DNA from: Candidatus Bathyarchaeota archaeon
Lineage (GTDB): Archaea; Thermoproteota; Bathyarchaeia; Bathyarchaeales; Bathycorpusculaceae
Assembly: GCA_963815095.1 (NCBI GenBank)
Contig: CAWFFH010000003.1
Span: forward strand, 32,001-96,000
Direction: 5' to 3'
DNA length: 64,000 nucleotides
Shown here: in pieces, positions 1 through 64,000 of the stretch
How positions within the stretch are numbered: position 1 is the first letter of the stretch
Layout: each line of letters starts with the position of its first letter
The notes under the pieces: model-generated
What the model was told of the DNA's origin: nothing
The model's database searches: none
The model's input: the letters and a program-made list of their open reading frames with translations, nothing else
Translations under genes and position numbers: made by a program

Positions 1-1
1 A

Positions 2-403
2 TTTATGCAGGTTCATCAGTTTAGCCATGTCCAGCACATCGTATCCCAGGTGAGCGGCGAATTAAGAGATGGCTTAGAAAGCTTTGATGCACTAAAAGCG
101 GTTTTTCCGGCAGGCACAGTTTCAGGTGCACCCAAAGTTCGCGCCATGGAAATAATCGAAGAACTTGAGCCATCACGCCGTGGACCGTATGCAGGGGCGG
201 TGGGTTACTTCAGCTGCAACGGCAACTCGGATTTTGCAATAACCATACGCACCCTGTTCTCTGAGGGCGACCAAGCATACATTCAGGCGGGCGCGGGCAT
301 CGTTGCCGATTCGATACCTGAAAAAGAGTGGTTTGAAACCGACCATAAAGCCAAGGCGCTGATTAAAGCCCTTGAGCACGCCGCAGGAGGCAAACAGCCA
401 TGA
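2..403 (+). CDS. trpE: Anthranilate synthase component I, C-terminal part (5'-truncated by the window edge)
   Basis: Motifs [46 protein letters not shown]; ATGA overlap with trpG. Confidence 0.95.
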
Positions 404-984
404 AAGTCATAGTCATAGATAATTATGACTCGTTTGTTTACAACCTTGTCCAATACATAGGTGAGCTTGGGGCAGAAGTAATCGTTTACAGAAACGACCA
501 AACCAGCCTCGAAGAGATAATCAATCAGAAACCTGATCGAATCGTGATTTCGCCGGGTCCAGGCACACCTGAAGATGAAAGATACTTCGGCGTCTGCACA
601 GCAATACTTCGAAACCTAAGCCCAAAAATCCCAACGTTGGGCGTCTGTCTTGGTCACCAAGGAATAATCCATGTATTCGGCGGAAAAGTCATCCACGCCA
701 AAAAACTCATGCATGGAAAAACCTGCACGATAAAACACAATCAAAAAGGCATCCTCAAAGGTGTACGTAACCCTTTCAACGCAACAAGATACCACTCGCT
801 TGCTGGCGAACGAAAATCCATTCCAGATTGCCTTGAAATTACCGCTGAATCAGTTGAGGATGGAGAAATCATGGGCATACGCCACAAGCAGTACCCGATT
901 TACGGGGTCCAATTTCATCCAGAATCCATCCTTTGCGAAGATGGCAAACTAATCATTAAGAACTTCTTGGAGGACAAACAATGA
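400..984 (+). CDS. trpG: Anthranilate synthase component II (glutamine amidotransferase)
   Basis: IDNYDSF, ISPGPG, GVCLGHQ, RYHSL, QFHPES. Confidence 0.95.
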
Positions 985-2039
985 TTCGAGAAGGCATCCA
1001 AATACTCATCGAAGGCAAAGACCTAACGTTTAAGGAATCTGGAGAAATAATGCGGGAAGTCATTTCTGGACAAGCAACAAACGCTCAAACAGCAGCTTTC
1101 CTAACAGCTCTAAGAATGAAAGGTGAAGCCGTTGATGAACTAATCGCTTTTGCTTCAGTTATGCGAGAGAATTGCTGTCAAATTCAACCCCAAGTGCAAG
1201 GGCGCTTGGTAGACACTTGCGGAACAGGCGGCGACAAAATAAAAACTTTCAACATTAGCACAGCAGCAGCATTTGTCATCGCAGGCGCTGGTGTCTCTGT
1301 AGCTAAGCATGGAAACAGGGCTGTCACCAGCAAAAGCGGAAGCGCCGATGTATTGGAAAAACTTGGCTTAAACCTCAATGTTGAAAATAAAACAATTCAA
1401 AGCATAATCGAAAAAGTCGGAATAGGCTTCATGTTTGCACCAGCATTCCATCCGGCAATGAAATATGCTGCTGAAACCCGAAGAGAAATCGGCATCCGTA
1501 CAATCTTCAACATCCTTGGGCCTTTAACGAATCCAGCATGCGCCAATGCTCAATTGCTCGGAGTTTACGACGCTAAACTAGTGGTTCCGATGGCTTATGC
1601 ATTGGAGAAGCTGGGTTGCGAGGAAGCCATGGTTGTTCATGGGCTTGATGGGTTGGACGAGATTTCAACAGTAGGCAAAACCGTTGTTGCACACTTAAAG
1701 AAGGGCAATGTGGCGAAATTGGAGTTTGTTCCAAGCAATTTTGGAGTAAAAACATCAAAAATAAGTGATTTGCAAACATCAACGATTGAGGAAAACGTTA
1801 AAATCATCTTCAAAATCCTAAAAGACAAAACTACTAGCGACGCAAAGACTGACATTGTGCTCGTTAACAGTGCCGCAGGAATCATCATTGGTGGCAAAGC
1901 AGAAAACTTTGCAGAAGCCATGGAAATCGCCAGAAAATCAATTGCGAGCGGAGCTGCATATGCTAAACTAAAAGATTTAATTAAAGCATCGAGTGGCAGT
2001 TTGAAGAGGCTTGAGGAGTTAGAAGCAAAATATGAGTGA
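981..2039 (+). CDS. trpD: Anthranilate phosphoribosyltransferase
   Basis: DTCGTGGD, FNIST, KHGNR, SGSAD, GLDE. Confidence 0.96.
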   Translation: MIREGIQILIEGKDLTFKESGEIMREVISGQATNAQTAAFLTALRMKGEAVDELIAFASVMRENCCQIQPQVQGRLVDTCGTGGDKIKTFNISTAAAFVIAGAGVSVAKHGNRAVTSKSGSADVLEKLGLNLNVENKTIQSIIEKVGIGFMFAPAFHPAMKYAAETRREIGIRTIFNILGPLTNPACANAQLLGVYDAKLVVPMAYALEKLGCEEAMVVHGLDGLDEISTVGKTVVAHLKKGNVAKLEFVPSNFGVKTSKISDLQTSTIEENVKIIFKILKDKTTSDAKTDIVLVNSAAGIIIGGKAENFAEAMEIARKSIASGAAYAKLKDLIKASSGSLKRLEELEAKYE

Positions 2040-2808
2040 TTACCTTGATTTGCTGGCGCATGGAGCCCAAATAACCATTGAGAGCGAATACTATGAGAAA
2101 GCTCTTCATGCTGAGAGTTTTCAGGTTAGCTTGAAGAAGGCGATTTTGAACAGTAAAGTAAATCCGATAATAACTGAAATTAAATCTGCCTCGCCATCTG
2201 CAGGAGTCATTAGGACTAAGGTTGAACCGGCATTGATTGCTAAGTCCATGAAAAAAGGCGGAGCTACAGCCCTATCAGTTTTAACTGAACCAAAACAGTT
2301 CAACGGATCCTTAGAAGCTCTATCTCAAGCTAGAAAAGCTGTAGACCTTCCAATCTTAATGAAAGACATCATTTTGAGCCCCATACAAGTCTTTGCCGCA
2401 TCAAAACTTGGAGCCAACGCTGTTCTACTGATTCAAGCACTTTTTGACCGTGAATATTGTGAAAAAAATCTAACTGAAATGATTACTGGAGCTCACGTTT
2501 TGGGGTTGGAGGTTTTGCTTGAAACTCACACCGAAACCGAGTTTAATAATGCCGTAAAAACGGATGCTGACTTGATTGGGATAAATAACCGTAATCTTGC
2601 AACTTTAAAGGTAGACCTCAATGTAACCAAACAGATTCTTACAAAAAATAATCCAAACGGAAAAATAGTCGTAAGTGAGAGCGGAATAAACACGCCTGCA
2701 GACATTTGTTTTCTACGTGAATGTGGAACACGCGCTTTCCTGATTGGTTCAGCAATAATGTTAAATGATAACATTGAGAAAAAAGTTAAGGAGTTTGTTG
2801 AAGCATGA
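2032..2808 (+). CDS. trpC: Indole-3-glycerol phosphate synthase
   Basis: [28 protein letters not shown]. Confidence 0.95.
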
Positions 2809-4001
2809 AACTAAGCAACTACCCTATTGACGGCAAATATGGACGGTATGGCGGGCGTTTTGTTCCCGAGGTTTTAATGGAAGCCATCAGTGAACTTGAA
2901 CAAGCTTACAATAAAGCCAGAAAAGACCCTGAATTCCAGAAACAATTGGAATACTATCTTTCTGAATTTGTGGGCAGACCAACACCGCTCTATCTCGCTG
3001 AAAACCTGACGCGGAAGCTGGATGGAGCAAAAATCTACCTCAAACGCGAAGACTTGGCCCATGGTGGAGCTCACAAAATAAACAATACCATTGGACAAGC
3101 ATTGCTTGCCAAGCGGATGGGCAAAACACGTATAATCGCAGAAACTGGAGCAGGACAACATGGTGTCGCAACTGCGATTGCCTGTGCTGCTTTAGGTTTG
3201 AAAGCTGAGGTTTATATGGGTACCGAAGACTGCGAACGCCAACGTCTCAACGTTTTTCGAATGAAACTCTTAAACGCAGAGGTGCATCCTGTGGAAACAG
3301 GCTCCAAAACCCTCAAAGACTCAATAAACGAAGCGTTCAGAGACTGGGTAACTAACCTTGAAACCACCTATTATCTGATTGGTTCAGTTGTGGGTCCGCA
3401 TCCTTACCCGATGATTGTCCGCGATTTCCAAAGCGTAATTGGCAACGAAATAAAAGAGCAATTCAAGCAAAAAGAAGGCGGATTGCCCGATGCGCTGGTG
3501 GCTTGTGTGGGCGGTGGAAGTAACGCTATTGGAACTTTTTACCCATTTGAGGACGATTCCTCAGTGAAACTTTGTGGTGTTGAGGCTGCAGGCAAAGGCA
3601 TAGAAACAGGCAAACATGCCGCATCTCTTAACGCTGGCACCGAAGGCGTCTTCCACGGAATGCTAACCTATGTACTCCAAGACAGCAACGGACAAATCCA
3701 GAACACAAGCAGCGTTTCAGCAGGCTTAGATTACCCAGGCGTCGGACCAGAACACTCGTTCCTAAAAATCTCTAAACGCGCAGAATATGCCTCTATTACA
3801 GACAAAGAAGCAGTGGCTGCCTTCCTGGAATTGTCTAAGGAAGAAGGAATTTTGCCAGCGTTGGAATCTTCACACGCCGTAGCGCACGCAATGAAACTTG
3901 CACCGAAAATGAAGAAAAACCAATCAATCGTGATTACATTGTCAGGTCGCGGAGACAAAGACGTTGAAACCATAGCTGATTACATTGGAGCCAAAATATG
4001 A
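2805..4001 (+). CDS. trpB: Tryptophan synthase beta chain (TrpB1 type)
   Basis: GAHKINN (PLP lysine), [33 protein letters not shown]. Confidence 0.97.
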
Positions 4002-4804
4002 ACAACCTAACCAAAGCATTCCAAAATGCAAAAACGCAGGGAAATGGGGCATTAATTGGCTATATTATGGCTGGAGACCCAACCCCTGAGCATACGCCCA
4101 AAATTGCAGATGCTCTCATCAAAGGCGGCGTAGACATCCTTGAGCTGGGGTTGCCTTTTTCTGACCCTATAGCTGATGGACCCACAATTCAAGCTGCAGG
4201 ATTGCGAGCTTTGAATTCCGGAACCACGCCGATGCAGGTGCTTAAAATTGCTAAACAAATCAAAAGCAAACACGACATACCAATCGTTATTATGACTTAC
4301 TATAATCCTGTATTCCGAATCGGACTCGACAAATTCTTGGGTTCAGCTAAGGACTACATGGTTGACGGTTTCATAATTCCTGACTTGCCAGTAGAAGAAG
4401 CATCAGACTACAAAAAAGCTGCCAAAGCGCAGGGCTTGGATACGATTTTTCTTGCGGCACCATCAACATCAAACGAACGTTTAACCAAAATAGCCAAGGC
4501 CTCTTCCGGCTTCCTTTATTTGGTTTCACATTATGGCGTCACGGGAACAAAAACAACTGTCGAAGACTCAACCGTCCAATTAATCAAACGTGTCCTTCCA
4601 TTCACGGCTGGAAAAATTCCCTTAGCAGTTGGGTTTGGTATCTCAAAACCTGAACATGTGGAGCGCATCATTGCATCAGGAGCAGATGCGGTAATCGTTG
4701 GCAGCGCATTCATAAACATCATCCAAAAAGACAAACCAACAATGCTAAAAAATCTCCAAACAACTGCAGAAGCACTCAAAACAGCAACAAAAATCATAAA
4801 ATAA
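3998..4804 (+). CDS. trpA: Tryptophan synthase alpha chain
   Basis: [38 protein letters not shown]. Confidence 0.97.
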
Positions 4805-4827
4805 CCAGAAACTGCTCCGCCACCACT

Positions 4828-4843
4828 GGGAAAGTTTTATAGT
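4828..4843 (+). promoter_or_regulatory. BRE/TATA promoter of the SRP RNA
   Basis: GGGAAAG-TTTTATAG about 25 nt upstream of the predicted 7S RNA 5' end. Confidence 0.6.
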
Positions 4844-4864
4844 TGGATTAATCCATCTATGTGC

Positions 4865-5183
4865 GGCGGTGGATCTTAAGCGGTGGGTTAGGGGTCCATT
4901 GTACCGTAAATCCTCTACATGACGGGCTGACATCTGCGGATGAGGCGTCAAAGGCCGCTTGAACTTCCATTTCCGAACCAGTGACTATCCGTCCTTTGGG
5001 GCTGGCGGTCGATGGGTGGCTTCCGTAGGGAAGTTACTTCATCGTTCAGCAGGCGAACCTGGCTAGGCTCGGGAGAGAGCAACCTAAGTTTGGACGTTAT
5101 GCGCTCAAGGGGGTGCGGGTAAGAGTGTAGGGTTTGGAGGCTTCAGACGGATTCTGGGCGTCAAACCGCAGTGGTCCACCGCT
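4865..5183 (+). ncRNA. ffs: Archaeal signal recognition particle RNA (7S RNA)
   Basis: GC-rich, about 320 nt. Terminal helix GCGGTGGATC (4866-4875) pairs with GGTCCACCGC (5173-5182). Helix 6 CGATG-GGTGGCTTCC-GTAG-GGAAGTTACT-TCATCG has a GNAR loop. Helix 8 CTAGGCTC-GGGA-GAGAGCAACC carries the SRP54-binding AGG/AGC loop and a GNRA tetraloop. Confidence 0.93.
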
Positions 5184-5206
5184 ACTTAGTTTCGTTTGTG
5201 AAAAAG

Positions 5207-7705
5207 TTAGGTTAAAGGGAGTTGAATAGTGAAGGTTGTTCCTTCGCCCAGTTGGCTTTCAAAGCTTATTTTTCCGCCCTGCGCTTCTATTAGACGCTTT
5301 ACCACCGCCAAACCAAAGCCTTGTCCTTTTGATTTTGTAGTAAATAAAGGCGTGAAAAGTCTGTTTTTTACTTCCTCAGGAATACCTTCGCCCGTATCTT
5401 CAATATTAATGAAAGCATAATCTGCCGTATATTTTGCGGTAATTTTCAGGATTCCGCCGTTTGTCATGGCTTGTACCGCATTTTGGATTAAATTTATCAG
5501 TGCCCGTTTGAGCATTGAAAAGTCAGCTATAAACGTTGGAAAACCTTTCTCAAATAACATGTTTACTTGTAGATTGCTTGGAATGGCAACGATAAGTAAG
5601 GCTTCTTCGATGGCTTTTTCGATATTTACTTTTTCTTTGTTCGGTTTTAGGGGTTTTGTGTAATCTTGCAAATCTGCAACTATCTTGTCAATATAGAACA
5701 AGTTTTCCTCGATGTTGGTCACACTTTCCATTATGTTCTTTTTTGCGTCGCAACTTGGCATAGAAGATAATTCATCTTTGGCAAGGTAAAGTTCTCCAAC
5801 GATGGCTTGCAATGGATTGCGAATATCATGCCCAACCATGCCTGCAGTTTGCCCAATAGCAACTAAACGCATGTTTTCTCTCAATTGCTTTGCTCTTTCG
5901 TTGGCAAGCTTTTCCATTTGATTAGCGTATTCTTCCAGTTGACAAGTTGCTTGTTCTCTGTCTTTGCGAAGTCTCAATATCTCGATGCCGTATGCGAAGT
6001 CGTTGGATAATTCTGTTAGGAGCTTTATTTCTTCATTGGAGAAGGGGTCTAGTTCTTGGCTGTAGATATTTAGGGCGCCAAAAGTTTTGTTATCAAATGA
6101 TGATAGCGGCAAGACAAGTGATGCTGTGTATTTTCTTTTGGTGGCTTGTTCGCGCCATGGCTCAAAATTAGGATCTGTATTCATGTTTTTGCAGGCGTAT
6201 GGTCTTCCTGTTCGAATTACAGTTCCCGTTGGTCCTCGTCCCCGTGGTTTATCTTCCCAAGTTATGTTTAAATGATCAATGTACTCTTTATCGAAACCTG
6301 CAAAGACTACTGGTCTTACAGTTTTGTTTTTGTCATGTTCTGCTTTGCCCACCCAAACAAGTGGGTAGCCACAGTCGTGGATAATTATGTTGCAGACTTC
6401 TTGGGTTAATGTGGTTTCGTCGGTTGCATGCATGAGGGCTTGGCTGCTGTTGCTGATTGCTCTTAGATGACGATTAAGTTTACTGAGGGCATCCTCTGAT
6501 TTTTTACGTTCAGTAATGTTCCTTGCAACATGTACCGAACCAATCAAGGTCCCTTTATCATCTCTTAGGGGCGACGTGCTAACTAAGAAGTCTCCTCCAA
6601 GGCGCTGTTCATGCACTTCGGCCGTATGTTCTTTCCCATCATTAACAGTTTGTGAGTGTGGACAAAAATCAGGCGGCTTATCTAAGCCGTGAACACATTG
6701 ATAACAGAATAATCCAACTGCTTTTTCAGGAGATACACCCAACTGCTGCGCCATAGCCTTGTTTGCCCGCACAATTCTAAACTGATTATCAAGAACCGCT
6801 ACAAAATCTGGAACACTATCAAAAGTGCGTTCCCAATCGTTCTTTGCCTTCCAAAGCTCTTGTTCAGCCATTTTCTGTTTCGTAATATCCTGAACCATCC
6901 CCACAGAGCGAACAATCTTACCCGATTCATTCCTGATATGCTCGCATTTTTCGTAAACTATCCGTATTTCGCCCGTATGCTTCCTTACAACCTTATGCTC
7001 AATCTCATAAGTGTCTCTTCCCTCACGCAGCGAGCCAGAATATGCTGCGTCCACAGCAGCCCTATCGTCGGGGTGTATTGCATTGAGGAATGCTTCGTAG
7101 GTTGCTCCGAACTCCTGAGGCTTCAACCCGAAGATTCGGTAAACCTCATCCGACCAATTAAGCTTATTATTTATTATGTCCAGTTCCCAACTGCCAAGAT
7201 GGGCGATTTCTTGACTTCGATTGAGGCGTTTTTCGTTTTCCTCTAATGCCTCCTGTGTCTGTTTGCGCTTTGTTATATCTTCAAATATGGCAGCAAAATA
7301 CCCTTTTTGAGGGCAATACACAGAAACGGATAACCATAAACTCAAGGGCTTAAAATAAATTTCAAATCTTTCTTCCTTGCAGGAAAAGGCAACTCGGCCA
7401 TAAATTTCGAACAATTCAGGATTAGCTTCTTTAATTCCTGGAATAGCTTCCGTAACTTTCCTTCCGAGAACTAGCTCCCTTTTCAGTCCTGTTATTCTCG
7501 TGAAGGCATCATTAATTTCTAAATAAACAAAGTCTAATGGCTTATTTTCTTCATCAAAAATCATCTTGCAGAAAGCAAACCCATCCATCATATTCGAGAA
7601 GAGGGAGCTATAGCGTTCTTCACTTGCTCTAAGTCTTTCTTCTGCACTTAAGTAATCATGGTTAAATGTTGCTTGCAGAGAAGGGCTACGGGAAAACTCG
7701 TCCAT
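5207..7705 (-). CDS. Cytoplasmic multi-sensor histidine kinase (3 PAS/PAC + GAF + HisKA/HATPase)
   Basis: PAS motifs, GAF (GRGPTG), H-box GHDIRNPL, N-box NLIQNA, G boxes DTGEGI and GFGLA; no TM segment seen. Confidence 0.92.
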   Translation of the reverse strand: MDEFSRSPSLQATFNHDYLSAEERLRASEERYSSLFSNMMDGFAFCKMIFDEENKPLDFVYLEINDAFTRITGLKRELVLGRKVTEAIPGIKEANPELFEIYGRVAFSCKEERFEIYFKPLSLWLSVSVYCPQKGYFAAIFEDITKRKQTQEALEENEKRLNRSQEIAHLGSWELDIINNKLNWSDEVYRIFGLKPQEFGATYEAFLNAIHPDDRAAVDAAYSGSLREGRDTYEIEHKVVRKHTGEIRIVYEKCEHIRNESGKIVRSVGMVQDITKQKMAEQELWKAKNDWERTFDSVPDFVAVLDNQFRIVRANKAMAQQLGVSPEKAVGLFCYQCVHGLDKPPDFCPHSQTVNDGKEHTAEVHEQRLGGDFLVSTSPLRDDKGTLIGSVHVARNITERKKSEDALSKLNRHLRAISNSSQALMHATDETTLTQEVCNIIIHDCGYPLVWVGKAEHDKNKTVRPVVFAGFDKEYIDHLNITWEDKPRGRGPTGTVIRTGRPYACKNMNTDPNFEPWREQATKRKYTASLVLPLSSFDNKTFGALNIYSQELDPFSNEEIKLLTELSNDFAYGIEILRLRKDREQATCQLEEYANQMEKLANERAKQLRENMRLVAIGQTAGMVGHDIRNPLQAIVGELYLAKDELSSMPSCDAKKNIMESVTNIEENLFYIDKIVADLQDYTKPLKPNKEKVNIEKAIEEALLIVAIPSNLQVNMLFEKGFPTFIADFSMLKRALINLIQNAVQAMTNGGILKITAKYTADYAFINIEDTGEGIPEEVKNRLFTPLFTTKSKGQGFGLAVVKRLIEAQGGKISFESQLGEGTTFTIQLPLT

Positions 7706-8002
7706 TGGGTTCTAGCTCCCTAGAAATAAACATGAAGGTGAACAGAATCTAATAAAACTTGTTAAAAATCTTGAATTATCCTGAAAACTTATACTTGATA
7801 GTTAGAACAAAGCCAATTTCATTTGGCACGGGCTTGTTATTTCAAAAACAAACTTTGAATACACATGAAAAGTTAGAGAACAAAAATAGCACAATTCAGT
7901 CTGCAATGCGTCGAAAATCAATTGTTCAAACTCTGAAATCCTATATTAGATGTGTGGCTGGGTTTGCTCTAAGCCCCCTCGGAATCTTTCTATTTTAAGT
8001 AG

Positions 8003-8551
8003 TTATTTAGATTCATCTATGCCTTTTTTGTAGAGCGCCTTATCTATTACTCTTACGTCGAGGTTTTGTTTGGCTGCGGTTTTTCTGATGACGGCGAGCA
8101 GGACGAGGTAGTTTTGGGTGGTTTGCATGTTTGGGGGCACGTTGCCGAGGAGTGCTTTCCAAGTGTGTTGGTCGAGAATGCAGTATTGTTTGGGATCGAA
8201 GAATGCCAAGATGACGCTGGCTAAGATGGGGCTGATACCTTCCAGAAGAGTGAGACAGTTCATGCGGTAGCTGTCTTCGCAACCTGGAATGCTCAGTGCT
8301 TGGCTGGTTAATCGGTTAACTGTTGTTTCGTCGTTTCGAGCCACCAATGCTAAACTGCGTGCTTGCCTCTCAGCGACATCTTTGAATTTCCATTCAACAA
8401 TCGAAGCCAAATCCTTACAAGTCAAAGACTTATTTTTGCGAAATTTTGCCCCGAGTTCCCGCTCCCGCTGCGCCTGCCACCCAAAGGCTTTGTCGTATTT
8501 GCGGCTCCACATCAAGAAGTCAGCTTTGTCCACACAATCACCATGCAACAA
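8003..8551 (-). CDS. Hypothetical protein with HhH-GPD glycosylase-like motif
   Basis: IVEWK ... LEGISPILASVILAFFDPKQYCILD ... DKALY resembles the helix-hairpin-helix plus Asp core. Confidence 0.6.
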   Translation of the reverse strand: MLHGDCVDKADFLMWSRKYDKAFGWQAQRERELGAKFRKNKSLTCKDLASIVEWKFKDVAERQARSLALVARNDETTVNRLTSQALSIPGCEDSYRMNCLTLLEGISPILASVILAFFDPKQYCILDQHTWKALLGNVPPNMQTTQNYLVLLAVIRKTAAKQNLDVRVIDKALYKKGIDESK

Positions 8552-8616
8552 CTAATTGCGTTGCGCTTGCTTTTCAGCGTTTGCCCAAACAACAATAAAA
8601 ATTAAGAAAAGGGTGT

Positions 8617-8742
8617 TTAATTTTGGTCTACTAGGTGTGCTGTTCCGTCTGGACAGTAAACTTTCTCATCTTTGCTAACACGCCTGTACCTTTCACTACA
8701 CATATGCAGAAGGGTGCAACCGTCGCAATCTCTACTCAACAC
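8617..8742 (-). CDS. 41-aa Cys/His microprotein MLSRDCDGCTLLHMCSERYRRVSKDEKVYCPDGTAHLVDQN (not in ORF track)
   Basis: GTG start about 9 nt after AGGAGG; TATA-like CTTATAAG upstream; CxxC-x5-C...CPDGxxH. Confidence 0.75.
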   Translation of the reverse strand: MLSRDCDGCTLLHMCSERYRRVSKDEKVYCPDGTAHLVDQN

Positions 8743-8823
8743 TTTTTTTCGCCTCCTATTAGGGCATCTTGCATCAGTGAAATCTGCTTATAAGGCTATG
8801 TAATATGGGCGTATATACGCACG

Positions 8824-8928
8824 CTAATGTTTTCTCGTGCGGGCTATGCAAGTTTTGTAGGCGATGCAGTCATGGGAGCATGGGGTGGCTGTTTTGGTTT
8901 GGCAATCCAAGATTATTGTGCTGTTCAT
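8824..8928 (-). CDS. 34-aa Cys-rich microprotein MNSTIILDCQTKTATPCSHDCIAYKTCIARTRKH (not in ORF track)
   Basis: ATG after an AGGTGA Shine-Dalgarno; four Cys (C-x7-C-x3-C-x5-C). Confidence 0.6.
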   Translation of the reverse strand: MNSTIILDCQTKTATPCSHDCIAYKTCIARTRKH

Positions 8929-9222
8929 GTTGTTTCACCTTGTTTTGTGCTCTTGGCTAGGACTGAACGCGGGGATGGGGTACACGTGAATATGAAAGGC
9001 AAAAGAAACATGCCTGAACAGTTTTCTTCTTGTGCCGCTAAATCCATCATGCCTTATCCACATGTTTTGTTTTGCTCTGATAGGTATGTGCATATGTTGA
9101 GATTTAAAGGATTTTGAGAAATGTTCATAAATTTTATGAAAACATCTGCATCCGTTTAACTAAAACAACGCATTTACGGTAAACAAGCATGAATTAACCT
9201 AAATATTGGACAAAAAAATATC

Positions 9223-9735
9223 CTAACCGTGACTTTCGACGCGGACGATAGGTTTACCCATAATATCTCTGATGTTATCCGCTACTGTGGAAGGGTGATG
9301 GACAAGCCTCAGTCTGGTTTCCCGTTCACCCTGAGAGTTAACCTTTATCTCCCCATAACCAAAAATCCTGCCTCCCACGGACTGGTAAAATAGCAGATCT
9401 CCAAACCCAGAAGGAGTAACGACAAACGAATTTAACCGTGCGATGCCCCGCTTGACTTCTAAGCCATCCTGACGAAGGATGTAAGTGTTTGAGGCGCGAA
9501 GGAACAGTAGCTCAATTATGCTGATGAACCAAATCGCAGCAAATAGAAAAAAAGTCCATGACCAAACAGGCAACCCAATCAAGGCATCCCCAGCGACTTT
9601 AGCGTAGAATTCTAGCCATAGAAAAACAATCGCCACTACAATTACGGTGACGGTCCGGATGATGACGGCTGGGACAATCCAGGGCTTACCCGACCAGACA
9701 ACGTCGCTATGAGAAACTTTGCTGTTAGAAGTCAA
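9223..9735 (-). CDS. Membrane protein with bacterial PH (bPH_2-like) domain
   Basis: Two TM helices followed by Y..T...L.V.RG-like and QS..GRIFGYG.I.V patterns. Confidence 0.75.
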   Translation of the reverse strand: MTSNSKVSHSDVVWSGKPWIVPAVIIRTVTVIVVAIVFLWLEFYAKVAGDALIGLPVWSWTFFLFAAIWFISIIELLFLRASNTYILRQDGLEVKRGIARLNSFVVTPSGFGDLLFYQSVGGRIFGYGEIKVNSQGERETRLRLVHHPSTVADNIRDIMGKPIVRVESHG

Positions 9736-9791
9736 CTAAAACATAACCACTAGAAACAGAGGATAATTGATATTTAAACCTTCAAGCTAAG

Positions 9792-10106
9792 CTACATGAC
9801 TGGTCTGTGGGGGAAGAGGCTTTCGATTGAGCGAAGCAGTTGGTAGCCGAAGAGTATGGCGACAAAGTAGGTAGGCCACAGAATCACAGGCCAGTTACCA
9901 GGAGTATAGTTCCAAAGCCCAGTTGAGACTGCAAAGTACTCCATAAGCGCCAGCGAAAACATGCCGCCGAACGCGAGGAAAACCTGCTGTTTAACTTCGT
10001 GTTTTGCGCCCCATTTGCCTCTTAAAACAAATAAAATCGCCCAAGCGGCTAAGAAACCAAATAGAAGCACATACCAATCGGAATTAAAATTGAAAATAAC
10101 ATTCAT
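9792..10106 (-). CDS. Small integral membrane protein
   Basis: Three hydrophobic segments; EYFAVSTGLWNY motif. Confidence 0.7.
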   Translation of the reverse strand: MNVIFNFNSDWYVLLFGFLAAWAILFVLRGKWGAKHEVKQQVFLAFGGMFSLALMEYFAVSTGLWNYTPGNWPVILWPTYFVAILFGYQLLRSIESLFPHRPVM

Positions 10107-10122
10107 GTTTTATACCAAGATT

Positions 10123-10776
10123 TTAGTGTTTTATAGTTTTTCCTTTTCTTTGAGGTTTATGAGCGGACCAGCATTTGCGGCAATAGACAGGTTTGTCTGC
10201 TTTTGGTTTAAAGGGCAATTCGCATTCGGTTCCGCATTCGCTGCATACTGCGTTGAAGGCTTGTTGGGTGTGGAACTGTTTGAACATCTGGTAGTTTTTT
10301 AGGCGTGGCCAACCTGTTTTGGCGTATTGTAACATTTCGGGGTTATCTTTGAGCCAACGCATCATATGGAAGAAGCTTTTGCCTCGTTTTTCATCTCGCT
10401 CCACCAATGGTTCGTAGCCTAGGTTGCGGATTTCATCTAAGTAAGCGATTTCCACGAGTCTTTGGGTTTCACCGACCACATGGATGCGTTTGACGCGGTT
10501 TTCTCCGTAGACTTTTTGAAGCTCCTCCGCGGCAACATCGAAAATGCAGCCTTGGCAAATGTGAATTTCTTCTTCAGCTGCAAGGTTGAATTTTGAGACA
10601 AGTTTGGAGACGACACGGCTGGATTCTTGGAGGTACTCTTTTTCGCGGAAAATATCTTGGTAGAATCTAACGTCGATTAGGTCGTATTTGAATTCGCCCG
10701 TCGGTTCATGGTAGGCACCAACCACAACTCCGAACAATAAATCTCCGCTGCCAGCGTCATCAACTATAAGGGTCAA
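10123..10776 (-). CDS. RNase H-like-fold protein fused to a C-terminal CxxC-x17-CxxC zinc ribbon
   Basis: N-terminal IVDDAGSGD (compare RNase HII GxDEAGRG); C-terminal CSEC-GTECELPFKPKADKPVY-CRKC. Confidence 0.7.
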   Translation of the reverse strand: MTLIVDDAGSGDLLFGVVVGAYHEPTGEFKYDLIDVRFYQDIFREKEYLQESSRVVSKLVSKFNLAAEEEIHICQGCIFDVAAEELQKVYGENRVKRIHVVGETQRLVEIAYLDEIRNLGYEPLVERDEKRGKSFFHMMRWLKDNPEMLQYAKTGWPRLKNYQMFKQFHTQQAFNAVCSECGTECELPFKPKADKPVYCRKCWSAHKPQRKGKTIKH

Positions 10777-11060
10777 TTAGCTCTATTCCCTCTCTTTCTT
10801 CCCAACCAGATACTCCATACATCTATAAAAACCGTCTTCCCAAAAAGTCAACAAAACCTGGGGAAAACAACATGTTAGGCTTTTGAACGGATTTTATCCC
10901 CAAGTTTCTTCGGATAACCTGTCTTCTATTATTGCCTTTTTAGCCGTAGATTTTGAGATTTTGGTGGATTGATGGAAACGTTTAAGTCAAACTTCGACCT
11001 TTAAATACTCGAAAAATAAGGAAACTTTTCCCGAATTTTCACATCGCATGGAGTAATTTA

Positions 11061-11270
11061 ATGTCTCAAAGAACAAATGTAACCGAAATCAAATGCAGTG
11101 ACTGCGGCAAATCCGCCACTGTTCCCTTCAAACCAACAGCAGGTAAACCTGTTTACTGTAGAGAATGCTTAGCAAAACATACCACTCACGGAAGCACCGA
11201 ACATAAAGGTTCGAATGCTGATTCTAGTAGTAGCCAAGCATGGTCCAGACGAAGAACCGACTGGAAATAA
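11061..11270 (+). CDS. CxxC-x17-CxxC zinc-ribbon protein
   Basis: CSDC-GKSATVPFKPTAGKPVY-CREC; GGAG Shine-Dalgarno; T-rich terminator downstream. Confidence 0.88.
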   Translation: MSQRTNVTEIKCSDCGKSATVPFKPTAGKPVYCRECLAKHTTHGSTEHKGSNADSSSSQAWSRRRTDWK

Positions 11271-11314
11271 CAAAAACAAAAGTATTATTTTTTAGTTTTT
11301 TTTAAAAAATTTTT

Positions 11315-11971
11315 TTATCTGACAGCTGCTGTTGCTAATTGTTGTTTAACACTTTCAGCAGAGCTTGGAAGTACGTTAAGAACACCGTTCTTCCCAAGCC
11401 TTAGTTGCCTCTCGCCCCTAAAAACACAAACCTGTGCATTTTTCAGCTCAATGTTGTTACCAACTGCGATTGATCCGATTTGTCCTTCCCAAAGGCAGAG
11501 TTTGGTTTTTCCAGTGTCATCTCCAACCAAAGCATTAACGACCATGACCGTGTTGCCGAATTGTGTGTGTACTTGAGCCGGTTTGGGTATTTCTATGACT
11601 TCGGCCTTTAAGTTGACACGTTTCATACCTGCCCTTAAATCATGGATTGAAGTGTAGATTGATTCGGTGTTTTGTTTAGCAATTTTTTTGCGAATCTTAT
11701 CTGTACTCATCCAACTCTCAAAAGGATTGTCTTTTCTTAAAAGGAACTCTTCACCAACACGGAACTGAGCAACAACGGCGCTATCTTTTGTTATTAGGAA
11801 AATTGTTTCGCCCTTTACTTTACCACGGTATTCAACTGTAAGATTGCCGCAAACTGCTTTTTCGTTGCTTCGTGCAGAAATTAACGCTTGGAAAACTTCG
11901 TTAGGATAAATGTTATATTTTACCGAAAGAAGCGCAAGATGCTCACCTAATGTTGATTTTTTCTGTCTCAA
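11315..11971 (-). CDS. OB-fold ssDNA-binding (RPA/SSB-like) protein with an N-terminal unknown domain
   Basis: C-terminal IHDLRAGMKRVNLKAEV...GDDTGK.KLCLWE OB fold; TTG start after GAGGGGT (the ORF track starts at 12013). Confidence 0.85.
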   Translation of the reverse strand: MRQKKSTLGEHLALLSVKYNIYPNEVFQALISARSNEKAVCGNLTVEYRGKVKGETIFLITKDSAVVAQFRVGEEFLLRKDNPFESWMSTDKIRKKIAKQNTESIYTSIHDLRAGMKRVNLKAEVIEIPKPAQVHTQFGNTVMVVNALVGDDTGKTKLCLWEGQIGSIAVGNNIELKNAQVCVFRGERQLRLGKNGVLNVLPSSAESVKQQLATAAVR

Positions 11972-12264
11972 ATTACCCCTCTCAAATATCGTCAAAGTTA
12001 AGAGAAAAAGCAACTACAGGGAAGCCATTTCATACTTTTTCTCAATTACCCCGAATATTTACCTAATAATACAATGTTAACTATATTAGGTTGACGATGG
12101 AAATTAGTGTTTCCCCAAATTATCGGTTTTAAATCGATTTTGAGTCACAGTTTATGCTCCAAATGGCAGAAACATTACTTAAGACAGGTGCTCAACTGTT
12201 TTTGATGGCTAATGAGAACTGTTAAAGCACTCAATTTATAAGCATCGATGATTAGATAAATTAT

Positions 12265-12291
12265 CTGTGCAGAAGAGACTCTTTTGCACAG
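12265..12291 (+). promoter_or_regulatory. Probable 5'-UTR hairpin of the 12319 microprotein gene
   Basis: CTGTGCAGAAGAG-A-CTCTTTTGCACAG lies about 25 nt after TTTATAAG and upstream of AGGAG. Confidence 0.55.
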
Positions 12292-12318
12292 CCAAAGTAG
12301 TAGGAGTTGAAATATCGA

Positions 12319-12459
12319 ATGTATAATAACAAAGAGATGCACAAGGCAACTTGCGCCGACTGCGGAAAAGAATGTGAAGTTCCTTTCAAGCCAGACGGAA
12401 CAAGGCCAGTTTATTGCCGAGAGTGCTACTCAAAACGTAGACCACCACGAAGATACTAA
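12319..12459 (+). CDS. 46-aa stand-alone CxxC-x17-CxxC protein MYNNKEMHKATCADCGKECEVPFKPDGTRPVYCRECYSKRRPPRRY (not in ORF track)
   Basis: Exact motif spacing; AGGAG Shine-Dalgarno; TATA box; poly-T downstream. Confidence 0.92.
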   Translation: MYNNKEMHKATCADCGKECEVPFKPDGTRPVYCRECYSKRRPPRRY

Positions 12460-12632
12460 GCATATTGCTAAGCATCTTTACAATCTTTAACAATTTTCTT
12501 TTTATTTTTATTTATTTTAAAAAAATTGCACGCTCCATTCTCTGGAGATCATTAAATCTATAATTTAGTAGCAAAAAATCAAAAGATAAAAACTAATAAA
12601 CGAGAAAAAACTCGTATTCGTTCAAAGTGCGT

Positions 12633-12770
12633 TTAGGATTTTTGTTCTGATCCAGTTCGCTTCTTGTTGTCAGTGAAATTTTTCTTTCCAGACTTCTTCC
12701 TTAGAACGCAATTTAGCCTAACAGAGGATTTACATCTGCGGCAATTTTTAACTAAACCTGCTCTTAACAT
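12633..12770 (-). CDS. Possible 45-aa basic microprotein with CxxC (MLRAGLVKNCRRCKSSVRLNCVLRKKSGKK...)
   Basis: ATG ORF in an otherwise empty AT-rich gap; weak GAAGGT upstream. Confidence 0.35.
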   Translation of the reverse strand: MLRAGLVKNCRRCKSSVRLNCVLRKKSGKKNFTDNKKRTGSEQKS

Positions 12771-13146
12771 ACACAATTCTATTTACCTTCATTTGTTTTT
12801 TGAAAAGAATCCGTTATACAGTTAGCTTATCCAAGAGGATAAAAGAAACTCTTCTCAAGCTGAATGCAGATGCCTGCATATAAAGGAATTGATGAAAAAA
12901 AAATTTTTGAAAAATATAATAGATTTCAAGCCGTTTTTTAAATAATCAGTCACTAAAAAAACCATCACCGGAAAATCTCCTAAATATATGGAAAAAAATT
13001 CCCAAAAGTTAATCATGCTAATATACCCGCTGCTTTCTTTAATGGTGTAAGGTTAGAATTCTTTAGAGGAAGAGTTAGACCACTTATTGGCTTTTTCTCA
13101 AAACTATTCTGATTATTAATAGGCGAAAGCCAACTAGGTGTAAAAA

Positions 13147-13455
13147 ATGGGTAAACGAAAAATTACAAACGAGGGCAGCCTCGACAGCATGGTCTTACCT
13201 TCCGCAAATGACGTATTAGGCATAGCTGTCAAGATGCTTGGAGCAGAAAGAATAACAGTTAAATGCCAAGATGGCAAAGAACGCATGTGCAGAGTGCGAG
13301 GCAAACTAAAAAGGCGTGTTTGGATAAGAGAAGGCGACATCGTTTTGGTTTCACCATGGGATTTCCAAGCTGATACAAGAGGAGATATTTTCTGGCGTTA
13401 CCGCAAAAACCAATCCGATTGGCTCCGAAGCCACAATTACCTCAAAATGGAGTAG
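13147..13455 (+). CDS. eif1a: Translation initiation factor aIF-1A
   Basis: KMLGAERITVKCQDGKERMCRVRGKLKRRVWIREGDIVLVSPWDFQ; AGGTG Shine-Dalgarno. Confidence 0.96.
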   Translation: MGKRKITNEGSLDSMVLPSANDVLGIAVKMLGAERITVKCQDGKERMCRVRGKLKRRVWIREGDIVLVSPWDFQADTRGDIFWRYRKNQSDWLRSHNYLKME

Positions 13456-13467
13456 GAGGGCACAAAC

Positions 13468-13638
13468 ATTATTCTAAAATGCACAGATTGCGGAAATACC
13501 TTCAAACGAGACGGCCTAAAAGATGGGGAAATTGTTGCTTGTCCAATTTGCGAAGCTGACTACCAAGTATTAGTTAAAGATGGGAAAATCGAAATAATTG
13601 AATACGTCTACGAAGGTCCGGACGTAGGCGAATTATAA
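13468..13638 (+). CDS. 56-aa LysW-like zinc-ribbon protein with a non-canonical ATT start (not in ORF track)
   Basis: (M)ILKCTDCGNTFKRDGLKDGEIVACPICEADYQVLVKDGKIEIIEYVYEGPDVGEL; GGAGG 8 nt before ATT; no ATG/GTG/TTG in frame before the first CxxC. Confidence 0.8.
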   Translation: MILKCTDCGNTFKRDGLKDGEIVACPICEADYQVLVKDGKIEIIEYVYEGPDVGEL

Positions 13639-13703
13639 GCCATTTTTTAACAAAATTTAAACTTTTTTAAAAAAAAATAATATTATTTAATAAAATAAAA
13701 TTT

Positions 13704-13973
13704 TTAGCTGGTTAGTTCAACAATTGAACCTATAGCTTGACCTGGAACTCCGCGAATGAATCTTACTCTAACCATGCCGTTTTTACCGTGTGCACCTCGA
13801 ATTTTTCCAACAAGCTTGGTTGTTCCATTCTTCCATGTAACTTTTTGCCCAATTAGCTTGCTTGCAGAACCTACTGAAGTAACATTTTCAAATTCAATTA
13901 GGCACTCGTTTGATGTTTGTTCTTTGGGTCCAGTTCTGTAATTAGTTATTCTTCCATGAACTTTTTGAGACAA
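13704..13973 (-). CDS. rpl35ae: 50S ribosomal protein L35Ae (eL33)
   Basis: GRITNYRTG..Q...ECLI, GKI.GAHGKNG.VRVRF..G.PGQAIG; TTG after GGTGA. Confidence 0.93.
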   Translation of the reverse strand: MSQKVHGRITNYRTGPKEQTSNECLIEFENVTSVGSASKLIGQKVTWKNGTTKLVGKIRGAHGKNGMVRVRFIRGVPGQAIGSIVELTS

Positions 13974-14130
13974 AATACTCACCGTTAAGCCTTCCATTCT
14001 AAGGTGTGCTTGCTTTTAAAGCTGTGCTATTCAACGTTCATATACGACCCGTTTCGTTGACAGTTGATTCGTTAATCGTTAAAACTTTTATTGTATCTAA
14101 CTAATTAATGAAGCAGGAGAGGACGCTTAA

Positions 14131-14907
14131 ATGAAACAGTTTCTCATAACACCTCAAGTAGGAAAACGACTAATCGCTATAACAATAGCAAAGCACCCAG
14201 CCATAATTAAAGCAATAAAAAATGGAACCTTAGTAATCGTAGCTGGAACAACAAACGGATACGTTGCCGAAGAAATCCTAAAAACTCACAAAATAGCAAA
14301 TGACTTCTCAAGAAAGCATTTCTTCCGCGGTATAACCATGCCACCCACTAAAACAGTAACCGCAGAAGGAAGGTTAACGGACGAGAGCAAGTTTCCCGGA
14401 GATGTTATAATAACTAAAGGCATCTGGCAAAAAGGGAAAACAATTGCTGATGTCATTGACGACCTCAACGAAGGGGACGTCATCTTGAAGGGAGCAAACG
14501 CTCTGGATTTAACCCATAGACAAGCGGCTATTTTGATTGGACACCCTAAAGCTGGAACTATAGGTTTAGCATTGCCTGCTGTTGTAGGTCGCCGAGTAAG
14601 ACTCATAATTCCTGTTGGCTTAGAGAAACGTGTAAATGGCGATTTAAACGAACTTGCCGAAAAGCTTAATGCGCCAAGTGCAGGTGGGTACCGTTTGTTG
14701 CCTGTCAATGGTGAAGTGTTCACTGAATTGGATGCGTTGAGAGCTTTAACAGCGGCTAATGTAGAGCTGATCGCTGCGGGTGGCGTTTGTGGTGCAGAAG
14801 GCGCTTGTTGGATTTCTGTCACAGGGGAAGAAGAACAAGAGGAGTTTGCCGAGCAAATTATTGCGTCGGTGGCTGATGAACCACCGTTTAGCTCGGATTT
14901 TCTTTAA
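14131..14907 (+). CDS. Conserved hypothetical protein (possibly NagB/RpiA/CoA-transferase-like fold)
   Basis: [39 protein letters not shown]; GGAG Shine-Dalgarno; the fold call is tentative. Confidence 0.7.
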
Positions 14908-14917
14908 TGCATTGAGT

Positions 14918-15115
14918 TTATTCTTGCCCATGCATCATCATGCCCATGCCGTGGCCCTTCCTTCTTTCACCCATATTCTTTCTCATTATGTCCGCACCCT
15001 GAGCTGCTAAATCCATCATCATATCAATGTCTTGCCTAACTAATTCCATTACGGGCTGGTTTAATTCCATTTCAAAAGTAAACTTCACTTTTCCACTCTT
15101 GTCTGCTTTTTCCAT
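14918..15115 (-). CDS. 65-aa Met-rich small protein
   Basis: AGGAGGTG Shine-Dalgarno; paralogous to 53133-53285. Confidence 0.8.
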   Translation of the reverse strand: MEKADKSGKVKFTFEMELNQPVMELVRQDIDMMMDLAAQGADIMRKNMGERRKGHGMGMMMHGQE

Positions 15116-15320
15116 AAACGCACCTCCTAAATACCAAAATAGTCAATTAACCCTGTTTTATGGTTAACGATTGTATTCTTAAATGTAAGTGGCTGTGCTA
15201 ACACAACAACAATTTTGTTTTGCCGCAGTTTTTCGTTTTTTTGGAGGCTTGGTCGATTTTTGTCAAACTTTATATAACAGGTTGGATAATCCATCCACAT
15301 AAAAGGGGTTTAAGGAAATT

Positions 15321-16289
15321 ATGAACAAAAAATATGGTCTCTATATCATTGCTGTGATAATAATTGTGTCTATTGTTTCAGCCGCTTTCATTTACAATGG
15401 CAGCCTTTCGAATTCAGGATCAAGCAATCAGAGTGCAATCTCTGTCATAGACGACGAAGGCTATACGACTAACTTAACTTCAGTTCCTCAAAGAATCATA
15501 TCCCTTGCTCCAAGTAACACCCAAATCGTTTTCGGCATCGGAGTAGGGAACAGAGTCGTCGGCGTAACTGACTACGACCATTACCCGTACAACTTTACTG
15601 CCTGGATAGCTGCAGGCAACATGACCAGCGTTGGAGGATTCTCGACACCTAACAAAGAAACCATCGCATCACTAAACCCAGACCTAATTCTTGCCACTCC
15701 CATAAACGACCCAGACGTTGTCACGTTGAGAAACTTGGGCTACAAAGTCTTAGTACTCAACCCTAACGATGTAAATGGCGTATTGGCAGACATCAACATG
15801 GTTGGCAAAGCAACAGACGCAACACAAAACGCTTCAACCTTAGTAAATTCATTAACAAGCCAAATCGACGCTATACAGGCAAAGATAGCCGCCGCTAACT
15901 TACCTAAACCAAAAGTGTACTATGAAGTATGGACTCCCCCAATAATGTCCGCTGGCGAAAACTCCTTCATCAATGACGTTATCTCAAAGGCTGGAGGAAT
16001 CAACATCTTCGAGAACGAAACCCAACAGTACCCAACCGTAAGCTCAGAAACAATAGTCCAAAAGAACCCAGACGTCATATTACTTCCAACTGACATGGCA
16101 AACCCAGGGGATACACCCTTCTACGGGAGCGTAAACGAAGTTAAAGCTAGACCAGGCTGGAGTTCGATTAACGCAGTACAGAACAACCGCATAATTGTTG
16201 TTAATGGTGACCTCTTTGCTGAAGCAGGACCAAGAATCGCCGACCAAATCCAAGCAGCAGTCCAAGCGTTTTACCCATCACTTTTTTAA
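15321..16289 (+). CDS. btuF: Cobalamin/corrinoid ABC transporter substrate-binding protein
   Basis: N-terminal TM anchor; PQRIISLAPSNT, VGVTDY, LNPDLILA, AGGINIF; next to cbiZ. Confidence 0.85.
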   Translation: MNKKYGLYIIAVIIIVSIVSAAFIYNGSLSNSGSSNQSAISVIDDEGYTTNLTSVPQRIISLAPSNTQIVFGIGVGNRVVGVTDYDHYPYNFTAWIAAGNMTSVGGFSTPNKETIASLNPDLILATPINDPDVVTLRNLGYKVLVLNPNDVNGVLADINMVGKATDATQNASTLVNSLTSQIDAIQAKIAAANLPKPKVYYEVWTPPIMSAGENSFINDVISKAGGINIFENETQQYPTVSSETIVQKNPDVILLPTDMANPGDTPFYGSVNEVKARPGWSSINAVQNNRIIVVNGDLFAEAGPRIADQIQAAVQAFYPSLF

Positions 16290-16319
16290 CTCCACATAAC
16301 CTTTTTTTTGTGTTAATCT

Positions 16320-17402
16320 ATGATAACGGACAAGGTTAAAGAGAAATATTCCAATCGTTCTTCAAGATGGAAGCTAATTGTTTTACTGTTGATTGTGGCG
16401 CTTGTCGCCGCCGTGATTCTCTGCTTAAACATAGGTTTTGCACCTATCAGTTTCTCTGAAATACTTGCAATTTTAGGTAAGCAAATTCCGTTTCTAAATC
16501 ATTACATTGGATCTTCATCTGTTTCCTCCATAAACGAAGCAATCATAATTCAAATTCGTCTACCCCGTATACTTGCGGGGGCTTTAGTTGGAGCTGGCTT
16601 AGCAGCCGCGGGCGTCATGTACCAAGGCGTCTTCAGGAACCCAATGGCTGACTCCTACCTTCTTGGAGCTTCAGCAGGAGCATCTTTCGCCTATACTTTA
16701 GCAGTTATATATGCGGGTTCACTGGCACTCAACTTTTTCGGATTGGGATTTTTCCAAGTTGTTGCTTTCTTAGGCGCCGTCTTAACGGTCTTTTTGGTTT
16801 ACTTCATGTCACGTACTGGAAACAAGGTTCCAATAACGACCCTTTTGCTGTCAGGCATTGTTGTGAACATATTTATTCTGGCGCTTCAAACGGTCTTCGA
16901 GTTACGCTCGGGTAAAGCCCTAATCGGTATTGTCGCTTGGATAGCAGGCGGATTCTCAAACATCACCTGGATCAATGTTTATGTTGTTTTTCCATTTGTC
17001 TTAATAGGAATAGTAATTGCATATTTCTTTACTAAAGATCTCAACATGCTTTCCATGGGTGACGACACAGCTCAACATTTAGGCGTTAACACGGAGAGGG
17101 TGCGGCAGATTCTTCTGTTAATTAGCTCTTTGATTACAGGTGCCGTGGTATCAATCAGTGGTGTCATCGGGTTCGTCGGTCTTATCATTCCTCATATGAC
17201 GCGGTTAGTTATCGGACCTGACCATAGAATTCTTTTGCCCACATCGGCAATCGTTGGTGCTATATTCCTCATACTCTGTGATTCTCTTGCACGTGTTGCA
17301 ACAGGAGCATCAGAACTGCCAGTAGGGGTCATAACTGCTCTAGCTGGAACCCCATTCTTTATCTATCTGCTTAGGAAAAGAAAAACAAGTTACTCTCTAT
17401 AG
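16320..17402 (+). CDS. btuC: FecCD/BtuC-family ABC permease
   Basis: IRLPR, QGVFRNPMAD, A.HLGVN, GVIGFVGLIIPH, LPVG. Confidence 0.9.
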   Translation: MITDKVKEKYSNRSSRWKLIVLLLIVALVAAVILCLNIGFAPISFSEILAILGKQIPFLNHYIGSSSVSSINEAIIIQIRLPRILAGALVGAGLAAAGVMYQGVFRNPMADSYLLGASAGASFAYTLAVIYAGSLALNFFGLGFFQVVAFLGAVLTVFLVYFMSRTGNKVPITTLLLSGIVVNIFILALQTVFELRSGKALIGIVAWIAGGFSNITWINVYVVFPFVLIGIVIAYFFTKDLNMLSMGDDTAQHLGVNTERVRQILLLISSLITGAVVSISGVIGFVGLIIPHMTRLVIGPDHRILLPTSAIVGAIFLILCDSLARVATGASELPVGVITALAGTPFFIYLLRKRKTSYSL

Positions 17403-17410
17403 GATGGCTG

Positions 17411-18769
17411 ATGAACATGGTAGTACTTAGCGTGGACGGAGTCGAATGTCGCTACGGCTCAGTGAAAATATTGGAAGACGTTAACTTCACTGTCAAGGAA
17501 GGTGATTTCGTCGGGATTGTAGGACCTAACGGTTCAGGAAAAACTACCCTGCTAAAAAGCATCAGTCGAACCCTCAAACCCTACAAAGGAACCATCATCC
17601 TCGATAAATCCGACATTTACAGCCTAAAAAGCGTGGAATTAGCTAAACAAATGGCTATAGTTCCGCAAGAAAACAACATCGGGTTCAGCTTTACAGCACT
17701 AGACATCGTGTTAATGGGACGCAACCCCCATATGAAAAGATTCCAAATGGAATCAGAAAGCGACTTAACTATCGTCCGCAAAGCGATGAATCGAACCAAC
17801 ACTTGGCATCTAGCTGACCGCCCCATAAACGAGCTAAGCGGCGGAGAAAAACAACGCGTCGTCATCGCCCGCGCCCTAGCACAAGAACCCAAAGTCCTCT
17901 TGCTTGATGAACCACTAACACATCTGGACATGATTAATCAGCTTGAAATCATGGACCTTGTAAAAGAATTATGTATCAAGGAACGTTTGATTGTTTTAGA
18001 AGTTATCCACGACTTAAACCTTGCAGCACGTTATTGCAGTTCAATCCTGCTTATCAAAGAAGCAAAAATCTTTGCAGCTGGACCTGTCGAGAATGTTTTG
18101 ACGAGTGAAAACATAAAGGCTGTCTTTAACGTTGACGCAATTGTAAAGAAAAGTCTGATAACAAATTCGCTTTTCATCATTCCGCTCACCCCTCAGAAGC
18201 CATCTACTCCACGCAACTGCGCCATCCACCTTATTGCAGGGGCAGGAACAGGAACAGTTGTGATGAAAGCTTTGGTAGATGAAGGCTATGAAGTGACAGC
18301 GGGTGTCCTCAACATGCTTGACACAGATTACGAGACTGCGGAGCTTCTCAAGATTCCGACGGTCAGCGAGGCACCTTTTTCACCTATAACTGACCAGACA
18401 AAGCGATCACTCTTGGAAATGATAAAAAAATCTGCTATAATTGTGGTGACGTCAGTTCCGTTTGGTTATGGCAACCTCTCTAACTTGGAGACAGCACTTG
18501 ATGCGGTTAAACGAGGCATCAAAACATATGTGATCGATGAAGTGCCTATTGAAAGCCGAGACTTCACCGCTGGCAAGGCTACAGCCCTAATGGCGGAACT
18601 GAAGAAAGCAGGCGCCATTTTCATCAAACACCCCTCTGAATTACCCACGCTTGTTAATGCATCCCATGCAAAGATGGAGTTGCTCAAGCGTCAACCTGAG
18701 ATTCCAGGTCACATGAAAGATAAACCCAAACCAATCGCACAAACAATTGACGAAAAGGAGACCGCTTAA
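17411..18769 (+). CDS. btuD: Corrinoid/iron-chelate ABC ATPase with a C-terminal extension domain
   Basis: GPNGSGKT, LSGGEKQR, LLDEP, HDLNLAARY, plus an extra domain of about 190 aa (HLIAGAGTG, GVLNMLDTD). Confidence 0.88.
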   Translation: MNMVVLSVDGVECRYGSVKILEDVNFTVKEGDFVGIVGPNGSGKTTLLKSISRTLKPYKGTIILDKSDIYSLKSVELAKQMAIVPQENNIGFSFTALDIVLMGRNPHMKRFQMESESDLTIVRKAMNRTNTWHLADRPINELSGGEKQRVVIARALAQEPKVLLLDEPLTHLDMINQLEIMDLVKELCIKERLIVLEVIHDLNLAARYCSSILLIKEAKIFAAGPVENVLTSENIKAVFNVDAIVKKSLITNSLFIIPLTPQKPSTPRNCAIHLIAGAGTGTVVMKALVDEGYEVTAGVLNMLDTDYETAELLKIPTVSEAPFSPITDQTKRSLLEMIKKSAIIVVTSVPFGYGNLSNLETALDAVKRGIKTYVIDEVPIESRDFTAGKATALMAELKKAGAIFIKHPSELPTLVNASHAKMELLKRQPEIPGHMKDKPKPIAQTIDEKETA

Positions 18770-19870
18770 TTGGCATCAAAAGAAAATAATCAACCCTTTG
18801 GCGCGGAAAAACGCGGCAACAAACTTGATCATTTCATCTGGTCTTGCACAAGAGCATACCCAGTAAAACATGCTTTTTCACTTGGCGACGGAAAACCTCT
18901 GCCCAACGAATTGACGACGTCTGAAGCAAAAGCCATGCTGAAAAAAGTGTCTGTTTTTGGGGTTGATAATATCTTCATTTCTGGCGCTGGCTGGACTGGC
19001 GAACCGCTAATGCGCAAAGACTTCATAGAACTAATACAATACGTTGCCGAATTGAAGTTGTCGCCTTACGTAAAGGTCACAGGTTGGCATTTTACAGCTA
19101 AAGTTGCGAAAGAACTCGCTGAAGCAAACTGTAAGGCAATTATTTGTTTCGCAGGGCTTCGGGAAGTAGATGCTAAATTGCGTGGAGAAGGCGCCTTCGA
19201 AGACAGTGTTAATGCAGTCAAACTATGCAAACAATATGATATCCCATTTGCCATGAGCGTAATCAATTCAAAATACGTTGCCAACCAAGTTCCCGATTTA
19301 GTTAATCTTGCGATTGATTTGGGAGCGCGAAGCTTCCATTTGGCATCGTTGATTCCACAGCCAATCGACGTGGAAAACCAGTTCAAGATTCTAGGCGCAT
19401 TAGAGCCAACCCCCCAGCAGAGAGAAGACCAACTCAACGAAATTTACGAACTCAATAAAAAAGTCCAAGAGAAAATCCTAATTGTACCCTACGAAATGTT
19501 CAACAACCGTGTACTCAAAACCAAAGAGCCTTGGCGCGAACTTAGAAGTACATGTAGCATGTGTGACAACCTCAAAAAATATGAGTGGCTTGAAATTTTA
19601 GAAGATGGAAAAGCTTACGCTTGTGCCCCACTAAACTTGCAGTTTGGTGATATACGAACCGACAGTATTCAGCAAATCATGGATCGCATGCCAAAATCCA
19701 AAGAACTCATGAAACTAGCAGATCGCAACAACCTCAAAGGCAAGTGCGGTGTTTGCGAATTCAAAATGATTTGTGGTGGCTGCCGTGCAAGAGCTTACAT
19801 CTTTAGCAAGGACACCTTAAATCAAGACCCAGCATGCGTTTACCGACCAGCCGCTTTCGGCAAAAATTAA
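18770..19870 (+). CDS. Radical SAM/SPASM-fold protein (AhbC/AhbD/NirJ-like) lacking the CxxxCxxC motif
   Basis: ELTT.EA, GEPLMRKD, RGEGAFE and SPASM KCGVCEFKMICGGCRARAY...DPAC are present; the cluster site reads TRAYPVKHAFS. Confidence 0.85.
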   Translation: MASKENNQPFGAEKRGNKLDHFIWSCTRAYPVKHAFSLGDGKPLPNELTTSEAKAMLKKVSVFGVDNIFISGAGWTGEPLMRKDFIELIQYVAELKLSPYVKVTGWHFTAKVAKELAEANCKAIICFAGLREVDAKLRGEGAFEDSVNAVKLCKQYDIPFAMSVINSKYVANQVPDLVNLAIDLGARSFHLASLIPQPIDVENQFKILGALEPTPQQREDQLNEIYELNKKVQEKILIVPYEMFNNRVLKTKEPWRELRSTCSMCDNLKKYEWLEILEDGKAYACAPLNLQFGDIRTDSIQQIMDRMPKSKELMKLADRNNLKGKCGVCEFKMICGGCRARAYIFSKDTLNQDPACVYRPAAFGKN

Positions 19871-19883
19871 GAAGAGGACGAAA

Positions 19884-20516
19884 ATGGTAAAAGCTGACAA
19901 AACCGAATCATTTGATTTCCTAAAAAAGCAAGCCCTCGAATTAGGTGCTAAAGACGCAAAAATAATTCCTGTTAAAAAAATCGTAATCGAAGATCGAGTT
20001 GTTTTCAAATGTAAACTCGGCTGCGAAAAATACGGAAAAACCCTAGCATGCCCTCCATACGCTCCTACACCTGAGGAATTCCGAAAAATAGTCAACGACT
20101 ACCATTACGCCATGTTCATGAAGTTTAAAACGCAAGTTGAGGGAGATTCGGAACTAATAAAGTATCTTTCTAAAGGTGATGACCCCTCTGTTCCTGCGGA
20201 GATGAAATTAAAAGTTGAAGAGTTCTGGTCTGGTTGGAAAATTGAGATGAAAAAAATCTTAGATGTTGTACATGACCTCGAAAAGGCGGCCGCTAAAGAA
20301 GGATATCTGCTTGCTATTGGGTTGGTCTCGGGAGCATGTAACTTGTGTGAAGAATGCAACATAGAAAAAGGCGTCTGCATCCACCCTACAATGAAACGTT
20401 ACTCAGAAGAAGGCGTCGGAGTCAACGTTAAAGCAACCGCGGGAAAAGCAGGCATCAAATTTACTTTGCCATTTAATAAGAATCCTGAAACTTTCGCTTT
20501 GCTCTTAATAGATTAG
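19884..20516 (+). CDS. DUF2284-family predicted metal-binding protein
   Basis: CKLGC..YG...CPP and GAC.LC.EC......C.HP...R.S.EG.G.NV. Confidence 0.85.
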   Translation: MVKADKTESFDFLKKQALELGAKDAKIIPVKKIVIEDRVVFKCKLGCEKYGKTLACPPYAPTPEEFRKIVNDYHYAMFMKFKTQVEGDSELIKYLSKGDDPSVPAEMKLKVEEFWSGWKIEMKKILDVVHDLEKAAAKEGYLLAIGLVSGACNLCEECNIEKGVCIHPTMKRYSEEGVGVNVKATAGKAGIKFTLPFNKNPETFALLLID

Positions 20517-20583
20517 TTCATAAGTTAATGCTTATATAACCAAAAATTCACCTTCAATCAAAATTCAATTGTGAGGCTAATAG

Positions 20584-21690
20584 ATGACATTGAATACGAG
20601 AATCGAGAATATTGACGCTGAAGTCAAAGACCAAACCCTTGTCATTAGGTCAAAAAATCCACTTAGAATTCTCAGCTCTGCCCTTTTGAATGGTGGTTTG
20701 GTTGAGGCAAATGGAATAATTAATGTTCAGGTTCCTGTAGGCAGTGGGAGCGATATGAACGATATGCACTGGAGCGGTCCCGAAGTTTTCTTGAAAAAGA
20801 AAGTGCAATCACTTCAACTTCCGATCGACAAAGTACTCGGATTGATGACTGCGGCAAATATGAAGAATTTGCAGGTCCTAAATGAGAAATGTGGAGAAGC
20901 AACTCTGACAGTTTTTGTTACCGCTGGGGCAACAGTAGCGGTTACGGCAGGTGAACCGGCAGCTTCAAAGAGTACTTTACTTGAACGAATCGGCACAATC
21001 AATATCATAATACTTGTTGATGGAAACCTAACTGACGGCTGCATGGTTGAAGTTATCAAAACAGCCACCGAAGCAAAAACGGTTGCAATACGAGAGTTAG
21101 ATATTAGAAGTCGTTTTTCAGGCGACTTAGCCACTGGGACATTGACGGATAGTGTTGTAGTGGGTTGCACCAAAAAAGGGGAAACAATACGGTACGCTGG
21201 GACATTTACAATTCTTGGGGAATTAATTGGCAAATGTGTGCGTGAGGGAGTGAAGACCGCCATTTGCAAGCAAGAAAATATTGCGCCAGACAGATCACTT
21301 GTTGAAAGGTTAGCAGATAGATGTCTATCACTCGAAACTATCGTTTCGCAGATTTCTGAGGGAAAAATAACAAAAAAGACACCTCAGTATCTGCAAATTC
21401 GAAAACGACTGGAATCGACTCTGTTTGACCCAAAAATTGCAACGCTTGTTATAGCAGCTCTTAGACTCGATGAAGACTTAGCAAAAGGCTTAATCCCCAA
21501 AAAAACTCCAAACACAGTTGATCAGGCTTTGTTTGAGGAAATTGTTAAATCTGCTTCAAAATATTCCTTGAATGATTTTCCAGAATTTTACTTCAATAAA
21601 GAAAAGCCCGAAGAAGAAGCCCAGCTAGGTCCTTTTACAAAAAGTGTTTTAAAAGCTATTTTCCAAGAGGCTCAATCAAACATCCCCTGA
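20584..21690 (+). CDS. cbiZ: Adenosylcobinamide amidohydrolase with a degenerate C-terminal CobZ/PgpA-like domain
   Basis: LSSA..NGG, GLMTAA, GTINII, TATEAK, ATGTLTDS. Confidence 0.88.
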   Translation: MTLNTRIENIDAEVKDQTLVIRSKNPLRILSSALLNGGLVEANGIINVQVPVGSGSDMNDMHWSGPEVFLKKKVQSLQLPIDKVLGLMTAANMKNLQVLNEKCGEATLTVFVTAGATVAVTAGEPAASKSTLLERIGTINIIILVDGNLTDGCMVEVIKTATEAKTVAIRELDIRSRFSGDLATGTLTDSVVVGCTKKGETIRYAGTFTILGELIGKCVREGVKTAICKQENIAPDRSLVERLADRCLSLETIVSQISEGKITKKTPQYLQIRKRLESTLFDPKIATLVIAALRLDEDLAKGLIPKKTPNTVDQALFEEIVKSASKYSLNDFPEFYFNKEKPEEEAQLGPFTKSVLKAIFQEAQSNIP

Positions 21691-21726
21691 CTGTTTGGGG
21701 TCATCTTGCCCTTGCAGAATAGAAAA

Positions 21727-21753
21727 GTATTACTATTTCAATAAATAGTGTGC
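21727..21753 (+). promoter_or_regulatory. Putative metal-regulator (NikR-like) operator
   Basis: GTATTACTATTT-CAAT-AAATAGTGTGC inverted repeat at the start of the Ni/Co transporter gene. Confidence 0.45.
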
Positions 21754-22458
21754 ATGACTATGGATCTGTCAATAATCTTTATCCTTTTTACAAGATTAGG
21801 GTTAGGCTTAGCGCATTCCCTTGACCCTGACCATGTTGTCGCAGTATCCACCTTATTATGCAATAACAAAAGCCTACGAAAATCCATCTCTTCAGCAACT
21901 GTCTGGGGCGTTGGGCATTCAGCGGTGCTTTTTGTAATCGGATTACTTTTCCTCACCCTAAGCGTTGTAATTCCTCAATCTATGCTCAATCTATTCGATT
22001 GCGCCGCTGGATTTTTGCTAATAACTTTGGGAGCATTTGTGCTTAGACCATTAATTGCTGAAAAAATCAACGACAACCAAATTATCAATGATCACACCCA
22101 TTCGCACCCGCACTCGCATCCTCATTCACATTCACACGATCACGCCATCGAAAACCATCAAGAACATGCTTATCTGCATAAGTCAGCGATTACAGGTGCT
22201 CTGCAGGGTCTGGGAGGCAGCGCTGCCTTAATGTTGGTAACGGTGTCAACTGTGAATTCAGTTGAGGTAGGTGCAGTCTTCATTTTCATCTTCGGAGTTG
22301 GCGTCATCTTGGGTATGGTTGGTATTGCTTGCTTAGTCGGGTCTGTTTTGGCTTATACTGCAGCGAATTTGGAGAAAGGGCATAAAGTCATTAAAGTTCT
22401 AACTGGTTCAGCCAGTATCGTTTTTGGTATCGTCATTATTGTTTATGCTGTGGTTTAG
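21754..22458 (+). CDS. High-affinity Ni/Co transporter (NiCoT/UreH type)
   Basis: HSLDPDHVVAV, WGVGHS, His-rich loop HTHSHPHSHPHSHSHDH, GLGGSAA. Confidence 0.88.
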   Translation: MTMDLSIIFILFTRLGLGLAHSLDPDHVVAVSTLLCNNKSLRKSISSATVWGVGHSAVLFVIGLLFLTLSVVIPQSMLNLFDCAAGFLLITLGAFVLRPLIAEKINDNQIINDHTHSHPHSHPHSHSHDHAIENHQEHAYLHKSAITGALQGLGGSAALMLVTVSTVNSVEVGAVFIFIFGVGVILGMVGIACLVGSVLAYTAANLEKGHKVIKVLTGSASIVFGIVIIVYAVV

Positions 22459-22505
22459 TCGTTACAAAACCAAACGTTGAATACTGTTAAACTGCCTCTG
22501 ATTTT

Positions 22506-23198
22506 CTACGATCTTCTGGTTTCGCAGTTGTTTGGTAGTTTTTTCTGTGTGAAGAGTTCTAAACCCCAAAGTTTTACGCCTCCTAACCGCGATAACGAAA
22601 CAATCAGCGAAGACGCAATAACACCCTCAATTATTCCTGTTGGAACATACCAAAAAAGCATAGAGGGAACAGTCACAAATAATCCTCCAAGAGTGCCAAC
22701 CATTGGAAAAAGACCAATTTCTATTCCTACAGCCAACGCTGTACATACATTAGAGATGAAGGAAGCAACAAACATTCCAATCGCTAACCTTTTTGTCGTA
22801 AACCCTCTTGAAAGGAACGCTTTTACGATGAAGAATGACAATGCGCCGATTACTGCCATGTTGAAGAGGTTTACGCCAAAAGTTGTTATTCCGCCATCAC
22901 CTAACGCTAAAGCCTGAATAACTAAGGTTATAGTCATACTGATTACACAAGCGAATGGTCCAAGAATCATGGAGATTGCAGTTCCGCCTAAGAAATGCCA
23001 CGTACTGCCTCCGCCCGCGACAGGAAATTCGACTAACTGAATAACGAGTAGGAGTGAACTAACAACGCCAATTAGCGGGATAATATGGCGTGGGTGATTC
23101 TTTTTTATTCCATGCCACGCCCACGCTAGAAAACTGAAAGCTACGAGGTACATGGTTATACACGCATATGGATTGAGAATTCCATCGGGGATGTGCAT
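22506..23198 (-). CDS. cbiM: ECF transporter S component, CbiM/NikM family
   Basis: Diagnostic N-terminus MHIPDG; H.LGG; QAL..GDGG.T..G.N..NM. Confidence 0.9.
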   Translation of the reverse strand: MHIPDGILNPYACITMYLVAFSFLAWAWHGIKKNHPRHIIPLIGVVSSLLLVIQLVEFPVAGGGSTWHFLGGTAISMILGPFACVISMTITLVIQALALGDGGITTFGVNLFNMAVIGALSFFIVKAFLSRGFTTKRLAIGMFVASFISNVCTALAVGIEIGLFPMVGTLGGLFVTVPSMLFWYVPTGIIEGVIASSLIVSLSRLGGVKLWGLELFTQKKLPNNCETRRS

Positions 23199-23340
23199 TT
23201 CTTAAATAGTGTGAACTTTACGTATTTTAGTGTTACTGCCCACTCGAAAAACCTTTTGACAACATAATAAATTACCCAAAGAAACAAAAAAGGATCAAAT
23301 CAAAGGGAAACCGCAGGGTAAAATCATCCATGAGGTTAGA

Positions 23341-23361
23341 TACCCCAAATTATTTGGGGTA
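23341..23361. terminator. Perfect inverted repeat TACCCCAAA-TTA-TTTGGGGTA (terminator or protein-binding site)
   Basis: 9-bp arms; downstream of 23417-24175 and upstream of cbiM. Confidence 0.4.
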
Positions 23362-23416
23362 GAAAATAATATTCACAAAAATTTTAAAACAAAAAAAATA
23401 AAAGAAAAGAAGAATA

Positions 23417-24175
23417 TTATTTTTTATTTCTTCTTGTGACTGCAAATGTTCCAAATGCGACAGCGACTAACATTACAACTAAAATGCCTGCAACTGCAGA
23501 TGAATACTCAGGGACTGCTGGTGTTGGTGTTGGAAGTGATACGGTGCTGCTTGTTGGAACGAACATTGCTTGTAAACCGCAGCTATTTGCTGTAACGTCT
23601 AATGCAACTGTGTCTGATGTGTAAGTGTTAGCTCCGTTTGCAGAGACAACTATCCAATAGAGGAACTGGAAGCCAGAACCAGGAACAGCTTGGAAGTTAT
23701 TTGTTGTGCCGGTAGTATAGTTGGTATAGGTTCCTGTGCTTGGATTCGTTTCTCCGCCTATAGAGGCTAAGATATCGATAGTGGCTGATCCACTGGATGT
23801 TGAAGATTCTGTAGCGTTGCTAGTTGGGATGAACATTGCCTGTATTGCACTGCTAGCAACGTCTGGAGTGTATGCCAATGGGTTATCGGTTGAAGTAGTA
23901 GCCCCCGATGCGCTGACAACTTCCCAGCACAAGAATTGGAAGCCTGAGCCAGCAGTTGCATTTAAATCAACTACTGTGCCATTTTCAAAATTGTAGCTGG
24001 TTCCTCCAGGAAGAGTTGCCCCCATCGTTGAGATTGATCCGCCTAATGAAGTGTAGATGTAAACTGAGTCCTGTGTTGCTGCTTTTACACTTGGACTTGT
24101 AGCAACTATTAATAGCGCTGATGTTAGAAAAATCAGAGCAAAAGCTTTAAAGTTTTTAGATTTTGACATTTTCAA
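23417..24175 (-). CDS. Secreted S/T-rich surface protein with two internal beta-repeats and a PEF-CTERM-like sorting signal
   Basis: Signal peptide; two GSGFQFLxWxVVSAxGAxT...QAMFxPTS repeats; PTPTPAVPEYS, TM helix, RRNKK tail. Confidence 0.82.
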   Translation of the reverse strand: MKMSKSKNFKAFALIFLTSALLIVATSPSVKAATQDSVYIYTSLGGSISTMGATLPGGTSYNFENGTVVDLNATAGSGFQFLCWEVVSASGATTSTDNPLAYTPDVASSAIQAMFIPTSNATESSTSSGSATIDILASIGGETNPSTGTYTNYTTGTTNNFQAVPGSGFQFLYWIVVSANGANTYTSDTVALDVTANSCGLQAMFVPTSSTVSLPTPTPAVPEYSSAVAGILVVMLVAVAFGTFAVTRRNKK

Positions 24176-24276
24176 TTCACCAATTGCTTGTTTACCTTTT
24201 GTTATTTAATTGCCATATAAGGTTTTTCCAATATCTGAAACAATTAATAGAAAATTTAAGCAATTTAGGAGCAGGT

Positions 24277-26367
24277 TTACCTTTCTATTGATATTTTGCT
24301 GATTCCGGCTTCTTTCTCCAGAATAATCACGTGATCCGCTTTTGCTGCGAACGCTTCACTGTGAGTTACAGCGATGATTTGTTCGATGGCTTTGAATCGA
24401 CTTATCGCTTCAGCTAAACGTTCAATGCTGCCGTCTTCGCTTCCTAAGTTTTCTGTGGGTTCATCAAGCATTAGCATACTCAAGCCATGACCAGTTCTCG
24501 ATTGCATTATCAACTGCCCCAATCCCAAACGGTAAGCAAACGCCAACAAAGTTCGTTCTCCACCAGAAAGGTTACTGACCTCACGGTCCACACCTGTTTC
24601 GCTCTTCACATAGGGCGTGTAAGTCTCATCAATAACCACGTTAAGCATGGGTGTTTCGCCGCCCACCAAGCCATCAAGGACTTGCTGCACAAAATTGCGT
24701 AGAACCTTGACAAATTCGCTTCTCAATTTAGGTTGAATACTGCGGTATGCATCCCGGATAGCTCCCAAGACTTCTACTGTTTTGCGAATTTTCTCCATGC
24801 GCTCCAACTTTTCCTGCGCAAGGTTGATGCGTTCTTTGATATCGTCTAAGCGTTGGGCAAGGTCTTTTTTGCGGTTTTCCTTAGTGCGCAAATCTGATTC
24901 TACAACATAATATTGCTTAAACGCATGTTCCCTGTGTATTCTTGCTTCTTCAACGTCTGAAAGGTTGAATTTGCAGATTTCAAACTGAACCAACTCCATT
25001 TGCGAGCGTAAATCAGAATCTATCTTCTGTTTCTCTTCAAGTTCGTTTGAGATGTTTGTAAGGTTGCTTTCTTCCTCAGTTATCCTTGCTTTCAAATCGA
25101 CATTGCGAGTAACGCATGTTTGCAAATTAGAATACGCTTCAGAAGCAACAGCTTTATTTTTTTGGATATTTGCAACTTCAATTCGAAGCAGGTTGATTGT
25201 TTTTTCCCGTTCAACATTCTCCTGCTGAATCCTTTGCAACAACCCCGTTTTGTATTCGCCAGTTAATGGTTGAATACAAAGCGGACACTTACTCTCCTCA
25301 GCCAATTCGCCAGATCTTTTCTTGTCGGTTTGCATACTTCGCGCCGTGGCTTCTTGGTCCGCCTTCAAACTGCTAATTTTGTCATCAAATTCTGCCAAAC
25401 ATGAACTCAATTGTTCAATGGGCTGGTTGGTTGGTAATCCTGCTTGCTCAAGCTTGCTCAAACAAGCTTTCACTTGAGAGTTAAGCGAGGTTTGACGTTG
25501 CTTCAAGTTATCAACAATTGTTCTTTTGCCTTCTATGCGTTGGTTAAACGAAGCTAAAGTGCTTGTCATGTTGGTTATGTTTGCATTTAATTTGGCTTCT
25601 TTACGTTTGAGTTCTTCCACGGCGAGTTTTTTCTCTTCGAGCCGTTTGAGTTCTGCGTTTGCTTCATCTAGAGCTCGCTTTGCAACTACGAGTTTTTGAG
25701 TTGAATTTTCCAAATCCATCTCTAAGAGGGTGAATTCTTCGCTTGCTCGGTTATAGTCATTGCTGAGCTTTTCTAAGCCGTTAACATCTGGGTCTTTTTC
25801 ATAAACCCGTTTCTCAGTGTCATAATCTCGTTGGTATTGTGCAATGTTGCTCCATGCAATTTCATAATCAGATAAACCAAACAATTCATCCAAACGCTTT
25901 TGCCTATCCCGCGGCGCAGCATCCAACAATTCCTTGAGGTGTTCTTGCCTAAACCAGACGATTTCACGGTACAGGTCCTTATCCAAACCCGTTATTGCCT
26001 TTAGTTGTTCGGCGATTGCGTCGGTTTTCATGCTGGCAACAAGCTTCTCATCTTCATAGAGCTTTAGTTGCTCAAAGTCTTGGCTGATGCTTTTGCCCTT
26101 GCGTTTTAAGCCTCGCGTTAACTTGTAGGTGCTGCCGTTATGACTAAACTGCACTGTAACCCTGCACCAGTCAGCATCTTCCCGCATAAGATACTCGAAG
26201 CTTCTACTTCCTATAGTATCGCCAAATAAAACAAAGTCAACCGCGTACATGACGCTGGATTTGCCCCTGCCTACGCCACCAACTAAACAGTTGAACCCGC
26301 TGGTGAAGGGAACTGTGGATTTGGTGTGACTGCGGATGTTTTCAAGCTGAACTATTTCTATTTTCAT
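24277..26367 (-). CDS. rad50: DNA double-strand break repair ATPase Rad50
   Basis: LENIRSH, Walker A GGVGRGKSS, coiled coil, zinc hook CPLC, LSGGE, LDEPT, VTH. Confidence 0.93.
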   Translation of the reverse strand: MKIEIVQLENIRSHTKSTVPFTSGFNCLVGGVGRGKSSVMYAVDFVLFGDTIGSRSFEYLMREDADWCRVTVQFSHNGSTYKLTRGLKRKGKSISQDFEQLKLYEDEKLVASMKTDAIAEQLKAITGLDKDLYREIVWFRQEHLKELLDAAPRDRQKRLDELFGLSDYEIAWSNIAQYQRDYDTEKRVYEKDPDVNGLEKLSNDYNRASEEFTLLEMDLENSTQKLVVAKRALDEANAELKRLEEKKLAVEELKRKEAKLNANITNMTSTLASFNQRIEGKRTIVDNLKQRQTSLNSQVKACLSKLEQAGLPTNQPIEQLSSCLAEFDDKISSLKADQEATARSMQTDKKRSGELAEESKCPLCIQPLTGEYKTGLLQRIQQENVEREKTINLLRIEVANIQKNKAVASEAYSNLQTCVTRNVDLKARITEEESNLTNISNELEEKQKIDSDLRSQMELVQFEICKFNLSDVEEARIHREHAFKQYYVVESDLRTKENRKKDLAQRLDDIKERINLAQEKLERMEKIRKTVEVLGAIRDAYRSIQPKLRSEFVKVLRNFVQQVLDGLVGGETPMLNVVIDETYTPYVKSETGVDREVSNLSGGERTLLAFAYRLGLGQLIMQSRTGHGLSMLMLDEPTENLGSEDGSIERLAEAISRFKAIEQIIAVTHSEAFAAKADHVIILEKEAGISKISIER

Positions 26368-27566
26368 TTGGCGAGCTCCTCGATGGCTTGCTTGACTTTG
26401 TCGTCTTGTTTACGAGTTAAGGGCTCAATTAAGCTAATTGCGGCTTTGGCAATTCTGTTCGCGTCCTCTTTGCCATACCGTGCAGAAAAAATTTCCACAA
26501 AATACTCAAACCCTTTGGTTTTCAGATCCTTAAAGCCACTTTCGAAGATTGAACGCACAATTTCATCTGACACTACGGTCTCCTTGAGTAGAACAACCGG
26601 ATGAACAAGCAGGGCTTTTGGGGCTGCGCTTCGGATTTTTGCCATGTTGATTTCTGTTCGGCTGGCTTCTGTAGGTAAGGTCCCTTTGAGCACTGGAATT
26701 ATTACTGCCCCTTCAGCTTCAGCATCTTTTACTAATTGAGTAGCTAAGTCGGTTATTTTGGCCGAGGACATTCCTGAGAAGTCTTGTTCTATTATGACGA
26801 ATCTGCGTGGTGAAGTTAATTCGATTAGTTCAGGTTGGACTTGTCCTTTCTCGTCTACTTTCACATGATAGAAGCCTTTGATGTATTTGGCTTCGCCGTA
26901 ACTCACCGTTTCTGTGCATCCGCTGTAAACCAAAATACCGTCTTTAAATTTGCCAAGGTATCTTTCATGAACGTGCCCAGCCGCATAATAACAAAAACCT
27001 CCTGGCAATTCCTCAGGCAAGATTTCCGCTTCAAAAGGTCCCTTAACGCTTGGTAAATCTAATGCGCCGTGAAAAACAAATATGTTTGCAATACCGGTTT
27101 TGGGGGTTGGCTGGTTTTCCTCCATGAATTTTGGGAGAGCCTCTTGGGTTTTATGGCGATTATGGTAGGTAGGGATGCCATAAACGTAACAACAATCCTG
27201 TTTGCTCCAACATGCGCCCTGATGTCTGGGCAAGTGAATGATTAGTCCTGCACTGTCAAGAGGGTAGAGGATTGTGCTCGTTATTGTGTTTGGGGCAGAG
27301 TCGTGTGACCCATCCACCGTTAATACGGGGATTGCGGCATCTTTAAGCCGCTTAAAACTTCGAATAGTATTCTCCAACGTATGGTTGGACGGTCTTGCCT
27401 GATGAAACAGATCTCCAGCAATAATCATGAAATCAGGCTTTAACTCAATTGTCCTATCTACGAGCTCCTTAAAAGCATCATCAAAGTCTTGCCTTCTTAC
27501 TTCTAAGCCATACTGCGAATACCCCAAATGCAAGTCTGCAGCGTGAACAAAGCTAAACGGCTTCAA
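26364..27566 (-). CDS. mre11: DNA double-strand break repair nuclease Mre11
   Basis: ADLHLG, AGDLF, GSHD, FHG, GHVH; overlaps rad50. Confidence 0.93.
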   Translation of the reverse strand: MKPFSFVHAADLHLGYSQYGLEVRRQDFDDAFKELVDRTIELKPDFMIIAGDLFHQARPSNHTLENTIRSFKRLKDAAIPVLTVDGSHDSAPNTITSTILYPLDSAGLIIHLPRHQGACWSKQDCCYVYGIPTYHNRHKTQEALPKFMEENQPTPKTGIANIFVFHGALDLPSVKGPFEAEILPEELPGGFCYYAAGHVHERYLGKFKDGILVYSGCTETVSYGEAKYIKGFYHVKVDEKGQVQPELIELTSPRRFVIIEQDFSGMSSAKITDLATQLVKDAEAEGAVIIPVLKGTLPTEASRTEINMAKIRSAAPKALLVHPVVLLKETVVSDEIVRSIFESGFKDLKTKGFEYFVEIFSARYGKEDANRIAKAAISLIEPLTRKQDDKVKQAIEELAK

Positions 27567-27722
27567 GCGGGCAAGTCTCCCTGATGTTTACCATTGTGCT
27601 GTGTTAGTTAGTTTGTATGTTTTAAGTGTTTTTGCATGTTCTGATATAAGGAAGTTTTTGGTTGTTGAGGGGAAAAATATAAACCACTACGTAGAGTTTA
27701 GTGGGTAAAAGGCGTCAGTTAA

Positions 27723-28529
27723 ATGAAATGCCAAGCATGCTCTCAAGAGACTTTTCTTCCTTTCCGTTGCCCTCATTGCGGAGGACAATTCTGCGATACA
27801 CACCGTTTACCTGAGAACCATGCCTGCCCAAAAATCGATACTGCCCGAGCCCAAAGACAAGATCAAGTATTAAACCCTGAAGCGTACAATTCATACAATT
27901 ATAGCTATGTTTTTGGTCAGCAACCGTTTCAGCGGCAGCATCGAATTCGTTGGAGCCACAAAGAAGTTCAACATATAGGTATTGCTGCGGCACTCGTAGT
28001 TGGCATCGGTTTTTCGATCGGTTTGTACAGTTTTAGCTGGGGCTGGCTGGTTATGGCTGTCTTCGCCACCCTTATGACAGTGTCTTTTCTGACACATGAG
28101 ATAGCTCATAAAGTTATGGCGCAGAAGGCAGGTATGTGGGCTGAATTTCGCCTCACCACATGGGGAGCCGTATTAACGCTCATTTCCGTGTTTTTGCCAT
28201 TCAAAATGATAGCTCCAGGCGCCATGATGATTGGAGGTCAAACCCCATCTCCAAAGAACTACTTAAAAATCTCAATAGCTGGCGTAATAACCAATATGAT
28301 ATTCTCTGCAACATTTCTGGCTTTAGCGTTTGGTTTACCCGTCAGCGATTATTCAGGCATGCTTTTGTTTGCGGCTTACATTAATGCATTTATGGCTCTC
28401 TTTAACTTGATTCCCTTCGGGATCTTGGACGGTTACAAAGTATTTAGTTTGAATAAAAAAGTGTGGATTGCCGCATTTATCCCAAGTGTTATCCTTACAG
28501 GGGTTATAGCTTGGATACTTTTTGTCTAA
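27723..28529 (+). CDS. AN1-type zinc finger fused to an M50 (site-2) membrane metalloprotease
   Basis: CQAC...LPFRCPHCGGQFCDTHRLPENHAC; HEIAHK; FNLIPFGILDG. Confidence 0.88.
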   Translation: MKCQACSQETFLPFRCPHCGGQFCDTHRLPENHACPKIDTARAQRQDQVLNPEAYNSYNYSYVFGQQPFQRQHRIRWSHKEVQHIGIAAALVVGIGFSIGLYSFSWGWLVMAVFATLMTVSFLTHEIAHKVMAQKAGMWAEFRLTTWGAVLTLISVFLPFKMIAPGAMMIGGQTPSPKNYLKISIAGVITNMIFSATFLALAFGLPVSDYSGMLLFAAYINAFMALFNLIPFGILDGYKVFSLNKKVWIAAFIPSVILTGVIAWILFV

Positions 28530-28684
28530 TAGACTACTCTTCTCTTTTAATTACCAAGTAATGGTTGACAATCTTTCCATGGTCTATCAAATTAAGAAGT
28601 CAACTTGGGCGCTTAGGCTAAAAGGAAATTTAAGGCGTGTGCTAAAGGTAAATAAAAGCACAAAAAATTAAAAATGTTTAAAAT

Positions 28685-28993
28685 TTAGATTAGTTCGATT
28701 GTGACGTGGACTTCTTCTGGAACCCGTATACGCATTATTCTACGCATGACGCGTTCTTCAGAGTCAATATCGATTAAACGTTTGTGGATACGCATTTCCC
28801 AACGGTCCCATGTGGCTGTGCCTTCGCCTGATGGACCCTTAAGAACTGGAACGCGTAAACGTTTTGTTGGCAGTGGTACTGGACCATTCATTTTCACGCC
28901 TGTTTTTGACGCGATGCTTTTTAGTTCTCCACATACCTCTTCTAATTTACTGTAATCAGTACTTGTAAGGCGTATTCGTGCTTTTCTGACCAT
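28685..28993 (-). CDS. rps10: 30S ribosomal protein S10 (uS10)
   Basis: [38 protein letters not shown]. Confidence 0.97.
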
Positions 28994-29142
28994 ACTTTGA
29001 TGTCAAATCCCGTTATGTTGCAAACCATAGACACAATAGCCAAACATAAAAACCTATCGACCAACAAAAAGAAAGGTTAAAGCCAAAACCAAACGGTGAT
29101 GCAGCCAAAACAGGGCTCTAAAATAGCACTTATCTTTTTTTA

Positions 29143-30074
29143 TCACTTGTTAGTGTACGACCGCTGTGATCTAAGAATCTGTTCTATTTGCTCGACTTCC
29201 GCTTGGCTTTCGCTGTTCAAAGGAGTCAACCGTATTTCATCAGGCGACTTAACCCCAAAACCCAGTTCAACCGCCCTTTTGATTTGATCTTGTGCAAAAA
29301 CGTCGGCTTCCCCCACTTTGCCTTTGGCGCCGTACATTTTCAGGATAGCAACGCCAACCGCATCAATTGCAACGCGGTCTTGGCCTGCAAGCAAAAGATT
29401 GGGCTCAACCACCTTGCCCTTATCAGGACCACCCGTAACGAACGCTTTTATCCCATCCATCAAGACAAAGTCGAGGTTGTAGCGGCTGTTAATTTCAGCA
29501 ATCATCTGCCGCTGAAACGGCGAACCATGCAACTCCCACATATAATCGTACATACCATCAGGAACCTTCTTGGCAACTAAACCCACCGAATTCTTGAGCG
29601 ACAAAGTGAAGTGTCCGCCGAACCGATGGGTTTTGAGGCAACAGGTTTGCACGATTTTGTCGGCATCGTGGAAAACTTTAGGCATGTAGAAACCTCTTAT
29701 CCAGTGCGTGTCGTCGCGCTCAAACTTTACCCAGCCGTCTTTGCCGACTTCATCTAAAACTACTTCTTTAAACCCAGCTCACGTGATAGGGCTAAGACAC
29801 CCATTTTTTCGAGCACTTCTGCAGTTTCACCCATACCGCTCCGTTCAGCCAACGTTACCTCTCCAGCACCTGCACCTGTTAGGGTTTCCACTAAAGCTCG
29901 AAGAGTATCAAGATGGGTCGAGGCAGGGAACGGGTCAGCACTGTTAAAATTAGCTTTAAGTGCGACCTGCTTCCCAGAAAAACCAGCTAAATCAAACTTT
30001 TTTAGCAGCGCAGGAACGCCTGTTACCCTGTCGGTTGTTTTAAGAACAAAAACTTCGCCCAAAGAACCAACCAT
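29143..30074 (-). pseudogene. DUF362-family Fe-S protein split by a -1 frameshift at about 29770 (pseudogene, recoding or assembly indel)
   Basis: N-half VALKANFNS..P.PASTH..AERSG and C-half LKTHRFGG..TLSLKNSVG, DRVAIDAVG join in the -1 frame as ELGFKEVVLDEVGKDGW. Confidence 0.8.
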
Positions 30075-30195
30075 AAAAACTCGCCACAAAAACTATAGCG
30101 ATGCTTTCTATTTAGTCTTCACTGCATCAGGCTGCCGCAACAAAACCGCAAGCTCTATATTACACAATGAAACCCTTTTCAAAAGCGAAAAGTGC

Positions 30196-30273
30196 GGGTC
30201 CGTAGCTCAGTCAGGCTAGAGCATCGGACTCTTAATCCGAGGGTCGCGGGTTCAATTCCCGTCGGACCCGCCA
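30196..30273 (+). tRNA. tRNA-Lys(CTT), intronless, CCA encoded
   Basis: Acceptor stem GGGTCCG/CGGACCC; anticodon arm TCGGA-CTCTTAA-TCCGA; T arm GCGGG-TTCAATT-CCCGT. Confidence 0.96.
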
Positions 30274-30283
30274 ATGGTCTCCT

Positions 30284-31014
30284 TCATTTCCACTTTGTGA
30301 GTATTTCTTCTCTTTTGAAAGTTGATCGGCTTAAGAAGAATAATATTACATCAGCGATCAAAACAATACATGATAAAATCAGAAGGTTACTGATATTGAA
30401 AGGAAAAATTCTTCTGCTCCTGCAAATAAGACAGCAACGAACGGAATAAACATAAGGCCAACTATCTGGTTTGCACCTCGAACGTCGCTTACTCGCGATG
30501 ATGCCATCACAGCTACTTCAATGCTAAGAATAGCCGCAAGAGGCGCGAGGAGTAACAACATAACGCCAGCGTTCCAATTGGGAAAATAATAGTAGCCTAA
30601 CCCGCCATTGTACAAAAAGTAGTCCGCTGCCGCCATGAAGATTGATGCTCCAAGCCACGTAGATAGAATAGGCGGTATGAACGATGCGAAGCTTTTTCCA
30701 AGCAGAATCTCGCCATCAGTCGTCGGAGTCGCAAGCAACGGCTCCAACGTCTTTTCAACTTTTTCGCCCACTATACTGTATGCTGCAATCGTACTGGGAA
30801 GAACAGTTGCTAAAACTACAAAGATGTAAATGATTGTTTGGGCGCCTAATGATATTGTCGTGGGGATTCCATACGCTATTTGGTCTCTTAAGACAATTGA
30901 GAAAACGATTGCGATCAGAAGGGGAAGCCCAACAGTATAGAAGATGATGCTTCTCTTTCTGCTGATTACCTTGAGCTCTTTACGCGCTATCTTCCACGGC
31001 ATCCAAGTAGTCAT
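30284..31014 (-). pseudogene. ABC-2 type permease with a -1 frameshift near 30410
   Basis: GEKVEKTLEPLLATP motif; a last TM helix and the tail STFKREEILTKWK* lie in the -1 frame. Confidence 0.75.
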
Positions 31015-31934
31015 TGCGTGTTCTCCTTCACTAATTTCAGGTAAGCGTCTTCTAGCGAGCTGCTAGTGACTGTCACTGTTTCTATGCGTCCTCCTTCTGC
31101 AACGATTGCGCTTATCATCTCAGGATTCTCCTCTTCGGGATTCTCGACATCAACCGTCAGCTGGTTGCCCTCTATGGTCATGTTCTTGACCTGTAGCTTC
31201 TTCAGCGAATCAAGAATCGCCTCATTCACCTGTCTCAACTGAATCACTGTTTTCCTTCCGTGGATAGATCGTTCGAGTTCTTGAGGAGTACCCACCGCCA
31301 TGAGCTTGGTATTCAAGATGCCAATCCTATCGCAGACCCTCTGCGCCTCATACAGGTTGTGGGTATTTAGAAAAATAGTCTTCTTCTCTTTCTTCAGTTC
31401 GAGGATGAATTCTCTTACTGTCTTTGCGGATTCCGGATCTAGATTTGCCGTCGGTTCGTCCATGAAAATTATCTCTGGGTTATGAATTAAGGCACGAGCT
31501 ATCGCGAGTTTCTGTTTCATCCCTTTCGAGAACGCCCCCGATAGAACATTTCTCTTTTCCCAAAGACCAAGCAACTTTAGGAAATATTCGATGCTCTCTT
31601 TCTTTTGAGAGTCACTCAGCCTGTACAGCGTTCCGTAGTATTCTAAATTCTCGTAGGCGGTTAGGGACTCGTAAAGACCCACATTGTCCGGGACGAGCCC
31701 GATTATCTTCCTAATCCTCAGAGCATCCTCTGGTTGGCCGATTTCATAGTTACCAATTCGAGCGGTGCCGCTTGTCTTAGATATCAGGCAACAGAGCATT
31801 CTAACAGTGGTGGTTTTTCCTGCTCCGTTAGGCCCAAGAAAACCAAAAATTTCTCCCTGATTTACTTTGAAAGTTAAATTGTCAACCGCAGTCAGCTCTC
31901 TGAACTTCCGTGTTAGGTTCTCAGTCTCAATCAT
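31011..31934 (-). CDS. ABC exporter ATP-binding protein
   Basis: GPNGAGKTT, FSKGMKQK, MDEPT, SLEDAYL. Confidence 0.92.
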   Translation of the reverse strand: MIETENLTRKFRELTAVDNLTFKVNQGEIFGFLGPNGAGKTTTVRMLCCLISKTSGTARIGNYEIGQPEDALRIRKIIGLVPDNVGLYESLTAYENLEYYGTLYRLSDSQKKESIEYFLKLLGLWEKRNVLSGAFSKGMKQKLAIARALIHNPEIIFMDEPTANLDPESAKTVREFILELKKEKKTIFLNTHNLYEAQRVCDRIGILNTKLMAVGTPQELERSIHGRKTVIQLRQVNEAILDSLKKLQVKNMTIEGNQLTVDVENPEEENPEMISAIVAEGGRIETVTVTSSSLEDAYLKLVKENTQ

Positions 31935-32064
31935 TTAAGCCGCTACCAATCAGCTTCGTTCTCAATAGATAAGCACAAGGGAACGTATATAGTAAGCCAT
32001 GGCAACCCCAACTACAACGGTACAACCACAATACGTCTGGATTGGTTGATCTGGACTAAATCAA

Positions 32065-32381
32065 TTGAAAGAAGAACGACAGTTGCTGAAATTAGTTTGT
32101 TATTCTTCTAACTAATTAAGAGAAGAAGAAGATTGGAAATTTTGCTCTTCTTCTACTCGCTCAATGGCTGCTTCCACTGATAGGCAGAACAACAACTGAT
32201 GGTAGTGCAGTGTTGTTGTTCTTCCATTCAAGTTGAAAGAAGAAAAAATCATTCAAAAAATTGTCAATTTTTTCTTCTTCTAATCGATAATTGTCGTCGA
32301 AACAAAAACTGAGGCAACAGAGTTTATCTGAAAGAAGAAGGACAACACTTCCTGTAGGAACAGCGTCCTTCTTCTTCTAAC
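32065..32381. repeat. Array of five imperfect palindromes (42-54 bp) with GAAGAA/TTCTTC-type arms
   Basis: Units at about 32065-32112, 32118-32159, 32183-32225, 32232-32285 and 32329-32381; consensus TGAAAGAAGAA...TTCTTCTAA. Confidence 0.85.
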
Positions 32382-32410
32382 AAAAAAGAAAGGAAATGAA
32401 TGCAGGATTT

Positions 32411-33346
32411 CTAAAGTCTGCGGGGTTTCTGGAATGGTTGACTTTTTGGTTGGTCAGGGTTCGGTTTGGTTTCTGCTGTTAAGAGTTGTTTTAGTCGTAA
32501 GGATAGTACGTCGCGGTCATTGGGCTGCTGTTGAGTCCATTGTTCACGATATTCTCGGAATTCTTGTCCCGTGATTTTACCTTTTGTTTGCAGCTCGCTG
32601 AGTAACTTTACGAAAGCTCTTAGTTCCAGCTGTTCATTGGTTACTATGTTTATGGTTTTTCCTTCTCCTGAGGGGTTAGTTGTGGGTTTTTCGCTGTCTG
32701 GCGGGGGATAAGTGTTAAACAAGAAAACCGCAAAGTACAAAGCATCCCAGCCGCGGGTCAATGATAAACTGTTTTTAGCGTTTAGCAATTCAGCATTGTA
32801 GTTTTCGTATTCTTGTCCGAGCGAAGAATACTTCGTTTGCCCGCTTGGCACATCAACAACCCGGTTAACGAAATGACGCAAATGTTGATTATTAAAAATA
32901 GGCAGTACTTTGCCACCTTCGTAGTTGAAGCAAAATATGATTTCTTTAGCAAGCTGTTTGTCTTGACCTAACCCGCCAATTCTTTCCCATGGGGCGTCGA
33001 TTTTTTGGGCGAGGGACTTTCGGCTATCCACTGCCGCGCGGAGCAGGTTTTTGAATTCTCCGATTTGTAGGCGGGCGTTGCGGTAAACGTTGGAGCTGTT
33101 TAGGGTTGAGCGGCCAAGGGGTTTGAGGGAGCTTTCTAGGAGGCGGAAGAATTCGCCGACTTCATCAGGGTTTATCTTGAAGAGTTTGTCGGCATCCAAG
33201 TATTCTATTGACCGGAGATTTTCGGTGAAAGGATACTTTTGCCTGAACTCTTTGAGTAATGCAAGCGCTCTATCGACTTCTGTGCGGGTTACTTTGACTT
33301 TGTCGTATGCGGTTGCTTTTTCAAGCATAGTGTTGCTTCGTGACAT
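32411..33346 (-). CDS. Hypothetical protein with an HhH-like core and a C-terminal SHOCT-like segment
   Basis: IGGLGQDKQLAKEIIFCF...VLPIFNNQHLRHF; LSELQTKGKITGQEF; domain calls tentative. Confidence 0.6.
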   Translation of the reverse strand: MSRSNTMLEKATAYDKVKVTRTEVDRALALLKEFRQKYPFTENLRSIEYLDADKLFKINPDEVGEFFRLLESSLKPLGRSTLNSSNVYRNARLQIGEFKNLLRAAVDSRKSLAQKIDAPWERIGGLGQDKQLAKEIIFCFNYEGGKVLPIFNNQHLRHFVNRVVDVPSGQTKYSSLGQEYENYNAELLNAKNSLSLTRGWDALYFAVFLFNTYPPPDSEKPTTNPSGEGKTINIVTNEQLELRAFVKLLSELQTKGKITGQEFREYREQWTQQQPNDRDVLSLRLKQLLTAETKPNPDQPKSQPFQKPRRL

Positions 33347-33468
33347 TTTCTATCAACCAGAGGTTAAGATACAATAGAAATGCAGGGATAACGGTTAAAC
33401 TTTACCGCGTCAGAACCGACTGAAAAAAGATATTAGTCTTTGCGATTGTTGATTTCACGGTTAACGGC

Positions 33469-33879
33469 ATGAAAAAGCAAGTGTTCATTTCAGGTCCCAT
33501 CATTGGCATGGAGAAAGAGCAGGATTATCGCAAAACCATAACTGACATCTGCACCAATGCGGGTTTTGATGTGATTGACCCTTGGAAAAGGGAACGCGTC
33601 ATCTACAACGGAACTGAGGAGTGCTGGTGGGATAAGGTGCCAGTCTTTGATTTTGTCCAAAGAGACCTCGATGACGCCGATCGATGCGACATCATGGTCG
33701 TTTACTTGCCCATACTTTCAGCTGGCGCCTGCATGGAAATGTTCTACGCCAAACGCAAAGGCAAAAAAGTAATAGTTGTATCGGAAGTAAAGTGTCTGAG
33801 CCCATGGATAGTTTTCCACTCAGATGCAATAATAAAAAGCTTCAGCCAACTTGAGGAAGCGCTAAAAGTGTTCATTTAG
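33469..33879 (+). CDS. Nucleoside 2-deoxyribosyltransferase / nucleotide N-hydrolase-like protein
   Basis: VFISGPI, DP, RDL.D.D.CD, SAGACMEMFYA. Confidence 0.8.
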   Translation: MKKQVFISGPIIGMEKEQDYRKTITDICTNAGFDVIDPWKRERVIYNGTEECWWDKVPVFDFVQRDLDDADRCDIMVVYLPILSAGACMEMFYAKRKGKKVIVVSEVKCLSPWIVFHSDAIIKSFSQLEEALKVFI

Positions 33880-35485
33880 GCTTGGGATGTTTGAATTCTT
33901 CTCGGATTGACATCTGACGTCGCTTTCGGTTGTATCCCAGCGAAAAATCGTGGGCGGCATCGCGGATTTTTCGGAGGAGAAGCATCATGCGGTTGTTTTT
34001 GTCAAAGGTTCTAGGTGCAGATTCATCCGGCAGATAGATTTCTTCATGCTCTTTAGCTAAGCCAATTAGAGGAAGCTGTAACCCCAATGTTTGCAAAGCA
34101 TGTTTTGCAGCATTAACTTGTCCTGGTCCACCGTCAATGACTACGAGGTCGGGCAATTGGTTTTTCTCTTCGATTTGGCGCGTGTATCTTCTGGCAACGA
34201 CCTCATTGACAGAAGCAAAATCGTCTTGTCCTCTGAAAGTTTTGATTTTGAATTTGCGGTAGTTTTTCTTGTCGGGTTTTGCGTCCTTGAAACTGACCAT
34301 ACCTGAGACAACGTGTTCGGTACCCAAGTTTGATATGTCAAAGCACTCGATGATGTGAGGCAGCACTGGGAGGTTAAGGTTATTTTGCAAATCAACCAGT
34401 GCATTGTCAACTTCTAAGCCTGATTCCAGGTTTTTCTCAGCCAATTGAACGAGCCCCAACTTATTGGCGCGCCTGGGAATCGTCAATGAAACCGGCGCAG
34501 CCCTCTTTGTTGAGAGAAACTCTTCTAAAGCCTTTTTCTCTTCAAAGCCTTGCCAGCAGGGCTTGTTTAGCAAGATTTCCCGAGGAATCGGGTTTGTTGT
34601 GTAATAGGCCTTTAAGAATTCCTGTTCAATTTGGGGCTGCAAGTCCACTCTGAATTCTTTCTTGCCCAAAAGTACGCCTTTTCTCATGCCCATCTGAACC
34701 GCTAGCATCTTCTCGCCGACCTGCCGAAACACCAGCACATCTTGGTCAAAGCGACGCTCTTTATCGACGATTTGGTGCTCTGTTACGAGTCGTATTGATT
34801 GGATTTGGTTGCGGAGTTCAAGCGCATTCTCATACTGTAGTGCTTCAGAGGCGCTTTGCATTTGGGTTTTAAGTTGCTCAATGGTTTGTTGGTAGTTTCC
34901 GTTTAGGAAGCTGCGTGCATGTCGTACTTGGTCGGCGTATTGTTCGGGTGTGGCTTTGCCGATGCAAGGGGCAGTGCAGAGGTGGATGTGGTAGTTTAGG
35001 CAAGCACGTTTGGGCATTGTTTTGCAGGTGCGCAGTTTAAACACCCTTACGACCAAACGTTGAAGGTCTTGGCGTGTGAAGCCATCTGTGTAGGGACCAA
35101 ACGATTCCAGTTTCCGCGAAACCTTTCGGCTAGTTAGAATCCTCGGAAAAGCTTCCCTTGTAAATGAGATGTAAGCGAAGGTTTTGGCGTCTTTGAGGTT
35201 AACGTTGTACTTGGGAGTGTGCTGTTTGATAAGTTTGTTCTCTAAAAGCAACGCTTCAACTTCGGTGTTGACGATAACCCAGTCTATTTGGCGAATATGT
35301 AGCACTAACTGCCGCGTCTTAGCTGGATGATCCTTGCTGGAAAAGTAGCTTTTGACCCTTGAGCGGAGGCTTTTGGCTTTGCCCACATAAATGATTTCGC
35401 TTTGCTCGTCGCGGTAGAGGTAGACGCCAGGGTCAGTTGGGATATCGCTACTTTTGAAGTCTGAGGGCGAAGCTATTTGAATCAT
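33872..35485 (-). CDS. uvrC: Excinuclease ABC subunit C
   Basis: GIY-YIG (PGVYLY..IYVGKAKSLRSRVKSYF), ECFDIS, IDGGPGQ, RDAAH. Confidence 0.96.
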   Translation of the reverse strand: MIQIASPSDFKSSDIPTDPGVYLYRDEQSEIIYVGKAKSLRSRVKSYFSSKDHPAKTRQLVLHIRQIDWVIVNTEVEALLLENKLIKQHTPKYNVNLKDAKTFAYISFTREAFPRILTSRKVSRKLESFGPYTDGFTRQDLQRLVVRVFKLRTCKTMPKRACLNYHIHLCTAPCIGKATPEQYADQVRHARSFLNGNYQQTIEQLKTQMQSASEALQYENALELRNQIQSIRLVTEHQIVDKERRFDQDVLVFRQVGEKMLAVQMGMRKGVLLGKKEFRVDLQPQIEQEFLKAYYTTNPIPREILLNKPCWQGFEEKKALEEFLSTKRAAPVSLTIPRRANKLGLVQLAEKNLESGLEVDNALVDLQNNLNLPVLPHIIECFDISNLGTEHVVSGMVSFKDAKPDKKNYRKFKIKTFRGQDDFASVNEVVARRYTRQIEEKNQLPDLVVIDGGPGQVNAAKHALQTLGLQLPLIGLAKEHEEIYLPDESAPRTFDKNNRMMLLLRKIRDAAHDFSLGYNRKRRQMSIREEFKHPKPK

Positions 35486-38385
35486 GCAGACTGTTTCACG
35501 GCTAAAACATGTTCTTCAGGCTTAGGGTTAAGTATTTTTTGTAAAAACAGTCCTGTGTAAGAGTTGCTGTTTTTTGAGACTTCTTCAGGTGTGCCCTTTG
35601 CAAGCAGTTCGCCGCCTGCAGCGCCACCTTCGGGACCCAAATCAATGAGGTAATCGCAGCTTTTAATGACGTCGAGGTTGTGTTCGATGATGTAAACGGT
35701 GTTGCCGTTGTCTACTAGTCGATTAAGGACTTTTATGAGGCGTTTAGTATCGTCGAAATGCAGTCCTGTGGTTGGTTCGTCAAGCATGTAAACGGTGTGT
35801 CCTGTTTTGTGTTTGCTGAGTTCGCGGGTAATTTTGATGCGTTGGCTCTCTCCGCCTGACAATGTGGTTGAGCTCTGCCCCATCTTGATGTATCCAAGTC
35901 CCACATCCAGCAGCGTTTCGAGTTTGCGGGAAACACGCGGCGTATTCTCAAAGAACTTGGCTGCTTCCTCAACCGTCATATCCAACACTTCAGCGATGTT
36001 CTTGCCCTTGTAGACTACGCTCAAAGTTTCTTTGTTGTAGCGTTTGCCTTTGCATTCGCTGCACTGAACGTAAACATCAGGAAGGAAGTTCATTTCGATT
36101 CGCAGTACACCGTCACCCTGGCATGTTTCACATCTGCCGCCTTTCACGTTGAAGCTGAATCGGCCTTCTTTGTAGCCGCGTGATTTGGCTTCTTTGGTTG
36201 AAGCGAAAATCCGCCTGATTTCGTCAAAGAGTTTGGTGTAGGTTGCGGGGTTACTTCTTGGGGTTCTCCCGATAGGGTCTTGGTCGATGACTATAACGTT
36301 GCGCACCACGCTTGGGACATCAAGCGATTCATGCTTTCCTATTTTATCCACTTGCTCACCAAACATTTTCCTCAATTCAGGAATAACCGTCAAATTCATC
36401 AATGTACTCTTGCCCGAGCCAGAAACGCCTGTGACACCGCATAACACGCCTAGCGGCAACTGTAAGCTGAGGTTTTTGAGGTTGTTTTCTTTGGCGCCCT
36501 TAACAGTCATGAAGCCGACGGGTTGTCGCCTTGTTTCTGAAACATCGATTTTGAGTTCGCCTGATAGGTATTTGCCTGTGAGGCTTCGGGGGTTTTTCAT
36601 TACTTCTTGCGGAGAGCCTTCTGCAACGATGTGTCCGCCGTGGATGCCTGCGCCAGGTCCCATGTCAACGATGTAGTCGGCGTGGCGCATGGTTTCTTCG
36701 TCGTGTTCAACCACGATTAATGTGTTGCCTAAATCTCGAAGGCGCTGTAAGGTAGCGATTAGTTTGGCGTTGTCCCTCTGATGCAAGCCTATGCTGGGTT
36801 CATCAAGGATATATAGGACGCCCATGAGGTTGCTGCCGATTTGAGTGGCTAAGCGGATACGCTGTGCTTCTCCTCCTGATAGCGTCTTGGCAGCGCGAGA
36901 CAACGAAAGATAACCTAAACCAACGTTCTTAAGAAAACCCAATCGTTCGTTAACTTCTTTTAGCACCTGTTTGGCAATAAAAAGTTCCTTTTCGTTCAAC
37001 TTGGGCGGCAAGTCATGGAAGAAATCCACAGATTCATCGATGGAAAGGTCTGTCACATCAATTATGCTTTTGTCAAGAATTTTCACAGCAAGCACGACGG
37101 GTTGAAGTTTTTTGCCCTTACATGTGGCACAAGGACGAGAAGTCATGTATTTTTCGATGTCTTCTTTGCGCCAATCACTTTCTGTTTGCCGATACAACCG
37201 CATGGTCTGGGGGATTACGCCTTCCCAACCGTCACGCATCCACATGCTGGCGCCGTTTGACCAGTTGCCATTGATTGGTTCTTTATCTCCGTATAGAAGA
37301 ACCTGAAGTTGCTGTTCAGTAAAGTCTTTGATTGGCGTAAAGACGTCAAAGCCGTATTTTTTGCCTACCGTGGCTATTTGTTGTGCTCGCCAACTAAGCT
37401 CCATTGTGCCCTTGTAAACTGCTAAGGCGCCGTCCATGATGGAGAGGCTTGTGTCGGGGATCACTTTGTCTGCGGTTACCTCAGTGATCTCTCCTAGGCC
37501 GTGGCATGTTGGGCATGCGCCAAACGGAGAGTTAAAGCTGAACATCCGCGGCTCGAGGCTTTCAAAGACGATTTCAGGGTGGTTTGGACATGCGCCAAAC
37601 GTGCTGTACATTGTTTCGTCTGCGAATCGTTCAAGCTCCTTTTTCTTTTCGCCTTCAGCTTTTTTAGCGTCGATTATTATCATTGTTCCTTTGCCGACTT
37701 GAAGCGCCTGCTCAACAGCTTCTGAGATGCGTGAGCGCTCTGCATCCTCTATTGTTACGGTATCGATGACTGCTTCAATCCAGTGTTTCTCGTACCGAAC
37801 TAGCTTAACTTCTTCTTTGATGGAGTCGGACTCGTAGATTTTTTGGTCGGCGCGGATTTTGGTGTAGCCTTGTTTTTTGAGGTCTTCGAAGACTTGTTCG
37901 TGTGTGCCTTTTATGCCGCGGATTACGGGCGATAGGAAAGTGAGGGTTTTTGTTTTTTCAGCCATAACGAGGCTGGTGATGTTTTCGGCGCTCTGCGGGT
38001 GGATGCTGCTGCCGCATTTGGGGCAGTGGTGAACGCCTATTCTTGCGAACAATAGCCTGAGGTAATCGTAGATTTCAGTTACTGTTCCGACTGTTGACCG
38101 GGGGTTCTTGCTTGTGCTTTTCTGCTCAATCGAGATTGCTGGCGATAGTCCTTCGATGGAGTCTACATCGGGTTTATCCATGAGTCCCAGAAATTGCCGC
38201 GCATAAGCGCTTAAGCTCTCTACATAGCGCCTTTGTCCTTCCGCGTAAATCGTGTCGAAAGCCAACGTGGATTTTCCTGAGCCTGAAAGCCCAGTTATAA
38301 CTATGAACTTGTTTCGGGGCAACTCTAAATCGATGTTCTTTAGGTTGTGTTCCCGTGCACCTTTAACGGAAATGTTATCTCTCAT
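35482..38385 (-). CDS. uvrA: Excinuclease ABC subunit A
   Basis: GAREHNLKN, two Walker A motifs (GxSGSGKS), two LSGGE motifs, zinc fingers. Confidence 0.98.
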
Positions 38386-38458
38386 AACTTAAACCAAATT
38401 CCTTCTAATTATTTTGTAGTGTTTGACTGGGGGATTAGAACCTTTTTGCGTTAAATCC

Positions 38459-40417
38459 TTAATTTTCGGGCTGCACTATGTCATTTTCTAGTTTCCGAGA
38501 CAGCGCTTTGTTGAGCTCAGCAATTGCATCCCTCAATTCGATGGCGCGTTCAAAGTCCAATTTCTCCGCTGCTTCCCGCATCTCCGCATCCAACTCTATC
38601 ATCTGGCGTTTTATGTCAGATTTGGGCAGGTGCTTGGTGCCTCTGATTATGCCTTCCTTCTTGGAGACACTTTTAACGATGGTTTTAGGGGTGATGCCGT
38701 GTTCCTGATTGAAGCGTTTCTGGAAGCTGCGGCGGTACCAAGTGGTTTCCACGGCGCGCTTAATCGATTGGGTTTCTATGTCGGCGTAAAGGATTACTTT
38801 GCCGTTGACGTTTCTTGAGGCACGCCCGATGGTCTGGATAAGGCTTCGTTCGTCTCGCAGGAACCCTTCTTTATCAGCGTCCAAGATGAATATGGTTGCG
38901 ACTTCGGGGAGGTCTAATCCTTCGCGGAGCAGGTTGATTCCGACGAGAACGTCGAAGTCGCCTATACGCAGCTGCCGTATGAGTTCGATGCGATCGAGGC
39001 TTTCGATTTCCGAGTGCATGTACCTGACGCGAAAGCCTTCTTTAGACAAGTAGTCGGCGAGATCTTCAGCCATTCTTTTCGTCAAAGTGGTAACCAACAC
39101 CCGATCGCCCCGCGTTATAGTTTTCCTAGCTTCTACCATCAAATCCTGCATCTGCCCTTCGATTGGACGCATCTCCACCTCAGGATCCAAAAGCCCCGTG
39201 GGACGGGTGATCAATTCGACTGGTGGACCGCTCTTTTCCAACTCGTATTCGGCTGGGGTTGCAGAGACAAAAAGAACCTTGCCCATTTTCTTCTCGAACT
39301 CATCAAACTTGAGCGGACGGTTGTCGAGTGCACTTGGAAGCCTGAATCCAAAGTCAACTAGGTTCTTTTTGCGCGCAAAGTCGCCATTGTACATAGCACG
39401 AGACTGGGGAATAGTTTGATGGCTTTCATCGATGATTAACAGGTAGTCTTTTGGGAAATAATCCATCAGAGTGAAGGGCGGCTCGCCAGGTTTGCGCCCG
39501 TCGAAGTGGCGACTGTAGTTTTCCATTCCTGCACAGAAACCCACCTCCTTAATCATTTCTAAATCGTAGTTCGTGCGTTGTTTTAGCCTTTGAGCTTCAA
39601 GCGGAGGCAAATTGGGTAACTGTGCTTCCAGCTCTTTTTTAATAAGCTCAAGGGCTAAGGCATGCTTCTCTTCAGGCACCACATATTGGCGAGCTGGATA
39701 AAGTGTAAATCTGTCGAGCGCCGTTTTTACGTCACCGTTTAGCAGATTTACTTCTTTTATTTTCTTAATTGTGTTTCCTTCGAGTTCGACGCGTAAAATT
39801 TCGTTCTCATACGAGGGAACGACGTCCACCGTGTCTCCCCGGACACGAAACCTTCCAGCCTCAAGAACCATATCGTTACGTTCATACTGCATGTCCACGA
39901 GTTCACGGATAAGCTGTTGCCTCGAAATTTGCTTCCCAACCTCAAGTTCAGCAGCCATGGTCTTGAAATCATCAGGGTTGCCTAAGCTGTAGATGCAGCT
40001 TATGCTAGCGACGATTATGGTATCATTTCGGCTAACGATGCTAGAAACTGCGTGCATACGCATCTTCTCTATCTGCTCATTTACCGTGGAGTCTTTTTCA
40101 ATATACATGTCTTGAGCAGGCAAATACGATTCAGGCTGGTAATAATCATAAAAACTAATGAAGTATTCCACTCGGTTATGAGGAAAAAGCTCCTTTAACT
40201 CCGCATACAGCTGAGCTGCCAGGGTCTTGTTATGAGCGATGAGGAGGGTTGGTTTTTGGAGTTTGTTAATTACATTTGCCATAACAAACGTTTTGCCACT
40301 GCCCGTAATTCCCAAAAGCGTTTGTTTGGGTTTTGTGGAGAAGTTTTTCACTAACTGCTCGACCGCGGTTTGCTGTCCAGGCGAGATTTGAAACGGTGCG
40401 ATAAGTTCGAATTGCAC
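38459..40417 (-). CDS. uvrB: Excinuclease ABC subunit B
   Basis: GITGSGKT, YDYYQPE, DESH, GINLLREGLD, QTIGRA; probable GTG start. Confidence 0.97.
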   Translation of the reverse strand: MQFELIAPFQISPGQQTAVEQLVKNFSTKPKQTLLGITGSGKTFVMANVINKLQKPTLLIAHNKTLAAQLYAELKELFPHNRVEYFISFYDYYQPESYLPAQDMYIEKDSTVNEQIEKMRMHAVSSIVSRNDTIIVASISCIYSLGNPDDFKTMAAELEVGKQISRQQLIRELVDMQYERNDMVLEAGRFRVRGDTVDVVPSYENEILRVELEGNTIKKIKEVNLLNGDVKTALDRFTLYPARQYVVPEEKHALALELIKKELEAQLPNLPPLEAQRLKQRTNYDLEMIKEVGFCAGMENYSRHFDGRKPGEPPFTLMDYFPKDYLLIIDESHQTIPQSRAMYNGDFARKKNLVDFGFRLPSALDNRPLKFDEFEKKMGKVLFVSATPAEYELEKSGPPVELITRPTGLLDPEVEMRPIEGQMQDLMVEARKTITRGDRVLVTTLTKRMAEDLADYLSKEGFRVRYMHSEIESLDRIELIRQLRIGDFDVLVGINLLREGLDLPEVATIFILDADKEGFLRDERSLIQTIGRASRNVNGKVILYADIETQSIKRAVETTWYRRSFQKRFNQEHGITPKTIVKSVSKKEGIIRGTKHLPKSDIKRQMIELDAEMREAAEKLDFERAIELRDAIAELNKALSRKLENDIVQPEN

Positions 40418-40593
40418 ATTACTTCCCCACAAATGACGAGAAAAGTTCCAATTAAGATTTAAATTAATAAGTATTGTCTAAAAAGATTGTTTTCTTAGCC
40501 AGTTTTTATTAGGGCTGAATATTTAATTTAGTCAGCGATAAAAATATCCGCTTCTATAAATTAGAAAAAGCAGAGCAGATTACTAACCTTTCT

Positions 40594-40887
40594 TTATTCG
40601 ACGGTTAGTTTTCCAAATTTGCCAACGTTAAGCTGAATTTCACTCTTAAAACTCGTAACGTAACCGTTTTCGATTTTTATGTTGTCGCCAACATTGATTT
40701 GGTCAATCTGCTCATTCCAAAGTGTTAGCTTTACGCTGCCAGATTCATCAGCAACTACAGCATCAACTATTCGATAAGTTTCATCTTTGAATCGTGATTT
40801 AACTTCTCGTGGGTCGCCTTTGTCGACAACCTTGGCTTCAACGCTAACCCGCTTCATGCCATCTTGTAAATCTTTAATCGCAACCAT
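40594..40887 (-). CDS. ssb: Single-OB-fold ssDNA-binding protein (crenarchaeal SSB-like)
   Basis: IKDLQDGMKRV, DESGSVKLTLWN, IENGYV..F...QLNVGKFG; ATG after GAGGG. Confidence 0.88.
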   Translation of the reverse strand: MVAIKDLQDGMKRVSVEAKVVDKGDPREVKSRFKDETYRIVDAVVADESGSVKLTLWNEQIDQINVGDNIKIENGYVTSFKSEIQLNVGKFGKLTVE

Positions 40888-41015
40888 CTTAATTCCCTCT
40901 TTTAAACTGTTCACTAACAGTCGGTTTTCAATTGCAAAGGTGACCTGCAATCATATAAATCTTGCTAACTAAAAAAGAAATGAAAAATTGTTGGGTAAAC
41001 GCCAAAAGGCGTTTC

Positions 41016-42383
41016 TTAAACTGATCCGACCAAGAAGATCAAGAGCAGAATCACTATTGCTAAGCTGACTGCAGATATGGCAATGCGTTTAACCATTGAC
41101 AGCTCGGGTTTAAGTGCACCAATAACCATAGCGCCCACCGCACCCAGCCACACGTAGGACACAACGGCCATTCCTGAAACTATAGTTCTGAAAGCAGTAG
41201 TTGCAGCATCAATATTGTGGAAGATAGCCTGTGACATGGCAGGTAATACTCCTAATGCGTCTGGAGGGAAGTACAACGCTGCGAATGGGTCAAAGCGTAC
41301 ACCTAACGATAGGTCGAACGGGTAATAGACGTTTGACAAAGTAAGGCTTGCAGCAAGATTAACTAATGCTCGGACAACCATAATCATCATTGCGAAGCCT
41401 AATGCAGTAAAGAGAGGTTTCCAGAATACTTGACTTTTTAATAGTCTACAGAACAGGTAAATTAATCCAGTAAAGATGAACCAGCCAAAGATGAACTGTA
41501 AGGAGAACAGTTGAAGGAATTGAAGCAAGACTCCAGTGCTATTGTATTGAAGCGGTGAGAGATATTGACCGTGGAAAAATAATGCGCCAATCTGAATTGA
41601 TATGTTGGAGTTTGAGGAGTAAGTGAAGGTGAGTGTAAGTGATGATATATTGCTCCAGGTTGGGTTACCACTACTTGTCCACCCGGTTGCATTGGGACCA
41701 AGAGTTAGGGTCAGATTGTTCCATTGACCGATTAATGACGCGTTTGACATTAAAGGAGTTAAGTCATACTGGAAGTAGTCAGCGTCAGTTAGTGAATACA
41801 ACGTTAAAGCTGCACTTTGTGGTACTGCTTGAGGTTGGTCTTGTTTTAATGTAATCGAGAGGTTCTGGAAAGCACTTGGACTGCAGTCAACAGTTAGGCT
41901 GGAAAGAGGAGTAAGCTTTCGGTTAACCAAACTTTCGTTAAGGCTGTTTAAAGCTGATTTGATATCTAAACCCGCGGCTAAGGAGTTTGTGTTGTTAGCA
42001 GCCATTTCGAGACTGCTGTTTCCAAAGAGCTTATAGTAAGCGTTCGAGTCCGTTGTAGGAAGACCAAAACCAGCGACGTAAACACTATAGTTGAAGAAAT
42101 CGTTAAAGTTGTTGGTTAATGCAACATCGGGGCTACTTCTCCAAACTGCAGTAATATTGTCGCTGCCCGTAAACGTAGCATTGGTAAATGTTCCCAACTG
42201 GTCGATTGATGGATTAGTTTGCTCTGTGTAAGTCTTAGAAAACTGTGAATATTCAAAGCCAACAGACAGGGCTATGAATAAAACTAAAACAAGTACTGCG
42301 CCAAGGTATTTCGGGTTTGCAACAATGTCTTTGAAAACTTTATGCGGCGCATAAATGACTTTTAGTAGGTCATTAAGTATCAA
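41016..42383 (-). CDS. Yip1-like membrane protein with a large inserted extracellular domain
   Basis: LKVIYAP.KVF..I N-terminus; one TM, about 230-aa N/S/T-rich loop, then several TMs. Confidence 0.7.
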   Translation of the reverse strand: MILNDLLKVIYAPHKVFKDIVANPKYLGAVLVLVLFIALSVGFEYSQFSKTYTEQTNPSIDQLGTFTNATFTGSDNITAVWRSSPDVALTNNFNDFFNYSVYVAGFGLPTTDSNAYYKLFGNSSLEMAANNTNSLAAGLDIKSALNSLNESLVNRKLTPLSSLTVDCSPSAFQNLSITLKQDQPQAVPQSAALTLYSLTDADYFQYDLTPLMSNASLIGQWNNLTLTLGPNATGWTSSGNPTWSNISSLTLTFTYSSNSNISIQIGALFFHGQYLSPLQYNSTGVLLQFLQLFSLQFIFGWFIFTGLIYLFCRLLKSQVFWKPLFTALGFAMMIMVVRALVNLAASLTLSNVYYPFDLSLGVRFDPFAALYFPPDALGVLPAMSQAIFHNIDAATTAFRTIVSGMAVVSYVWLGAVGAMVIGALKPELSMVKRIAISAVSLAIVILLLIFLVGSV

Positions 42384-42565
42384 TCTTTTCTCTCCCTTTG
42401 CAATGTGAAGTTACTCGGCATTTATTAAGGGTTATTCAGATCTCCAACAAAGCGGACGATAAGCTGCATGATAGCCAGGCCTATAAAAGCTAATTCAATG
42501 ATAACAAGTTTGCGCTGTATAATACAGAAAGGGAAAATAGAATTGAAAAATATTTTGACTTTTGG

Positions 42566-44074
42566 TTACATTCCTGATTTTAGTCGTCGATAGGTTGTGT
42601 AATCCACATATTCTATGAAGGGATTTTCGGCTTGGAATTTTACAGTGATTTTCTGTCGTTTCCGTTTGTCAAGAAGCTGGCTTGTTGTTCTGAGCAGATA
42701 TGAATCGCTGCCTGCGCCTGAGCCGTAACTTGTAACCAGAATGCGTTCATCAGGTTTAGCAACGTCGAGAACTGCAGCTAAACCTACAAGCGAGGCACCT
42801 GAGTAAGTATTGCCGAACTTTGTTATTTGAAGGGCAGGCAAATATTGCTCATCTTTGAATCCGAGTTCTTTTGCAACTCTCACTGGGAAAGTGGGGTTAG
42901 GCTGATGAGGAACGAAATAGTTTAAATCAGCGGCTTTAACGTTGAAGCGTTCCATCAGTTTAGTGGCAGCTTTGCGAACATGTTTATGGTATGCTGGATC
43001 ACCTGTGAATCTTCCGCCATGCATGGGGTATGGTTCACCGTCTCGACGCCAAAAGTCAGGAGTATCAGAGGTGCAGGAGTACCACCCTTCAACTTCAGCG
43101 ATTACATCCTGTTTTCCATAGATGAATGCTGCGGCGCCGTATCCTACAAAAGAATCTAATTCACCACCAGGGCATCCTCGGGGTGCGGCTTGAGAATTAT
43201 CTGCACCAATAACCATTGCATAGTTTATGCCTGACTGGGGGTAACTAACAAGTGCAGATGCATCTTTGAACATACTTGTGGCTGCTTTACAAGCAAACTC
43301 TGTATCCACTGCATCAACGCTTTGAACGTCACCATCTTCTTCACCTAACTGTAGAACCTGAGCTACTTTTGACGCGATTGGTTTAACGGCATAAGGGTTA
43401 GATTCTGAGCCAACGTAAACTTTTCCAACCCACGCACTATCAATTCCTGAATGGATTAGGGCAAGTTTCCCGGCTTCAACCGCCGCTGTCACAGAATCTT
43501 CATCTATGAAAGGAACGGCACGTTCTAATCCACCGTCTTTTATACGGAAACGTGAGGAGTAAGCGCCATAACCCACAATCCCAGGCAACTCATAGTCTTT
43601 TCTTGGTTGAATCACCTTGTATTCCTGATGTGGATAATACTCGTCCGCTAAGGTAAAAGCTAGAGAGATCGTGGGAACAACTTCGCTCTTTCCTACTGAA
43701 TAACGTCTGCGGAACCGGGGAATTACTTCTCGTCCCTCAAGGCTCGCAAAATCCACATCGTCACCATCACAAATCAGTTGGTCTGTTAGCCGTGCAGGCA
43801 CTCGGATTTTGCCGTCATGGAAAGAGACAATGCCGTAAACATAACTGGATAGTTTCATGAATTTGTTTGTGGGCTCGTTAACGTAAGTGCAGAGTTCCAA
43901 TTTGCCCTTGTCATAGAACAAATCGATGCTATCCATTTTACCGAAGCTTTTTCTGCCGCAGTTGCTGCAGTAGTCGCGCACTTCAAAGTATTCTTTGCCG
44001 CAACTTTGACAACGACATGCCTTTAGACGGTCACCTAAGTAAGAAACACGTCGCTCTATTGGTTCACTACTCAT
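42566..44074 (-). CDS. DUF35 (zinc ribbon + OB) fused to archaeal hydroxymethylglutaryl-CoA synthase
   Basis: N-terminal CQSCG..Y...RDYCSNCG plus OB fold; HMGS motifs GSES, EFACKAAT, DTPDFWRR, PHQPN, GNTYSG, SYGSGAG. Confidence 0.92.
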   Translation of the reverse strand: MSSEPIERRVSYLGDRLKACRCQSCGKEYFEVRDYCSNCGRKSFGKMDSIDLFYDKGKLELCTYVNEPTNKFMKLSSYVYGIVSFHDGKIRVPARLTDQLICDGDDVDFASLEGREVIPRFRRRYSVGKSEVVPTISLAFTLADEYYPHQEYKVIQPRKDYELPGIVGYGAYSSRFRIKDGGLERAVPFIDEDSVTAAVEAGKLALIHSGIDSAWVGKVYVGSESNPYAVKPIASKVAQVLQLGEEDGDVQSVDAVDTEFACKAATSMFKDASALVSYPQSGINYAMVIGADNSQAAPRGCPGGELDSFVGYGAAAFIYGKQDVIAEVEGWYSCTSDTPDFWRRDGEPYPMHGGRFTGDPAYHKHVRKAATKLMERFNVKAADLNYFVPHQPNPTFPVRVAKELGFKDEQYLPALQITKFGNTYSGASLVGLAAVLDVAKPDERILVTSYGSGAGSDSYLLRTTSQLLDKRKRQKITVKFQAENPFIEYVDYTTYRRLKSGM

Positions 44075-45263
44075 TTTTCTGCACTCCTAAAATGGATACG
44101 TAAGCTTTTGTTCCAAAACCCTCAAACTCCAATACACCGCCATTATGAGGTAAACTATTACCAACGTGAACTTGTCTTTCACCTGCTTCACCACGAAGTT
44201 GGCGGAAAATCTCATAAATCTGTGCTCCTCCAGTTGCACCCAACGGGTTACCATCTGCTTTTAAGCCGCCATCTGTGTTTACATAAAGCGGTTTTCCACT
44301 TATGTCATAACAGTTTTGGCACCCATGAATACTTTTCCAAGCAGTACCAGGTTGGCAGTAGCCCAAGTCTTCAAGAGAAACCATCTCCATCATAGTAGAT
44401 TGATCATAAACTTCAAGAATTTGCAACTCCGAAGGTTTAACCTTAGAGGTTTGGACAGCGTTTTTCATTGCAAGCTCAGCAGCAACAAAATGGGATAAGT
44501 CTTCTCGTTTTGGATAGTTCAAGTAGTCAGTTGCTGAACCGATGGCTAAAACCGAGACGGGGTGTTTAGTCTTTTTTTTGGCGACTGAATCGCTTGTTAG
44601 AATTAAAGCTGAGGCTCCATCCGAGATTGGGGCAAAATCATAGAGTCCCAAGGGTTTATGGGCGGTTTTTCTTGCGTTTAGAACTTGGTCGATGGTGATT
44701 TTTCTTTGAAATTGCGCATATTTGTTTTTAGTTGCGTTCGCATGGTTCTTAACAGTAATCTCTGCCAAAGCCATGTTTAACTTGTCGAGGTTTGCGCCCG
44801 CAATATGGTGTTTCTTTATGTAAGCTCGAAGCATAAGTTCATGGTTCGATTCAGGTGTGCCACCTGCATAATAACTCCATGGATCATCAAGTAACATGAG
44901 GTCGTCGCGAATTTTGTCCCAGCGATCTGTCATCTTCTCTATACCACCTACTAGAACCGTGTTGTAGGCTCCAGCCTGAATCGCGTGGCAAGCGGTTAAT
45001 AGGGCGGCGCTGAAGGAGCGGGTAACTTCCATGGGAACGTGAAGTTCAGTTAATTCGGAGAGAAAACCCTCTTCAAGCCCTAGCTTGTTGGTGATAGGAA
45101 GAAAACAATCTGACAGGTAACAAGCTTCTAGGTCTTTGCGTTCGATGTTACATTCGTTTGAAGCGGCAAGCCAAGATTCCTCAATTAGTTTTTCTGGTTC
45201 TTTGCCGTAGTGTTCTCCAAACTTAGTGCGGCCAACAGCAACGATGGCTGGGCAGTTTTGCAT
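44067..45263 (-). CDS. Thiolase-family protein with catalytic residues lost
   Basis: G.TKFGE, GGIEKM, KNH.NA..N.YAQF, PISDGA, GATG..Q; lacks the nucleophilic Cys and both His motifs. Confidence 0.88.
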   Translation of the reverse strand: MQNCPAIVAVGRTKFGEHYGKEPEKLIEESWLAASNECNIERKDLEACYLSDCFLPITNKLGLEEGFLSELTELHVPMEVTRSFSAALLTACHAIQAGAYNTVLVGGIEKMTDRWDKIRDDLMLLDDPWSYYAGGTPESNHELMLRAYIKKHHIAGANLDKLNMALAEITVKNHANATKNKYAQFQRKITIDQVLNARKTAHKPLGLYDFAPISDGASALILTSDSVAKKKTKHPVSVLAIGSATDYLNYPKREDLSHFVAAELAMKNAVQTSKVKPSELQILEVYDQSTMMEMVSLEDLGYCQPGTAWKSIHGCQNCYDISGKPLYVNTDGGLKADGNPLGATGGAQIYEIFRQLRGEAGERQVHVGNSLPHNGGVLEFEGFGTKAYVSILGVQKNE

Positions 45264-45391
45264 TACATTTTCCCCTTTTTGGATAGCATACAAGGTTTTC
45301 CAAAACGACTATTAAGGGTTTGCCATATCCCCACGAAAAATTCGAATAACAAGGTCAAAAGCAAACCATAAAAAAATAACTTAACTCCTCT

Positions 45392-46789
45392 CTATGGGAC
45401 TCCATTAGTTATCTCATTTTTAGTTAACTGAAACCTTGTTGTTTCTACCAGATTCTGAAGGTTTTGACTCAACTCCACTGGATATATTGGAGCATCTGTC
45501 AATGCCTTAAATTTGTCTGGAAGTTTTGATAGATTTTCTGAAGCTGTAGAACGAATTTGCTCAAGCGACGGTAAACTGTAGGACAATTTGCCCTTTTCCA
45601 TGACTTTAACAAGCAAACCTTCACCCGCAACATTCTCATCAGCCAAGGCAATAACATCTTTTCTGAAACAGCCTTCTTCATCTTTGAAACGGTAAACTTG
45701 CTTTCGCCCGGGAAGAGTGATTTTGTCCTTGCTTAGCTTCATAATTGGCGAGAAATTACCGTCAGCTGTCATGGTTTCGCAGAGTTTGTAGATGACATCA
45801 AGGTATGGGCGATCCGCACAAGTACCCATTTTCGTCCCGACGCCAAACGCGTCAATCTTGGTGTCTTCTTTTAGGAGTTGTGTAATTTTGAATTCTTCCA
45901 AGTCGCCGCTAACAAAAATTTTAACGTTCCTCAAACCATTGTCATCCAAGATTTTTCTAACTTTTTTGCTTGTCTCTGCTAGGTCTCCACTGTCCAATCT
46001 GACACCGCCAAGACTGTAACCTTTTGCTTCGAGTTCCTTGGCGACGATGATCGCTTTTTCTGCGCCCGCCATGTCATCGTAGGTATCTATGAGGAGGGTA
46101 GATTTGTTTGGGAAAGTTTTGGTAAACGCGCGGAACGCGTCGATTTCTTTAGGGTAGGACATGATGAACGAGTGCGCCATGGTGCCGAAGACGGGGATGT
46201 CGTAAGCCATGCCTGCTAAAACGTTGCTGGTTCCTTGGCATCCCGCAATGTAGCTTGATCGCGCCACCTTCATACCCGCATCAATTCCAGGTTCTCGCCT
46301 TAAGCCAAATTCAATCACTGATTTGCCGTTTGCTGCATGAACTACACGTGAAGCTTTAGTTGCTATCATAGTTTGCAGGTTGACGGTGTTTAACAAAAAA
46401 GTCTCGATGAGCTGTGCCTCGATTATGGGCGCGGTTACTCGAATTAAGGGTTCGTTGGGAAACGCTACAGTTCCCTCGGGAACAGCCCAAACCTCACCAG
46501 TGAACTTAAACTTGGAGAGATAATTGAGGAAGCCCTTGCGAAAACCCTGCTTTTTTAGATACGCCAAATGTTCCTCAGTAAACTTTGTGCTCTGCAGATA
46601 CTGCAACGCCTCTTCTAAGCCTGCGAAGAGGAAATAGCTGCGGTTTTCGGGCAATCGTCGGATGAAGAGGTCGAATGTTGCAGGCTCAAAGTTTTTGTTG
46701 TCAAAGTAACTTGCGCACATGGTCAATTCGTAGTAATCGGTAAATAAACTGATGTTTTCAGCAGATAAATAGCCGAGAAAACTTTTCAT
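45392..46789 (-). CDS. pncB: Nicotinate phosphoribosyltransferase
   Basis: TDYYELTM, EFGLRR, GTMAHS, LIDTYD, RLDSGD. Confidence 0.95.
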   Translation of the reverse strand: MKSFLGYLSAENISLFTDYYELTMCASYFDNKNFEPATFDLFIRRLPENRSYFLFAGLEEALQYLQSTKFTEEHLAYLKKQGFRKGFLNYLSKFKFTGEVWAVPEGTVAFPNEPLIRVTAPIIEAQLIETFLLNTVNLQTMIATKASRVVHAANGKSVIEFGLRREPGIDAGMKVARSSYIAGCQGTSNVLAGMAYDIPVFGTMAHSFIMSYPKEIDAFRAFTKTFPNKSTLLIDTYDDMAGAEKAIIVAKELEAKGYSLGGVRLDSGDLAETSKKVRKILDDNGLRNVKIFVSGDLEEFKITQLLKEDTKIDAFGVGTKMGTCADRPYLDVIYKLCETMTADGNFSPIMKLSKDKITLPGRKQVYRFKDEEGCFRKDVIALADENVAGEGLLVKVMEKGKLSYSLPSLEQIRSTASENLSKLPDKFKALTDAPIYPVELSQNLQNLVETTRFQLTKNEITNGVP

Positions 46790-46958
46790 GAATTAGTAGA
46801 GAAGACACTTATGATTTAATTGTTTCTGACCCGACAAGCGGTAAAATGCTTCATTATAGTTTTCACTTTCACTTAACCCCCCACTGCGAAAAATACTCCT
46901 TTGTTCGTGTGTTTTAAATATACCTAACCATACATCAACACTAAATGTGTGAAGATTA

Positions 46959-48005
46959 ATGCCAGAAGACTCCGAAGCTCAACCTCAAGAAGAACATGAA
47001 GAATCTATACTTGAAGCAAACAAGAAAAAATATGAGTTCATAGAAGACCTGCCAGGAGTTGGCCCAGCAACAGCGGCAAAACTCAAAGAACTCGGCTACC
47101 ACACCGTAGAATCCTTAGCTATGGCAACCTACCGTGAACTCGAACCAGTCGGAGTAAGCGAGAAAAAAGCCTTCCAAGTCATCGAAGCCGCACGCTCATC
47201 CATCGGCATCTCATTTATTCGAGCAGACGAACTCTTCAAAATGCGCCAAACTGTTCTGCGGGTAACTACAGGCAGCAAAGCGTTAGATAAAATCGTCGAT
47301 GGCGGCCTAGAAACCCAAACCATCACAGAATTTTACGGTGAATACGGCAGCGGCAAAAGCCAAATGTGCCACCAACTATGCATCAACGTACAGCTACCCC
47401 CAGAAAAAGGTGGACTCGATGGTGCAGCTTTGTACATTGACACCGAGAACACTTTCAGGTTGGAACGCATTGTGCAGATGGCAAAGGGTGCGGGATTAGA
47501 CCCAGCCGAAGCCGTTAAAAAAATCATTTATGCTGAAGCCTACACTTCAGACCACCAGATGTTCCTACTTGAGAACGCTGATGAAATAATCAAGGCAAAC
47601 AACATCAAACTGATAATAGTTGATTCATTAACTGCTCACTTCCGAAGCGAATATATAGGAAGAGAAATGCTCGCGTCAAGACAACAAAAGCTCAACAAAC
47701 ACATGCACAAACTCATCGCCTTAGCTCGAGCATTTAACGCAGTAGCAGTTGTAACCAACCAAGTCATGGCTAAACCAGACCAATTCTTCGGCGATGCAAT
47801 CCACCCAATAGGAGGAAACATCGTCGGCCACACAAGCGCCACACGAATCTATCTAAGACGCGCTTCGCATGGACCAATCCGCATCGCAAGATTAGTTTCA
47901 AGCCCATATTTGCCTGAAGGTGAGGAAATCCTTAAAGTAACCGAGAACGGAATAGAAGATGTCTCTGAAGAAGAGAAAGCAACTAAACCATCTCGTGGAC
48001 GCTAA
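46959..48005 (+). CDS. radA: DNA repair and recombination protein RadA
   Basis: N-terminal HhH DLPGVGP, GEYGSGKSQ, YIDTENTF, VDSLTAHFRSEY.GR; no intein. Confidence 0.97.
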   Translation: MPEDSEAQPQEEHEESILEANKKKYEFIEDLPGVGPATAAKLKELGYHTVESLAMATYRELEPVGVSEKKAFQVIEAARSSIGISFIRADELFKMRQTVLRVTTGSKALDKIVDGGLETQTITEFYGEYGSGKSQMCHQLCINVQLPPEKGGLDGAALYIDTENTFRLERIVQMAKGAGLDPAEAVKKIIYAEAYTSDHQMFLLENADEIIKANNIKLIIVDSLTAHFRSEYIGREMLASRQQKLNKHMHKLIALARAFNAVAVVTNQVMAKPDQFFGDAIHPIGGNIVGHTSATRIYLRRASHGPIRIARLVSSPYLPEGEEILKVTENGIEDVSEEEKATKPSRGR

Positions 48006-48007
48006 AT

Positions 48008-48478
48008 ATGCCGATTTCACAAGCCTTAGTTACCAGGTACTTTCAGCTCATAGTTAGCAGGCAATTCACAGAAGCTGAACGTGAGTTGGAACGAGTTAAA
48101 CAAAAAATGCAGAAAACCGAATGGAACAGGGGATACTTCCGAGCACTCTACGGCATGTATCTTTCACGCAAAAACAGTGCCACAGACGACTACGCTTTTT
48201 TTTCAAAAGTTGATTTAACTGACAAAGTAAATTTGCATGCTTACCGAAAAGAATTCCTTGAGCACATGGGCAACGGTTTGCATGGAGACTTTGACCGTGG
48301 ATATTTTTCCGCATGGGCAGATTGCATGCGTATAATTGCGCGCATGGATATTCAAAATCAGAACGGTAACAGCAAATCTGCAGGCGAAGGAGAAAAAATC
48401 GAAACCTTAAGAAGCGATAAAAGTCAGGCAACTATAGCGAATTTTCTGAAGAAAACAGAAGACAAACAAGAAGAGTAA
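48008..48478 (+). CDS. Hypothetical helical protein, probably co-transcribed with radA
   Basis: Starts 2 nt after the radA stop; repeated RGYF.A motifs. Confidence 0.75.
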   Translation: MPISQALVTRYFQLIVSRQFTEAERELERVKQKMQKTEWNRGYFRALYGMYLSRKNSATDDYAFFSKVDLTDKVNLHAYRKEFLEHMGNGLHGDFDRGYFSAWADCMRIIARMDIQNQNGNSKSAGEGEKIETLRSDKSQATIANFLKKTEDKQEE

Positions 48479-48499
48479 GAATTTTAATTCTTTTTCGAA

Positions 48500-48790
48500 T
48501 TAAAAAGATTTAACTGCGGTGTAGAACAGCACAAAGAAAGATAGCCAAGCAAAGAAGTACATACCTATTGCTGTGCTGAGGATTTTGGATTGTTTCTCGA
48601 TTTTGTCCTTGTAGTATCCTCTCATGATGTAGTAAGTTATGAAGTAGATGAGTAGGGCTACTGTGATGCTGTTTACGAGGGTTGTTATGTCACTTGCGCT
48701 ACCGAATAAACCTGCTAAAACAGCAGTTATTGCCCCTGCAACTATGCCTAATGCAACTCGCAACCAGTAAAGTTGAACAACAGGTGTCAT
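48500..48790 (-). CDS. EMC6/Rab5ip-like three-TM membrane protein
   Basis: LYWLRVALGIVAGAI...IGMYFFAWL.FFVLFYT pattern and size. Confidence 0.65.
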   Translation of the reverse strand: MTPVVQLYWLRVALGIVAGAITAVLAGLFGSASDITTLVNSITVALLIYFITYYIMRGYYKDKIEKQSKILSTAIGMYFFAWLSFFVLFYTAVKSF

Positions 48791-48922
48791 GTAAATCGAA
48801 TCCTTGATTTTGTATATTGTTCTTACTTAAAAAAGATGCCTAAGTATTAATCGTTTCTGATACCCAAAAGCTCGATTCCAGCAATTTGACGAGTTTTGGT
48901 GAAAACGGTTAATTTATAGTCA

Positions 48923-51016
48923 ATGACTATAGATTCCATTACAATAGCGGTGCCTACCTTGCGCAAAAAAGACTTCTCAAGCTTTGACATTGCCGCAGCA
49001 ATCAAAGAACTAAAAATCACTTTAGCCGATTCCAGAGTGAACAACATCTATCAACTTGACGAGAAAACCGTAATCTTCAAACTCCACAAAACAGACCAAC
49101 CGCCTATTCGATTAGTGATGGAGGCAGGCAGAAGACTACATGTGACTAGTTACGCAGAAGAAAACCCCGCTGAACCCCCAGCATTCTGTATGGCATTGAG
49201 AAAATACTTGCGTAACTCATGGGTAACTGGAATTGACCAATATGAGTTTGAAAGAATCGTAACAGTTACTTTTAGGACCAAAACAGGTTTGTTAAAATTG
49301 GTTGTGGAGCTTTTCGGCGAAGGCAACTTGATACTAACAAATGAACAAAACGTGATTATTCATGCGTTAGCTTTTAAAAAAATGCGTGACCGCGACATCC
49401 TGCACAACATAGTCCTTCAGCTTCCCCCTTCAAGCGGCAAAAACCCCTTCAAAGTAACCCAAAGTGAGCTGGAAGAAGCTCTCAAAAACGCAGGGGAAAC
49501 TGAAGTTGTAAGGTCTATCGCGCGTTTCTTGGGGGTTGGTGGAGTTTATGCAGAAGAAATTCTGCTGCGAGCTAATGTGGATAAAACTAAGCATTGTAAT
49601 ACCGTAACAAGCGAGGAGGTTAAGGGGATTTTTACTGCCCTACAAACTTTACTGGCCGCTGTTTCAGGAGGCAACTTGGAGGCTTGCATAGTTCTGGGTG
49701 ATGACGGAGACTATCTGGATGTTGTGCCTATCAAGCTGAAACGTTATGAAAGCTGCAAACTTCAGGTTTACAACTCATTTAATCAGGCTTTAGACGAATT
49801 TTACCTGAGAGTAATCACCGCAGAGAAAGCGTTTGCAAGCGTTGAAGTTGACAAGTTAAAAAAAGAAGCCGAACGACTCAGACGAATGGTTGCGGAACAA
49901 GAAAAATCCATTCATGAAGATGAAGCCAAATCTGAACGAGACAAACTCGTCGGCGACACCATCTACGCTCATTTTAACGAGCTTCAAACATTCCAAGAGC
50001 AACTGATAAAAGCAAACCAACAAGGACACGACTGGGACATAATCATCACAACGGTCATGGCTGCAAAGAAAACAGGCAAAGTGCCAGCGGCTTATGTTGA
50101 AGGTTTTGATGGCAAAAACCTCGCACTTAACCTCGGCGTAGATAATTTCCATTTCAGTTTCAACTTGCGAGATTCGCTCTTTGATAACGCCAACAGGTAC
50201 TATGAACATGGTAAACACGCTAAAGAAAAAGCTCAAGGCGCTCTCTTTGCTCTTCAGGATTCTAAGAGGAAACTAGCTAAAATCGAGCGCGAGCTGGCTG
50301 AAGCGGAAACGCTCAAGAGCCTAAAACCAGCCGAAATGATAGAAGCACTCTCCAAACGTAAAGTAGAAATGGAAAACAAGGAGTGGTACGAAAAATTCCG
50401 CTGGTATATTTCCTCAGATGGCTTCTTAGTGGTTGCAGGTAAAGACACTGTCAGCAATGAAGTGCTTATAAAAAAATACACTATACAAGAGGATGTAGTT
50501 TTTCACGCAGAAATCACTGGGTCACCGTTTGTAGTTATCAAATCGGAAGGTAGACCAATTAGTGAACAAGCCTTGCGGGAAGCCGGCGAGTTTGCAGCTT
50601 CTTTTTCGCGGGCATGGCGGGAAAACCTTGGAACAGCAGACGTTTATTGGGTAAAAGTTGACCAGCTAACTAAAAGTGGTCCGTCTGGAGAATCAGTTCC
50701 TCATGGAGCGTTTTTTGTTGTGGGTAAACGCAACTGGTTTAGGAACACACCATTAAAAGTGGCAATCGGGATAATCGTCGGTGAAGAAACAACCTTTGTT
50801 GGCGGTCCAGTCGACGCAGTGAAGGCGAAAACCAAAACTTACCTCGTTATCTTGCCTGGAGATTTAGCCGGCAAAGAACTACTCAAGCAAATTCTCAAAT
50901 CTCTCATGCTAAAGTTGCCCAAGGAACAACGCGAAAAAGCAGGAAAAACATCGATTGAACAAGTCCGAGAGTTTGTTCCCTACACGAAAGGCACAATAAA
51001 CCAAAAAGCAACCTAA
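48923..51016 (+). CDS. rqcH: Ribosome quality control protein RqcH/Rqc2 (NFACT family)
   Basis: FCMALRKYL, FERIV, ELFGEGN, WYEKFRWY.SSDG, GKD..SNE, FHAEI.GSP. Confidence 0.93.
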   Translation: MTIDSITIAVPTLRKKDFSSFDIAAAIKELKITLADSRVNNIYQLDEKTVIFKLHKTDQPPIRLVMEAGRRLHVTSYAEENPAEPPAFCMALRKYLRNSWVTGIDQYEFERIVTVTFRTKTGLLKLVVELFGEGNLILTNEQNVIIHALAFKKMRDRDILHNIVLQLPPSSGKNPFKVTQSELEEALKNAGETEVVRSIARFLGVGGVYAEEILLRANVDKTKHCNTVTSEEVKGIFTALQTLLAAVSGGNLEACIVLGDDGDYLDVVPIKLKRYESCKLQVYNSFNQALDEFYLRVITAEKAFASVEVDKLKKEAERLRRMVAEQEKSIHEDEAKSERDKLVGDTIYAHFNELQTFQEQLIKANQQGHDWDIIITTVMAAKKTGKVPAAYVEGFDGKNLALNLGVDNFHFSFNLRDSLFDNANRYYEHGKHAKEKAQGALFALQDSKRKLAKIERELAEAETLKSLKPAEMIEALSKRKVEMENKEWYEKFRWYISSDGFLVVAGKDTVSNEVLIKKYTIQEDVVFHAEITGSPFVVIKSEGRPISEQALREAGEFAASFSRAWRENLGTADVYWVKVDQLTKSGPSGESVPHGAFFVVGKRNWFRNTPLKVAIGIIVGEETTFVGGPVDAVKAKTKTYLVILPGDLAGKELLKQILKSLMLKLPKEQREKAGKTSIEQVREFVPYTKGTINQKAT

Positions 51017-51124
51017 AATTAAAACTTTAAAATCAGCCCAAGCTATGGATTTTTTTCGGCGTCGATTCTAAATTATGCTAAATCGTTTGAACCTTACCCT
51101 TAGAGCTTGAAATTCGAAAAAGAG

Positions 51125-51448
51125 TTATTTTGGGCATTGAAAAAGCTCTGTTGAGAACACCCGGTAGTTTTCGATTTTGGGAGTTTCCTCAAGTAGTCCT
51201 CTAACTTTGTTTATAGCTTGTGTAAACTCTCCTTTTTCTGAATTCATCATAGTCTCTATATCCTGCCAAAGGGTTAGAACAGTTAATGCATTTGGGTCTT
51301 CATAAGACAATAACGATATGTAACCACGATGACCCCCAGCTACCTGCGCGAGCGTTTTAAGGATACGATCAAGTTCAACGAAGCCTTCTTCACGTTTTCC
51401 GGATTTAAAATGCCAAAAAGATACTCGTGCTAAAACCATACAACTCAT
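51125..51448 (-). CDS. Antibiotic biosynthesis monooxygenase (ABM)-like protein
   Basis: KSGKREE...G.RG...L.....N....LTLW pattern. Confidence 0.7.
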   Translation of the reverse strand: MSCMVLARVSFWHFKSGKREEGFVELDRILKTLAQVAGGHRGYISLLSYEDPNALTVLTLWQDIETMMNSEKGEFTQAINKVRGLLEETPKIENYRVFSTELFQCPK

Positions 51449-51579
51449 CTAAACAAAATTGTAGCCTCTTTCTTTTATAGTTTTAAAGTTAGCATTCTTG
51501 ATGGTCAAGCATTTAGACGATTGCTATCTGCTAGTGCACTAGTTTTTTATTTTCAATTGCTCAGTATAAAAATGGTGGT

Positions 51580-52188
51580 TTGTTGGATAAGATTGACCTA
51601 AAAAAAGAACTGAGAACCCTGTACAACCCTTCAGCAAAAGAAATCACAACCGTGGATGTTCCTGCTATGAATTTTCTGTTGGTTGACGGGGAGGGCTCCC
51701 CTTCATCACCACAATTCAGCGAGGCTATTGAAGCGTTATTTAGTGTCGCGTACACTCTTAAGTTCATGGTTAAGAAAGGCACGGGCATAGACTACGGTGT
51801 TATGCCCCTTGAAGGTTTATGGTGGGTAGATGACATGACAAAGTTTAGTCCAGACCGAAAAGACGAGTGGAAATGGACAGCCATGATTATGCATCCCAAA
51901 TACGCTTCAACGGACAATGTTATTTTGGCGGTTGAACAGGTTAAGAAGAAAAAGAACCCCGTTGCTCTCTCCAAAGTTCGGTTTGAAAGTTTCAAAGAAG
52001 GACTTGCCGCACAAATAATGTACATGGGGCCCTTTTCGGCCGAAGCACCAACGATAAAAAAAATACACACATACATCCAAAACAGCGGACACTTTCTAAG
52101 TGCCAAACATCACGAAATTTACTTAAACAACCCAGCCACAACAGCGCCCGAAAAACTGAAAACCATCTTAAGGCAACCGATGAAATGA
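51580..52188 (+). CDS. GyrI-like small-molecule-binding domain protein
   Basis: KIDLKKE..LY.P, PLEGLWW, GPFS.E, HHEIYL, LKTILRQP. Confidence 0.88.
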   Translation: MLDKIDLKKELRTLYNPSAKEITTVDVPAMNFLLVDGEGSPSSPQFSEAIEALFSVAYTLKFMVKKGTGIDYGVMPLEGLWWVDDMTKFSPDRKDEWKWTAMIMHPKYASTDNVILAVEQVKKKKNPVALSKVRFESFKEGLAAQIMYMGPFSAEAPTIKKIHTYIQNSGHFLSAKHHEIYLNNPATTAPEKLKTILRQPMK

Positions 52189-52190
52189 TC

Positions 52191-52706
52191 TTAAGCATCA
52201 ATTGCAGTGATTTGCTTCGCTAATTCACGGATTTGTTGCCTGAATTTTTCGCGCATTTTCGTGAAGCGCATAGCGGCCGAAGGATGAACGATCTGGATAT
52301 ATTCTATTCCATCTATTCGCGGGGTTTCTTTTGCAGATGCCCCCAAAAGCACGATTATTTCTGGCTTAATAAATCTAATTTGAGTAATTAAGTAAGGCAA
52401 GCATGCTTTAACTTCGTCGTCGAATGGTTTGCGGTTTTTGGGAGAAACATGCTTAACAATATTTGTTATGAAAACGTCTTCACGTTTTATACCAAATTCG
52501 CTTAAAGTTTTGGTTAAGTATTTTCCTGCGCGACCGACAAATGGTCTGCCCAATTCGTCCTCGTCTGCTCCCGGATTCTGCCCGACAAACATTACGGTAG
52601 CGCTCAGTGGTCCTTCGCCTGGAACTGCATGTTTTGCGTCTTGCCAGAGCCTACATTTTCTGCATCCATAAATTTGCGCGTTCAATTCGTCCATTGACAT
52701 GTGCAT
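52191..52706 (-). CDS. Uracil-DNA glycosylase, family 4-like
   Basis: CRKCRL, VPGEG, GQNPG..ED..GRPFVGRAG, HPSAA. Confidence 0.88.
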   Translation of the reverse strand: MHMSMDELNAQIYGCRKCRLWQDAKHAVPGEGPLSATVMFVGQNPGADEDELGRPFVGRAGKYLTKTLSEFGIKREDVFITNIVKHVSPKNRKPFDDEVKACLPYLITQIRFIKPEIIVLLGASAKETPRIDGIEYIQIVHPSAAMRFTKMREKFRQQIRELAKQITAIDA

Positions 52707-52838
52707 CAGCTTGTTGTTGGCTATTAACAGTCACGCAACCTTAAAAAATAACTCCTAACTACTAGTAAATCAAGTTCTTGTTTGACAAAACAGGAACAGA
52801 CTTGGTAGTTTTAAGGCTTAATTTTACGAGGAAAGAAA

Positions 52839-53140
52839 ATGACAAACGAAGAAACGGTATCTGAGTCCTTAATCAGCAGTGCGATTCGTGTTCTAATGAG
52901 GGTCGCTTTTGTCTTTGAGCCCTAGCGCCAACAGCTATCACGGCTTTGATGAATCAGCAATTGCACAGGTATAAGCAGGCAGGCATAATCGGGGAATACA
53001 AAGCCCATACCAAACGCTTAGGAAAGTACCACTACCGAATCGTAATGGATTTAGATTTGACTGGGATGCAGGCAGTTCATCTTTTGAGTAACTTGTTTCC
53101 TAAACAATTAAGCAGATTCGGGAGGTGGTTCCATGACTGA
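52839..53140 (+). pseudogene. Small hypothetical gene apparently split by a -1 frameshift at about 52917
   Basis: ATG after GAGG gives MTNEETVSESLISSAIRVLMRVAFVF, which can continue in the -1 frame as ALAPTAITALMNQQLHRYKQAGII. Confidence 0.5.
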
Positions 53141-53285
53141 AATGCCAGAAAAGAAAGGAAAGTTGAAAGTAACAGTTGAACTCGAAGTTAACGAGGAATT
53201 GATGAGTGTAGTTAAAGACGCAATGTCTAAGGCTTCCACAAAGATTCCTGAAATGATGAGGAGAGGCGGAGAAAACAAACAATAA
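53133..53285 (+). CDS. 50-aa small protein MTEMPEKKGKLKVTVELEVNEELMSVVKDAMSKASTKIPEMMRRGGENKQ (not in ORF track)
   Basis: GGAGGTGG Shine-Dalgarno; paralog of 14918-15115; T-rich terminator. Confidence 0.85.
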   Translation: MTEMPEKKGKLKVTVELEVNEELMSVVKDAMSKASTKIPEMMRRGGENKQ

Positions 53286-53336
53286 AACATTCACCAAATT
53301 TTCTCTAATATTTTTTTTATTTTTTTAGAAAAACAG

Positions 53337-53576
53337 CTATGATTTGCTCGTTTTATTAAATATTTGTATTATCAATCCGTCGTGGATTCGTTCTGCTTCA
53401 ACTTCCGCTTCTTTTGAGTCTTCTATTTCTTGTATATGGGTCGCAATGTGGACTTCGATTGCTTCGCCCATAAGTTTGGCATCAGGAACTAACATAATCT
53501 TTTTTCCACAAGAGCATTTAATTACAGGCAGACCTTTCTTGCCGCCGATTTTTTTCTTAGAAACTTTACTTGGCAC
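53337..53576 (-). CDS. Small putative zinc-binding protein (CxC...HxxxH)
   Basis: IKCSCG..I..VPD...M..AIE.HIATH; GAGGT Shine-Dalgarno before GTG. Confidence 0.75.
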   Translation of the reverse strand: MPSKVSKKKIGGKKGLPVIKCSCGKKIMLVPDAKLMGEAIEVHIATHIQEIEDSKEAEVEAERIHDGLIIQIFNKTSKS

Positions 53577-53736
53577 ATCTTTACCTCGACTTTTGATGCC
53601 CCACCCAACCGTTACTTGAATAAAAATTTATTTCCAAATCTCAAATATTGCGCGGGACAAACCACTAGCAAAAAAGATGTTGTTGATTAGAGAAAGACTT
53701 TATACCCTAAAACAGTCACTAATATTAAGGATAATT

Positions 53737-54048
53737 ATGAAGTTTTTAATAATACAAAAAATAAAGCGGGATGTTCCCATAGAAAAATGGGCAAAACTTC
53801 TTCCTCTGCAATTCATATATTTTGAAAACCTGGAAAAAGAAAAAACACTAGAAGTTTACTATCACCTAATTGGGCAACAAGGCAGTATGCTTGTAGTCAA
53901 TGTGGACTCAGACGAGAAACTCTCCAAAATCATCGGACAAGACCCCATGTTCTTCGATTCTGAACGCGAAATTTACCCCTTAACTACGCGACAAACACAC
54001 GAAAAACAAATTCGAGAACTCCTAAAGCCCGAGCCCGCAGGTTTTTAA
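53737..54048 (+). CDS. Muconolactone isomerase/DUF3303-like protein
   Basis: MKFL...Y...G..G...V.NVDS.E.L..I....P......EIYPL. Confidence 0.65.
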   Translation: MKFLIIQKIKRDVPIEKWAKLLPLQFIYFENLEKEKTLEVYYHLIGQQGSMLVVNVDSDEKLSKIIGQDPMFFDSEREIYPLTTRQTHEKQIRELLKPEPAGF

Positions 54049-54050
54049 TT

Positions 54051-54605
54051 ATGGGTTGCCATGGCGGATTCAGCCTCGACGAAGCCACACGACGATCGTG
54101 GTACAATCCCCAAGCCATACTGAGTAACTTGCATTCAGGCATGGTGTTTATTGATATAGGCTGCGGGGATGGCTTCTTTAGCATTTTTGCCGCAAAAAAA
54201 ATAGGTGAAAAAGGCAAGGTCTTCGCTGTAGACATAGATACCCAATCAATTGAGAAATTGAAAAATAAAGCAGCTTCTGAAGGCTTGACAAACATTACCG
54301 CCAAAGCGGGCAGAGCTGAAGAGACTGTTTTTTGTAAGCAATGCGCCGACTTCGTTTTTTACAGCATGGATCTTCATGACTTCAACGACCCCTCAAAAGT
54401 TCTGCAAAACGCTAAACAAATGATAAAACCCAATGGGTGGCTAATTGATTTGGATTGGAAAAAAATGGATATGCCTTTCGGTCCACCTACCTCCATAAGG
54501 TTCAGCGAAGAAAAAGCCTCCGAGTTGATATGCTCGGCAGGTTTCACCGTAACAGAAACAAAGGATGCTGGACCGTATCATTACATTCTGACTGCAAAAC
54601 CCTGA
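54051..54605 (+). CDS. Class I SAM-dependent methyltransferase
   Basis: DIGCGDG, AVDID, LHD, KPNG. Confidence 0.9.
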   Translation: MGCHGGFSLDEATRRSWYNPQAILSNLHSGMVFIDIGCGDGFFSIFAAKKIGEKGKVFAVDIDTQSIEKLKNKAASEGLTNITAKAGRAEETVFCKQCADFVFYSMDLHDFNDPSKVLQNAKQMIKPNGWLIDLDWKKMDMPFGPPTSIRFSEEKASELICSAGFTVTETKDAGPYHYILTAKP

Positions 54606-54612
54606 GAGAGGG

Positions 54613-55212
54613 TTATTCCGCATTTGCATAGAGTTCAAGCAAATCATGCTTAAAGCGTTCAGGTTCATCTTTGTAGGCTGAGTGGTTTGAACCGTCGTAG
54701 ATTATGAGTTTTGCATTGGGCAGTTTATCGGCTAGGGTTCGCATGTCTTCGCTTGTGACTATGTTATCTTGGGAGCCCCAAATTATTGTTGTTGAAAACT
54801 TGAATTGGCTGTATTTCTGCACGAGGTCTGGTTCAAGGGCTCTTGCAGGCGAAACTAACAGTAAACCCTTAACTGGAAAACATGCCGCATACCGCAACAC
54901 CATGTTGCCGCCTATACTGGCACCAACGAGTAAAGGAACGGTTGCACCAAAAACAGTTTTGACTGAATCATTTACATATGTAATGTTTTTTTCTGGATCG
55001 CGGGTTTTGGGTTGGCACTGACTCTTCAAGCCGTAAGGCATGTCTAAAGCTAGAAAAGGAATACGTTTTTTCATTAACAAATCTGTTACACCTATTCTCT
55101 GCCAAATGTCGGCGGTGTATGATAATCCGTGAAGAAAAACTATTGGAGTACCAGAAGAAGTGTAATACAAAGCCGGGCACTCGTAGCCCGCCACATTTAA
55201 TGTTTTCTCCAA
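54613..55212 (-). CDS. Alpha/beta hydrolase
   Basis: FLHG, GASIGG nucleophile elbow, WGSQD, H; probable TTG start. Confidence 0.88.
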
Positions 55213-55316
55213 GCCAATCGCTCCATGATTTGCTATGCACACAGCCTCTTATAACATTTAATTCGGTTTGCGAAAAACATAATAGCCCTAAAAAGCCACT
55301 ATGTTACGGTGAATTT

Positions 55317-55793
55317 TTGACAGTTAAAGTCGGCGATAAAGCCCCAGATTTCACACTTCCATCCCAAATGGGCGACAACATCACTCTCTCAGAGTTTTTT
55401 GGCAAAAAGAATGTAGTATTATACTTTTATCCTAAAGATGAATCCCCAGGCTGCACAAAAGAAGCATGCACCTTCAGGGACAGCTATGAAGAACTAACAA
55501 ATTTGGGTGCTGAAGTACTTGGGATAAGTGGGCAGAGTGTAGAATCCCACAAATCCTTCGCCACACATTATGGGTTGCAGTTTATTCTTCTAAGCGACCA
55601 AGGCCACAAAGTCAGAGAACTTTATGATGTGCCTTCAACTATGGGATTAATTCCTGGACGTGTCACATTCATCATCGACAAGAAAGGGGTAGTTCGCCAT
55701 ATTTTCAATTCCCAAACCCAAGCCCAGCGACACGTAGAAGAAGCAAAAAATACTTTAAAACAACTAGAACAAGAAGAGAAAGCCACGGCTTAG
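55317..55793 (+). CDS. bcp: Peroxiredoxin BCP/PrxQ
   Basis: [26 protein letters not shown]; TTG after GGTGA. Confidence 0.93.
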
Positions 55794-55807
55794 GAGGAGA
55801 AGCAACC

Positions 55808-57043
55808 TTGCTCAATATCTACAATACACTAACACGGAAAACTGAGCCGTTCAAACCTACAGATGACAAAGAGGTTAAGATGTACACTTGCGGCCCATCA
55901 ACATACCAACCAGCCCACATCGGCAACTACCGAACATTCCTCTTTGAAGACATTCTTCAACGCTACCTCGAATATTCAGGATTCAAAGTAACCCGGCTAA
56001 TGACGCTAACCGACGTAGAAGATAAAGCCATTTCACAAGCTAAAAAAGAAAAACTAACCGTTGAAGAGTTAACGCACAAGAACGAGACAGTTTTTTTTGG
56101 GGATTTTAAGCTTTTGAAAATCAAAAATCCCGAATACGCTGTTAGGGCTTCATCAGCGGTGGATCAAGCGGTAAACTTGATTTCGAAACTTGTGGAAAAA
56201 GGCACCGCATACTTTTACGCTTACAATTGTGCAAGAAACGTTTATTTTGACCCTTTAAAATTCGGGGGATTCGGTAAACTTGCCCGTTTAGACATGAGCA
56301 AGTGGCCCAAGAAGAAACGTCGCTTCCACAAAGACACATATCCGGGCACTCCGTGGAACCGCGGTGATTTCGTCCTTTGGCATGGTTGCAACCAAGACGA
56401 CGTATGCTTCGAAACGTCGATTGGAAAGGGGCGACCTGCGTGGAACATTCAGGATGCGGCTATAGTTACTAAGCATCTGGGCTTCTCTGTTGATGTTGGT
56501 TGCGGCGGAATCGACAATTTAGTTAGGCACCACGATTATACGCTAGCGGTTGCGGAGGCCGTTTCGGGTAAACAGTTCTCGCGCTATTGGTTGCATGGCG
56601 GGCATCTGTTTGTGGATGGCAAAAAAATGTCCAAAAGCAAGGGCAATGTGTATTACCCAACTGATTTGTTAGCAAAAGGCTTTAGTGGTGAGCAGTTGAG
56701 GTTCTTTCTTATTTATGGACCGTATAGGAAAAAGCTGAATTTCACATTCGAAAGGTTGGCTCAGAGAATCCAAAAGCTTGATTCATTGAAGGACATGGTT
56801 GCAGAGTTGCAAAATACGAAATCAAATGGACGAATTGAATTGCAAAAAAACTTAACCAGCATCATCGTTTCTGATTTTGAAAATCACATGAATAATGATT
56901 TAGACGTAATATCTGCCTTCGACAGCCTATACAGAACAATCAGTCAACTTTACGAAATGCGGCAATCTTTGAGTTCAATTGACATAAAAAATGTGTTGAA
57001 TGGCTTACGCAAAGTTGACAGCGTGCTACAATGTATTTTTTAA
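55808..57043 (+). CDS. Cysteinyl-tRNA synthetase-like protein, truncated, with an altered zinc site
   Basis: YTCGPS, HIGN, DFVLW and KMSKS present; WNIQD and HHDYT replace WHIEC and HHENE; no anticodon-binding tail. Confidence 0.88.
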   Translation: MLNIYNTLTRKTEPFKPTDDKEVKMYTCGPSTYQPAHIGNYRTFLFEDILQRYLEYSGFKVTRLMTLTDVEDKAISQAKKEKLTVEELTHKNETVFFGDFKLLKIKNPEYAVRASSAVDQAVNLISKLVEKGTAYFYAYNCARNVYFDPLKFGGFGKLARLDMSKWPKKKRRFHKDTYPGTPWNRGDFVLWHGCNQDDVCFETSIGKGRPAWNIQDAAIVTKHLGFSVDVGCGGIDNLVRHHDYTLAVAEAVSGKQFSRYWLHGGHLFVDGKKMSKSKGNVYYPTDLLAKGFSGEQLRFFLIYGPYRKKLNFTFERLAQRIQKLDSLKDMVAELQNTKSNGRIELQKNLTSIIVSDFENHMNNDLDVISAFDSLYRTISQLYEMRQSLSSIDIKNVLNGLRKVDSVLQCIF

Positions 57044-57279
57044 ACGAGTTCGCCTATAAGCTTAACTCTAGCGAACGTTTCATCGCGATGCGGCGCCATT
57101 TCAAGTTCTTCAGTTAAATCTTTGCCTGCATCATGCATACCCATGTGGTCGCCTTCCATCCAGAAACTGCTATCTGTAACTTCGTAGACTTTGCCTTTAT
57201 GTGCAATGTAAGCTGGTTTACCGTTTTTTCCATTGTTTTCCTGTAGTTCTTGACGTGTAACTTTTTTTGGTTCTGACAA
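57040..57279 (-). CDS. Cytochrome b5-like heme/steroid-binding domain protein
   Basis: NGKNGKPAYIA.KG.VYEVT.S..W..G.H...H.AG.DLT..L..APH. Confidence 0.9.
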   Translation of the reverse strand: MSEPKKVTRQELQENNGKNGKPAYIAHKGKVYEVTDSSFWMEGDHMGMHDAGKDLTEELEMAPHRDETFARVKLIGELV

Positions 57280-57347
57280 AAAATTCACCTTTTCTTTAAG
57301 GTCTAAAAGTTTAAGGATAGTTTTAAAGGTTTAGGGATTAAAATAAA

Positions 57348-58418
57348 CTAATTTCTTAAGCTGGGACCAGTTGACGACGCATAGATTGCGTTTATGTTGA
57401 TGCTGCCAAGGTTTGTTCGGCAGTTTATTGCGATGTTGCTGGCTGCTGGGTAATTGTCAGATTGTATAGGTGATTGGTTGCCTGAAAAATGGTGTACATT
57501 CGTATGTATGCTTCCTAAGTTGGTTTGTGAAACGATTTTGGCTCCAACAGCACCATCGAGTTTCAAACCAACGGTGATGGAGCCCAAATCTGTGACAGAG
57601 GTTATCTGAAGATTTCCTTGAAGCGTCTTGGTTTGAGTTATGTCCATGTTTATGGAGCCAGCGTTTGAACGCAAATCAATCGTCTGTTTGCCTAAAACAT
57701 TCGCTTGGCTGGACCCAAAGTACACTGTTCCAGCTTGAGTTTGGAAGGTAAGGTTGCCTGAGATTGTAGCGTTTTGCAGGGTTGCTTCAACATTTCCGGC
57801 ATTCGCATTAAGGTTCAATGATTGAAAAGTTGCAGGTGTCTGAGAGGTTAAGGTGATTTTTCCTGCTTGAGTAGTGACGTTAAGGTTTAGGTTTAAGGCG
57901 GGGTTAACATAGACGGTGCAGATTACGTTGCGTTTGGTAATGAAAGGTGCATTTGTGTCGGTTACTTTTGTGTTGACTGTTAACACGTTGTTTTCTGTTT
58001 CGTTAGAAAAAGTTACAGTTACGAGGTTGGTTGAGCCGAAGATGCTTCTGGATCCTGTTGCTGATGTGGTGATCAAGATGTTTTGGCCATTTACATTTTG
58101 GGTTATGATGTTGACTTGGGCTGAATCAGCTTGTAAATTCAAGTTTAACGTGTCAACGTTGGGGTGGCTATCTTGATTGGTTTGATTAAAATTCAACGTT
58201 GATGCAGGAGCAAAAATTATGGCACTCACAATAATTGCTGCTACCAATAGAACGATTAATGAGATTGCGGCTATCACAAATGGCTCTTTTCTTATTGGTT
58301 TAACAGGTTTTGTTGGAGGTACAGGAACAGGAGCAAAAACCGCGACTGGCGTTCCGCATTTATGGCAGAAATGTGCATCCTCGTCAAGTTTAGTTCCGCA
58401 TCTTCGACAATAAGGCAC
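57348..58418 (-). CDS. Zinc ribbon + TM + DUF4097-like beta-repeat surface protein
   Basis: YCRRCG......A.FCHKCG, one TM, repeated TxxGxI units. Confidence 0.82.
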   Translation of the reverse strand: MPYCRRCGTKLDEDAHFCHKCGTPVAVFAPVPVPPTKPVKPIRKEPFVIAAISLIVLLVAAIIVSAIIFAPASTLNFNQTNQDSHPNVDTLNLNLQADSAQVNIITQNVNGQNILITTSATGSRSIFGSTNLVTVTFSNETENNVLTVNTKVTDTNAPFITKRNVICTVYVNPALNLNLNVTTQAGKITLTSQTPATFQSLNLNANAGNVEATLQNATISGNLTFQTQAGTVYFGSSQANVLGKQTIDLRSNAGSINMDITQTKTLQGNLQITSVTDLGSITVGLKLDGAVGAKIVSQTNLGSIHTNVHHFSGNQSPIQSDNYPAASNIAINCRTNLGSININAIYASSTGPSLRN

Positions 58419-58614
58419 CGTGAATCCTCAGTTAGAGGGTATTACGCCTTGGAAATTTAAGGCTTGCCAAAACAATTTTCGATTTATGATAACTCGGCAA
58501 TAGCAACTTATCTATCTATAATTTGTGCATAGAACCGATATTGGATCTAAAAATAGTCAGGTTAATGCGAATACTTTTTGTTTGCCCCTTGTGCATCTAA
58601 TAGTCAGTGACTAT

Positions 58615-59490
58615 TTGGTGCCATTGATTTCAAGCTTTGATCCTTGGCGTTCAGGCCTCTGCACATGCCCTCCTAAGCTGACGTTTAACCCTTACACGGG
58701 ATGCAACCACCAATGCATCTACTGTTACGCATCCAGTTACATACCCAACTTCAAAAACTGCCACCCAAAAAAAGACGCACTCGCTACGCTCAAACGCGAA
58801 GCAGCCAAACTTAAAGGAGAAATCATCTCAATCGCCAACTCATCTGACCCTTACCCTCGTATCGAAGCTACTGAAGGGTTGACCCGACGATGTCTCGAAA
58901 TCTTGGCGGAAAACAACTGCAAAATCCAAATCATCACCAAAAGCAACCTCGTAACCCGAGACGACGACCTCCTCAACAAGATTCCCTCAATGGTCGCATT
59001 AACAATAACCACTGATGACGATAATTTGGCAAGAGTTATTGAGCCATATGCGCCATCGCCTTCCCAGCGTATAAGAGCTGCACAGGACTTAATCAGGGCA
59101 GGCATCCCAGTTTCGGTTCGAATAGACCCGATAATTCCCTCAGTTAATGACCAGCCGCAAAAACTCATCGTAACCCTCGCCAACATCGGCATCAGACACT
59201 TGACCTGCTCAACTTACAAGGCTAAAGCCGACAATTGGATGCGACTCTCGCAAGCAATGCCCAAGGTAGCTGAACAGCTTAAACCGCTCTACTTTGTTCA
59301 GGGAGAAAAAATCAGCGGCAGCGCACTTCTGCCAAAAGAGCTAAGATTCAAAATCCTCAAACATATCCGAGATTTAGCTGAAGCCAACGGAATGAAGTTT
59401 GGGATATGCCGCGAAGGCTTAGCCCAACTAAACACTGCAACATGCGACGGCTCATGGCTCATACCCAAACCTAAAGGAGGTTTAGGCTGA
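58615..59490 (+). CDS. Radical SAM protein, SplB-like DNA repair subfamily
   Basis: FNPYTGCNHQCIYCYA, SDPY, ITKS, IEP.APSP..R, RIDPIIP; start approximate. Confidence 0.88.
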   Translation: MVPLISSFDPWRSGLCTCPPKLTFNPYTGCNHQCIYCYASSYIPNFKNCHPKKDALATLKREAAKLKGEIISIANSSDPYPRIEATEGLTRRCLEILAENNCKIQIITKSNLVTRDDDLLNKIPSMVALTITTDDDNLARVIEPYAPSPSQRIRAAQDLIRAGIPVSVRIDPIIPSVNDQPQKLIVTLANIGIRHLTCSTYKAKADNWMRLSQAMPKVAEQLKPLYFVQGEKISGSALLPKELRFKILKHIRDLAEANGMKFGICREGLAQLNTATCDGSWLIPKPKGGLG

Positions 59491-60590
59491 TGCAGAACCG
59501 AGTAATAATGCTAGCAGACTTTGACTACTTCTTTGCCCAATGCGAGGAACTCCGCAACCCATCCATAAAAGAAAAACCAGTCGTTGTCGGCGTTTATTCG
59601 GGACGCACTGAGGAGAGCGGAGCCGTCAGCACAAGCAACTACATCGCTCGCAAATACGGCGTCAAATCAGGTATGCCGCTTTTTCTGGCGAAGCGCAAAC
59701 TGGAAGGCACAGAAGTCGTTTTCTTTAAAGTAGACCATGAATACTACGATCAAATCAGTGACCGCATTATGCAGATTTTCCGCGGCTACGCCAGTAACCT
59801 TGAACAAGTCAGCGTTGATGAGGCTTATTTGGATGTTACCGAGCAAGTTGAAGGAAGCTTTGAAAAGGCAAAGGATTATGCCCAGAAAATCAAAGGTGAT
59901 GTCAAAAACCAAGTCGGAATCTCCTTCACAATAGGCATTGGACCAAACAAGCTCATTGCAAAAATTGCGTGTGACAGCCAAAAACCCGATGGCTTAACTA
60001 CCGTCAAACCCGAAGAAGCGCGAGCTTTCCTTGAACCGTTGGATGTTGACCGCCTTTTAGGGGTGGGCAAGAAAACCTCCACCAGGATGGCGGAGTTGGG
60101 CATAAAAACTATAGGAGACTTAGCCAAATATGACTGCCAAAGACTCATAGAAATTTTCGGCAAAGTCTTAGGCATCTATTTCCACAACTCCGCGAACGCA
60201 GTTGACAATGAACCCGTCCAAGAACAGGGCGAAGCAGAATCAATCAGCCGCATCGGCACCCTAAAACAAGACACACATGACCTAGAATTCATCCTGCAAA
60301 AAACAGACGAACTAACCGAATACGTTGCAAAAGAGGCCGCTGAGAAAAGCTTGAGCTTCAAACTGGTATCGATATACGTTGTTAATGTGGATCTAAGCTG
60401 TAAAAGCCGCTCAATAACGCTTGAGCAACCCGCCAAAGACAAAGAAACAATTAAACGTAATGTCCGCATCCTCTTCGAGAAGTTCTTGGCTGACTCACCG
60501 CTTGAAGTGCGCAGAGTCGGCGTTAGAGTCGCTAGTTTTAGCAAAGAAGAACTAAGACAAAAACAGCTAACAAGTTTTTTCCAAACCTAA
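59490..60590 (+). CDS. dinB: DNA polymerase IV (Y family, Dpo4/DinB)
   Basis: ADFDYFFAQ.EE, Y.ARKYGVKSGM, SVDEAYLD, AKIA.D..KPDG, GVG.K, RRVGVR. Confidence 0.95.
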   Translation: MQNRVIMLADFDYFFAQCEELRNPSIKEKPVVVGVYSGRTEESGAVSTSNYIARKYGVKSGMPLFLAKRKLEGTEVVFFKVDHEYYDQISDRIMQIFRGYASNLEQVSVDEAYLDVTEQVEGSFEKAKDYAQKIKGDVKNQVGISFTIGIGPNKLIAKIACDSQKPDGLTTVKPEEARAFLEPLDVDRLLGVGKKTSTRMAELGIKTIGDLAKYDCQRLIEIFGKVLGIYFHNSANAVDNEPVQEQGEAESISRIGTLKQDTHDLEFILQKTDELTEYVAKEAAEKSLSFKLVSIYVVNVDLSCKSRSITLEQPAKDKETIKRNVRILFEKFLADSPLEVRRVGVRVASFSKEELRQKQLTSFFQT

Positions 60591-60633
60591 GGATAAAGGA
60601 AACTTTTTCTTCCTCCAATACTCTCAGTAATTA

Positions 60634-61230
60634 GTGATGATTTTGTCTTCGAACAAACAAAGGTTGCCGCCTGAGCAACAGGCTACAGACAGAATTTTGC
60701 GTTGGGGCACTGACCACCCAGGAATAACCTCAACCAACCCGCAGCTTAAGCTTGAAGCTTACACGTTAACCGTTACCGGCGAAATCGAAAATCCAACAAA
60801 ACTCAGCTGGAGGGATTTTATGGAACTACCTAAAACGGTTTCTGTTAGTGATTTTCATTGTGTCGAGGGCTGGAGTGTGTTGGATTGTAAGTGGGAGGGC
60901 GTAAAAATAAAAGATATTGAAAAAATTGTCAAACCCAAAGAGGTGGCACGTGCAGTTACTTTTGATTGTGCAGACAACTACACGACGTCGCTTTTTAGAG
61001 AGGAGCTTGCTGATGACGATGTACTGTTAGCCTACAAACTTAATGGTGAGGCGCTGGACGAAGGGCTGGGTTTTCCTGTGCGTCTTATCGTGCCGAAAAA
61101 ATATGCATATAAGAGCGCTTTGTGGGTTGTAGGTTTGCAGTTTACTCGGACTAAGGAGCTAGGATTTTGGGAGCGACGAGGGTATAGTGACAGCGCGGAT
61201 GTTTGGAAAAACGATCGTTACAGGCGTTAA
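60634..61230 (+). CDS. Molybdopterin-dependent oxidoreductase (sulfite oxidase/YuiH-like)
   Basis: DFHCVEGWS, WEGV, GFPVRL.VP..YAYKS..WV, GFWE.RGY. Confidence 0.9.
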   Translation: MMILSSNKQRLPPEQQATDRILRWGTDHPGITSTNPQLKLEAYTLTVTGEIENPTKLSWRDFMELPKTVSVSDFHCVEGWSVLDCKWEGVKIKDIEKIVKPKEVARAVTFDCADNYTTSLFREELADDDVLLAYKLNGEALDEGLGFPVRLIVPKKYAYKSALWVVGLQFTRTKELGFWERRGYSDSADVWKNDRYRR

Positions 61231-61380
61231 CTTGAGAGATCTGTTTTGATTTAATCAACCGCTGGATCTTTTTATTTGATATAATAATTATATAGTCTCT
61301 ATTGGACAGTTTTAAAAGCATGGCAACATTTATAAGCATAATCTAATAATTCAGTTGGCTCTTTAAGAGGTTGAAAAAAT

Positions 61381-61530
61381 ATGCCAAAGAAAAGTGAAGT
61401 AAGGAACTGCTCAAAAAGCCAAGTAACCGTTGAAACCACGGTTAGCGTAGCTGACATCAGCAGTTCGAACGTGCCTTCACAGAAGCAAAAAGAAGACGCT
61501 AAACAAATTCTATACTTCAACAGAATATAA
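61381..61530 (+). CDS. 49-aa microprotein MPKKSEVRNCSKSQVTVETTVSVADISSSNVPSQKQKEDAKQILYFNRI (not in ORF track)
   Basis: GAGGT Shine-Dalgarno; TTTATAAG TATA about 45 nt upstream; fills the intergenic gap. Confidence 0.6.
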   Translation: MPKKSEVRNCSKSQVTVETTVSVADISSSNVPSQKQKEDAKQILYFNRI

Positions 61531-61618
61531 ATTCCCAAAAGTTTCCTAAAAGAACACTTTTGCAAAGTTTAATTCTTTTATATTTGACACTCTCCGTTTT
61601 AGTCCAGAGGCTAAACCC

Positions 61619-62065
61619 TTGAATTACACCGAAGCAAACATAGGAAGAATTTTCATACTAAGACTCCAACCAAACGAAACCCTTCATGTGGAAATAGAAA
61701 AATTCGCAGCTGAAAAACAAATCCAAAGCGCCATCTGCTTCTTTCTCGGAGGCGCTCAAGATAAAAGCAAAGTCGTTGTGGGCCCCAAAGACGGTGAGGC
61801 AGTCACTATTGAGCCAATGGTTACGCTTTTGAAGGGTGTGCATGAGGGCTATGGTGTAGGCACAATCTTCACTGATGAAGCGGGAGTGCCAAAGTTGCAT
61901 ATGCATGCGAGTTTTGGAAGAAACGACAACACAGTTTCGGGTTGCGTGAGGGTAGGCGTGAATATTTGGTTAATAGGCGAAGTGGTTATTCTCGAATTAG
62001 CTGGGAATTCCGCTAAACGATTAAAGGATAAAGCAACTGGTTTTGAATTACTCGAAACAAAATAG
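61619..62065 (+). CDS. PPC/DUF296 domain protein
   Basis: GRIFILRL, GTI, P.LHMHA.FG, GEV.I.E. Confidence 0.88.
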   Translation: MNYTEANIGRIFILRLQPNETLHVEIEKFAAEKQIQSAICFFLGGAQDKSKVVVGPKDGEAVTIEPMVTLLKGVHEGYGVGTIFTDEAGVPKLHMHASFGRNDNTVSGCVRVGVNIWLIGEVVILELAGNSAKRLKDKATGFELLETK

Positions 62066-62068
62066 TCC

Positions 62069-63814
62069 TTACCCTAAAAAGCGGACAAGGAAGATTCTGA
62101 ATCCCATGTTACCATAGAATTCGCCCCAGAATGGCTGGTCCTGTGGATCGCCGAAACGGCCAGTTTGGTAAATCATGTTTTCAACTTGTGTGTAGTCAAG
62201 TGTTGTGTTGAAGAATTGGGTGTGGATTCCGTAGTCAAATAGTATAATGTATTTGACGTTTCGTTCTTGGCAGAGATTTACAAATTGGGTAATGTTAAAG
62301 TTAGGTGTGAAAGAGTCAACGGGCAAAGGGGGGTATTGCCAAATTTGGTCGCTCGACATGTTTGCAGGCGTATAAAAGCGGAACATATCTTGACTGAGAA
62401 GGTTGAAACTGCAAACTAACACAGCTGATTGGTTTTGATCAAGATGGGTCGCCAAGTATGCGGTGGCTTCTTGGATTGGAATGTGAATTTGGTCCCGGAC
62501 AGTCATCTGATAAGAATTATAGCTTGCATAAGCAACTGCACCTCCGATTATCGCGATGAAACCGACTGCAGCCAGCTTTTTCAGGCGGTCAGCTTTAATG
62601 CCCACACGTGGAACTTTCCACTCGCGAACTCTACCATAGAGAAACATTATGAAACATGCAGCAGAGATTGCCAAAATCGGGAAAAGCGGAGTCACATAAC
62701 GCCATTGCCTATTGGGAATAAAGGTGAAGAAAACATAAATAACCAAAAACCAGGTTAAGAAGAAGATGTCTTGTTTTTTTCTCCGGAAAGCAAATAACCC
62801 CAAGCCACACAAACCTAAAATCATAATTGGAAGCGAAATCGGGTTCACGGGAATGTCATTGAAGGGCCAAGTCATCTCTACCAAGTAAAAGACGGGTATA
62901 GGCTGGAATCGGTTGCTGTAAGCTGGGCGGTCTTGTCCACCTTCAGTCATTACGTATTGGAGGGTTTGAAATTTTGTTATGCCGTCATATTGGTAGACCA
63001 TTAAAACCCATGGTGCCACAACCAAAGCCACAATAACGATAATCAACAGATACTTTGCCAAATTGATCTTTAGTCGTTTTCGGCACAAAAACAGGATACT
63101 TAACAGCATAGCTATGGCTGCGACGATGAGCTGGTACTTTGCTAAAACACCAATACCTAAAGCTACTCCCGTGAAAATAAGCGTCTTGTAACTATCTTTG
63201 ATTATCCACGAATAAAACCCAAACATTACCAACGTGAAGAAAAATATGAGCATAGTTTCTATCATGGTTACTCTGGAAAGCCAAAAGAACCCAGGCATTG
63301 TGCCCAAAAGAATACTTGCGATTAGCGCATTTCTTTTGCCATATGTTTTTTTGGTGAACTCGAAAAGAACCCAAATTGCCAACACCGAAAAAGTCACTGC
63401 AACCAGACGTCCAGCAACCTGAGATGCCCCAAAAATTTGAATATACAAAACTGTTGAGAAATCAAAAACCGGCGGGTAATAACCGTAAGTAGTCATGTAG
63501 TTCCACGTTTGTCCGCGGATAAGCATTAAGGCGCCGTTGAGGTGAGGCATTTCGTCCCACTGCACTGACATGTAGCCCAGATTGTAGAGGGCAGCAAGGG
63601 TGAAGATAACTAAGAAAACCAACAGCGCCAATGTGTACTGATGTTTTTTTGCGAACATTAGCTTACCACTCGGTGGCTTTTCGCTGGTATTGGCGATTTG
63701 GGTGATGTTTAGTGACCCCTTTTTAGAGGGAGAATTAGTAGTGGCATCTAAAAAGAGTTTGCAATAACCCAAAGAATTGTGCTGCCAGATTTTTTGGGGA
63801 AATACACAATTCAT
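62069..63814 (-). CDS. GT-C membrane glycosyltransferase (ArnT/GT39-like)
   Basis: WDE..H, YPP, GRL, E in loop 3, LAKY, RY..PL.P; many TMs; true start probably downstream of 63814. Confidence 0.85.
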   Translation of the reverse strand: MNCVFPQKIWQHNSLGYCKLFLDATTNSPSKKGSLNITQIANTSEKPPSGKLMFAKKHQYTLALLVFLVIFTLAALYNLGYMSVQWDEMPHLNGALMLIRGQTWNYMTTYGYYPPVFDFSTVLYIQIFGASQVAGRLVAVTFSVLAIWVLFEFTKKTYGKRNALIASILLGTMPGFFWLSRVTMIETMLIFFFTLVMFGFYSWIIKDSYKTLIFTGVALGIGVLAKYQLIVAAIAMLLSILFLCRKRLKINLAKYLLIIVIVALVVAPWVLMVYQYDGITKFQTLQYVMTEGGQDRPAYSNRFQPIPVFYLVEMTWPFNDIPVNPISLPIMILGLCGLGLFAFRRKKQDIFFLTWFLVIYVFFTFIPNRQWRYVTPLFPILAISAACFIMFLYGRVREWKVPRVGIKADRLKKLAAVGFIAIIGGAVAYASYNSYQMTVRDQIHIPIQEATAYLATHLDQNQSAVLVCSFNLLSQDMFRFYTPANMSSDQIWQYPPLPVDSFTPNFNITQFVNLCQERNVKYIILFDYGIHTQFFNTTLDYTQVENMIYQTGRFGDPQDQPFWGEFYGNMGFRIFLVRFLG

Positions 63815-63863
63815 TTATGTTTAGAATCATTTGTTTTCCCAGTTTAGAAAGGTCGAAAATGAA

Positions 63864-64000
63864 TTGAAAGGGTGGGTACCGAACAAAGAAATTTCAATCC
63901 TGCTCCCAGCATTTAACGAAGCGGCACAGATTGAAAAATGCGTGCAGGAAGTTGAAGCCGCCGTTAGGTCTTTTTCTAAATCCTACGAAATAATTGTGTC
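63864..64000 (+). CDS. Family 2 glycosyltransferase, N-terminus (3'-truncated by the window edge)
   Basis: ISILLPAFNEAAQIEKCV...YEIIV. Confidence 0.8.
   Translation, partial: MKGWVPNKEISILLPAFNEAAQIEKCVQEVEAAVRSFSKSYEIIV

Follow-up and report, generated by a model that had tools for sequence, protein, structure and literature searches.

Cobamide salvage plays a central part in anaerobic communities, and Bathyarchaeia are heavily dependent on B12 enzymes; to our knowledge, the archaeal steps leading from uptake to CbiZ and nucleotide-loop assembly (i.e., reduction, ligand removal and hand-off) are poorly known. The protein described here, which we call pRS, is encoded in the window (i.e., the whole stretch of 64,000 nucleotides analyzed). 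Its best curated match was AhbD (heme b synthase, TIGR04545; 141.6 bits, below the equivalog cut-off of 500), and the next three scores, those of NirJ2, NirJ and AhbC, were 131.3, 92.7 and 83.5 bits, the cut-offs for this group ranging from 500 to 650. These enzymes and pRS are alike in length, domain order, SPASM cysteines and the GEP motif. On the other hand, replacements in pRS affect the three cluster Cys plus no fewer than 10 further positions with 86-100% conservation among AhbD-like proteins, and the pRS gene is found in btuFCD/cobamide-salvage operons, not in heme or heme d1 clusters. In public databases, proteins of the pRS family are labeled either "radical SAM protein with 4Fe4S-binding SPASM domain" or "AdoMet-dependent heme synthase"; as judged from the evidence below, both labels are very probably wrong. 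No curated family for pRS was found, nor did a search of the literature, in which subscription journals were thinly covered, find a paper describing the pRS family.

The pRS protein and its cluster motif

The pRS gene starts with a TTG codon directly after the btuD stop codon (TAA, positions 18767-18769). An AAGGAG sequence is located 10-15 nt 5' of this TTG, and no start codon other than TTG was found before the first beta-strand of the protein. The translation of positions 18770-19870 contains LDHFIWSCTRAYPVKHAFSLGDGKP and FISGAGWTGEPLMRK. The features of the gene are as follows:

18770 to 19870, + strand: pRS, an AhbD/NirJ-like radical-SAM/SPASM fold protein without CxxxCxxC (366 aa, TTG start; translation, Pfam, NCBIfam, family alignments, AF2, Foldseek)
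18839 to 18880, + strand: degenerate cluster loop WSCTRAYPVKHAFS, residues 24-37 (translation, alignment to canonical relatives)
18980 to 19006, + strand: GGE region SGAGWTGEP, residues 71-79, with a 4-residue insertion (translation, family alignments)
19553 to 19837, + strand: SPASM region with eight conserved Cys (translation, alignments; PF13186, 23.6 bits, cut-off 21.5)

An earlier note on this DNA had claimed that all three cluster cysteines are replaced, and alignment to canonical relatives bears this out, as Y30, H34 and S37 occupy the three columns that hold Cys in 100% of the canonical (AhbD-like) set. Among 126 family sequences, 114 cover this site and 113 of these lack CxxxCxxC, down to approx. 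35% identity; the sole C-x3-C-x2-C is found in P0125, which is 41% identical to pRS and belongs to a sister clade. Judging from this family-wide pattern, the missing motif is neither chance nor a sequencing error.

The GGEP motif is interrupted and the SPASM cysteines are intact, both as proposed earlier. The interruption consists of four residues (AGWT) between G72 and G77 and is typical of the close clade; W75 is present in 87 of the 126 family sequences, and 27 have a gap at this position and read G----GEP. The GEP residues themselves (G77, E78 and P79) are conserved in both the pRS family and canonical relatives. Each of the eight SPASM cysteines (C262, C265, C285, C326, C329, C335, C338 and C356) is kept in 113-119 of the 126 sequences, the remainder being mostly gaps, with 1 to 6 substitutions at C262, C265 and C285. 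The SPASM model is matched above its cut-off, with the 7-8 Cys pattern present, and we assume from these conserved Cys that the region holds two [4Fe-4S] clusters. The Pfam Radical_SAM model (PF04055) also scored above its cut-off (31.8 bits versus 29.5), consistent with the fold; its alignment to pRS starts at model position 21, i.e., beyond the Cys motif.

A comparison of profiles from 108 family and 79 AhbD-like sequences identified further replacements. C30, C34, C37, D128, D135, P243, Y245 and W304 are 100% conserved in AhbD-like proteins, and for S126, G198, N170, N104 and N163 the figure is 86-95%; in the pRS family, every one of these residues is replaced. D128, which we take to be the Asp of the ribose-binding SxDG motif after beta-4, corresponds to Ala in 87% (weighted) of the family sequences. 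As for the SAM-binding motifs overall, GEP is kept after the insertion, but D128, D135, S126 and N163 are replaced. Conversely, the family has conserved residues of its own, including C26, Y100, K102, D134, C153, N166, Q197, Q204, E212, Y241, F244, W273 and E275.

The sister clade (P0125 and P0392-P0399, labeled Candidatus Tectomicrobia; 39-44% identity to pRS) shares C26, Y100, K102, W106, Q197, Y241, F244, W273 and E275 with the pRS family. Unlike the pRS family, it keeps CNFxCxHC in all sequences (9/9), and unlike pRS it does not have C265. In a quick IQ-TREE search (23 proteins selected to span the family, 9 locus translations, 9/9 sister-clade sequences and 21 of the 79 canonical sequences), the pRS family formed a single clade (SH-aLRT 99), the motif-retaining clade was its sister (SH-aLRT 97), and the pair was set apart from AhbD-like proteins (SH-aLRT 99). 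Close orthologs retaining CxxxCxxC, which the earlier note had named as evidence against its reading, were thus not found within the family, and the motif reappears in the sister clade at approx. 40% identity. The AF2 model of pRS (pLDDT 85.9, pTM 0.87) contains six beta/alpha units. The curated-family matches and the tree indicate that pRS evolved from a tetrapyrrole-modifying radical-SAM/SPASM enzyme of the AhbD/NirJ type. With its intermediate sister clade, the family would represent a clean case of a radical enzyme that became a non-radical protein.

Gene context in the window and in other genomes

The genes around pRS in the window are as follows:

14131 to 14907, + strand: conserved upstream neighbor of unknown function, 258 aa (synteny in L009-L012, L014 and L228)
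15321 to 16289, + strand: BtuF-like substrate-binding protein (PF01497, 123.3 bits; NCBIfam BtuF 97.9 bits, cut-off 234)
16320 to 17402, + strand: BtuC-like permease (PF01032, 301.2 bits; best NCBIfam match BtuC, NF007081, 296.5 bits, cut-off 461)
17411 to 18769, + strand: BtuD-like ATPase with a long C-terminal extension, 452 aa (PF00005; best NCBIfam match NF007082, 343.4 bits, cut-off 537)
19884 to 20516, + strand: DUF2284 Cys-rich protein, 210 aa (PF10050, 145.7 bits, cut-off 25; alignment of 25 sequences)
20584 to 21690, + strand: CbiZ (adenosylcobinamide amidohydrolase) with a C-terminal CobZ-like tail, CbiS-like, 368 aa (PF01955, 187.8 bits, cut-off 27)
21748 to 22458, + strand: membrane protein with a His-rich loop HTHSHPHSHPHSHSHDH, possibly a Ni/Co transporter (translation; weak NF007454 match, E 2e-6)

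The gene order reported previously, in which pRS starts at the btuD stop and is followed by DUF2284 and then cbiZ, was confirmed. The three Pfam families of the importer are present, and BtuF, BtuC and BtuD all score under their NCBIfam equivalog cut-offs. As these cut-offs were not reached, we infer the corrinoid specificity of the importer from its best matches (NF007081 is named vitamin B12 permease BtuC and NF007082 corrinoid ABC transporter ATPase) and from the adjacency of cbiZ. The cbiZ product scored 153.9 bits against the bifunctional CbiS equivalog NF038002, under the cut-off of 250, and matched TIGR03161 weakly. The membrane-protein gene is conserved 3' of cbiZ in close relatives, and the product of the 14131-14907 gene matched no Pfam or NCBIfam family. 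Neither the window nor any of 10 related loci yielded a cobalamin riboswitch.

Searches with the window's own proteins (tblastn) found no btuF or btuC elsewhere in the host genome. This genome has two copies of CbiZ as well as CbiB, DUF71-B12, CobT, CobS and CobY, and has no match to CbiC; judging from its gene content, it is a salvager genome. It also has no match to either CobA-type or PduO-type (PF01923) adenosyltransferases. The idea that pRS replaces a missing ATP:corrinoid adenosyltransferase was rejected, as this absence is genus-wide and not tied to pRS (CobA-type in 2 and PF01923 in 0 of 61 genomes); moreover, cobA shares an operon with pRS in L094. Overall, pRS was found in 11 of the 401 Bathyarchaeia genomes sampled; for its own genus the count was 7 of 40. 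Three same-genus genomes (4 loci) carry btuFCD with neither pRS nor DUF2284, and by this comparison pRS is dispensable for btuFCD.

Outside the window, btuF, btuC or btuD was found in the same gene string as pRS in 22 of 27 other loci, which span archaea and at least one bacterial-type contig. The proposed tie to btuFCD and cobamide-salvage genes therefore holds across distant lineages. Common neighbors include CbiZ (14/27 loci), DUF71-B12, CbiA-like proteins, CobUTS/CobA and small true radical-SAM proteins, with CobD and CobQ also represented. Distant pRS genes (approx. 50% identity) sit between btuF and btuC in L093, L094 and L095, which makes pRS a testable candidate for one of the poorly known steps that follow uptake. 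L015 shows the order BtuF-pRS-rSAM-CbiZ-rSAM-BtuC-BtuD-CobD-CobQ, and L094 also contains CobU, CobT, CobS, CobA and a TonB-dependent receptor. DUF71-B12 genes, a subgroup for which PMC3541065 predicted a role in B12 salvage, adjoin pRS in L017, L093, L094 and L227.

The suggestion that pRS and DUF2284 together form a module did not hold up. DUF2284 is located 3' of pRS in 14 of the 27 loci, all of them in the clade with at least 70% identity, and in none of 11 distant-clade loci; furthermore, in G187 (same genus) DUF2284 follows btuFCD though pRS is absent. Thus, among the features whose conservation in homologs had been in question, motif loss (113/114), the btuFCD tie and, in about half of the loci, cbiZ extend beyond the window, while DUF2284 synteny is confined to the close clade. 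DUF2284 is present in 51 of 151 genomes of the phylum, and a general role as corrinoid partner was rejected, as none of 30 phylum loci had btuF, btuC or btuD within 1.5 kb. The second DUF2284 copy of the host genome is in an unrelated context. Seven Cys (C43, C47, C56, C152, C155, C158 and C165) are invariant in the alignment of 25 DUF2284 sequences, and neither sequence nor profile searches found relatives in the PDB.

Possible roles of pRS

We hypothesize that pRS is an Fe-S protein that works without SAM, binds incoming corrinoids and may also reduce them, a role suggested by ancestry and gene context to which we assign a probability of roughly 0.45. Weighing against this role are the dispensability of pRS for btuFCD, the negative riboswitch search and the importer scores below the equivalog cut-offs. 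Handling of imported B12 precursors is proposed because pRS has the ancestry of a tetrapyrrole enzyme, no longer has what radical chemistry requires and has kept two other Fe-S sites. pRS would be a cytoplasmic protein that now serves corrinoid uptake and salvage; its partial TIM barrel, formerly used for SAM and tetrapyrrole, would take up the corrinoid, be it cobinamide, cobyric acid or a complete cobamide, once BtuCD has delivered it to the cytoplasm. The two SPASM [4Fe-4S] clusters that remain could then pass electrons to cobalt, such that Co(III)/Co(II) would be reduced and the upper ligand released, and pRS might escort the corrinoid to CbiZ, the amidating enzymes and nucleotide-loop assembly. 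In this genus, the Cys-rich DUF2284 protein encoded downstream would be a plausible electron or metal partner. That the clusters are occupied, and that pRS binds corrinoids, transfers electrons and hands the corrinoid on, is inferred from conserved Cys, ancestry and gene context. The repurposing put forward in the earlier note is thus retained in part: loss of the cluster Cys and of AhbD-invariant residues, retention of SPASM and purifying selection agree with it, but a partnership with DUF2284 is not general.

A more specific and rather speculative version, which we consider somewhat unlikely, is that the whole family reduces corrinoids, or removes their upper ligand, without SAM and on a radical-SAM/SPASM scaffold. 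It would then provide the missing step by which anaerobic archaea and some bacteria turn Co(III) corrinoids from the environment into a usable form once BtuCD has imported them.

Alternatively, pRS could be a non-catalytic substrate-binding or scaffold subunit that presents the corrinoid to a true radical-SAM enzyme, with the radical chemistry provided in trans. Small radical-SAM proteins (237-295 aa) are encoded directly 3' of pRS in L015, L096 and L101, and L015 has two copies that flank cbiZ; CxxxCxxC was present in each of the three of these proteins that were inspected (two of L015 and one of L101), and their best NCBIfam matches resemble NrdG and glycyl-radical activases. As such a gene is immediately 3' of pRS in 3 of the 10 distant-clade loci with downstream sequence, a scaffold role fits these loci at least as well as a reductase does. 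Similarly, the same-genus genomes G187 and G038 have a ChuW/HutW/HemW-like radical-SAM gene in or beside their btuFCD operons. However, neither the window nor any member of the close clade has an adjacent radical-SAM gene, the slot 3' of pRS being taken by DUF2284 or DUF71-B12. The small proteins match the host genome only weakly (24-29% identity), and the host's ChuW-like gene is on another contig, beside cbiM. Overall, we regard a scaffold role as improbable.

To the same degree, we doubt that pRS, instead of processing corrinoids, deals with another tetrapyrrole, be it heme, a siroheme derivative or an F430-type compound, or serves the ABC importer as redox sensor or gate. The ancestors of pRS act on Fe-tetrapyrroles, heme is also carried by Btu-type transporters, and the window BtuF scores 89 bits for IsdE versus 98 for BtuF. 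In addition, pRS of L096 is paired with CobN and ChlI/D-like chelatase genes, and one same-genus btuFCD adjoins CfbC/NifH-like genes. The recurrent neighbors of pRS are nevertheless corrinoid-specific (CbiZ, CobU/T/S, CobA, CobD, CobQ, CbiA-like proteins and DUF71-B12), and the best NCBIfam matches of BtuC and BtuD are corrinoid transporters.

It is very improbable that pRS is still a radical-SAM enzyme whose SAM-cleaving cluster is held by alternative ligands such as C26, C153 and H34. The family-specific conservation of C26 (87%, weighted) and C153 (96%), the retention of R138 along with G77, E78 and P79, and the Radical_SAM score slightly over the cut-off would be compatible with this reading, but there are two extra conserved Cys only, H34 is found in 48% (weighted) of sequences and 7 of 114 have S, F, G or V in place of C26; moreover, the AhbD-invariant D128, D135, P243, Y245 and W304 are replaced. 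Finally, the view that pRS is a decaying, functionless remnant, to which the loss of all catalytic hallmarks and the patchy occurrence might point, is already contradicted by more than 100 family sequence clusters whose frames are intact and which share dozens of invariant residues specific to the family, by an operon position conserved across archaea and bacteria, and by a dN/dS of 0.058 in comparison with L009 (48 synonymous and 12 non-synonymous changes).

By this estimate, selection on pRS is strongly purifying; the corresponding values were 0.033 for btuC, 0.040 for btuD, 0.120 for btuF and 0.136 for DUF2284. In farther comparisons, where dS was saturated, dN was 0.07-0.14 for pRS and 0.07-0.22 for btuD.

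Comparison with known systems

The closest solved folds, by Foldseek as well as by profile search, are the SPASM enzymes PqqE (6c8v; best match, E 1.8e-16), SkfB (6efn), SuiB (5v1q) and anSME (4k37), with E values from 1e-16 to 1e-12 and TM scores of 0.6-0.7 against the pRS model. These are peptide/protein maturases with an intact SAM cluster and are 14-21% identical to pRS. TIGR04347, a halobacterial family that NCBIfam names "pseudo-SAM/SPASM protein" and that was not mentioned in the literature searched, resembles pRS in concept, as it joins SPASM to an N-terminal half that is radical-SAM-like. pRS is not a member of this family, as its score (95.2 bits over two partial stretches) is under both the cut-off of 525 and the score for AhbD.

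HemW, a heme chaperone of the HemN branch with a radical-SAM fold and a retained CxxxCxxC cluster, provides a precedent for a tetrapyrrole radical-SAM fold turned tetrapyrrole escort; pRS, by comparison, is of the SPASM branch and has lost the cluster. CblC/MMACHC, BtuM, PduS and CobR accept incoming corrinoids and then reduce them or strip the upper ligand. These proteins have no sequence or fold kinship with pRS, and the likeness that we propose is functional only. If pRS does act as a corrinoid reductase, it would be a functional parallel to CblC/BtuM and a first case in which a radical-SAM tetrapyrrole enzyme was turned into a redox protein of cobamide salvage.

The pRS gene and its operon

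Translation of pRS, the radical-SAM/SPASM fold gene under study, gives 366 residues with HFIWSCTRAYPVKHAFSLGDGKP at the position of the radical-SAM CxxxCxxC loop, FISGAGWTGEPLMRK at that of the GGE motif, and the cysteines C262, C265, C285, C326, C329, C335, C338 and C356 in the C-terminal half. Pfam Radical_SAM matches with 31.8 bits (cut-off 29.5) in an alignment that begins at model position 21, past the cysteine motif, and Pfam SPASM with 23.6 bits (cut-off 21.5). The TTG start directly follows the TAA stop of btuD (18767-18769), AAGGAG lies 10 - 15 nt upstream, and no alternative start codon occurs ahead of the first beta-strand. Translation and Pfam matches bear out the earlier note, which had described a radical SAM/SPASM protein without CxxxCxxC but with intact SPASM cysteines and an interrupted GGE motif, starting right at the btuD stop and followed by DUF2284 and cbiZ.

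Features of the window
4867-5181, plus strand: archaeal SRP RNA (157.4 bits)
14131-14907, plus strand: 258-aa protein without a Pfam or NCBIfam family, upstream of btuF, kept in close relatives
15321-16289, plus strand: Peripla_BP_2 (Pfam), btuF
16320-17402, plus strand: FecCD (Pfam), btuC
17411-18769, plus strand: ABC_tran (Pfam), btuD
18770-19870, plus strand: pRS
19884-20516, plus strand: DUF2284 (Pfam)
20584-21690, plus strand: CbiZ (Pfam)
21748-22458, plus strand: membrane protein with His-rich loop HTHSHPHSHPHSHSHDH, directly 3' of cbiZ, weak Ni/Co efflux-like match
22506-23198, minus strand: lone cbiM, on the opposite strand to the membrane-protein gene
30196-30273, plus strand: tRNA-Lys(CTT)

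The SRP RNA, together with the names that close homologues bear in public sources, assigns the window to a Bathyarchaeia genome. The membrane protein at 21748-22458 is kept in close relatives and may be a cobalt transporter. A single TAA separates btuD and pRS (18767-18772), both in one reading frame, an arrangement that is not universal among relatives (e.g., locus L012 differs); no fused BtuD-pRS form was found among the family matches. No cobalamin riboswitch was found in the window or in 10 related loci, and a weak CRISPR-DR17 match within btuD (17736-17760, minus strand; 28.6 bits vs. a gathering score of 42, E = 0.054) was taken as chance.

Conservation, ancestry and selection

A search of 5.8 billion proteins with pRS returned 488 matches at E ≤ 0.001, the best 120 of which are 50 - 94% identical to it. 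The family is sharply bounded, as full-length members scored 447, 366, 256 and 248 bits in a scan of 1.84 billion representatives, in which ordinary radical-SAM/SPASM proteins reached at most 136 bits. The family alignment comprised 126 sequences (the query, the best 120 matches and 5 representatives), 114 of which cover the motif. Conservation of the motif loss among homologs, set as a check by the earlier note, was confirmed: 113 of the 114 lack CxxxCxxC, and C-x3-C-x2-C is found in P0125 only. The former Cys columns hold Y/E/F/R, H/Y/Q and S, with a single vestigial Cys in a few members.

Profiles with Henikoff weighting were also compared between the family (108 members) and canonical AhbD-like proteins (79 sequences). 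The AhbD-like set shows 100% conservation at C30, C34, C37, D128, D135, P243, Y245 and W304, and 86 - 95% at S126, G198, N170, N104 and N163; all 13 are replaced in the pRS family. The eight SPASM cysteines, G77-E78-P79, R82, D84 and R138 are retained, and near-invariant residues peculiar to the family include C26, Y100, K102, D134, C153, N166, Q197, P198 and Q204 as well as E212, Y241, F244, N246, E253, W273, E275 and others. By this pattern, the catalytic pocket is rebuilt rather than just damaged.

The best curated NCBIfam models for pRS are all tetrapyrrole radical-SAM enzymes (AhbD, TIGR04053, NirJ2, NirJ and AhbC). A small clade labelled Candidatus Tectomicrobia, which includes P0125, keeps CNFxCxHC in 9/9 sequences, is 39 - 44% identical to the pRS family and has many of its new residues in common. 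In a quick IQ-TREE search on a subsample of 62 rows, the pRS family formed one clade (32 rows, SH-aLRT 99) with the Tectomicrobia clade as its sister (SH-aLRT 97), and the two together were set apart from AhbD-like proteins (SH-aLRT 99). The simplest history would be one cluster loss, once new pocket residues had begun appearing.

Compared with its 96% identical orthologue in L009, pRS shows 48 synonymous and 12 non-synonymous differences (dN/dS 0.058); the corresponding ratios are 0.033 for btuC, 0.040 for btuD, 0.120 for btuF and 0.136 for DUF2284. Against more distant orthologues, for which dS is saturated, dN was 0.07 - 0.14 for pRS, 0.07 - 0.22 for btuD and 0.14 - 0.31 for cbiZ. An AlphaFold2 model from a 21-sequence alignment (mean pLDDT 85.9, pTM 0.87) has a beta/alpha barrel of six units and, C-terminal to it, a SPASM-like part; its best Foldseek matches in the PDB were PqqE (E = 1.8e-16), SkfB, SuiB, CteB and anSME, and a profile search of PDB sequences was concordant. 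pRS is a working gene.

Gene neighbourhood and cobamide background

After removal of three cross-collection duplicates (L013=L170, L014=L175, L017=L177), 27 other pRS-family loci were compared. At least one of btuF, btuC and btuD shares a gene string with pRS in 22 of them, and CbiZ is present in 14. Five loci lack btu genes: L089, L092, L101 and L176 end at a contig edge just upstream of pRS, and L017 carries a divergent DUF71 gene. The close clade (≥ 70% identity) has the order btuF-btuC-btuD-pRS, followed 3' by DUF2284 in 14 loci, by DUF71-B12 in genome G346 and by unrelated opposite-strand genes in L092. In the 11 loci of the distant clade (about 47 - 56% identity), pRS usually lies between btuF and btuC (L093, L094, L095); elsewhere it adjoins btuF (L015, L016, L096, L178) or precedes btuC-btuD (L018) or cbiZ-btuF (L128). 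L015 reads BtuF-pRS-rSAM-CbiZ-rSAM-BtuC-BtuD-CobD-CobQ, where rSAM denotes small true radical-SAM genes. L094 (CobU-CobT-CobS...CobD-like-AsnB-like-DUF71-BtuF-pRS-BtuC-BtuD-CobA-TonB-dependent receptor) is a Gram-negative bacterial arrangement. In L014 (=L175) and L010, the tblastn matches to btuF, btuC, btuD, pRS, DUF2284 and cbiZ are broken into overlapping pieces, which look like frameshift-type assembly errors, not decay of one gene. According to PMC3541065, the DUF71-B12 subgroup clusters with btuFCD in 75/102 cases and is predicted to act in B12 salvage; PMC11697101 reports BtuFCD beside CbiZ in Bathy-6 genomes, in passages that make no mention of the pRS gene.

The synteny anticipated by the earlier note held for the btu genes and, in about half of the loci, for CbiZ; its proposal that pRS acts together with DUF2284 did not stand as a general one. 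DUF2284 is missing from 11/11 distant-clade loci, and G187, a genome of the same genus without pRS, has at L191 (C2:33000-49000) CbiZ, a ChuW/HutW/HemW-like radical SAM protein (194.6 bits, cut-off 400), BtuF, BtuC, BtuD, DUF2284 and a CbiA-like cobyrinic acid a,c-diamide synthase (507 bits, cut-off 354). DUF2284 therefore joins btuFCD independently. DUF2284 is common in the phylum (51/151 genomes), btu genes were found within 1.5 kb of it in 0/30 loci elsewhere in the phylum, and the second copy of the own genome (57% identical) is surrounded by unrelated genes. pRS itself was found in 11/401 sampled Bathyarchaeia genomes (7/40 of the genus), and at four loci of the same-genus genomes G157, G193 and G326 btuFCD occurs with neither pRS nor DUF2284. 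pRS is optional to btuFCD, which carries a variable accessory set (CbiZ, pRS, DUF2284, DUF71-B12, a CbiA-like amidotransferase, ChuW/HemW-like radical SAM and small radical-SAM proteins) rather than a fixed pRS-DUF2284-CbiZ module. At L195 (G326:C13:147000-163000), a second btuFCD-like transporter lies beside a NifH-NifD-like fusion (CfbC 351.5 bits, cut-off 402), with a further nitrogenase-component-1-like gene nearby; this locus may serve transport or processing of another tetrapyrrole.

The only btuF and btuC detected in the 98.45%-complete own genome by tblastn with the proteins of the window are those of the window itself. This genome also has two CbiZ copies, CbiB, a CbiA-like protein, a ChuW-like radical SAM adjoining cbiM and, outside the window, a DUF71-CobT-CobS-CobY string (L182, G000:C3:392557-395722; CobT-like and CobY-like) whose Dph6-like DUF71 belongs to the B12 subgroup by context; an AP_endonuc_2 (xylose-isomerase-like TIM barrel) gene and cbiQ/O lie near it. 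CbiC was not found in this genome, nor was a CobQ/CbiP-type cobyric acid synthase detected (tblastn with L015 CobQ, no match). The organism looks like a corrinoid salvager with nucleotide-loop assembly. Identical CbiB matches (same score and length) at G000:C3:12987-13832 and G000:C9:39563-40408 point to a duplication of the beginning of C3 as contig C9 in the assembly.

The own genome yielded neither a CobA-type nor a PF01923 adenosyltransferase, and we therefore examined a SAM-using adenosyltransferase role for pRS. This role was not supported, as the absence is genus-wide (PF02572, CobA-type, in 2/61 and PF01923, which covers both PduO and EutT, in 0/61 of the own and 60 genus genomes) and L094 has cobA beside pRS. 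Known ATP:corrinoid adenosyltransferase families were almost never found in the genus although CbiZ is present; the known archaeal CbiZ substrate is adenosylcobinamide.

Possible function and relation to known systems

As read from the alignments, pRS descends from radical-SAM enzymes that bind tetrapyrroles, but neither the SAM cluster nor the pocket residues invariant in AhbD are left in it. It has gained a new pocket of conserved residues and retains the predicted ligands of two auxiliary clusters. In distant organisms, selection maintains it within operons for the uptake and salvage of corrinoids. We tentatively propose, with a probability of roughly 0.45, that pRS binds imported corrinoid in the remodelled barrel, where the SPASM clusters would serve to reduce cobalt or to free the upper ligand, or that it just escorts the cofactor; this step would come ahead of CbiZ, amidation and loop assembly. 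Of the earlier note's non-radical Fe-S corrinoid protein, the lost SAM-cluster cysteines, kept SPASM cysteines and corrinoid operons hold, and the general DUF2284 partnership does not.

Small radical-SAM proteins (237 - 295 aa; L015:2527-3414, L015:4246-5010, L096:8043-8753, L101:370-1131) are ~35% identical among themselves and resemble NrdG or glycyl-radical activases, and CxxxCxxC is present in the three that were read (both of L015, one of L101). Their genes directly 3' of pRS in three distant-clade loci (L015, L096, L101) prompted the rather unlikely alternative that pRS is a scaffold offering corrinoid to a true radical-SAM partner. Action on another tetrapyrrole, or a transporter-gating role, has a similarly small chance of being correct. 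Residual radical-SAM activity via C26, C153 and H34 would be very improbable, and a dead remnant, contradicted by the selection on pRS, can practically be dismissed.

pRS represents a family that spans domains, is linked to corrinoid import and is so far undescribed, as no paper or curated model for it was found in NCBIfam or the literature; public labels such as "AdoMet-dependent heme synthase" are very probably wrong for it. The protein has a radical-SAM fold and a SPASM domain, yet lacks the features that define a radical-SAM enzyme. It falls below the cut-offs of both AhbD (141.6 bits, cut-off 500) and TIGR04347 (95.2 bits, cut-off 525), the Halobacterial "pseudo-SAM/SPASM" model that is the existing named concept of a "pseudo" radical-SAM/SPASM protein. 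HemW, a tetrapyrrole radical-SAM fold serving as a chaperone, provides a precedent for such a fold in that role.

Follow-up and report, generated by a model that had tools for sequence, protein, structure and literature searches.

The locus described here raises the question of why a non-coding gap between two archaeal genes is filled with hairpins whose arms differ from one to the next yet stay complementary within each of them. It lies in a stretch of 64,000 nucleotides of a Candidatus Bathyarchaeota genome (hereafter the window), with a GC content of about 43%, which also encodes RadA, Rad50/Mre11, archaeal RqcH and archaeal-type HMG-CoA synthase, beside uvrA, uvrB and uvrC. A blastn search in distant mode against phage and plasmid records gave no match. 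The initial annotation of this DNA, made from the letters alone, had proposed several readings for the array, from a repeat family or recombination sites to the leader of an ABC operon.

The array and its neighbourhood

Five hairpin units occupy positions 32066-32380 of the window, within a 476-bp non-coding spacer (31935-32410) bordered by two genes that are both encoded on the minus strand (Table 1). The five inverted repeats are all present where the initial annotation had placed them, in a spacer where no coding frame of at least 20 aa is gene-like. Neighbouring units are separated by 8-45 nt and belong to three classes, in the order A-B-C-A-A. Unit 1 is built on the stem AGAAGAACGACA/TGTTATTCTTCT (12 nt, 83% complementary) and unit 2 on AGAAGAAGA/TCTTCTTCT (9 nt perfect, 92% over 13 nt), while in unit 3 GAACAACAAC pairs perfectly with GTTGTTGTTC over 11 nt. 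The ends said to be common to units 1, 4 and 5 were found there: TGAAAGAAGAA occurs three times in the 64-kb window, each time as the start of one of these units, and three of the four occurrences of TTCTTCTAA are their ends. A search with these termini and a search with a covariance model (see below) both showed this array to be the only one in the window.

Table 1. Features of the hairpin array and its surroundings, with positions counted from the first nucleotide of the window
Feature	Position	Strand	Description
tRNA-Lys(CTT)	30196-30273	plus	convergent with the permease gene
Downstream ABC operon	30379-31934	minus	DrrA-like ATPase (31011-31934), then ABC-2 permease (30379-31014)
TATA-like box	31985-31992	minus	CTATATAC inside GGGAACGTATATAGTA; about 55 nt upstream of the ABC ATPase start codon; putative promoter element
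Unit 1	32066-32111		class A hairpin (TGAAAGAAGAA ... TTCTTCTAA); 12-bp stem with 2 mispairs; covariance model 42.2 bits; RNA z -3.30; missing from the orthologous locus L097
Unit 2	32120-32158		class B hairpin (GAGAAGAAGAAGA / TCTTCTTCTACTC, end TTCTTCTAC); RNA z -2.05; missing from L097; elsewhere class B units stand before class C
Unit 3	32183-32225		class C hairpin (AGAACAACAAC / GTTGTTGTTCT); arms near-invariant between loci; RNA z -3.23
Unit 4	32234-32283		class A hairpin; 13-bp perfect stem; T6 run in the descending arm, on both strands; loop 17 nt (3 nt in L097); 58.4 bits; RNA z -3.38
Linker, units 4-5	32284-32328		starts TCGATAA; TCGATA/TTGATA found again after class A units at other loci
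Unit 5	32329-32380		class A hairpin; 12-bp perfect stem plus apical TTCC/GGAA stem; 53.9 bits; RNA z -4.49
T6 run	32382-32387	minus	23 nt past the stop codon of the upstream gene, directly before unit 5; putative terminator-like U-tract
Upstream gene	32411-33346	minus	311-aa conserved hypothetical protein; no Pfam or NCBIfam match; 411 homologues at E <= 0.001; 3' end towards the array

Such a concentration of inverted repeats is well beyond chance. Three of the four perfect inverted repeats of at least 11 nt in the window lie inside the array, and 4 of the 21 hairpins of at least 10 bp with no more than one mismatch in the window fall within 257 bp (Poisson P ~2e-6). Folding of the whole spacer is more stable than that of any of 100 dinucleotide shuffles, with z = -6.1 for the minus strand and -4.8 for the plus strand. 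Individual units folded as RNA and compared with dinucleotide shuffles give z values of -2.05 to -4.49 on the plus strand and of -2.59 to -4.14 on the minus strand; folded as DNA, they range from -1.05 (unit 1, the only non-significant one) to -4.74. A CRISPR array, already discounted in the initial annotation, was rejected: the direct-repeat families are just 14-15 nt long at 80-87% identity and correspond to the arms of the inverted repeats.

On the minus strand, the T6 run comes next after the end of the 311-aa gene, and units 5 to 1 follow. By comparison with the U-tract terminators described in PMC8716108, the T6 run may act as an archaeal terminator-like U-tract, and it could terminate transcription ahead of the hairpins. 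The block containing the TATA-like box is kept in L097, a locus of another Candidatus Bathyarchaeota archaeon that is orthologous to that of the window, and the DNA beyond this block diverges. The array would accordingly be placed between a terminator-like tract and a putative ABC promoter, outside the 5' UTR of the ABC operon. The initial annotation had described the array as bordering two ABC genes that directly follow tRNA-Lys. The array and the ABC genes do adjoin, with the latter downstream of the array; the tRNA gene, for its part, is convergent with them.

Copies in other genomes and the order of units

Genome contigs were searched with the shared termini, separated by a gap of 15-45 nt, and at least 118 loci were obtained. 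Among the matches listed, 25 are Bathyarchaeota/Bathyarchaeia-type loci from 18 assemblies, and 5 of these 18 assemblies hold two or three of the listed loci each, on different contigs. The 25 loci comprise 24 under Bathyarchaeota/Bathyarchaeia names and L091 ('Crenarchaeota archaeon'), which was included for its like unit. The 93 other pattern matches among those listed served as a control for the pattern alone. The median perfect stem is 10.5 bp in 26 Bathyarchaeia units versus 7 bp in the 93 controls, where 7 is the minimum forced by the pattern (Mann-Whitney p = 5.6e-15), and the mean folding energy is -14.9 kcal/mol versus -9.0 kcal/mol in the controls. A covariance model built from 29 units (3 of the window and 26 from the loci) revealed 8 additional, non-seed units of at least 30 bits beside the seeds in Bathyarchaeia-type loci, whereas the best non-seed match in 266 kb of the 93 control loci reaches 22.3 bits. 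Arrays, counted as at least two family-type hairpins no more than 350 nt from the seed, are present at 14 of the 25 loci; elsewhere in those loci (~43 kb), none of 9 hairpins is of the family type.

The family units are stem-loops of 40-56 nt whose arms consist of short triplet runs, either of purines or of pyrimidines. Three classes are distinguished: class A is delimited by TGAAAGAAGAA ... TTCTTCTAA, class B terminates in TTCTTCTAC and class C is formed by GAACAACAAC / GTTGTTGTTC. The way in which these classes are combined defines a mosaic. Units 2-5 of the window, including their linkers, align over 170-230 nt at 74-78% identity with the non-orthologous loci L010, L014 and L074 (blastn, MAFFT), which have flanking genes unrelated to those of the window; shorter aligned stretches occur in L046, L092 and L116. 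The order B, C, A is found in the window (units 2, 3 and 4), in L023, L045 and L116 and, reversed, in L074, and C also stands directly before A in L010, L014, L037 and L097. The arrangements A-B-C of L009 and C-A-B of L037 are permutations of one cycle. Orientation is mostly uniform, with an inverted neighbour unit in L046, L076 and L074/L075. Linkers too are conserved at unrelated loci (for example, TCGATA, CAAGT and GTTAAATGGTTGCTT), and some subtypes have conserved apical motifs, namely TTCC-N-GGAA and GGTGGTAGCACC. The first of these is the apex of unit 5, which has relatives in other genomes; the view that the cores of the units are unrelated does not hold for this unit.

Copies located in one assembly are 77-80% identical over 55-80 nt. 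Given this low identity, there is no sign of recent copying: either the spread of the family is old, or the copies have been held apart by selection. A 42-nt class C hairpin is nevertheless 100% identical in L009 and L037, two different loci of different assemblies, which hints at strong constraint or at a transfer in recent times.

Coding of small proteins or leader peptides by the units was also considered and discarded. NTG and TAA stand in frame in 10 of the 29 units, matching the one third expected by chance, and the 27-aa ORF found after unit 5 lacks its start codon in L097.

Covariation, constraint and position at gene ends

The orthologous locus L097 is the nearest relative found for the window. 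The two loci are 87% identical over the ABC start and the region upstream of it, and 78% identical over 320 nt covering the array and the 3' end of the 311-aa gene. L097 carries C-A-A only, so that about 140 nt with units 1 and 2 are specific to the window in this pair. The loop of unit 4 has changed greatly in length between the two loci (Table 1), with its stem intact. Across the family, loop length varies from 3 to 28 nt and the arms are kept, which fits a stem-loop and not a site bound by a dimer on duplex DNA.

That the inner arms differ between units and remain complementary, as first reported from the window, is borne out by the family. Over 29 class A units and the 7 inner stem pairs left unforced by the search pattern, 24 double-change cells were counted versus 12.2 +/- 2.8 in shuffles, none of 500 shuffles reaching 24. 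Inner-stem pairing amounts to 87.5% in register; with the partner shifted by 1-3 columns, it falls to 47-74%. For the B-C-A mosaic (8 loci), RNAalifold predicts the stems of units 3 and 4 with compensatory changes at none of 23 pairs: the arms are simply conserved and the loops are free. Conservation of this kind in units 3 and 4 fits sequence-specific recognition as well as structure.

The rates at which the parts of a unit change were compared in three pairs of corresponding loci, namely the window and L097 (conserved flanking genes), L074 and L075 (shared flanking families) and L023 and L107 (85% identity over 356 nt). Identity is 172/238 (72%) in stems, 76/146 (52%, p = 7e-5) in loops and 102/168 (61%, p = 0.018) in linkers. 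This slower evolution of the arms points to constraint acting on them and not to neutral decay. Mispairs of the G.T and A.C types are balanced (14 versus 17), and neither strand is therefore favoured as the folded one. Class A units share a conserved, asymmetric foot (T-T-G-A ... C-T-A-A) in which an A.C mispair is fixed.

In the window, as at each of the 13 loci with 2-kb flanks, the units are intergenic. Housekeeping genes predominate among their varied neighbours, which include genes for a methylthioadenosine-type phosphorylase, a proteasome subunit, PEP carboxykinase, pyruvoyl arginine decarboxylase, ornithine carbamoyltransferase, NucS, Hjc, a radical SAM enzyme and QueT. The supposed link with accessory genes or a tRNA island is not sustained: the ABC gene and the array have the same location in L097, and the other loci adjoin housekeeping genes. 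Seven of the 14 spacers are convergent, six tandem and one divergent, an excess of convergent spacers that is suggestive at most and not significant (ORFs of at least 80 aa, simple calls). A gene 3' end lies towards the TTCTTCTAA side of the seed unit in 13 of 14 sources, or 12 of 13 when L074/L075 is counted once (binomial, two-sided p ~0.003). The orientation rule is not strict, the next unit being turned round at the loci with inverted neighbours mentioned above. Runs of at least five T are found in the descending arm of 19 of the 29 units versus 9 of the 93 controls, and on both strands in 13 of 29 versus 3 of 93. They are missing from the other 10 units, including units 1 and 5 of the window, and the T run therefore cannot be the whole explanation.

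Interpretation and comparison with known systems

The reading that agrees best with these data, with a probability of roughly 0.6, is that the window contains one locus of a lineage-specific repeat family, dispersed in Bathyarchaeia-type archaea and built as a mosaic of hairpins. Such a family would be analogous to the REP/BIME elements of bacteria, and at gene 3' ends its hairpins would probably form a barrier or terminator. In read-through transcripts of the gene whose 3' end faces them, the units would fold as stem-loops, and either strand would serve, each unit being a palindrome. These stem-loops would block 3' exonucleases or aid termination and would in this way insulate neighbouring transcription units, a role in which the oligo-T run of the descending arm would assist in many units. 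An undescribed REP-like array was among the options listed in the initial annotation and is the one that fits best: other copies were found and folding beats dinucleotide shuffles, the reverse on both counts of what that annotation had named as evidence against itself (no other copies, folding no better than shuffles).

In bacteria, defined REP/BIME families have been described, as have the enzymes responsible for their copying. The likeness lies in short imperfect palindromes that are extragenic, mostly located where gene 3' ends meet, assembled into mosaics from a few unit types and set linkers, and lineage-specific in sequence. Roles in termination and in the protection of mRNA 3' ends have been proposed for REP/BIME elements (PMC3733652, PMC2817692). 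There are also differences. The host is an archaeon, and the stems are AT-rich triplet runs (GAA/TTC, CAA/TTG) instead of GC-rich. The family units, at 40-56 nt, are longer than the 20-40 bp given for bacterial REPs in PMC3733652, and their loops are large and variable. They have no GTAG/CGTC head, their ends being TGAAAG ... TTCTAA with GTAG inside some loops only, and they are mostly in the same orientation and not in strict alternation. No RAYT or other HUH gene was found in the window or in 26 flanking ORFs. Bacterial elements occur at many loci per genome; among the matches listed here (strict termini), single assemblies have up to three loci or more, and the 64-kb window has one array.

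In open-access text, no published description of this hairpin family in Bathyarchaeia was found, and REP/BIME-like repeats in such a form are not described there for archaea, for which only generic palindrome counts were found. RepRanger indicates that non-terminator intergenic palindromes, called 'REPs', exist in archaea (PMC12306157). In that work, as far as its available text goes, the term covers any palindromic element not predicted to be a terminator, in a few genomes of Euryarchaeota and Crenarchaeota; the string 'Bathyarchae' has 0 occurrences, and neither fixed termini nor a mosaic order is described for any family (PMC12306157).

The family can also be set against ordinary archaeal terminators, which it resembles through the T runs of 19 of its 29 units and the position of the arrays at gene 3' ends. 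Archaeal terminators are not known to form a sequence family or to need a hairpin. In the present family, by contrast, different loci share their termini, the sequences of the arms and the order of units, and 10 of the 29 units do without a T run. Archaeal termination is reported to depend on U-tracts together with aCPSF1 (PMC8716108).

A purely selfish origin is unlikely, although it accounts for several observations. The units would then be non-autonomous palindromic mobile elements of the MITE or REPIN type, devoid of host function and copied by a hairpin-recognising enzyme encoded elsewhere, such as an IS200-type Y1 HUH transposase. Occurrence of the mosaic at non-orthologous loci in the 18 assemblies of the listed matches, presence of units 1 and 2 in the window and not in L097, identity of the class C hairpin in L009 and L037, and the asymmetric class A foot, as expected of a recognised hairpin foot, are all in its favour. 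So is the report that TnpA of the IS200 type is the sole Y1 subclass in archaea, in the text available from PMC6006769. Against it, a flanking direct repeat of at least 3 nt, as a trace of target-site duplication, was found in 0 of 29 units, which sets the family apart from MITEs, and the low identity of copies in one assembly indicates old elements. No transposase, integrase, HUH or RAYT gene was found among the window ORFs of at least 110 aa or among 26 flanking ORFs. The slower evolution of arms at the three corresponding pairs indicates constraint, which is also what separates the family from the selfish palindromic repeats of organelle genomes, for example those of Volvox. The latter resemble it as AT-rich, hairpin-forming families that fill intergenic DNA (PMC2670323); they belong to another genetic system, and here the density is low, with one array in 64 kb.

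The fixed order of hairpins, the linkers conserved at unrelated loci and the apical motifs TTCC-N-GGAA and GGTGGTAGCACC of some subtypes would also be expected of a multi-copy structured non-coding RNA gene, with an independent transcript of about 250 nt and 3-5 hairpins. This alternative is rather improbable. The comparison with Rfam proposed in the initial annotation yielded no family for the hairpins: over positions 29500-34000 of the window (E-value mode), the tRNA alone passes and hairpin matches reach 20-23 bits versus thresholds of 55.8-70, and in 11 related loci (gathering mode) one tRNA passes and nothing else. There is no conserved stretch upstream of the mosaic that could be a shared promoter. 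Moreover, the units are found in either orientation and their sets may be permuted or truncated (A-B-C, C-A-B, B-C-A-A), and the balance of G.T and A.C mispairs marks no single strand as the RNA.

Far less probable still is a function restricted to the neighbouring ABC operon, whether as a double-stranded operator array bound by its regulator or as an RNA leader or attenuator. An array of inverted repeats 75-390 nt upstream of a putative ABC promoter is suggestive of such a role, and a leader had been envisaged from the start. However, the array lies upstream of the conserved TATA-like box found between it and the ABC start codon, hence outside the 5' UTR, and is therefore not the leader of this operon. 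The same mosaic adjoins unrelated genes elsewhere, in many cases in spacers that lack a promoter because two gene 3' ends converge there, and an arm spacing that varies from 3 to 28 nt is at odds with a dimer bound to duplex DNA.

Integron attC sites are thought to work as folded single strands. The idea that the units are an array of attC-like or other tyrosine-recombinase sites, drawn from the resemblance of their ends to recombination cores, is scarcely credible: they are imperfect palindromes of similar length (42-54 nt), and the minus strand of units 1 and 5 reads GTTAGAA, but just 11 of 29 family units have the C behind TAA needed for a GTT on the opposite strand, the far end is without AAC, conserved RYYYAAC / GTTRRRY cores and cassette ORFs between units are lacking, no integrase was found among the scanned window ORFs or in the flanks of related loci, and the arrays are dispersed beside housekeeping genes and not gathered on a single platform.

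A family of REP/BIME-like repeats at gene ends has practical consequences for annotation, where such arrays could pass wrongly for small RNA genes, attC sites or small ORFs. It raises the question of how hairpins, as RNA or DNA, are used at gene ends in archaea that terminate transcription at U-tracts, and that of whether a domesticated RAYT-like enzyme exists in archaea. It also raises the question of the use of these repeats as lineage markers in metagenomes, the host class being abundant but uncultured. A bolder and more tentative proposal, which we consider possible though doubtful, is that Bathyarchaeia own a REP/BIME-type system, with a hairpin grammar of three classes (A, B and C, in fixed cyclic order) long kept across many species. 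If true, this would imply hairpin-recognising machinery new to archaea: a counterpart of RAYT by which the units are copied, or else an RNA- or DNA-binding factor for which they serve as bidirectional terminators or insulators. The repeats would then give the archaeal domain its first defined REP-like family under host-level constraint.

Conserved neighbour of the array

The array of five hairpin units borders the 3′ end of a gene for a 311-residue protein, for which searches of Pfam and NCBIfam returned no match. At E ≤ 0.001 it has 411 homologues, most of them about 305–316 aa long and labelled 'hypothetical protein', and it is a member of a conserved family of unknown function. Since close homologues are mostly 305 aa long, the second methionine, at residue 7, may be the true start.

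Repair genes and other coding features

This archaeal window carries a complete bacterial-type set of uvrB, uvrA and uvrC. Nearby are Rad50/Mre11, RadA, a Dpo4-like polymerase, a UDG and two Ssb-like OB-fold proteins; with the uvr set they make this a neighbourhood in which DNA repair genes are abundant.

Elsewhere, one ORF joins an M50 (site-2 protease-like) peptidase domain to an N-terminal AN1-type zinc finger. Two adjacent ORFs match different parts of DUF362, C-terminal and N-terminal, and the pair looks like a single gene broken by a frameshift or stop, or by a sequencing error. The HMG-CoA synthase ORF has an N-terminal extension of ~180 aa outside the match to the archaeal model, which may reflect a fusion or a mis-called start.

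Coding features of the window
Feature	Position	Strand	Remark
Rad50/Mre11	24277–27566		near uvr set
AN1 zinc finger/M50 ORF	27723–28529	+	
DUF362, C-terminal part	29143–29685	-	profile match, positions 93–199
DUF362, N-terminal part	29760–30089	-	profile match, positions 1–68
311-aa ORF	32411–33346	-	conserved hypothetical
uvrB, uvrA, uvrC	33872–40432	-	full set, bacterial-type
HMG-CoA synthase ORF, 502 aa	42566–44074	-	archaeal model, residues 183–497 only
Thiolase gene	44067–45293		directly downstream of HMG-CoA synthase ORF

Other hairpins and palindromes

The spacer after the CbiM gene holds an AT-rich palindrome (23363–23427) with 12-bp perfect arms, AAAATAATATTC and GAATATTATTTT, and an A-rich loop of 37 nt; it falls outside the GAA/TTC family of dispersed hairpin repeats.

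Among loci of other assemblies matched by the shared termini of class A, one of the three stem classes of that family (coordinates with the seed class A unit on the plus strand), a 42-nt class C hairpin is 100% identical between L009 (2099–2140) and L037 (1955–1999), two loci from different assemblies with unrelated flanking genes. The identity extends through the loop, GTTGGTGGTAGCACCGGG, and the class A unit adjoining this hairpin in L037 has a nearly identical loop. At a third locus, L094, a hairpin at 194–237 that adjoins a class A unit uses different triplets: one arm is (GTA)n(GTC)n and the other (GAC)n(TAC)n. A triplet period in the arms may thus be general among these hairpin elements.

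Follow-up and report, generated by a model that had tools for sequence, protein, structure and literature searches.

Why should an archaeon that already encodes a canonical cysteinyl-tRNA synthetase (CysRS) carry a second, shorter version of the enzyme with a rebuilt amino-acid pocket? The question was raised by a gene in a 64,000-nucleotide stretch of a Bathyarchaeia genome, which as a whole is called the window here. An earlier note, made from the sequence alone, had described it as a CysRS paralog with the architecture of the mycothiol ligase MshC. The gene and its diagnostic motifs are located as follows:

55808..57043, + strand: CysRS-like paralog, 411 aa, TTG start
55880..55900, + strand: MYTCGPS
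55916..55927, + strand: HIGN, the class I HIGH motif, retained (residues 37-40)
56303..56383, + strand: family-specific cationic CP1 motif WPKKKRRFHKDTYPGTPWNRGDFVLWH, aligned to E. coli Q164-A167
56441..56455, + strand: WNIQD in place of canonical WHIEC (H206N, E208Q, C209D)
56492..56509, + strand: DVGCGG, His of the DIH motif gone
56525..56539, + strand: RHHDY in place of canonical PHHEN (P233R, E236D, N237Y)
56624..56638, + strand: KMSKS loop, retained (residues 273-277)

The 411-aa open reading frame with intact HIGN and KMSKS motifs was confirmed on both sequence and coordinates, and its start residue coincides with that of its homologs. The protein scores 251.8 bits against Pfam tRNA-synt_1e and 306.9 bits against the cysS model TIGR00435, the latter value lying under the 340-bit cutoff. 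Since the TIGR00435 match spans only model positions 1-399 of 466 and the protein stops early, with the C-terminus ...DSVLQCIF about 58 residues short of that of the host canonical CysRS, the anticodon-binding domain is missing, as had been claimed. Of the domains of canonical CysRS the protein has the Rossmann, CP, SC-fold and helical-bundle parts, and the paralog is 29-31% identical to the solved structures (PDB 1li5/1u0b, 8qhp). An AF2 model (pLDDT 93.3, pTM 0.93) predicts a CysRS fold with confidence, with TM-scores of 0.88 against 8qhp and 0.87 against 1u0b and a range of 0.86-0.88 over solved CysRS. The paralog departs from canonical CysRS in lacking the anticodon-binding domain, in its replaced CP1 motif, in its changed pocket residues and in being accessory.

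This last point can be stated plainly: the paralog is an accessory copy and not the cell's route to Cys-tRNA. The host genome, which is 98% complete, also encodes a canonical CysRS of 474 aa that scores 496.6 bits against cysS, and of 19 relatives that carry the paralog 18 likewise have a canonical enzyme, as does the spirochaete MAG. SepRS and SepCysS were not detected in the host genome, where the best matches reached 48.2 and 37.9 bits against cutoffs of 380.65 and 365.25, respectively. Whole-genome searches with aragorn, with and without introns, returned one tRNA-Cys(GCA) and no suppressor, Sec, Pyl or additional Cys tRNA. Rfam and aragorn searches of the window gave only the SRP RNA and a tRNA-Lys, with no RNA gene near the paralog. 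A recent duplication of the host CysRS was ruled out as the origin of the gene, the tree setting the family apart from the host CysRS clade; identity of the family to the host enzyme is only 38-40%.

What has changed in the pocket? Numbered as in E. coli on the HMMER alignment, the paralog retains C28 together with G29, T68, W205, H234 and H235, and carries the substitutions H206N, E208Q, C209D, H224G, P233R, E236D, N237Y and E238T. The zinc ligands of CysRS are reportedly C28, C209, H234 and E238, a set that Newberry and colleagues are said to have described in 2002; of these C28 and H234 are kept here, while C209 has become Asp and E238 Thr. The zinc-ligand changes described previously were all found, with the first Cys and the His retained, GWHIEC turned into AWNIQD and HHENE into HHDYT. 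One detail of that description has to be corrected. The Cys of DVGCGG, taken to be new, is also present in the host canonical CysRS (DIHCGG) and in many full-length CysRS, and judged from the alignment the actual change at this motif is the loss of the His, a position that varies within the paralog family. The residue after RHHDY (the E238 position), T in the window protein, is variable across the family as well. MshC keeps both GWHIEC and FPHHE, so that the residues replaced (H206, E208, C209, P233 and E236) are those common to both known cysteine-activating enzymes, and in the family they have been swapped for new invariant residues. Their loss would fit a changed, or a differently bound, amino acid.

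The window protein is a member of a coherent, unnamed CysRS-derived subfamily of ~400-425 aa, marked by three signatures, W-N-x-Q-D, R-H-H-D-Y and the cationic CP1 motif W-P-x3-R-R-F-H, all of which it possesses. The subfamily was found in Bathyarchaeia, in records labelled ANME-2/Methanosarcinales and in Spirochaetota; a scan of genome contigs with generic motifs returned mostly canonical CysRS, together with the spirochaete member and MshC references. N213, Q215, R240, D243 and Y244 occur in 44-45 of the 45 family rows, whereas canonical CysRS has H, E and P at the corresponding pocket positions in 34 of 34 rows. RHHDY recurs in all 118 further matches and WN[IVL]QD in 115 of them. With invariance or near-invariance extending over 45 members and another 118 matches, the substitution pattern is not due to chance. 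The median dN/dS of 0.086 (27 of 105 pairs, those with dS < 3) indicates purifying selection on the family, and the pocket remodelling claimed from the single sequence thus proves to be real and conserved. SH-aLRT support for the family clade is 88, or 99* once P0195 is included, and in the free tree the family sits inside a clade of short CysRS (98*). Its closest short relatives retain the canonical pocket, and one of them, P0130 from Micrarchaeia, is named CysRS. Public annotation calls members "class I tRNA ligase family protein" or, wrongly, cysteinyl-tRNA synthetase. Family fusions were not found among 120 listed proteins of 721-2055 aa, none of which exceeded 39% identity, although this is weak evidence, and our literature search returned no paper on the WNxQD/RHHDY subfamily.

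Does the genomic context tell what the protein is for? In the window the paralog is the second gene of a short cassette, whose other elements and borders are:

54613..55242, - strand: alpha/beta-hydrolase gene, left border of the cassette
55317..55793, + strand: BCP-type peroxiredoxin with invariant C46 and C51 (C-x4-C), upstream cassette partner
55794..55807, + strand: 14-nt spacer GAGGAGAAGCAACC with a Shine-Dalgarno-like GAGGAG
57040..57288, - strand: cyt-b5-like gene, convergent, overlapping the paralog stop by 4 nt, right border of the cassette

The BCP gene probably starts at the TTG at 55317 rather than at the listed-ORF start at 55119. The 14-nt distance between its end at 55793 and the paralog, noted previously, was confirmed, and co-transcription of the two genes is predicted to be probable. 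Conservation of this neighbourhood is marked in the lineage: BCP lies directly upstream of the paralog in 18 of 20 loci of the window's archaeal family, and the metagenome loci show it there in 61 of 67 cases. Among 61 genomes of the genus, 41 carry both genes, six the paralog alone, one BCP alone and 13 neither. The two genes thus behave as a cassette in this lineage, one that has been repeatedly deleted with scars. Its paralog is missing from about one quarter of the genomes of the genus, those examined showing deletion scars, and contains in-frame stops in several others; a gene so often lost or interrupted must have a dispensable function. Elsewhere the contexts vary by lineage and there is no universal partner. 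In two other archaeal families dinB lies directly downstream of the paralog (6 of 6 loci), and in further lineages the paralog precedes ABC-exporter genes, with YdjM/ABC exporters among the neighbours.

A widespread CysRS-like branch that keeps its ATP machinery and has its pocket rebuilt probably serves a new ligation role. We tentatively favour, at somewhat less than an even chance, a neofunctionalised adenylating ligase that has a re-specified pocket and whose acceptor is anionic, most likely RNA. The paralog should still bind ATP and form an aminoacyl-adenylate, given that it retains HIGN, KMSKS and the residues gripping the amino-acid backbone. The Cys2-His-Glu zinc site has given way to Cys, Asp and His plus Arg, Asn, Gln and Tyr, which would re-specify the side-chain/metal pocket, and the acceptor-binding CP domain has turned strongly cationic. 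Such an enzyme would no longer make ordinary Cys-tRNA(Cys). Its substrate might be cysteine bound in a new mode, or else an amino acid that is anionic or related to cysteine, and its acceptor a polyanion, most readily an RNA or tRNA 3' end recognized without use of the anticodon. In this lineage it would act within a dispensable stress cassette, co-transcribed with the BCP peroxiredoxin. A model for an RNA acceptor is YadB/Glu-Q-RS, a GluRS in truncated form whose target is the queuosine of tRNA-Asp, which it glutamylates. It too is a class I synthetase paralog acting on RNA without an anticodon-binding domain, although it comes from a different synthetase family. This enzyme is listed in Table 1 of PMC9437257.

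The electrostatics of the family agree with a polyanionic partner. The median pI is 9.27 (9.22 for the window protein), compared with 6.49 for the host CysRS, and the CP domain carries a net charge of +7, vs -2 in canonical CysRS; the basic surfaces of the paralog are those of the CP and SC-fold domains. We note that a basic surface could instead serve membranes or phosphorylated small molecules, not RNA. In canonical CysRS the CP1 site reads the first acceptor-stem base pair, 1:72, according to Mukai et al. 2016 (PMC5389517), and in the family this acceptor-reading site is replaced by W-P-x3-R-R-F-H, with PKKK inside the motif here. The same text describes the CysRS* enzymes of Desulfobacterales, which share two traits with the paralog, the absence of an anticodon-binding domain and an altered CP1. 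A CysRS without this domain still charges tRNA in vivo, as stated there (PMC5389517), and tRNA independence does not, therefore, follow from the missing C-terminal domain alone. The resemblance has its bounds: the CP1 of CysRS* reads PTVS, in contrast to PKKK, and CysRS* is genetically coupled to a selC* tRNA and selB* (PMC5389517), whereas the neighbours of the paralog are BCP and cyt-b5. No linkage of the selC* type was seen here, with no tRNA near the paralog and no opal suppressor or extra tRNA-Cys in the genome. The lack of a dedicated tRNA in these searches, the shared architecture with the tRNA-independent MshC and the loss of His224 common to both speak against RNA as the acceptor.

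The next reading to be weighed, somewhat unlikely in our estimate, is closer to what the earlier note had proposed. The paralog would be a tRNA-independent ligase that adenylates cysteine or another amino acid and passes it to the amine or hydroxyl of a metabolite, possibly a low-molecular-weight thiol precursor or a phosphorylated or lipid head group, and would thereby supply a redox cofactor to the adjoining peroxiredoxin. MshC itself (TIGR03447; PDB 3c8z, 8hfm) is, like the paralog, a CysRS-derived protein of ~410 aa that is accessory beside a real CysRS. Both stop alike after the helical bundle, at D-x-[VL]-L-x-[VI]-x-[FL], and both the window protein and MshC have lost His224 and Glu238. 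This architectural likeness stands, and an altered pocket and tRNA-reading CP1 motif, the lack of a partner tRNA in the genome and window scans and a cassette shared with a thiol peroxidase are what such a ligase would lead one to expect. The paralog is not, however, an MshC. It scores 185.6 bits against the MshC model, far under the cutoff of 485.1; among 18 short proteins scanned the other five family members gave 164-189 bits and the highest score was 234.7 bits or less, compared with 626-679 bits for true MshC references (5 of 5 above 600). MshC lacks Lys73 and retains GWH[IV]EC and FPHHE, the reverse of what the family shows (WNxQD/RHHDY), and MshC is acidic (median pI 5.08) where the family is strongly basic with extra positive charge in the acceptor-binding CP domain. 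In a phylogeny with CysRS and MshC, as had been suggested, the free tree groups MshC with actinobacterial CysRS and apart from the short-CysRS clade of the family, but a joint family and MshC clade is not rejected by the AU test (delta lnL 28.5, p = 0.294), which leaves room for a sister relation.

The host genome does contain a PIG-L (MshB-like) deacetylase and GT4/GT2 genes, but PIG-L does not track the paralog, being matched in 34 of the 47 genomes of the genus that have the paralog and in 6 of the 14 that lack it; 13 paralog-bearing genomes, including some that are 92-98% complete, have no PIG-L match. An MshB-like PIG-L was rejected as an obligate partner on this basis. No glycosyltransferase, deacetylase or acetyltransferase lies next to the paralog in any context type, nor were other biosynthetic neighbours for a low-molecular-weight thiol found. 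BCP enzymes with a C-x4-C pair are usually reduced by thioredoxin, and the BCP partner is of this kind, which weighs against this reading.

A specialised CysRS isozyme, expressed along with stress genes and loading cysteine onto tRNA-Cys from a thiolate-poor or zinc-free site that is proof against peroxide or zinc shortage, strikes us as rather improbable. Its neighbours in the different lineages (BCP, dinB, YdjM/ABC exporters) are of the stress type, Asp at position 209 also occurs in the full-length CysRS P0181, P0211, P0213 and P0250, and the nearest short relatives with their canonical pocket, P0130 among them, point the same way, as do the basic CP and SC-fold surfaces and the reported in vivo function of CysRS without an anticodon-binding domain (PMC5389517). 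Proteobacteria moreover have Zur-regulated CysRS paralogs, a similar case of an extra copy tied to a stress regulon; yet these keep their zinc residues (PMC2770081), whereas in the family second-shell residues and two of four ligand positions are replaced. An isozyme would further have to do without H206, E208 and P233, which are invariant in all 34 canonical CysRS and kept even by MshC, and without the acceptor-stem-reading CP1 motif, and the score of the paralog lies under the cysS cutoff. A non-catalytic or regulatory scaffold, which would bind ATP, amino acid or RNA and do nothing more, for instance as a sensor, might be suspected from a dispensable, often lost and sometimes pseudogenised gene with a disrupted canonical pocket, but is very improbable given that HIGN, KMSKS and the backbone-binding residues are invariant, that the new pocket residues are invariant too and not decaying, and that dN/dS is ~0.09.

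Synthetase paralogs have often yielded new biochemistry, as with MshC, Glu-Q-RS and the amino-acid:carrier-protein ligases. Here the subfamily, which is abundant in metagenomes labelled soil or wetland, is found in two domains of life and has an active site that is cleanly re-specified. Identification of the substrate could expose a new redox metabolite, or a new aminoacylation of RNA or lipid, and a defined function would end the miscounting of the paralog as CysRS when genomes are annotated and when the genetic codes of uncultured archaea are surveyed. In a more daring version of the favoured reading, which we consider doubtful, MshC and CysRS* would be joined by the family as a third functional type derived from CysRS. 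The enzyme would be a ligase blind to the anticodon, with a cationic site for its acceptor, and would load either a sulfur amino acid related to oxidation or a cysteine held by Cys/Asp/His. The recipient would be the end of an RNA, the head group of a membrane lipid or a thiol cofactor of a new kind, and in soil archaea, methane-oxidising archaea and spirochaetes the ligase would be a mobile and dispensable partner to the defences against peroxide and damage. In a bolder variant still, it may carry out an ATP-dependent repair of over-oxidised cysteine in the adjoining peroxiredoxin. The protein search named one cultured carrier, Salinispira pacifica, which makes the question open to bench work. 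In four soil metatranscriptome contig sets coverage was confined to 57003-57242, that is, to cyt-b5 and the last 41 nt of the paralog. The 14 runs listed carry the label "soil/wetland metagenome", and each matched less than half of the sampled words, the best fraction being 0.39.

The CysRS-like open reading frame and its motifs, with coordinates verified by translation, are as follows.

55808..57043, + strand: CysRS-like paralog, 411 aa, TTG start (ORF listing)
55880-55900, + strand: MYTCGPS
55916-55927, + strand: HIGN
56441-56455, + strand: WNIQD
56492-56509, + strand: DVGCGG
56525-56539, + strand: RHHDY
56624-56638, + strand: KMSKS

HIGN and KMSKS are thus intact in a 411-residue protein, as the earlier note had described. 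The TTG start is credible, as E. coli CysRS and orthologs align with the N-terminus (MLNIYNTLTRK) from their very first residues. The Pfam CysRS catalytic domain (tRNA-synt_1e) matches at 251.8 bits; NCBIfam cysS (TIGR00435) reaches 306.9 bits, below its 340-bit cutoff, over model positions 1-399 of 466, and MshC (TIGR03447), whose cutoff is 485.1 bits, reaches 185.6.

The gene is a paralog rather than the cell's Cys-tRNA route. Searching its genome (2.69 Mb, 9 contigs, 98.45% complete) for canonical cysS or SepRS/SepCysS, as had been proposed, recovered a 474-aa CysRS at C3:212440-213825 (496.6 bits) with GWHIEC, FPHHENE and a C-terminal domain, so that the paralog is not the sole route; scores there for the SepRS and SepCysS models are no higher than 48.2 and 37.9 bits. 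According to Aragorn the genome has a single tRNA-Cys(GCA), with no additional tRNA-Cys or suppressor tRNA, and the window holds only two RNA genes:

4867-5181: archaeal SRP RNA (157.4 bits)
30196-30273: tRNA-Lys(CTT)

The paralog is present in 19 of 41 related genomes, and 18 of the 19 have a second, canonical-type CysRS match, the exception being a 56%-complete genome. A canonical CysRS (480 bits) likewise accompanies the family member found in a Spirochaetes MAG.

The motifs W-N-x-Q-D and R-H-H-D-Y are common to six cluster representatives of 401-424 aa. The pocket remodelling suspected earlier proved near-invariant in an 88-row alignment in which 45 family rows were compared with 34 full-length CysRS.

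Pocket residues in the family and in canonical CysRS (E. coli numbers, in brackets, counted from the HMMER alignment)
Position 213 (H206): family N 44/45, canonical H 34/34
Position 215 (E208): family Q 45/45, canonical E 34/34
Position 240 (P233): family R 45/45, canonical P 34/34
Position 243 (E236): family D 45/45, canonical E 27/34
Position 244 (N237): family Y 45/45, canonical N 24/34

D216, at the C209 position, is invariant in an 8-row family alignment, while the E238 position (T, N, I or V) and the His224 position vary. C28, G29, T68, K73, W205, H234, H235, HIGN and KMSKS are retained. In CysRS zinc is reportedly bound by C28, C209, H234 and E238, and cysteine is said to be contacted by W205 and T68. 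The Cys in DVGCGG, taken to be new in the earlier note, is nothing of the kind: the genome's canonical CysRS reads DIHCGG and many full-length CysRS have Cys there, the actual loss being the His. The CP domain carries a family block, W166-P167-x3-R171-R-F173-H174 ... T177 ... G180 ... W183, in which G180 is an inserted residue. Other short CysRS-like lineages have different unusual pockets: P0160 (Micrarchaeota), with WNxQC and NHHENT, is intermediate between canonical CysRS and the family, Trp205 is replaced in P0183 and P0241, and Cys28 is Ser in P0195.

All short CysRS-like forms end, with MshC, at a common point after the helical bundle. Five actinobacterial MshC references (verified at 626-679 bits) keep GWH[IV]EC and FPHHE, both replaced in the family; these references lose E238 (to G or S), His224 and Lys73. 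Since cysteine and ATP are the only substrates common to MshC and CysRS, the residues that both keep and the family has replaced most likely have a role in the chemistry of the amino acid or the adenylate. A 75-row tree (quick search in IQ-TREE, LG+G4) recovers the family as a single clade (SH-aLRT 88; 99 if long-branched P0195 is included), nested among short CysRS-like proteins in a clade of 26 rows (98) that also holds canonical-pocket members, among them P0130 from a Micrarchaeia MAG, named cysteine--tRNA ligase; MshC is placed with an actinobacterial CysRS. The best tree thus separates the two, but a tree joining them is not rejected (AU test, delta lnL 28.5, p = 0.294), and an independent origin of family and MshC is suggested rather than proven.

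The AlphaFold2 model built on the 88-row alignment has a pLDDT of 93.3 and a pTM of 0.93, with lower confidence at residues ~161-200 (CP1 motif region) and 341-350. In Foldseek the top-ranked structures are CysRS (8qhp, TM 0.88; 1u0b, 0.87), with MshC slightly lower (0.83-0.84). The family's median pI is 9.27 (window protein 9.22, net charge +13), against 6.49 for the genome's own CysRS, a median of 6.2 for 41 full-length CysRS and 5.08 for MshC. The shift is greatest in the CP domain (+7 vs -2), with the second Rossmann half (-1 vs -5) and the SC fold (+8 vs +4) next. The altered CP1 stretch aligns to E. coli Q164-A167, described by Mukai et al. 2016 (PMC5389517) as the CP1 motif through which the acceptor stem's first base pair is read; that paper also reports a CysRS variant that functions on tRNA in vivo without the anticodon-binding domain. 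The side-chain/metal pocket appears re-specified and the acceptor face is cationic. We tentatively favour an acceptor that would be an RNA, or the end of a tRNA, recognised independently of the anticodon. The tRNA-independent small-molecule ligase proposed in the earlier note is possible and comes second. Across the paralog contexts examined there is no recurrent partner of the glycosyltransferase, deacetylase, carrier-protein or aminoacyl-transferase type.

Upstream lies an AhpC/TSA (BCP-type) peroxiredoxin gene.

55119-55793: BCP ORF as listed, 224 aa, overlapping an opposite-strand hydrolase gene

Its real start is probably the TTG at 55317, to judge by the length of its orthologs (153-158 aa) and by the Pfam match. 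The 14-nt spacer noted earlier, between the BCP end at 55793 and the paralog start at 55808, reads GAGGAGAAGCAACC and contains a Shine-Dalgarno-like GAGGAG. A same-strand BCP lies directly upstream in 14/15 genus loci (window counted) and in 4/5 loci from three sister genera. The same holds for 61 of the 67 metagenome loci with sufficient upstream DNA (80 in total, 13 set aside; paralogs 60-80% identical to the window's). Across 61 genus genomes, which are relatives and not independent samples, both genes are present in 41, the paralog alone in 6, BCP alone in 1 and neither gene in 13. This adjacency is conserved in the window's archaeal family and absent outside it. Elsewhere the Y-family polymerase gene dinB follows the paralog, 11-15 nt apart or overlapping, in 5/5 loci of another genus and one locus of another order; in one other locus carA/carB lie downstream, and two more lack both BCP and dinB. 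Of 20 spirochaete loci, 18 were kept (motif search did not recognise the paralog in L227 and L228): a divergent patatin-like gene occurs in 10, an ABC ATPase directly downstream in 8, a START-domain gene in 8, an ABC-2 permease in 7 and a YdjM-like gene in 5. A stress-proof true CysRS isozyme ranks third among the readings and is rather unlikely.

In the window dinB adjoins a radical-SAM gene that weakly resembles spore-photoproduct lyase and DUF1848 (58525-60590, base 59490 common to both), and 3 kb upstream of the BCP-paralog cassette there is an ORF for a family-4-like uracil-DNA glycosylase (52191-52706); the locus thus sits amid a cluster of DNA-repair genes. Contigs of four soil metatranscriptome runs (two studies) exactly match the cyt-b5-like gene at 57003-57242; the gene may be transcribed, but RNA libraries can contain DNA. 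Elsewhere in the genome (L134, G000:C8:46597-58015) a glycan-type cluster holds a PIG-L deacetylase, a GFO/IDH/MocA oxidoreductase, two GT4 and two GT2 glycosyltransferases and a 2-phosphosulfolactate-phosphatase-like gene.

The paralog is dispensable and travels with stress genes. Intact orthologs have a median dN/dS of 0.086 (27/105 pairs usable, dS < 3), and copies in G021, G204, G399, G419, G429 and G437 contain in-frame stops. In G437 (C18:276039-277765) a fragmented BCP and the adjacent paralog (7 stops) both decay; in G429 (C27:238096-239630) a paralog with 5 stops adjoins an intact BCP. Deletion scars between the hydrolase and cyt-b5 genes retain the paralog's last 12 codons in G023 (148-nt gap, 75% identity) and last 19 in G004 (214 nt, 58%, E = 1.4e-4); G016 lost the paralog and kept BCP (208-nt gap), and G024, G005 and G128 have larger deletions. 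From such scars in paralog-less genomes, the gene is ancestral to the genus and was lost repeatedly. Adenylation of an amino acid by the protein, as predicted, is very probably retained, and a non-catalytic role is improbable.

The paralog occurs in 50/401 genomes and 9/131 genera of the Bathyarchaeia sample, in 47/61 genomes of its own genus, and family members in 22/401 of the Spirochaetota sample. The distant member P0124 as query listed 118 further proteins (45-63% identity, 383-439 aa), all labelled "class I tRNA ligase family protein", with RHHDY in 118/118 and WN[IVL]QD in 115/118; sources include Salinispira pacifica, Spirochaetes MAGs, "ANME-2 cluster archaeon" and "Methanosarcinales archaeon". 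A full-text search, largely outside subscription journals, found no publication on the WNxQD/RHHDY subfamily; MshC, CysRS* and Zur-linked copies are the CysRS paralogs described in PMC2922099, PMC9437257, PMC11580382, PMC5424206, PMC2770081 and PMC5389517.

Among 120 long proteins listed, none is a longer, fused form of the family. Fusions of a CysRS catalytic domain to a family-2 glycosyltransferase (PF01406 + PF00535, ~722-800 aa; P0437, P0443-P0448, P0457, P0463 and others), labelled Chloroflexi, Dehalococcoidia or Anaerolineae and unrelated to the family signature, could be putative thiol-cofactor synthases joining sugar transferase and cysteine ligase. Cysteine-synthase-like PALP (PF00291)-CysRS fusions of ~760-800 aa (P0392-P0408, P0134, P0427, P0431) are found in DPANN archaea (Woesearchaeota, Nanoarchaeota) and Desulfobacterota-type bacteria.
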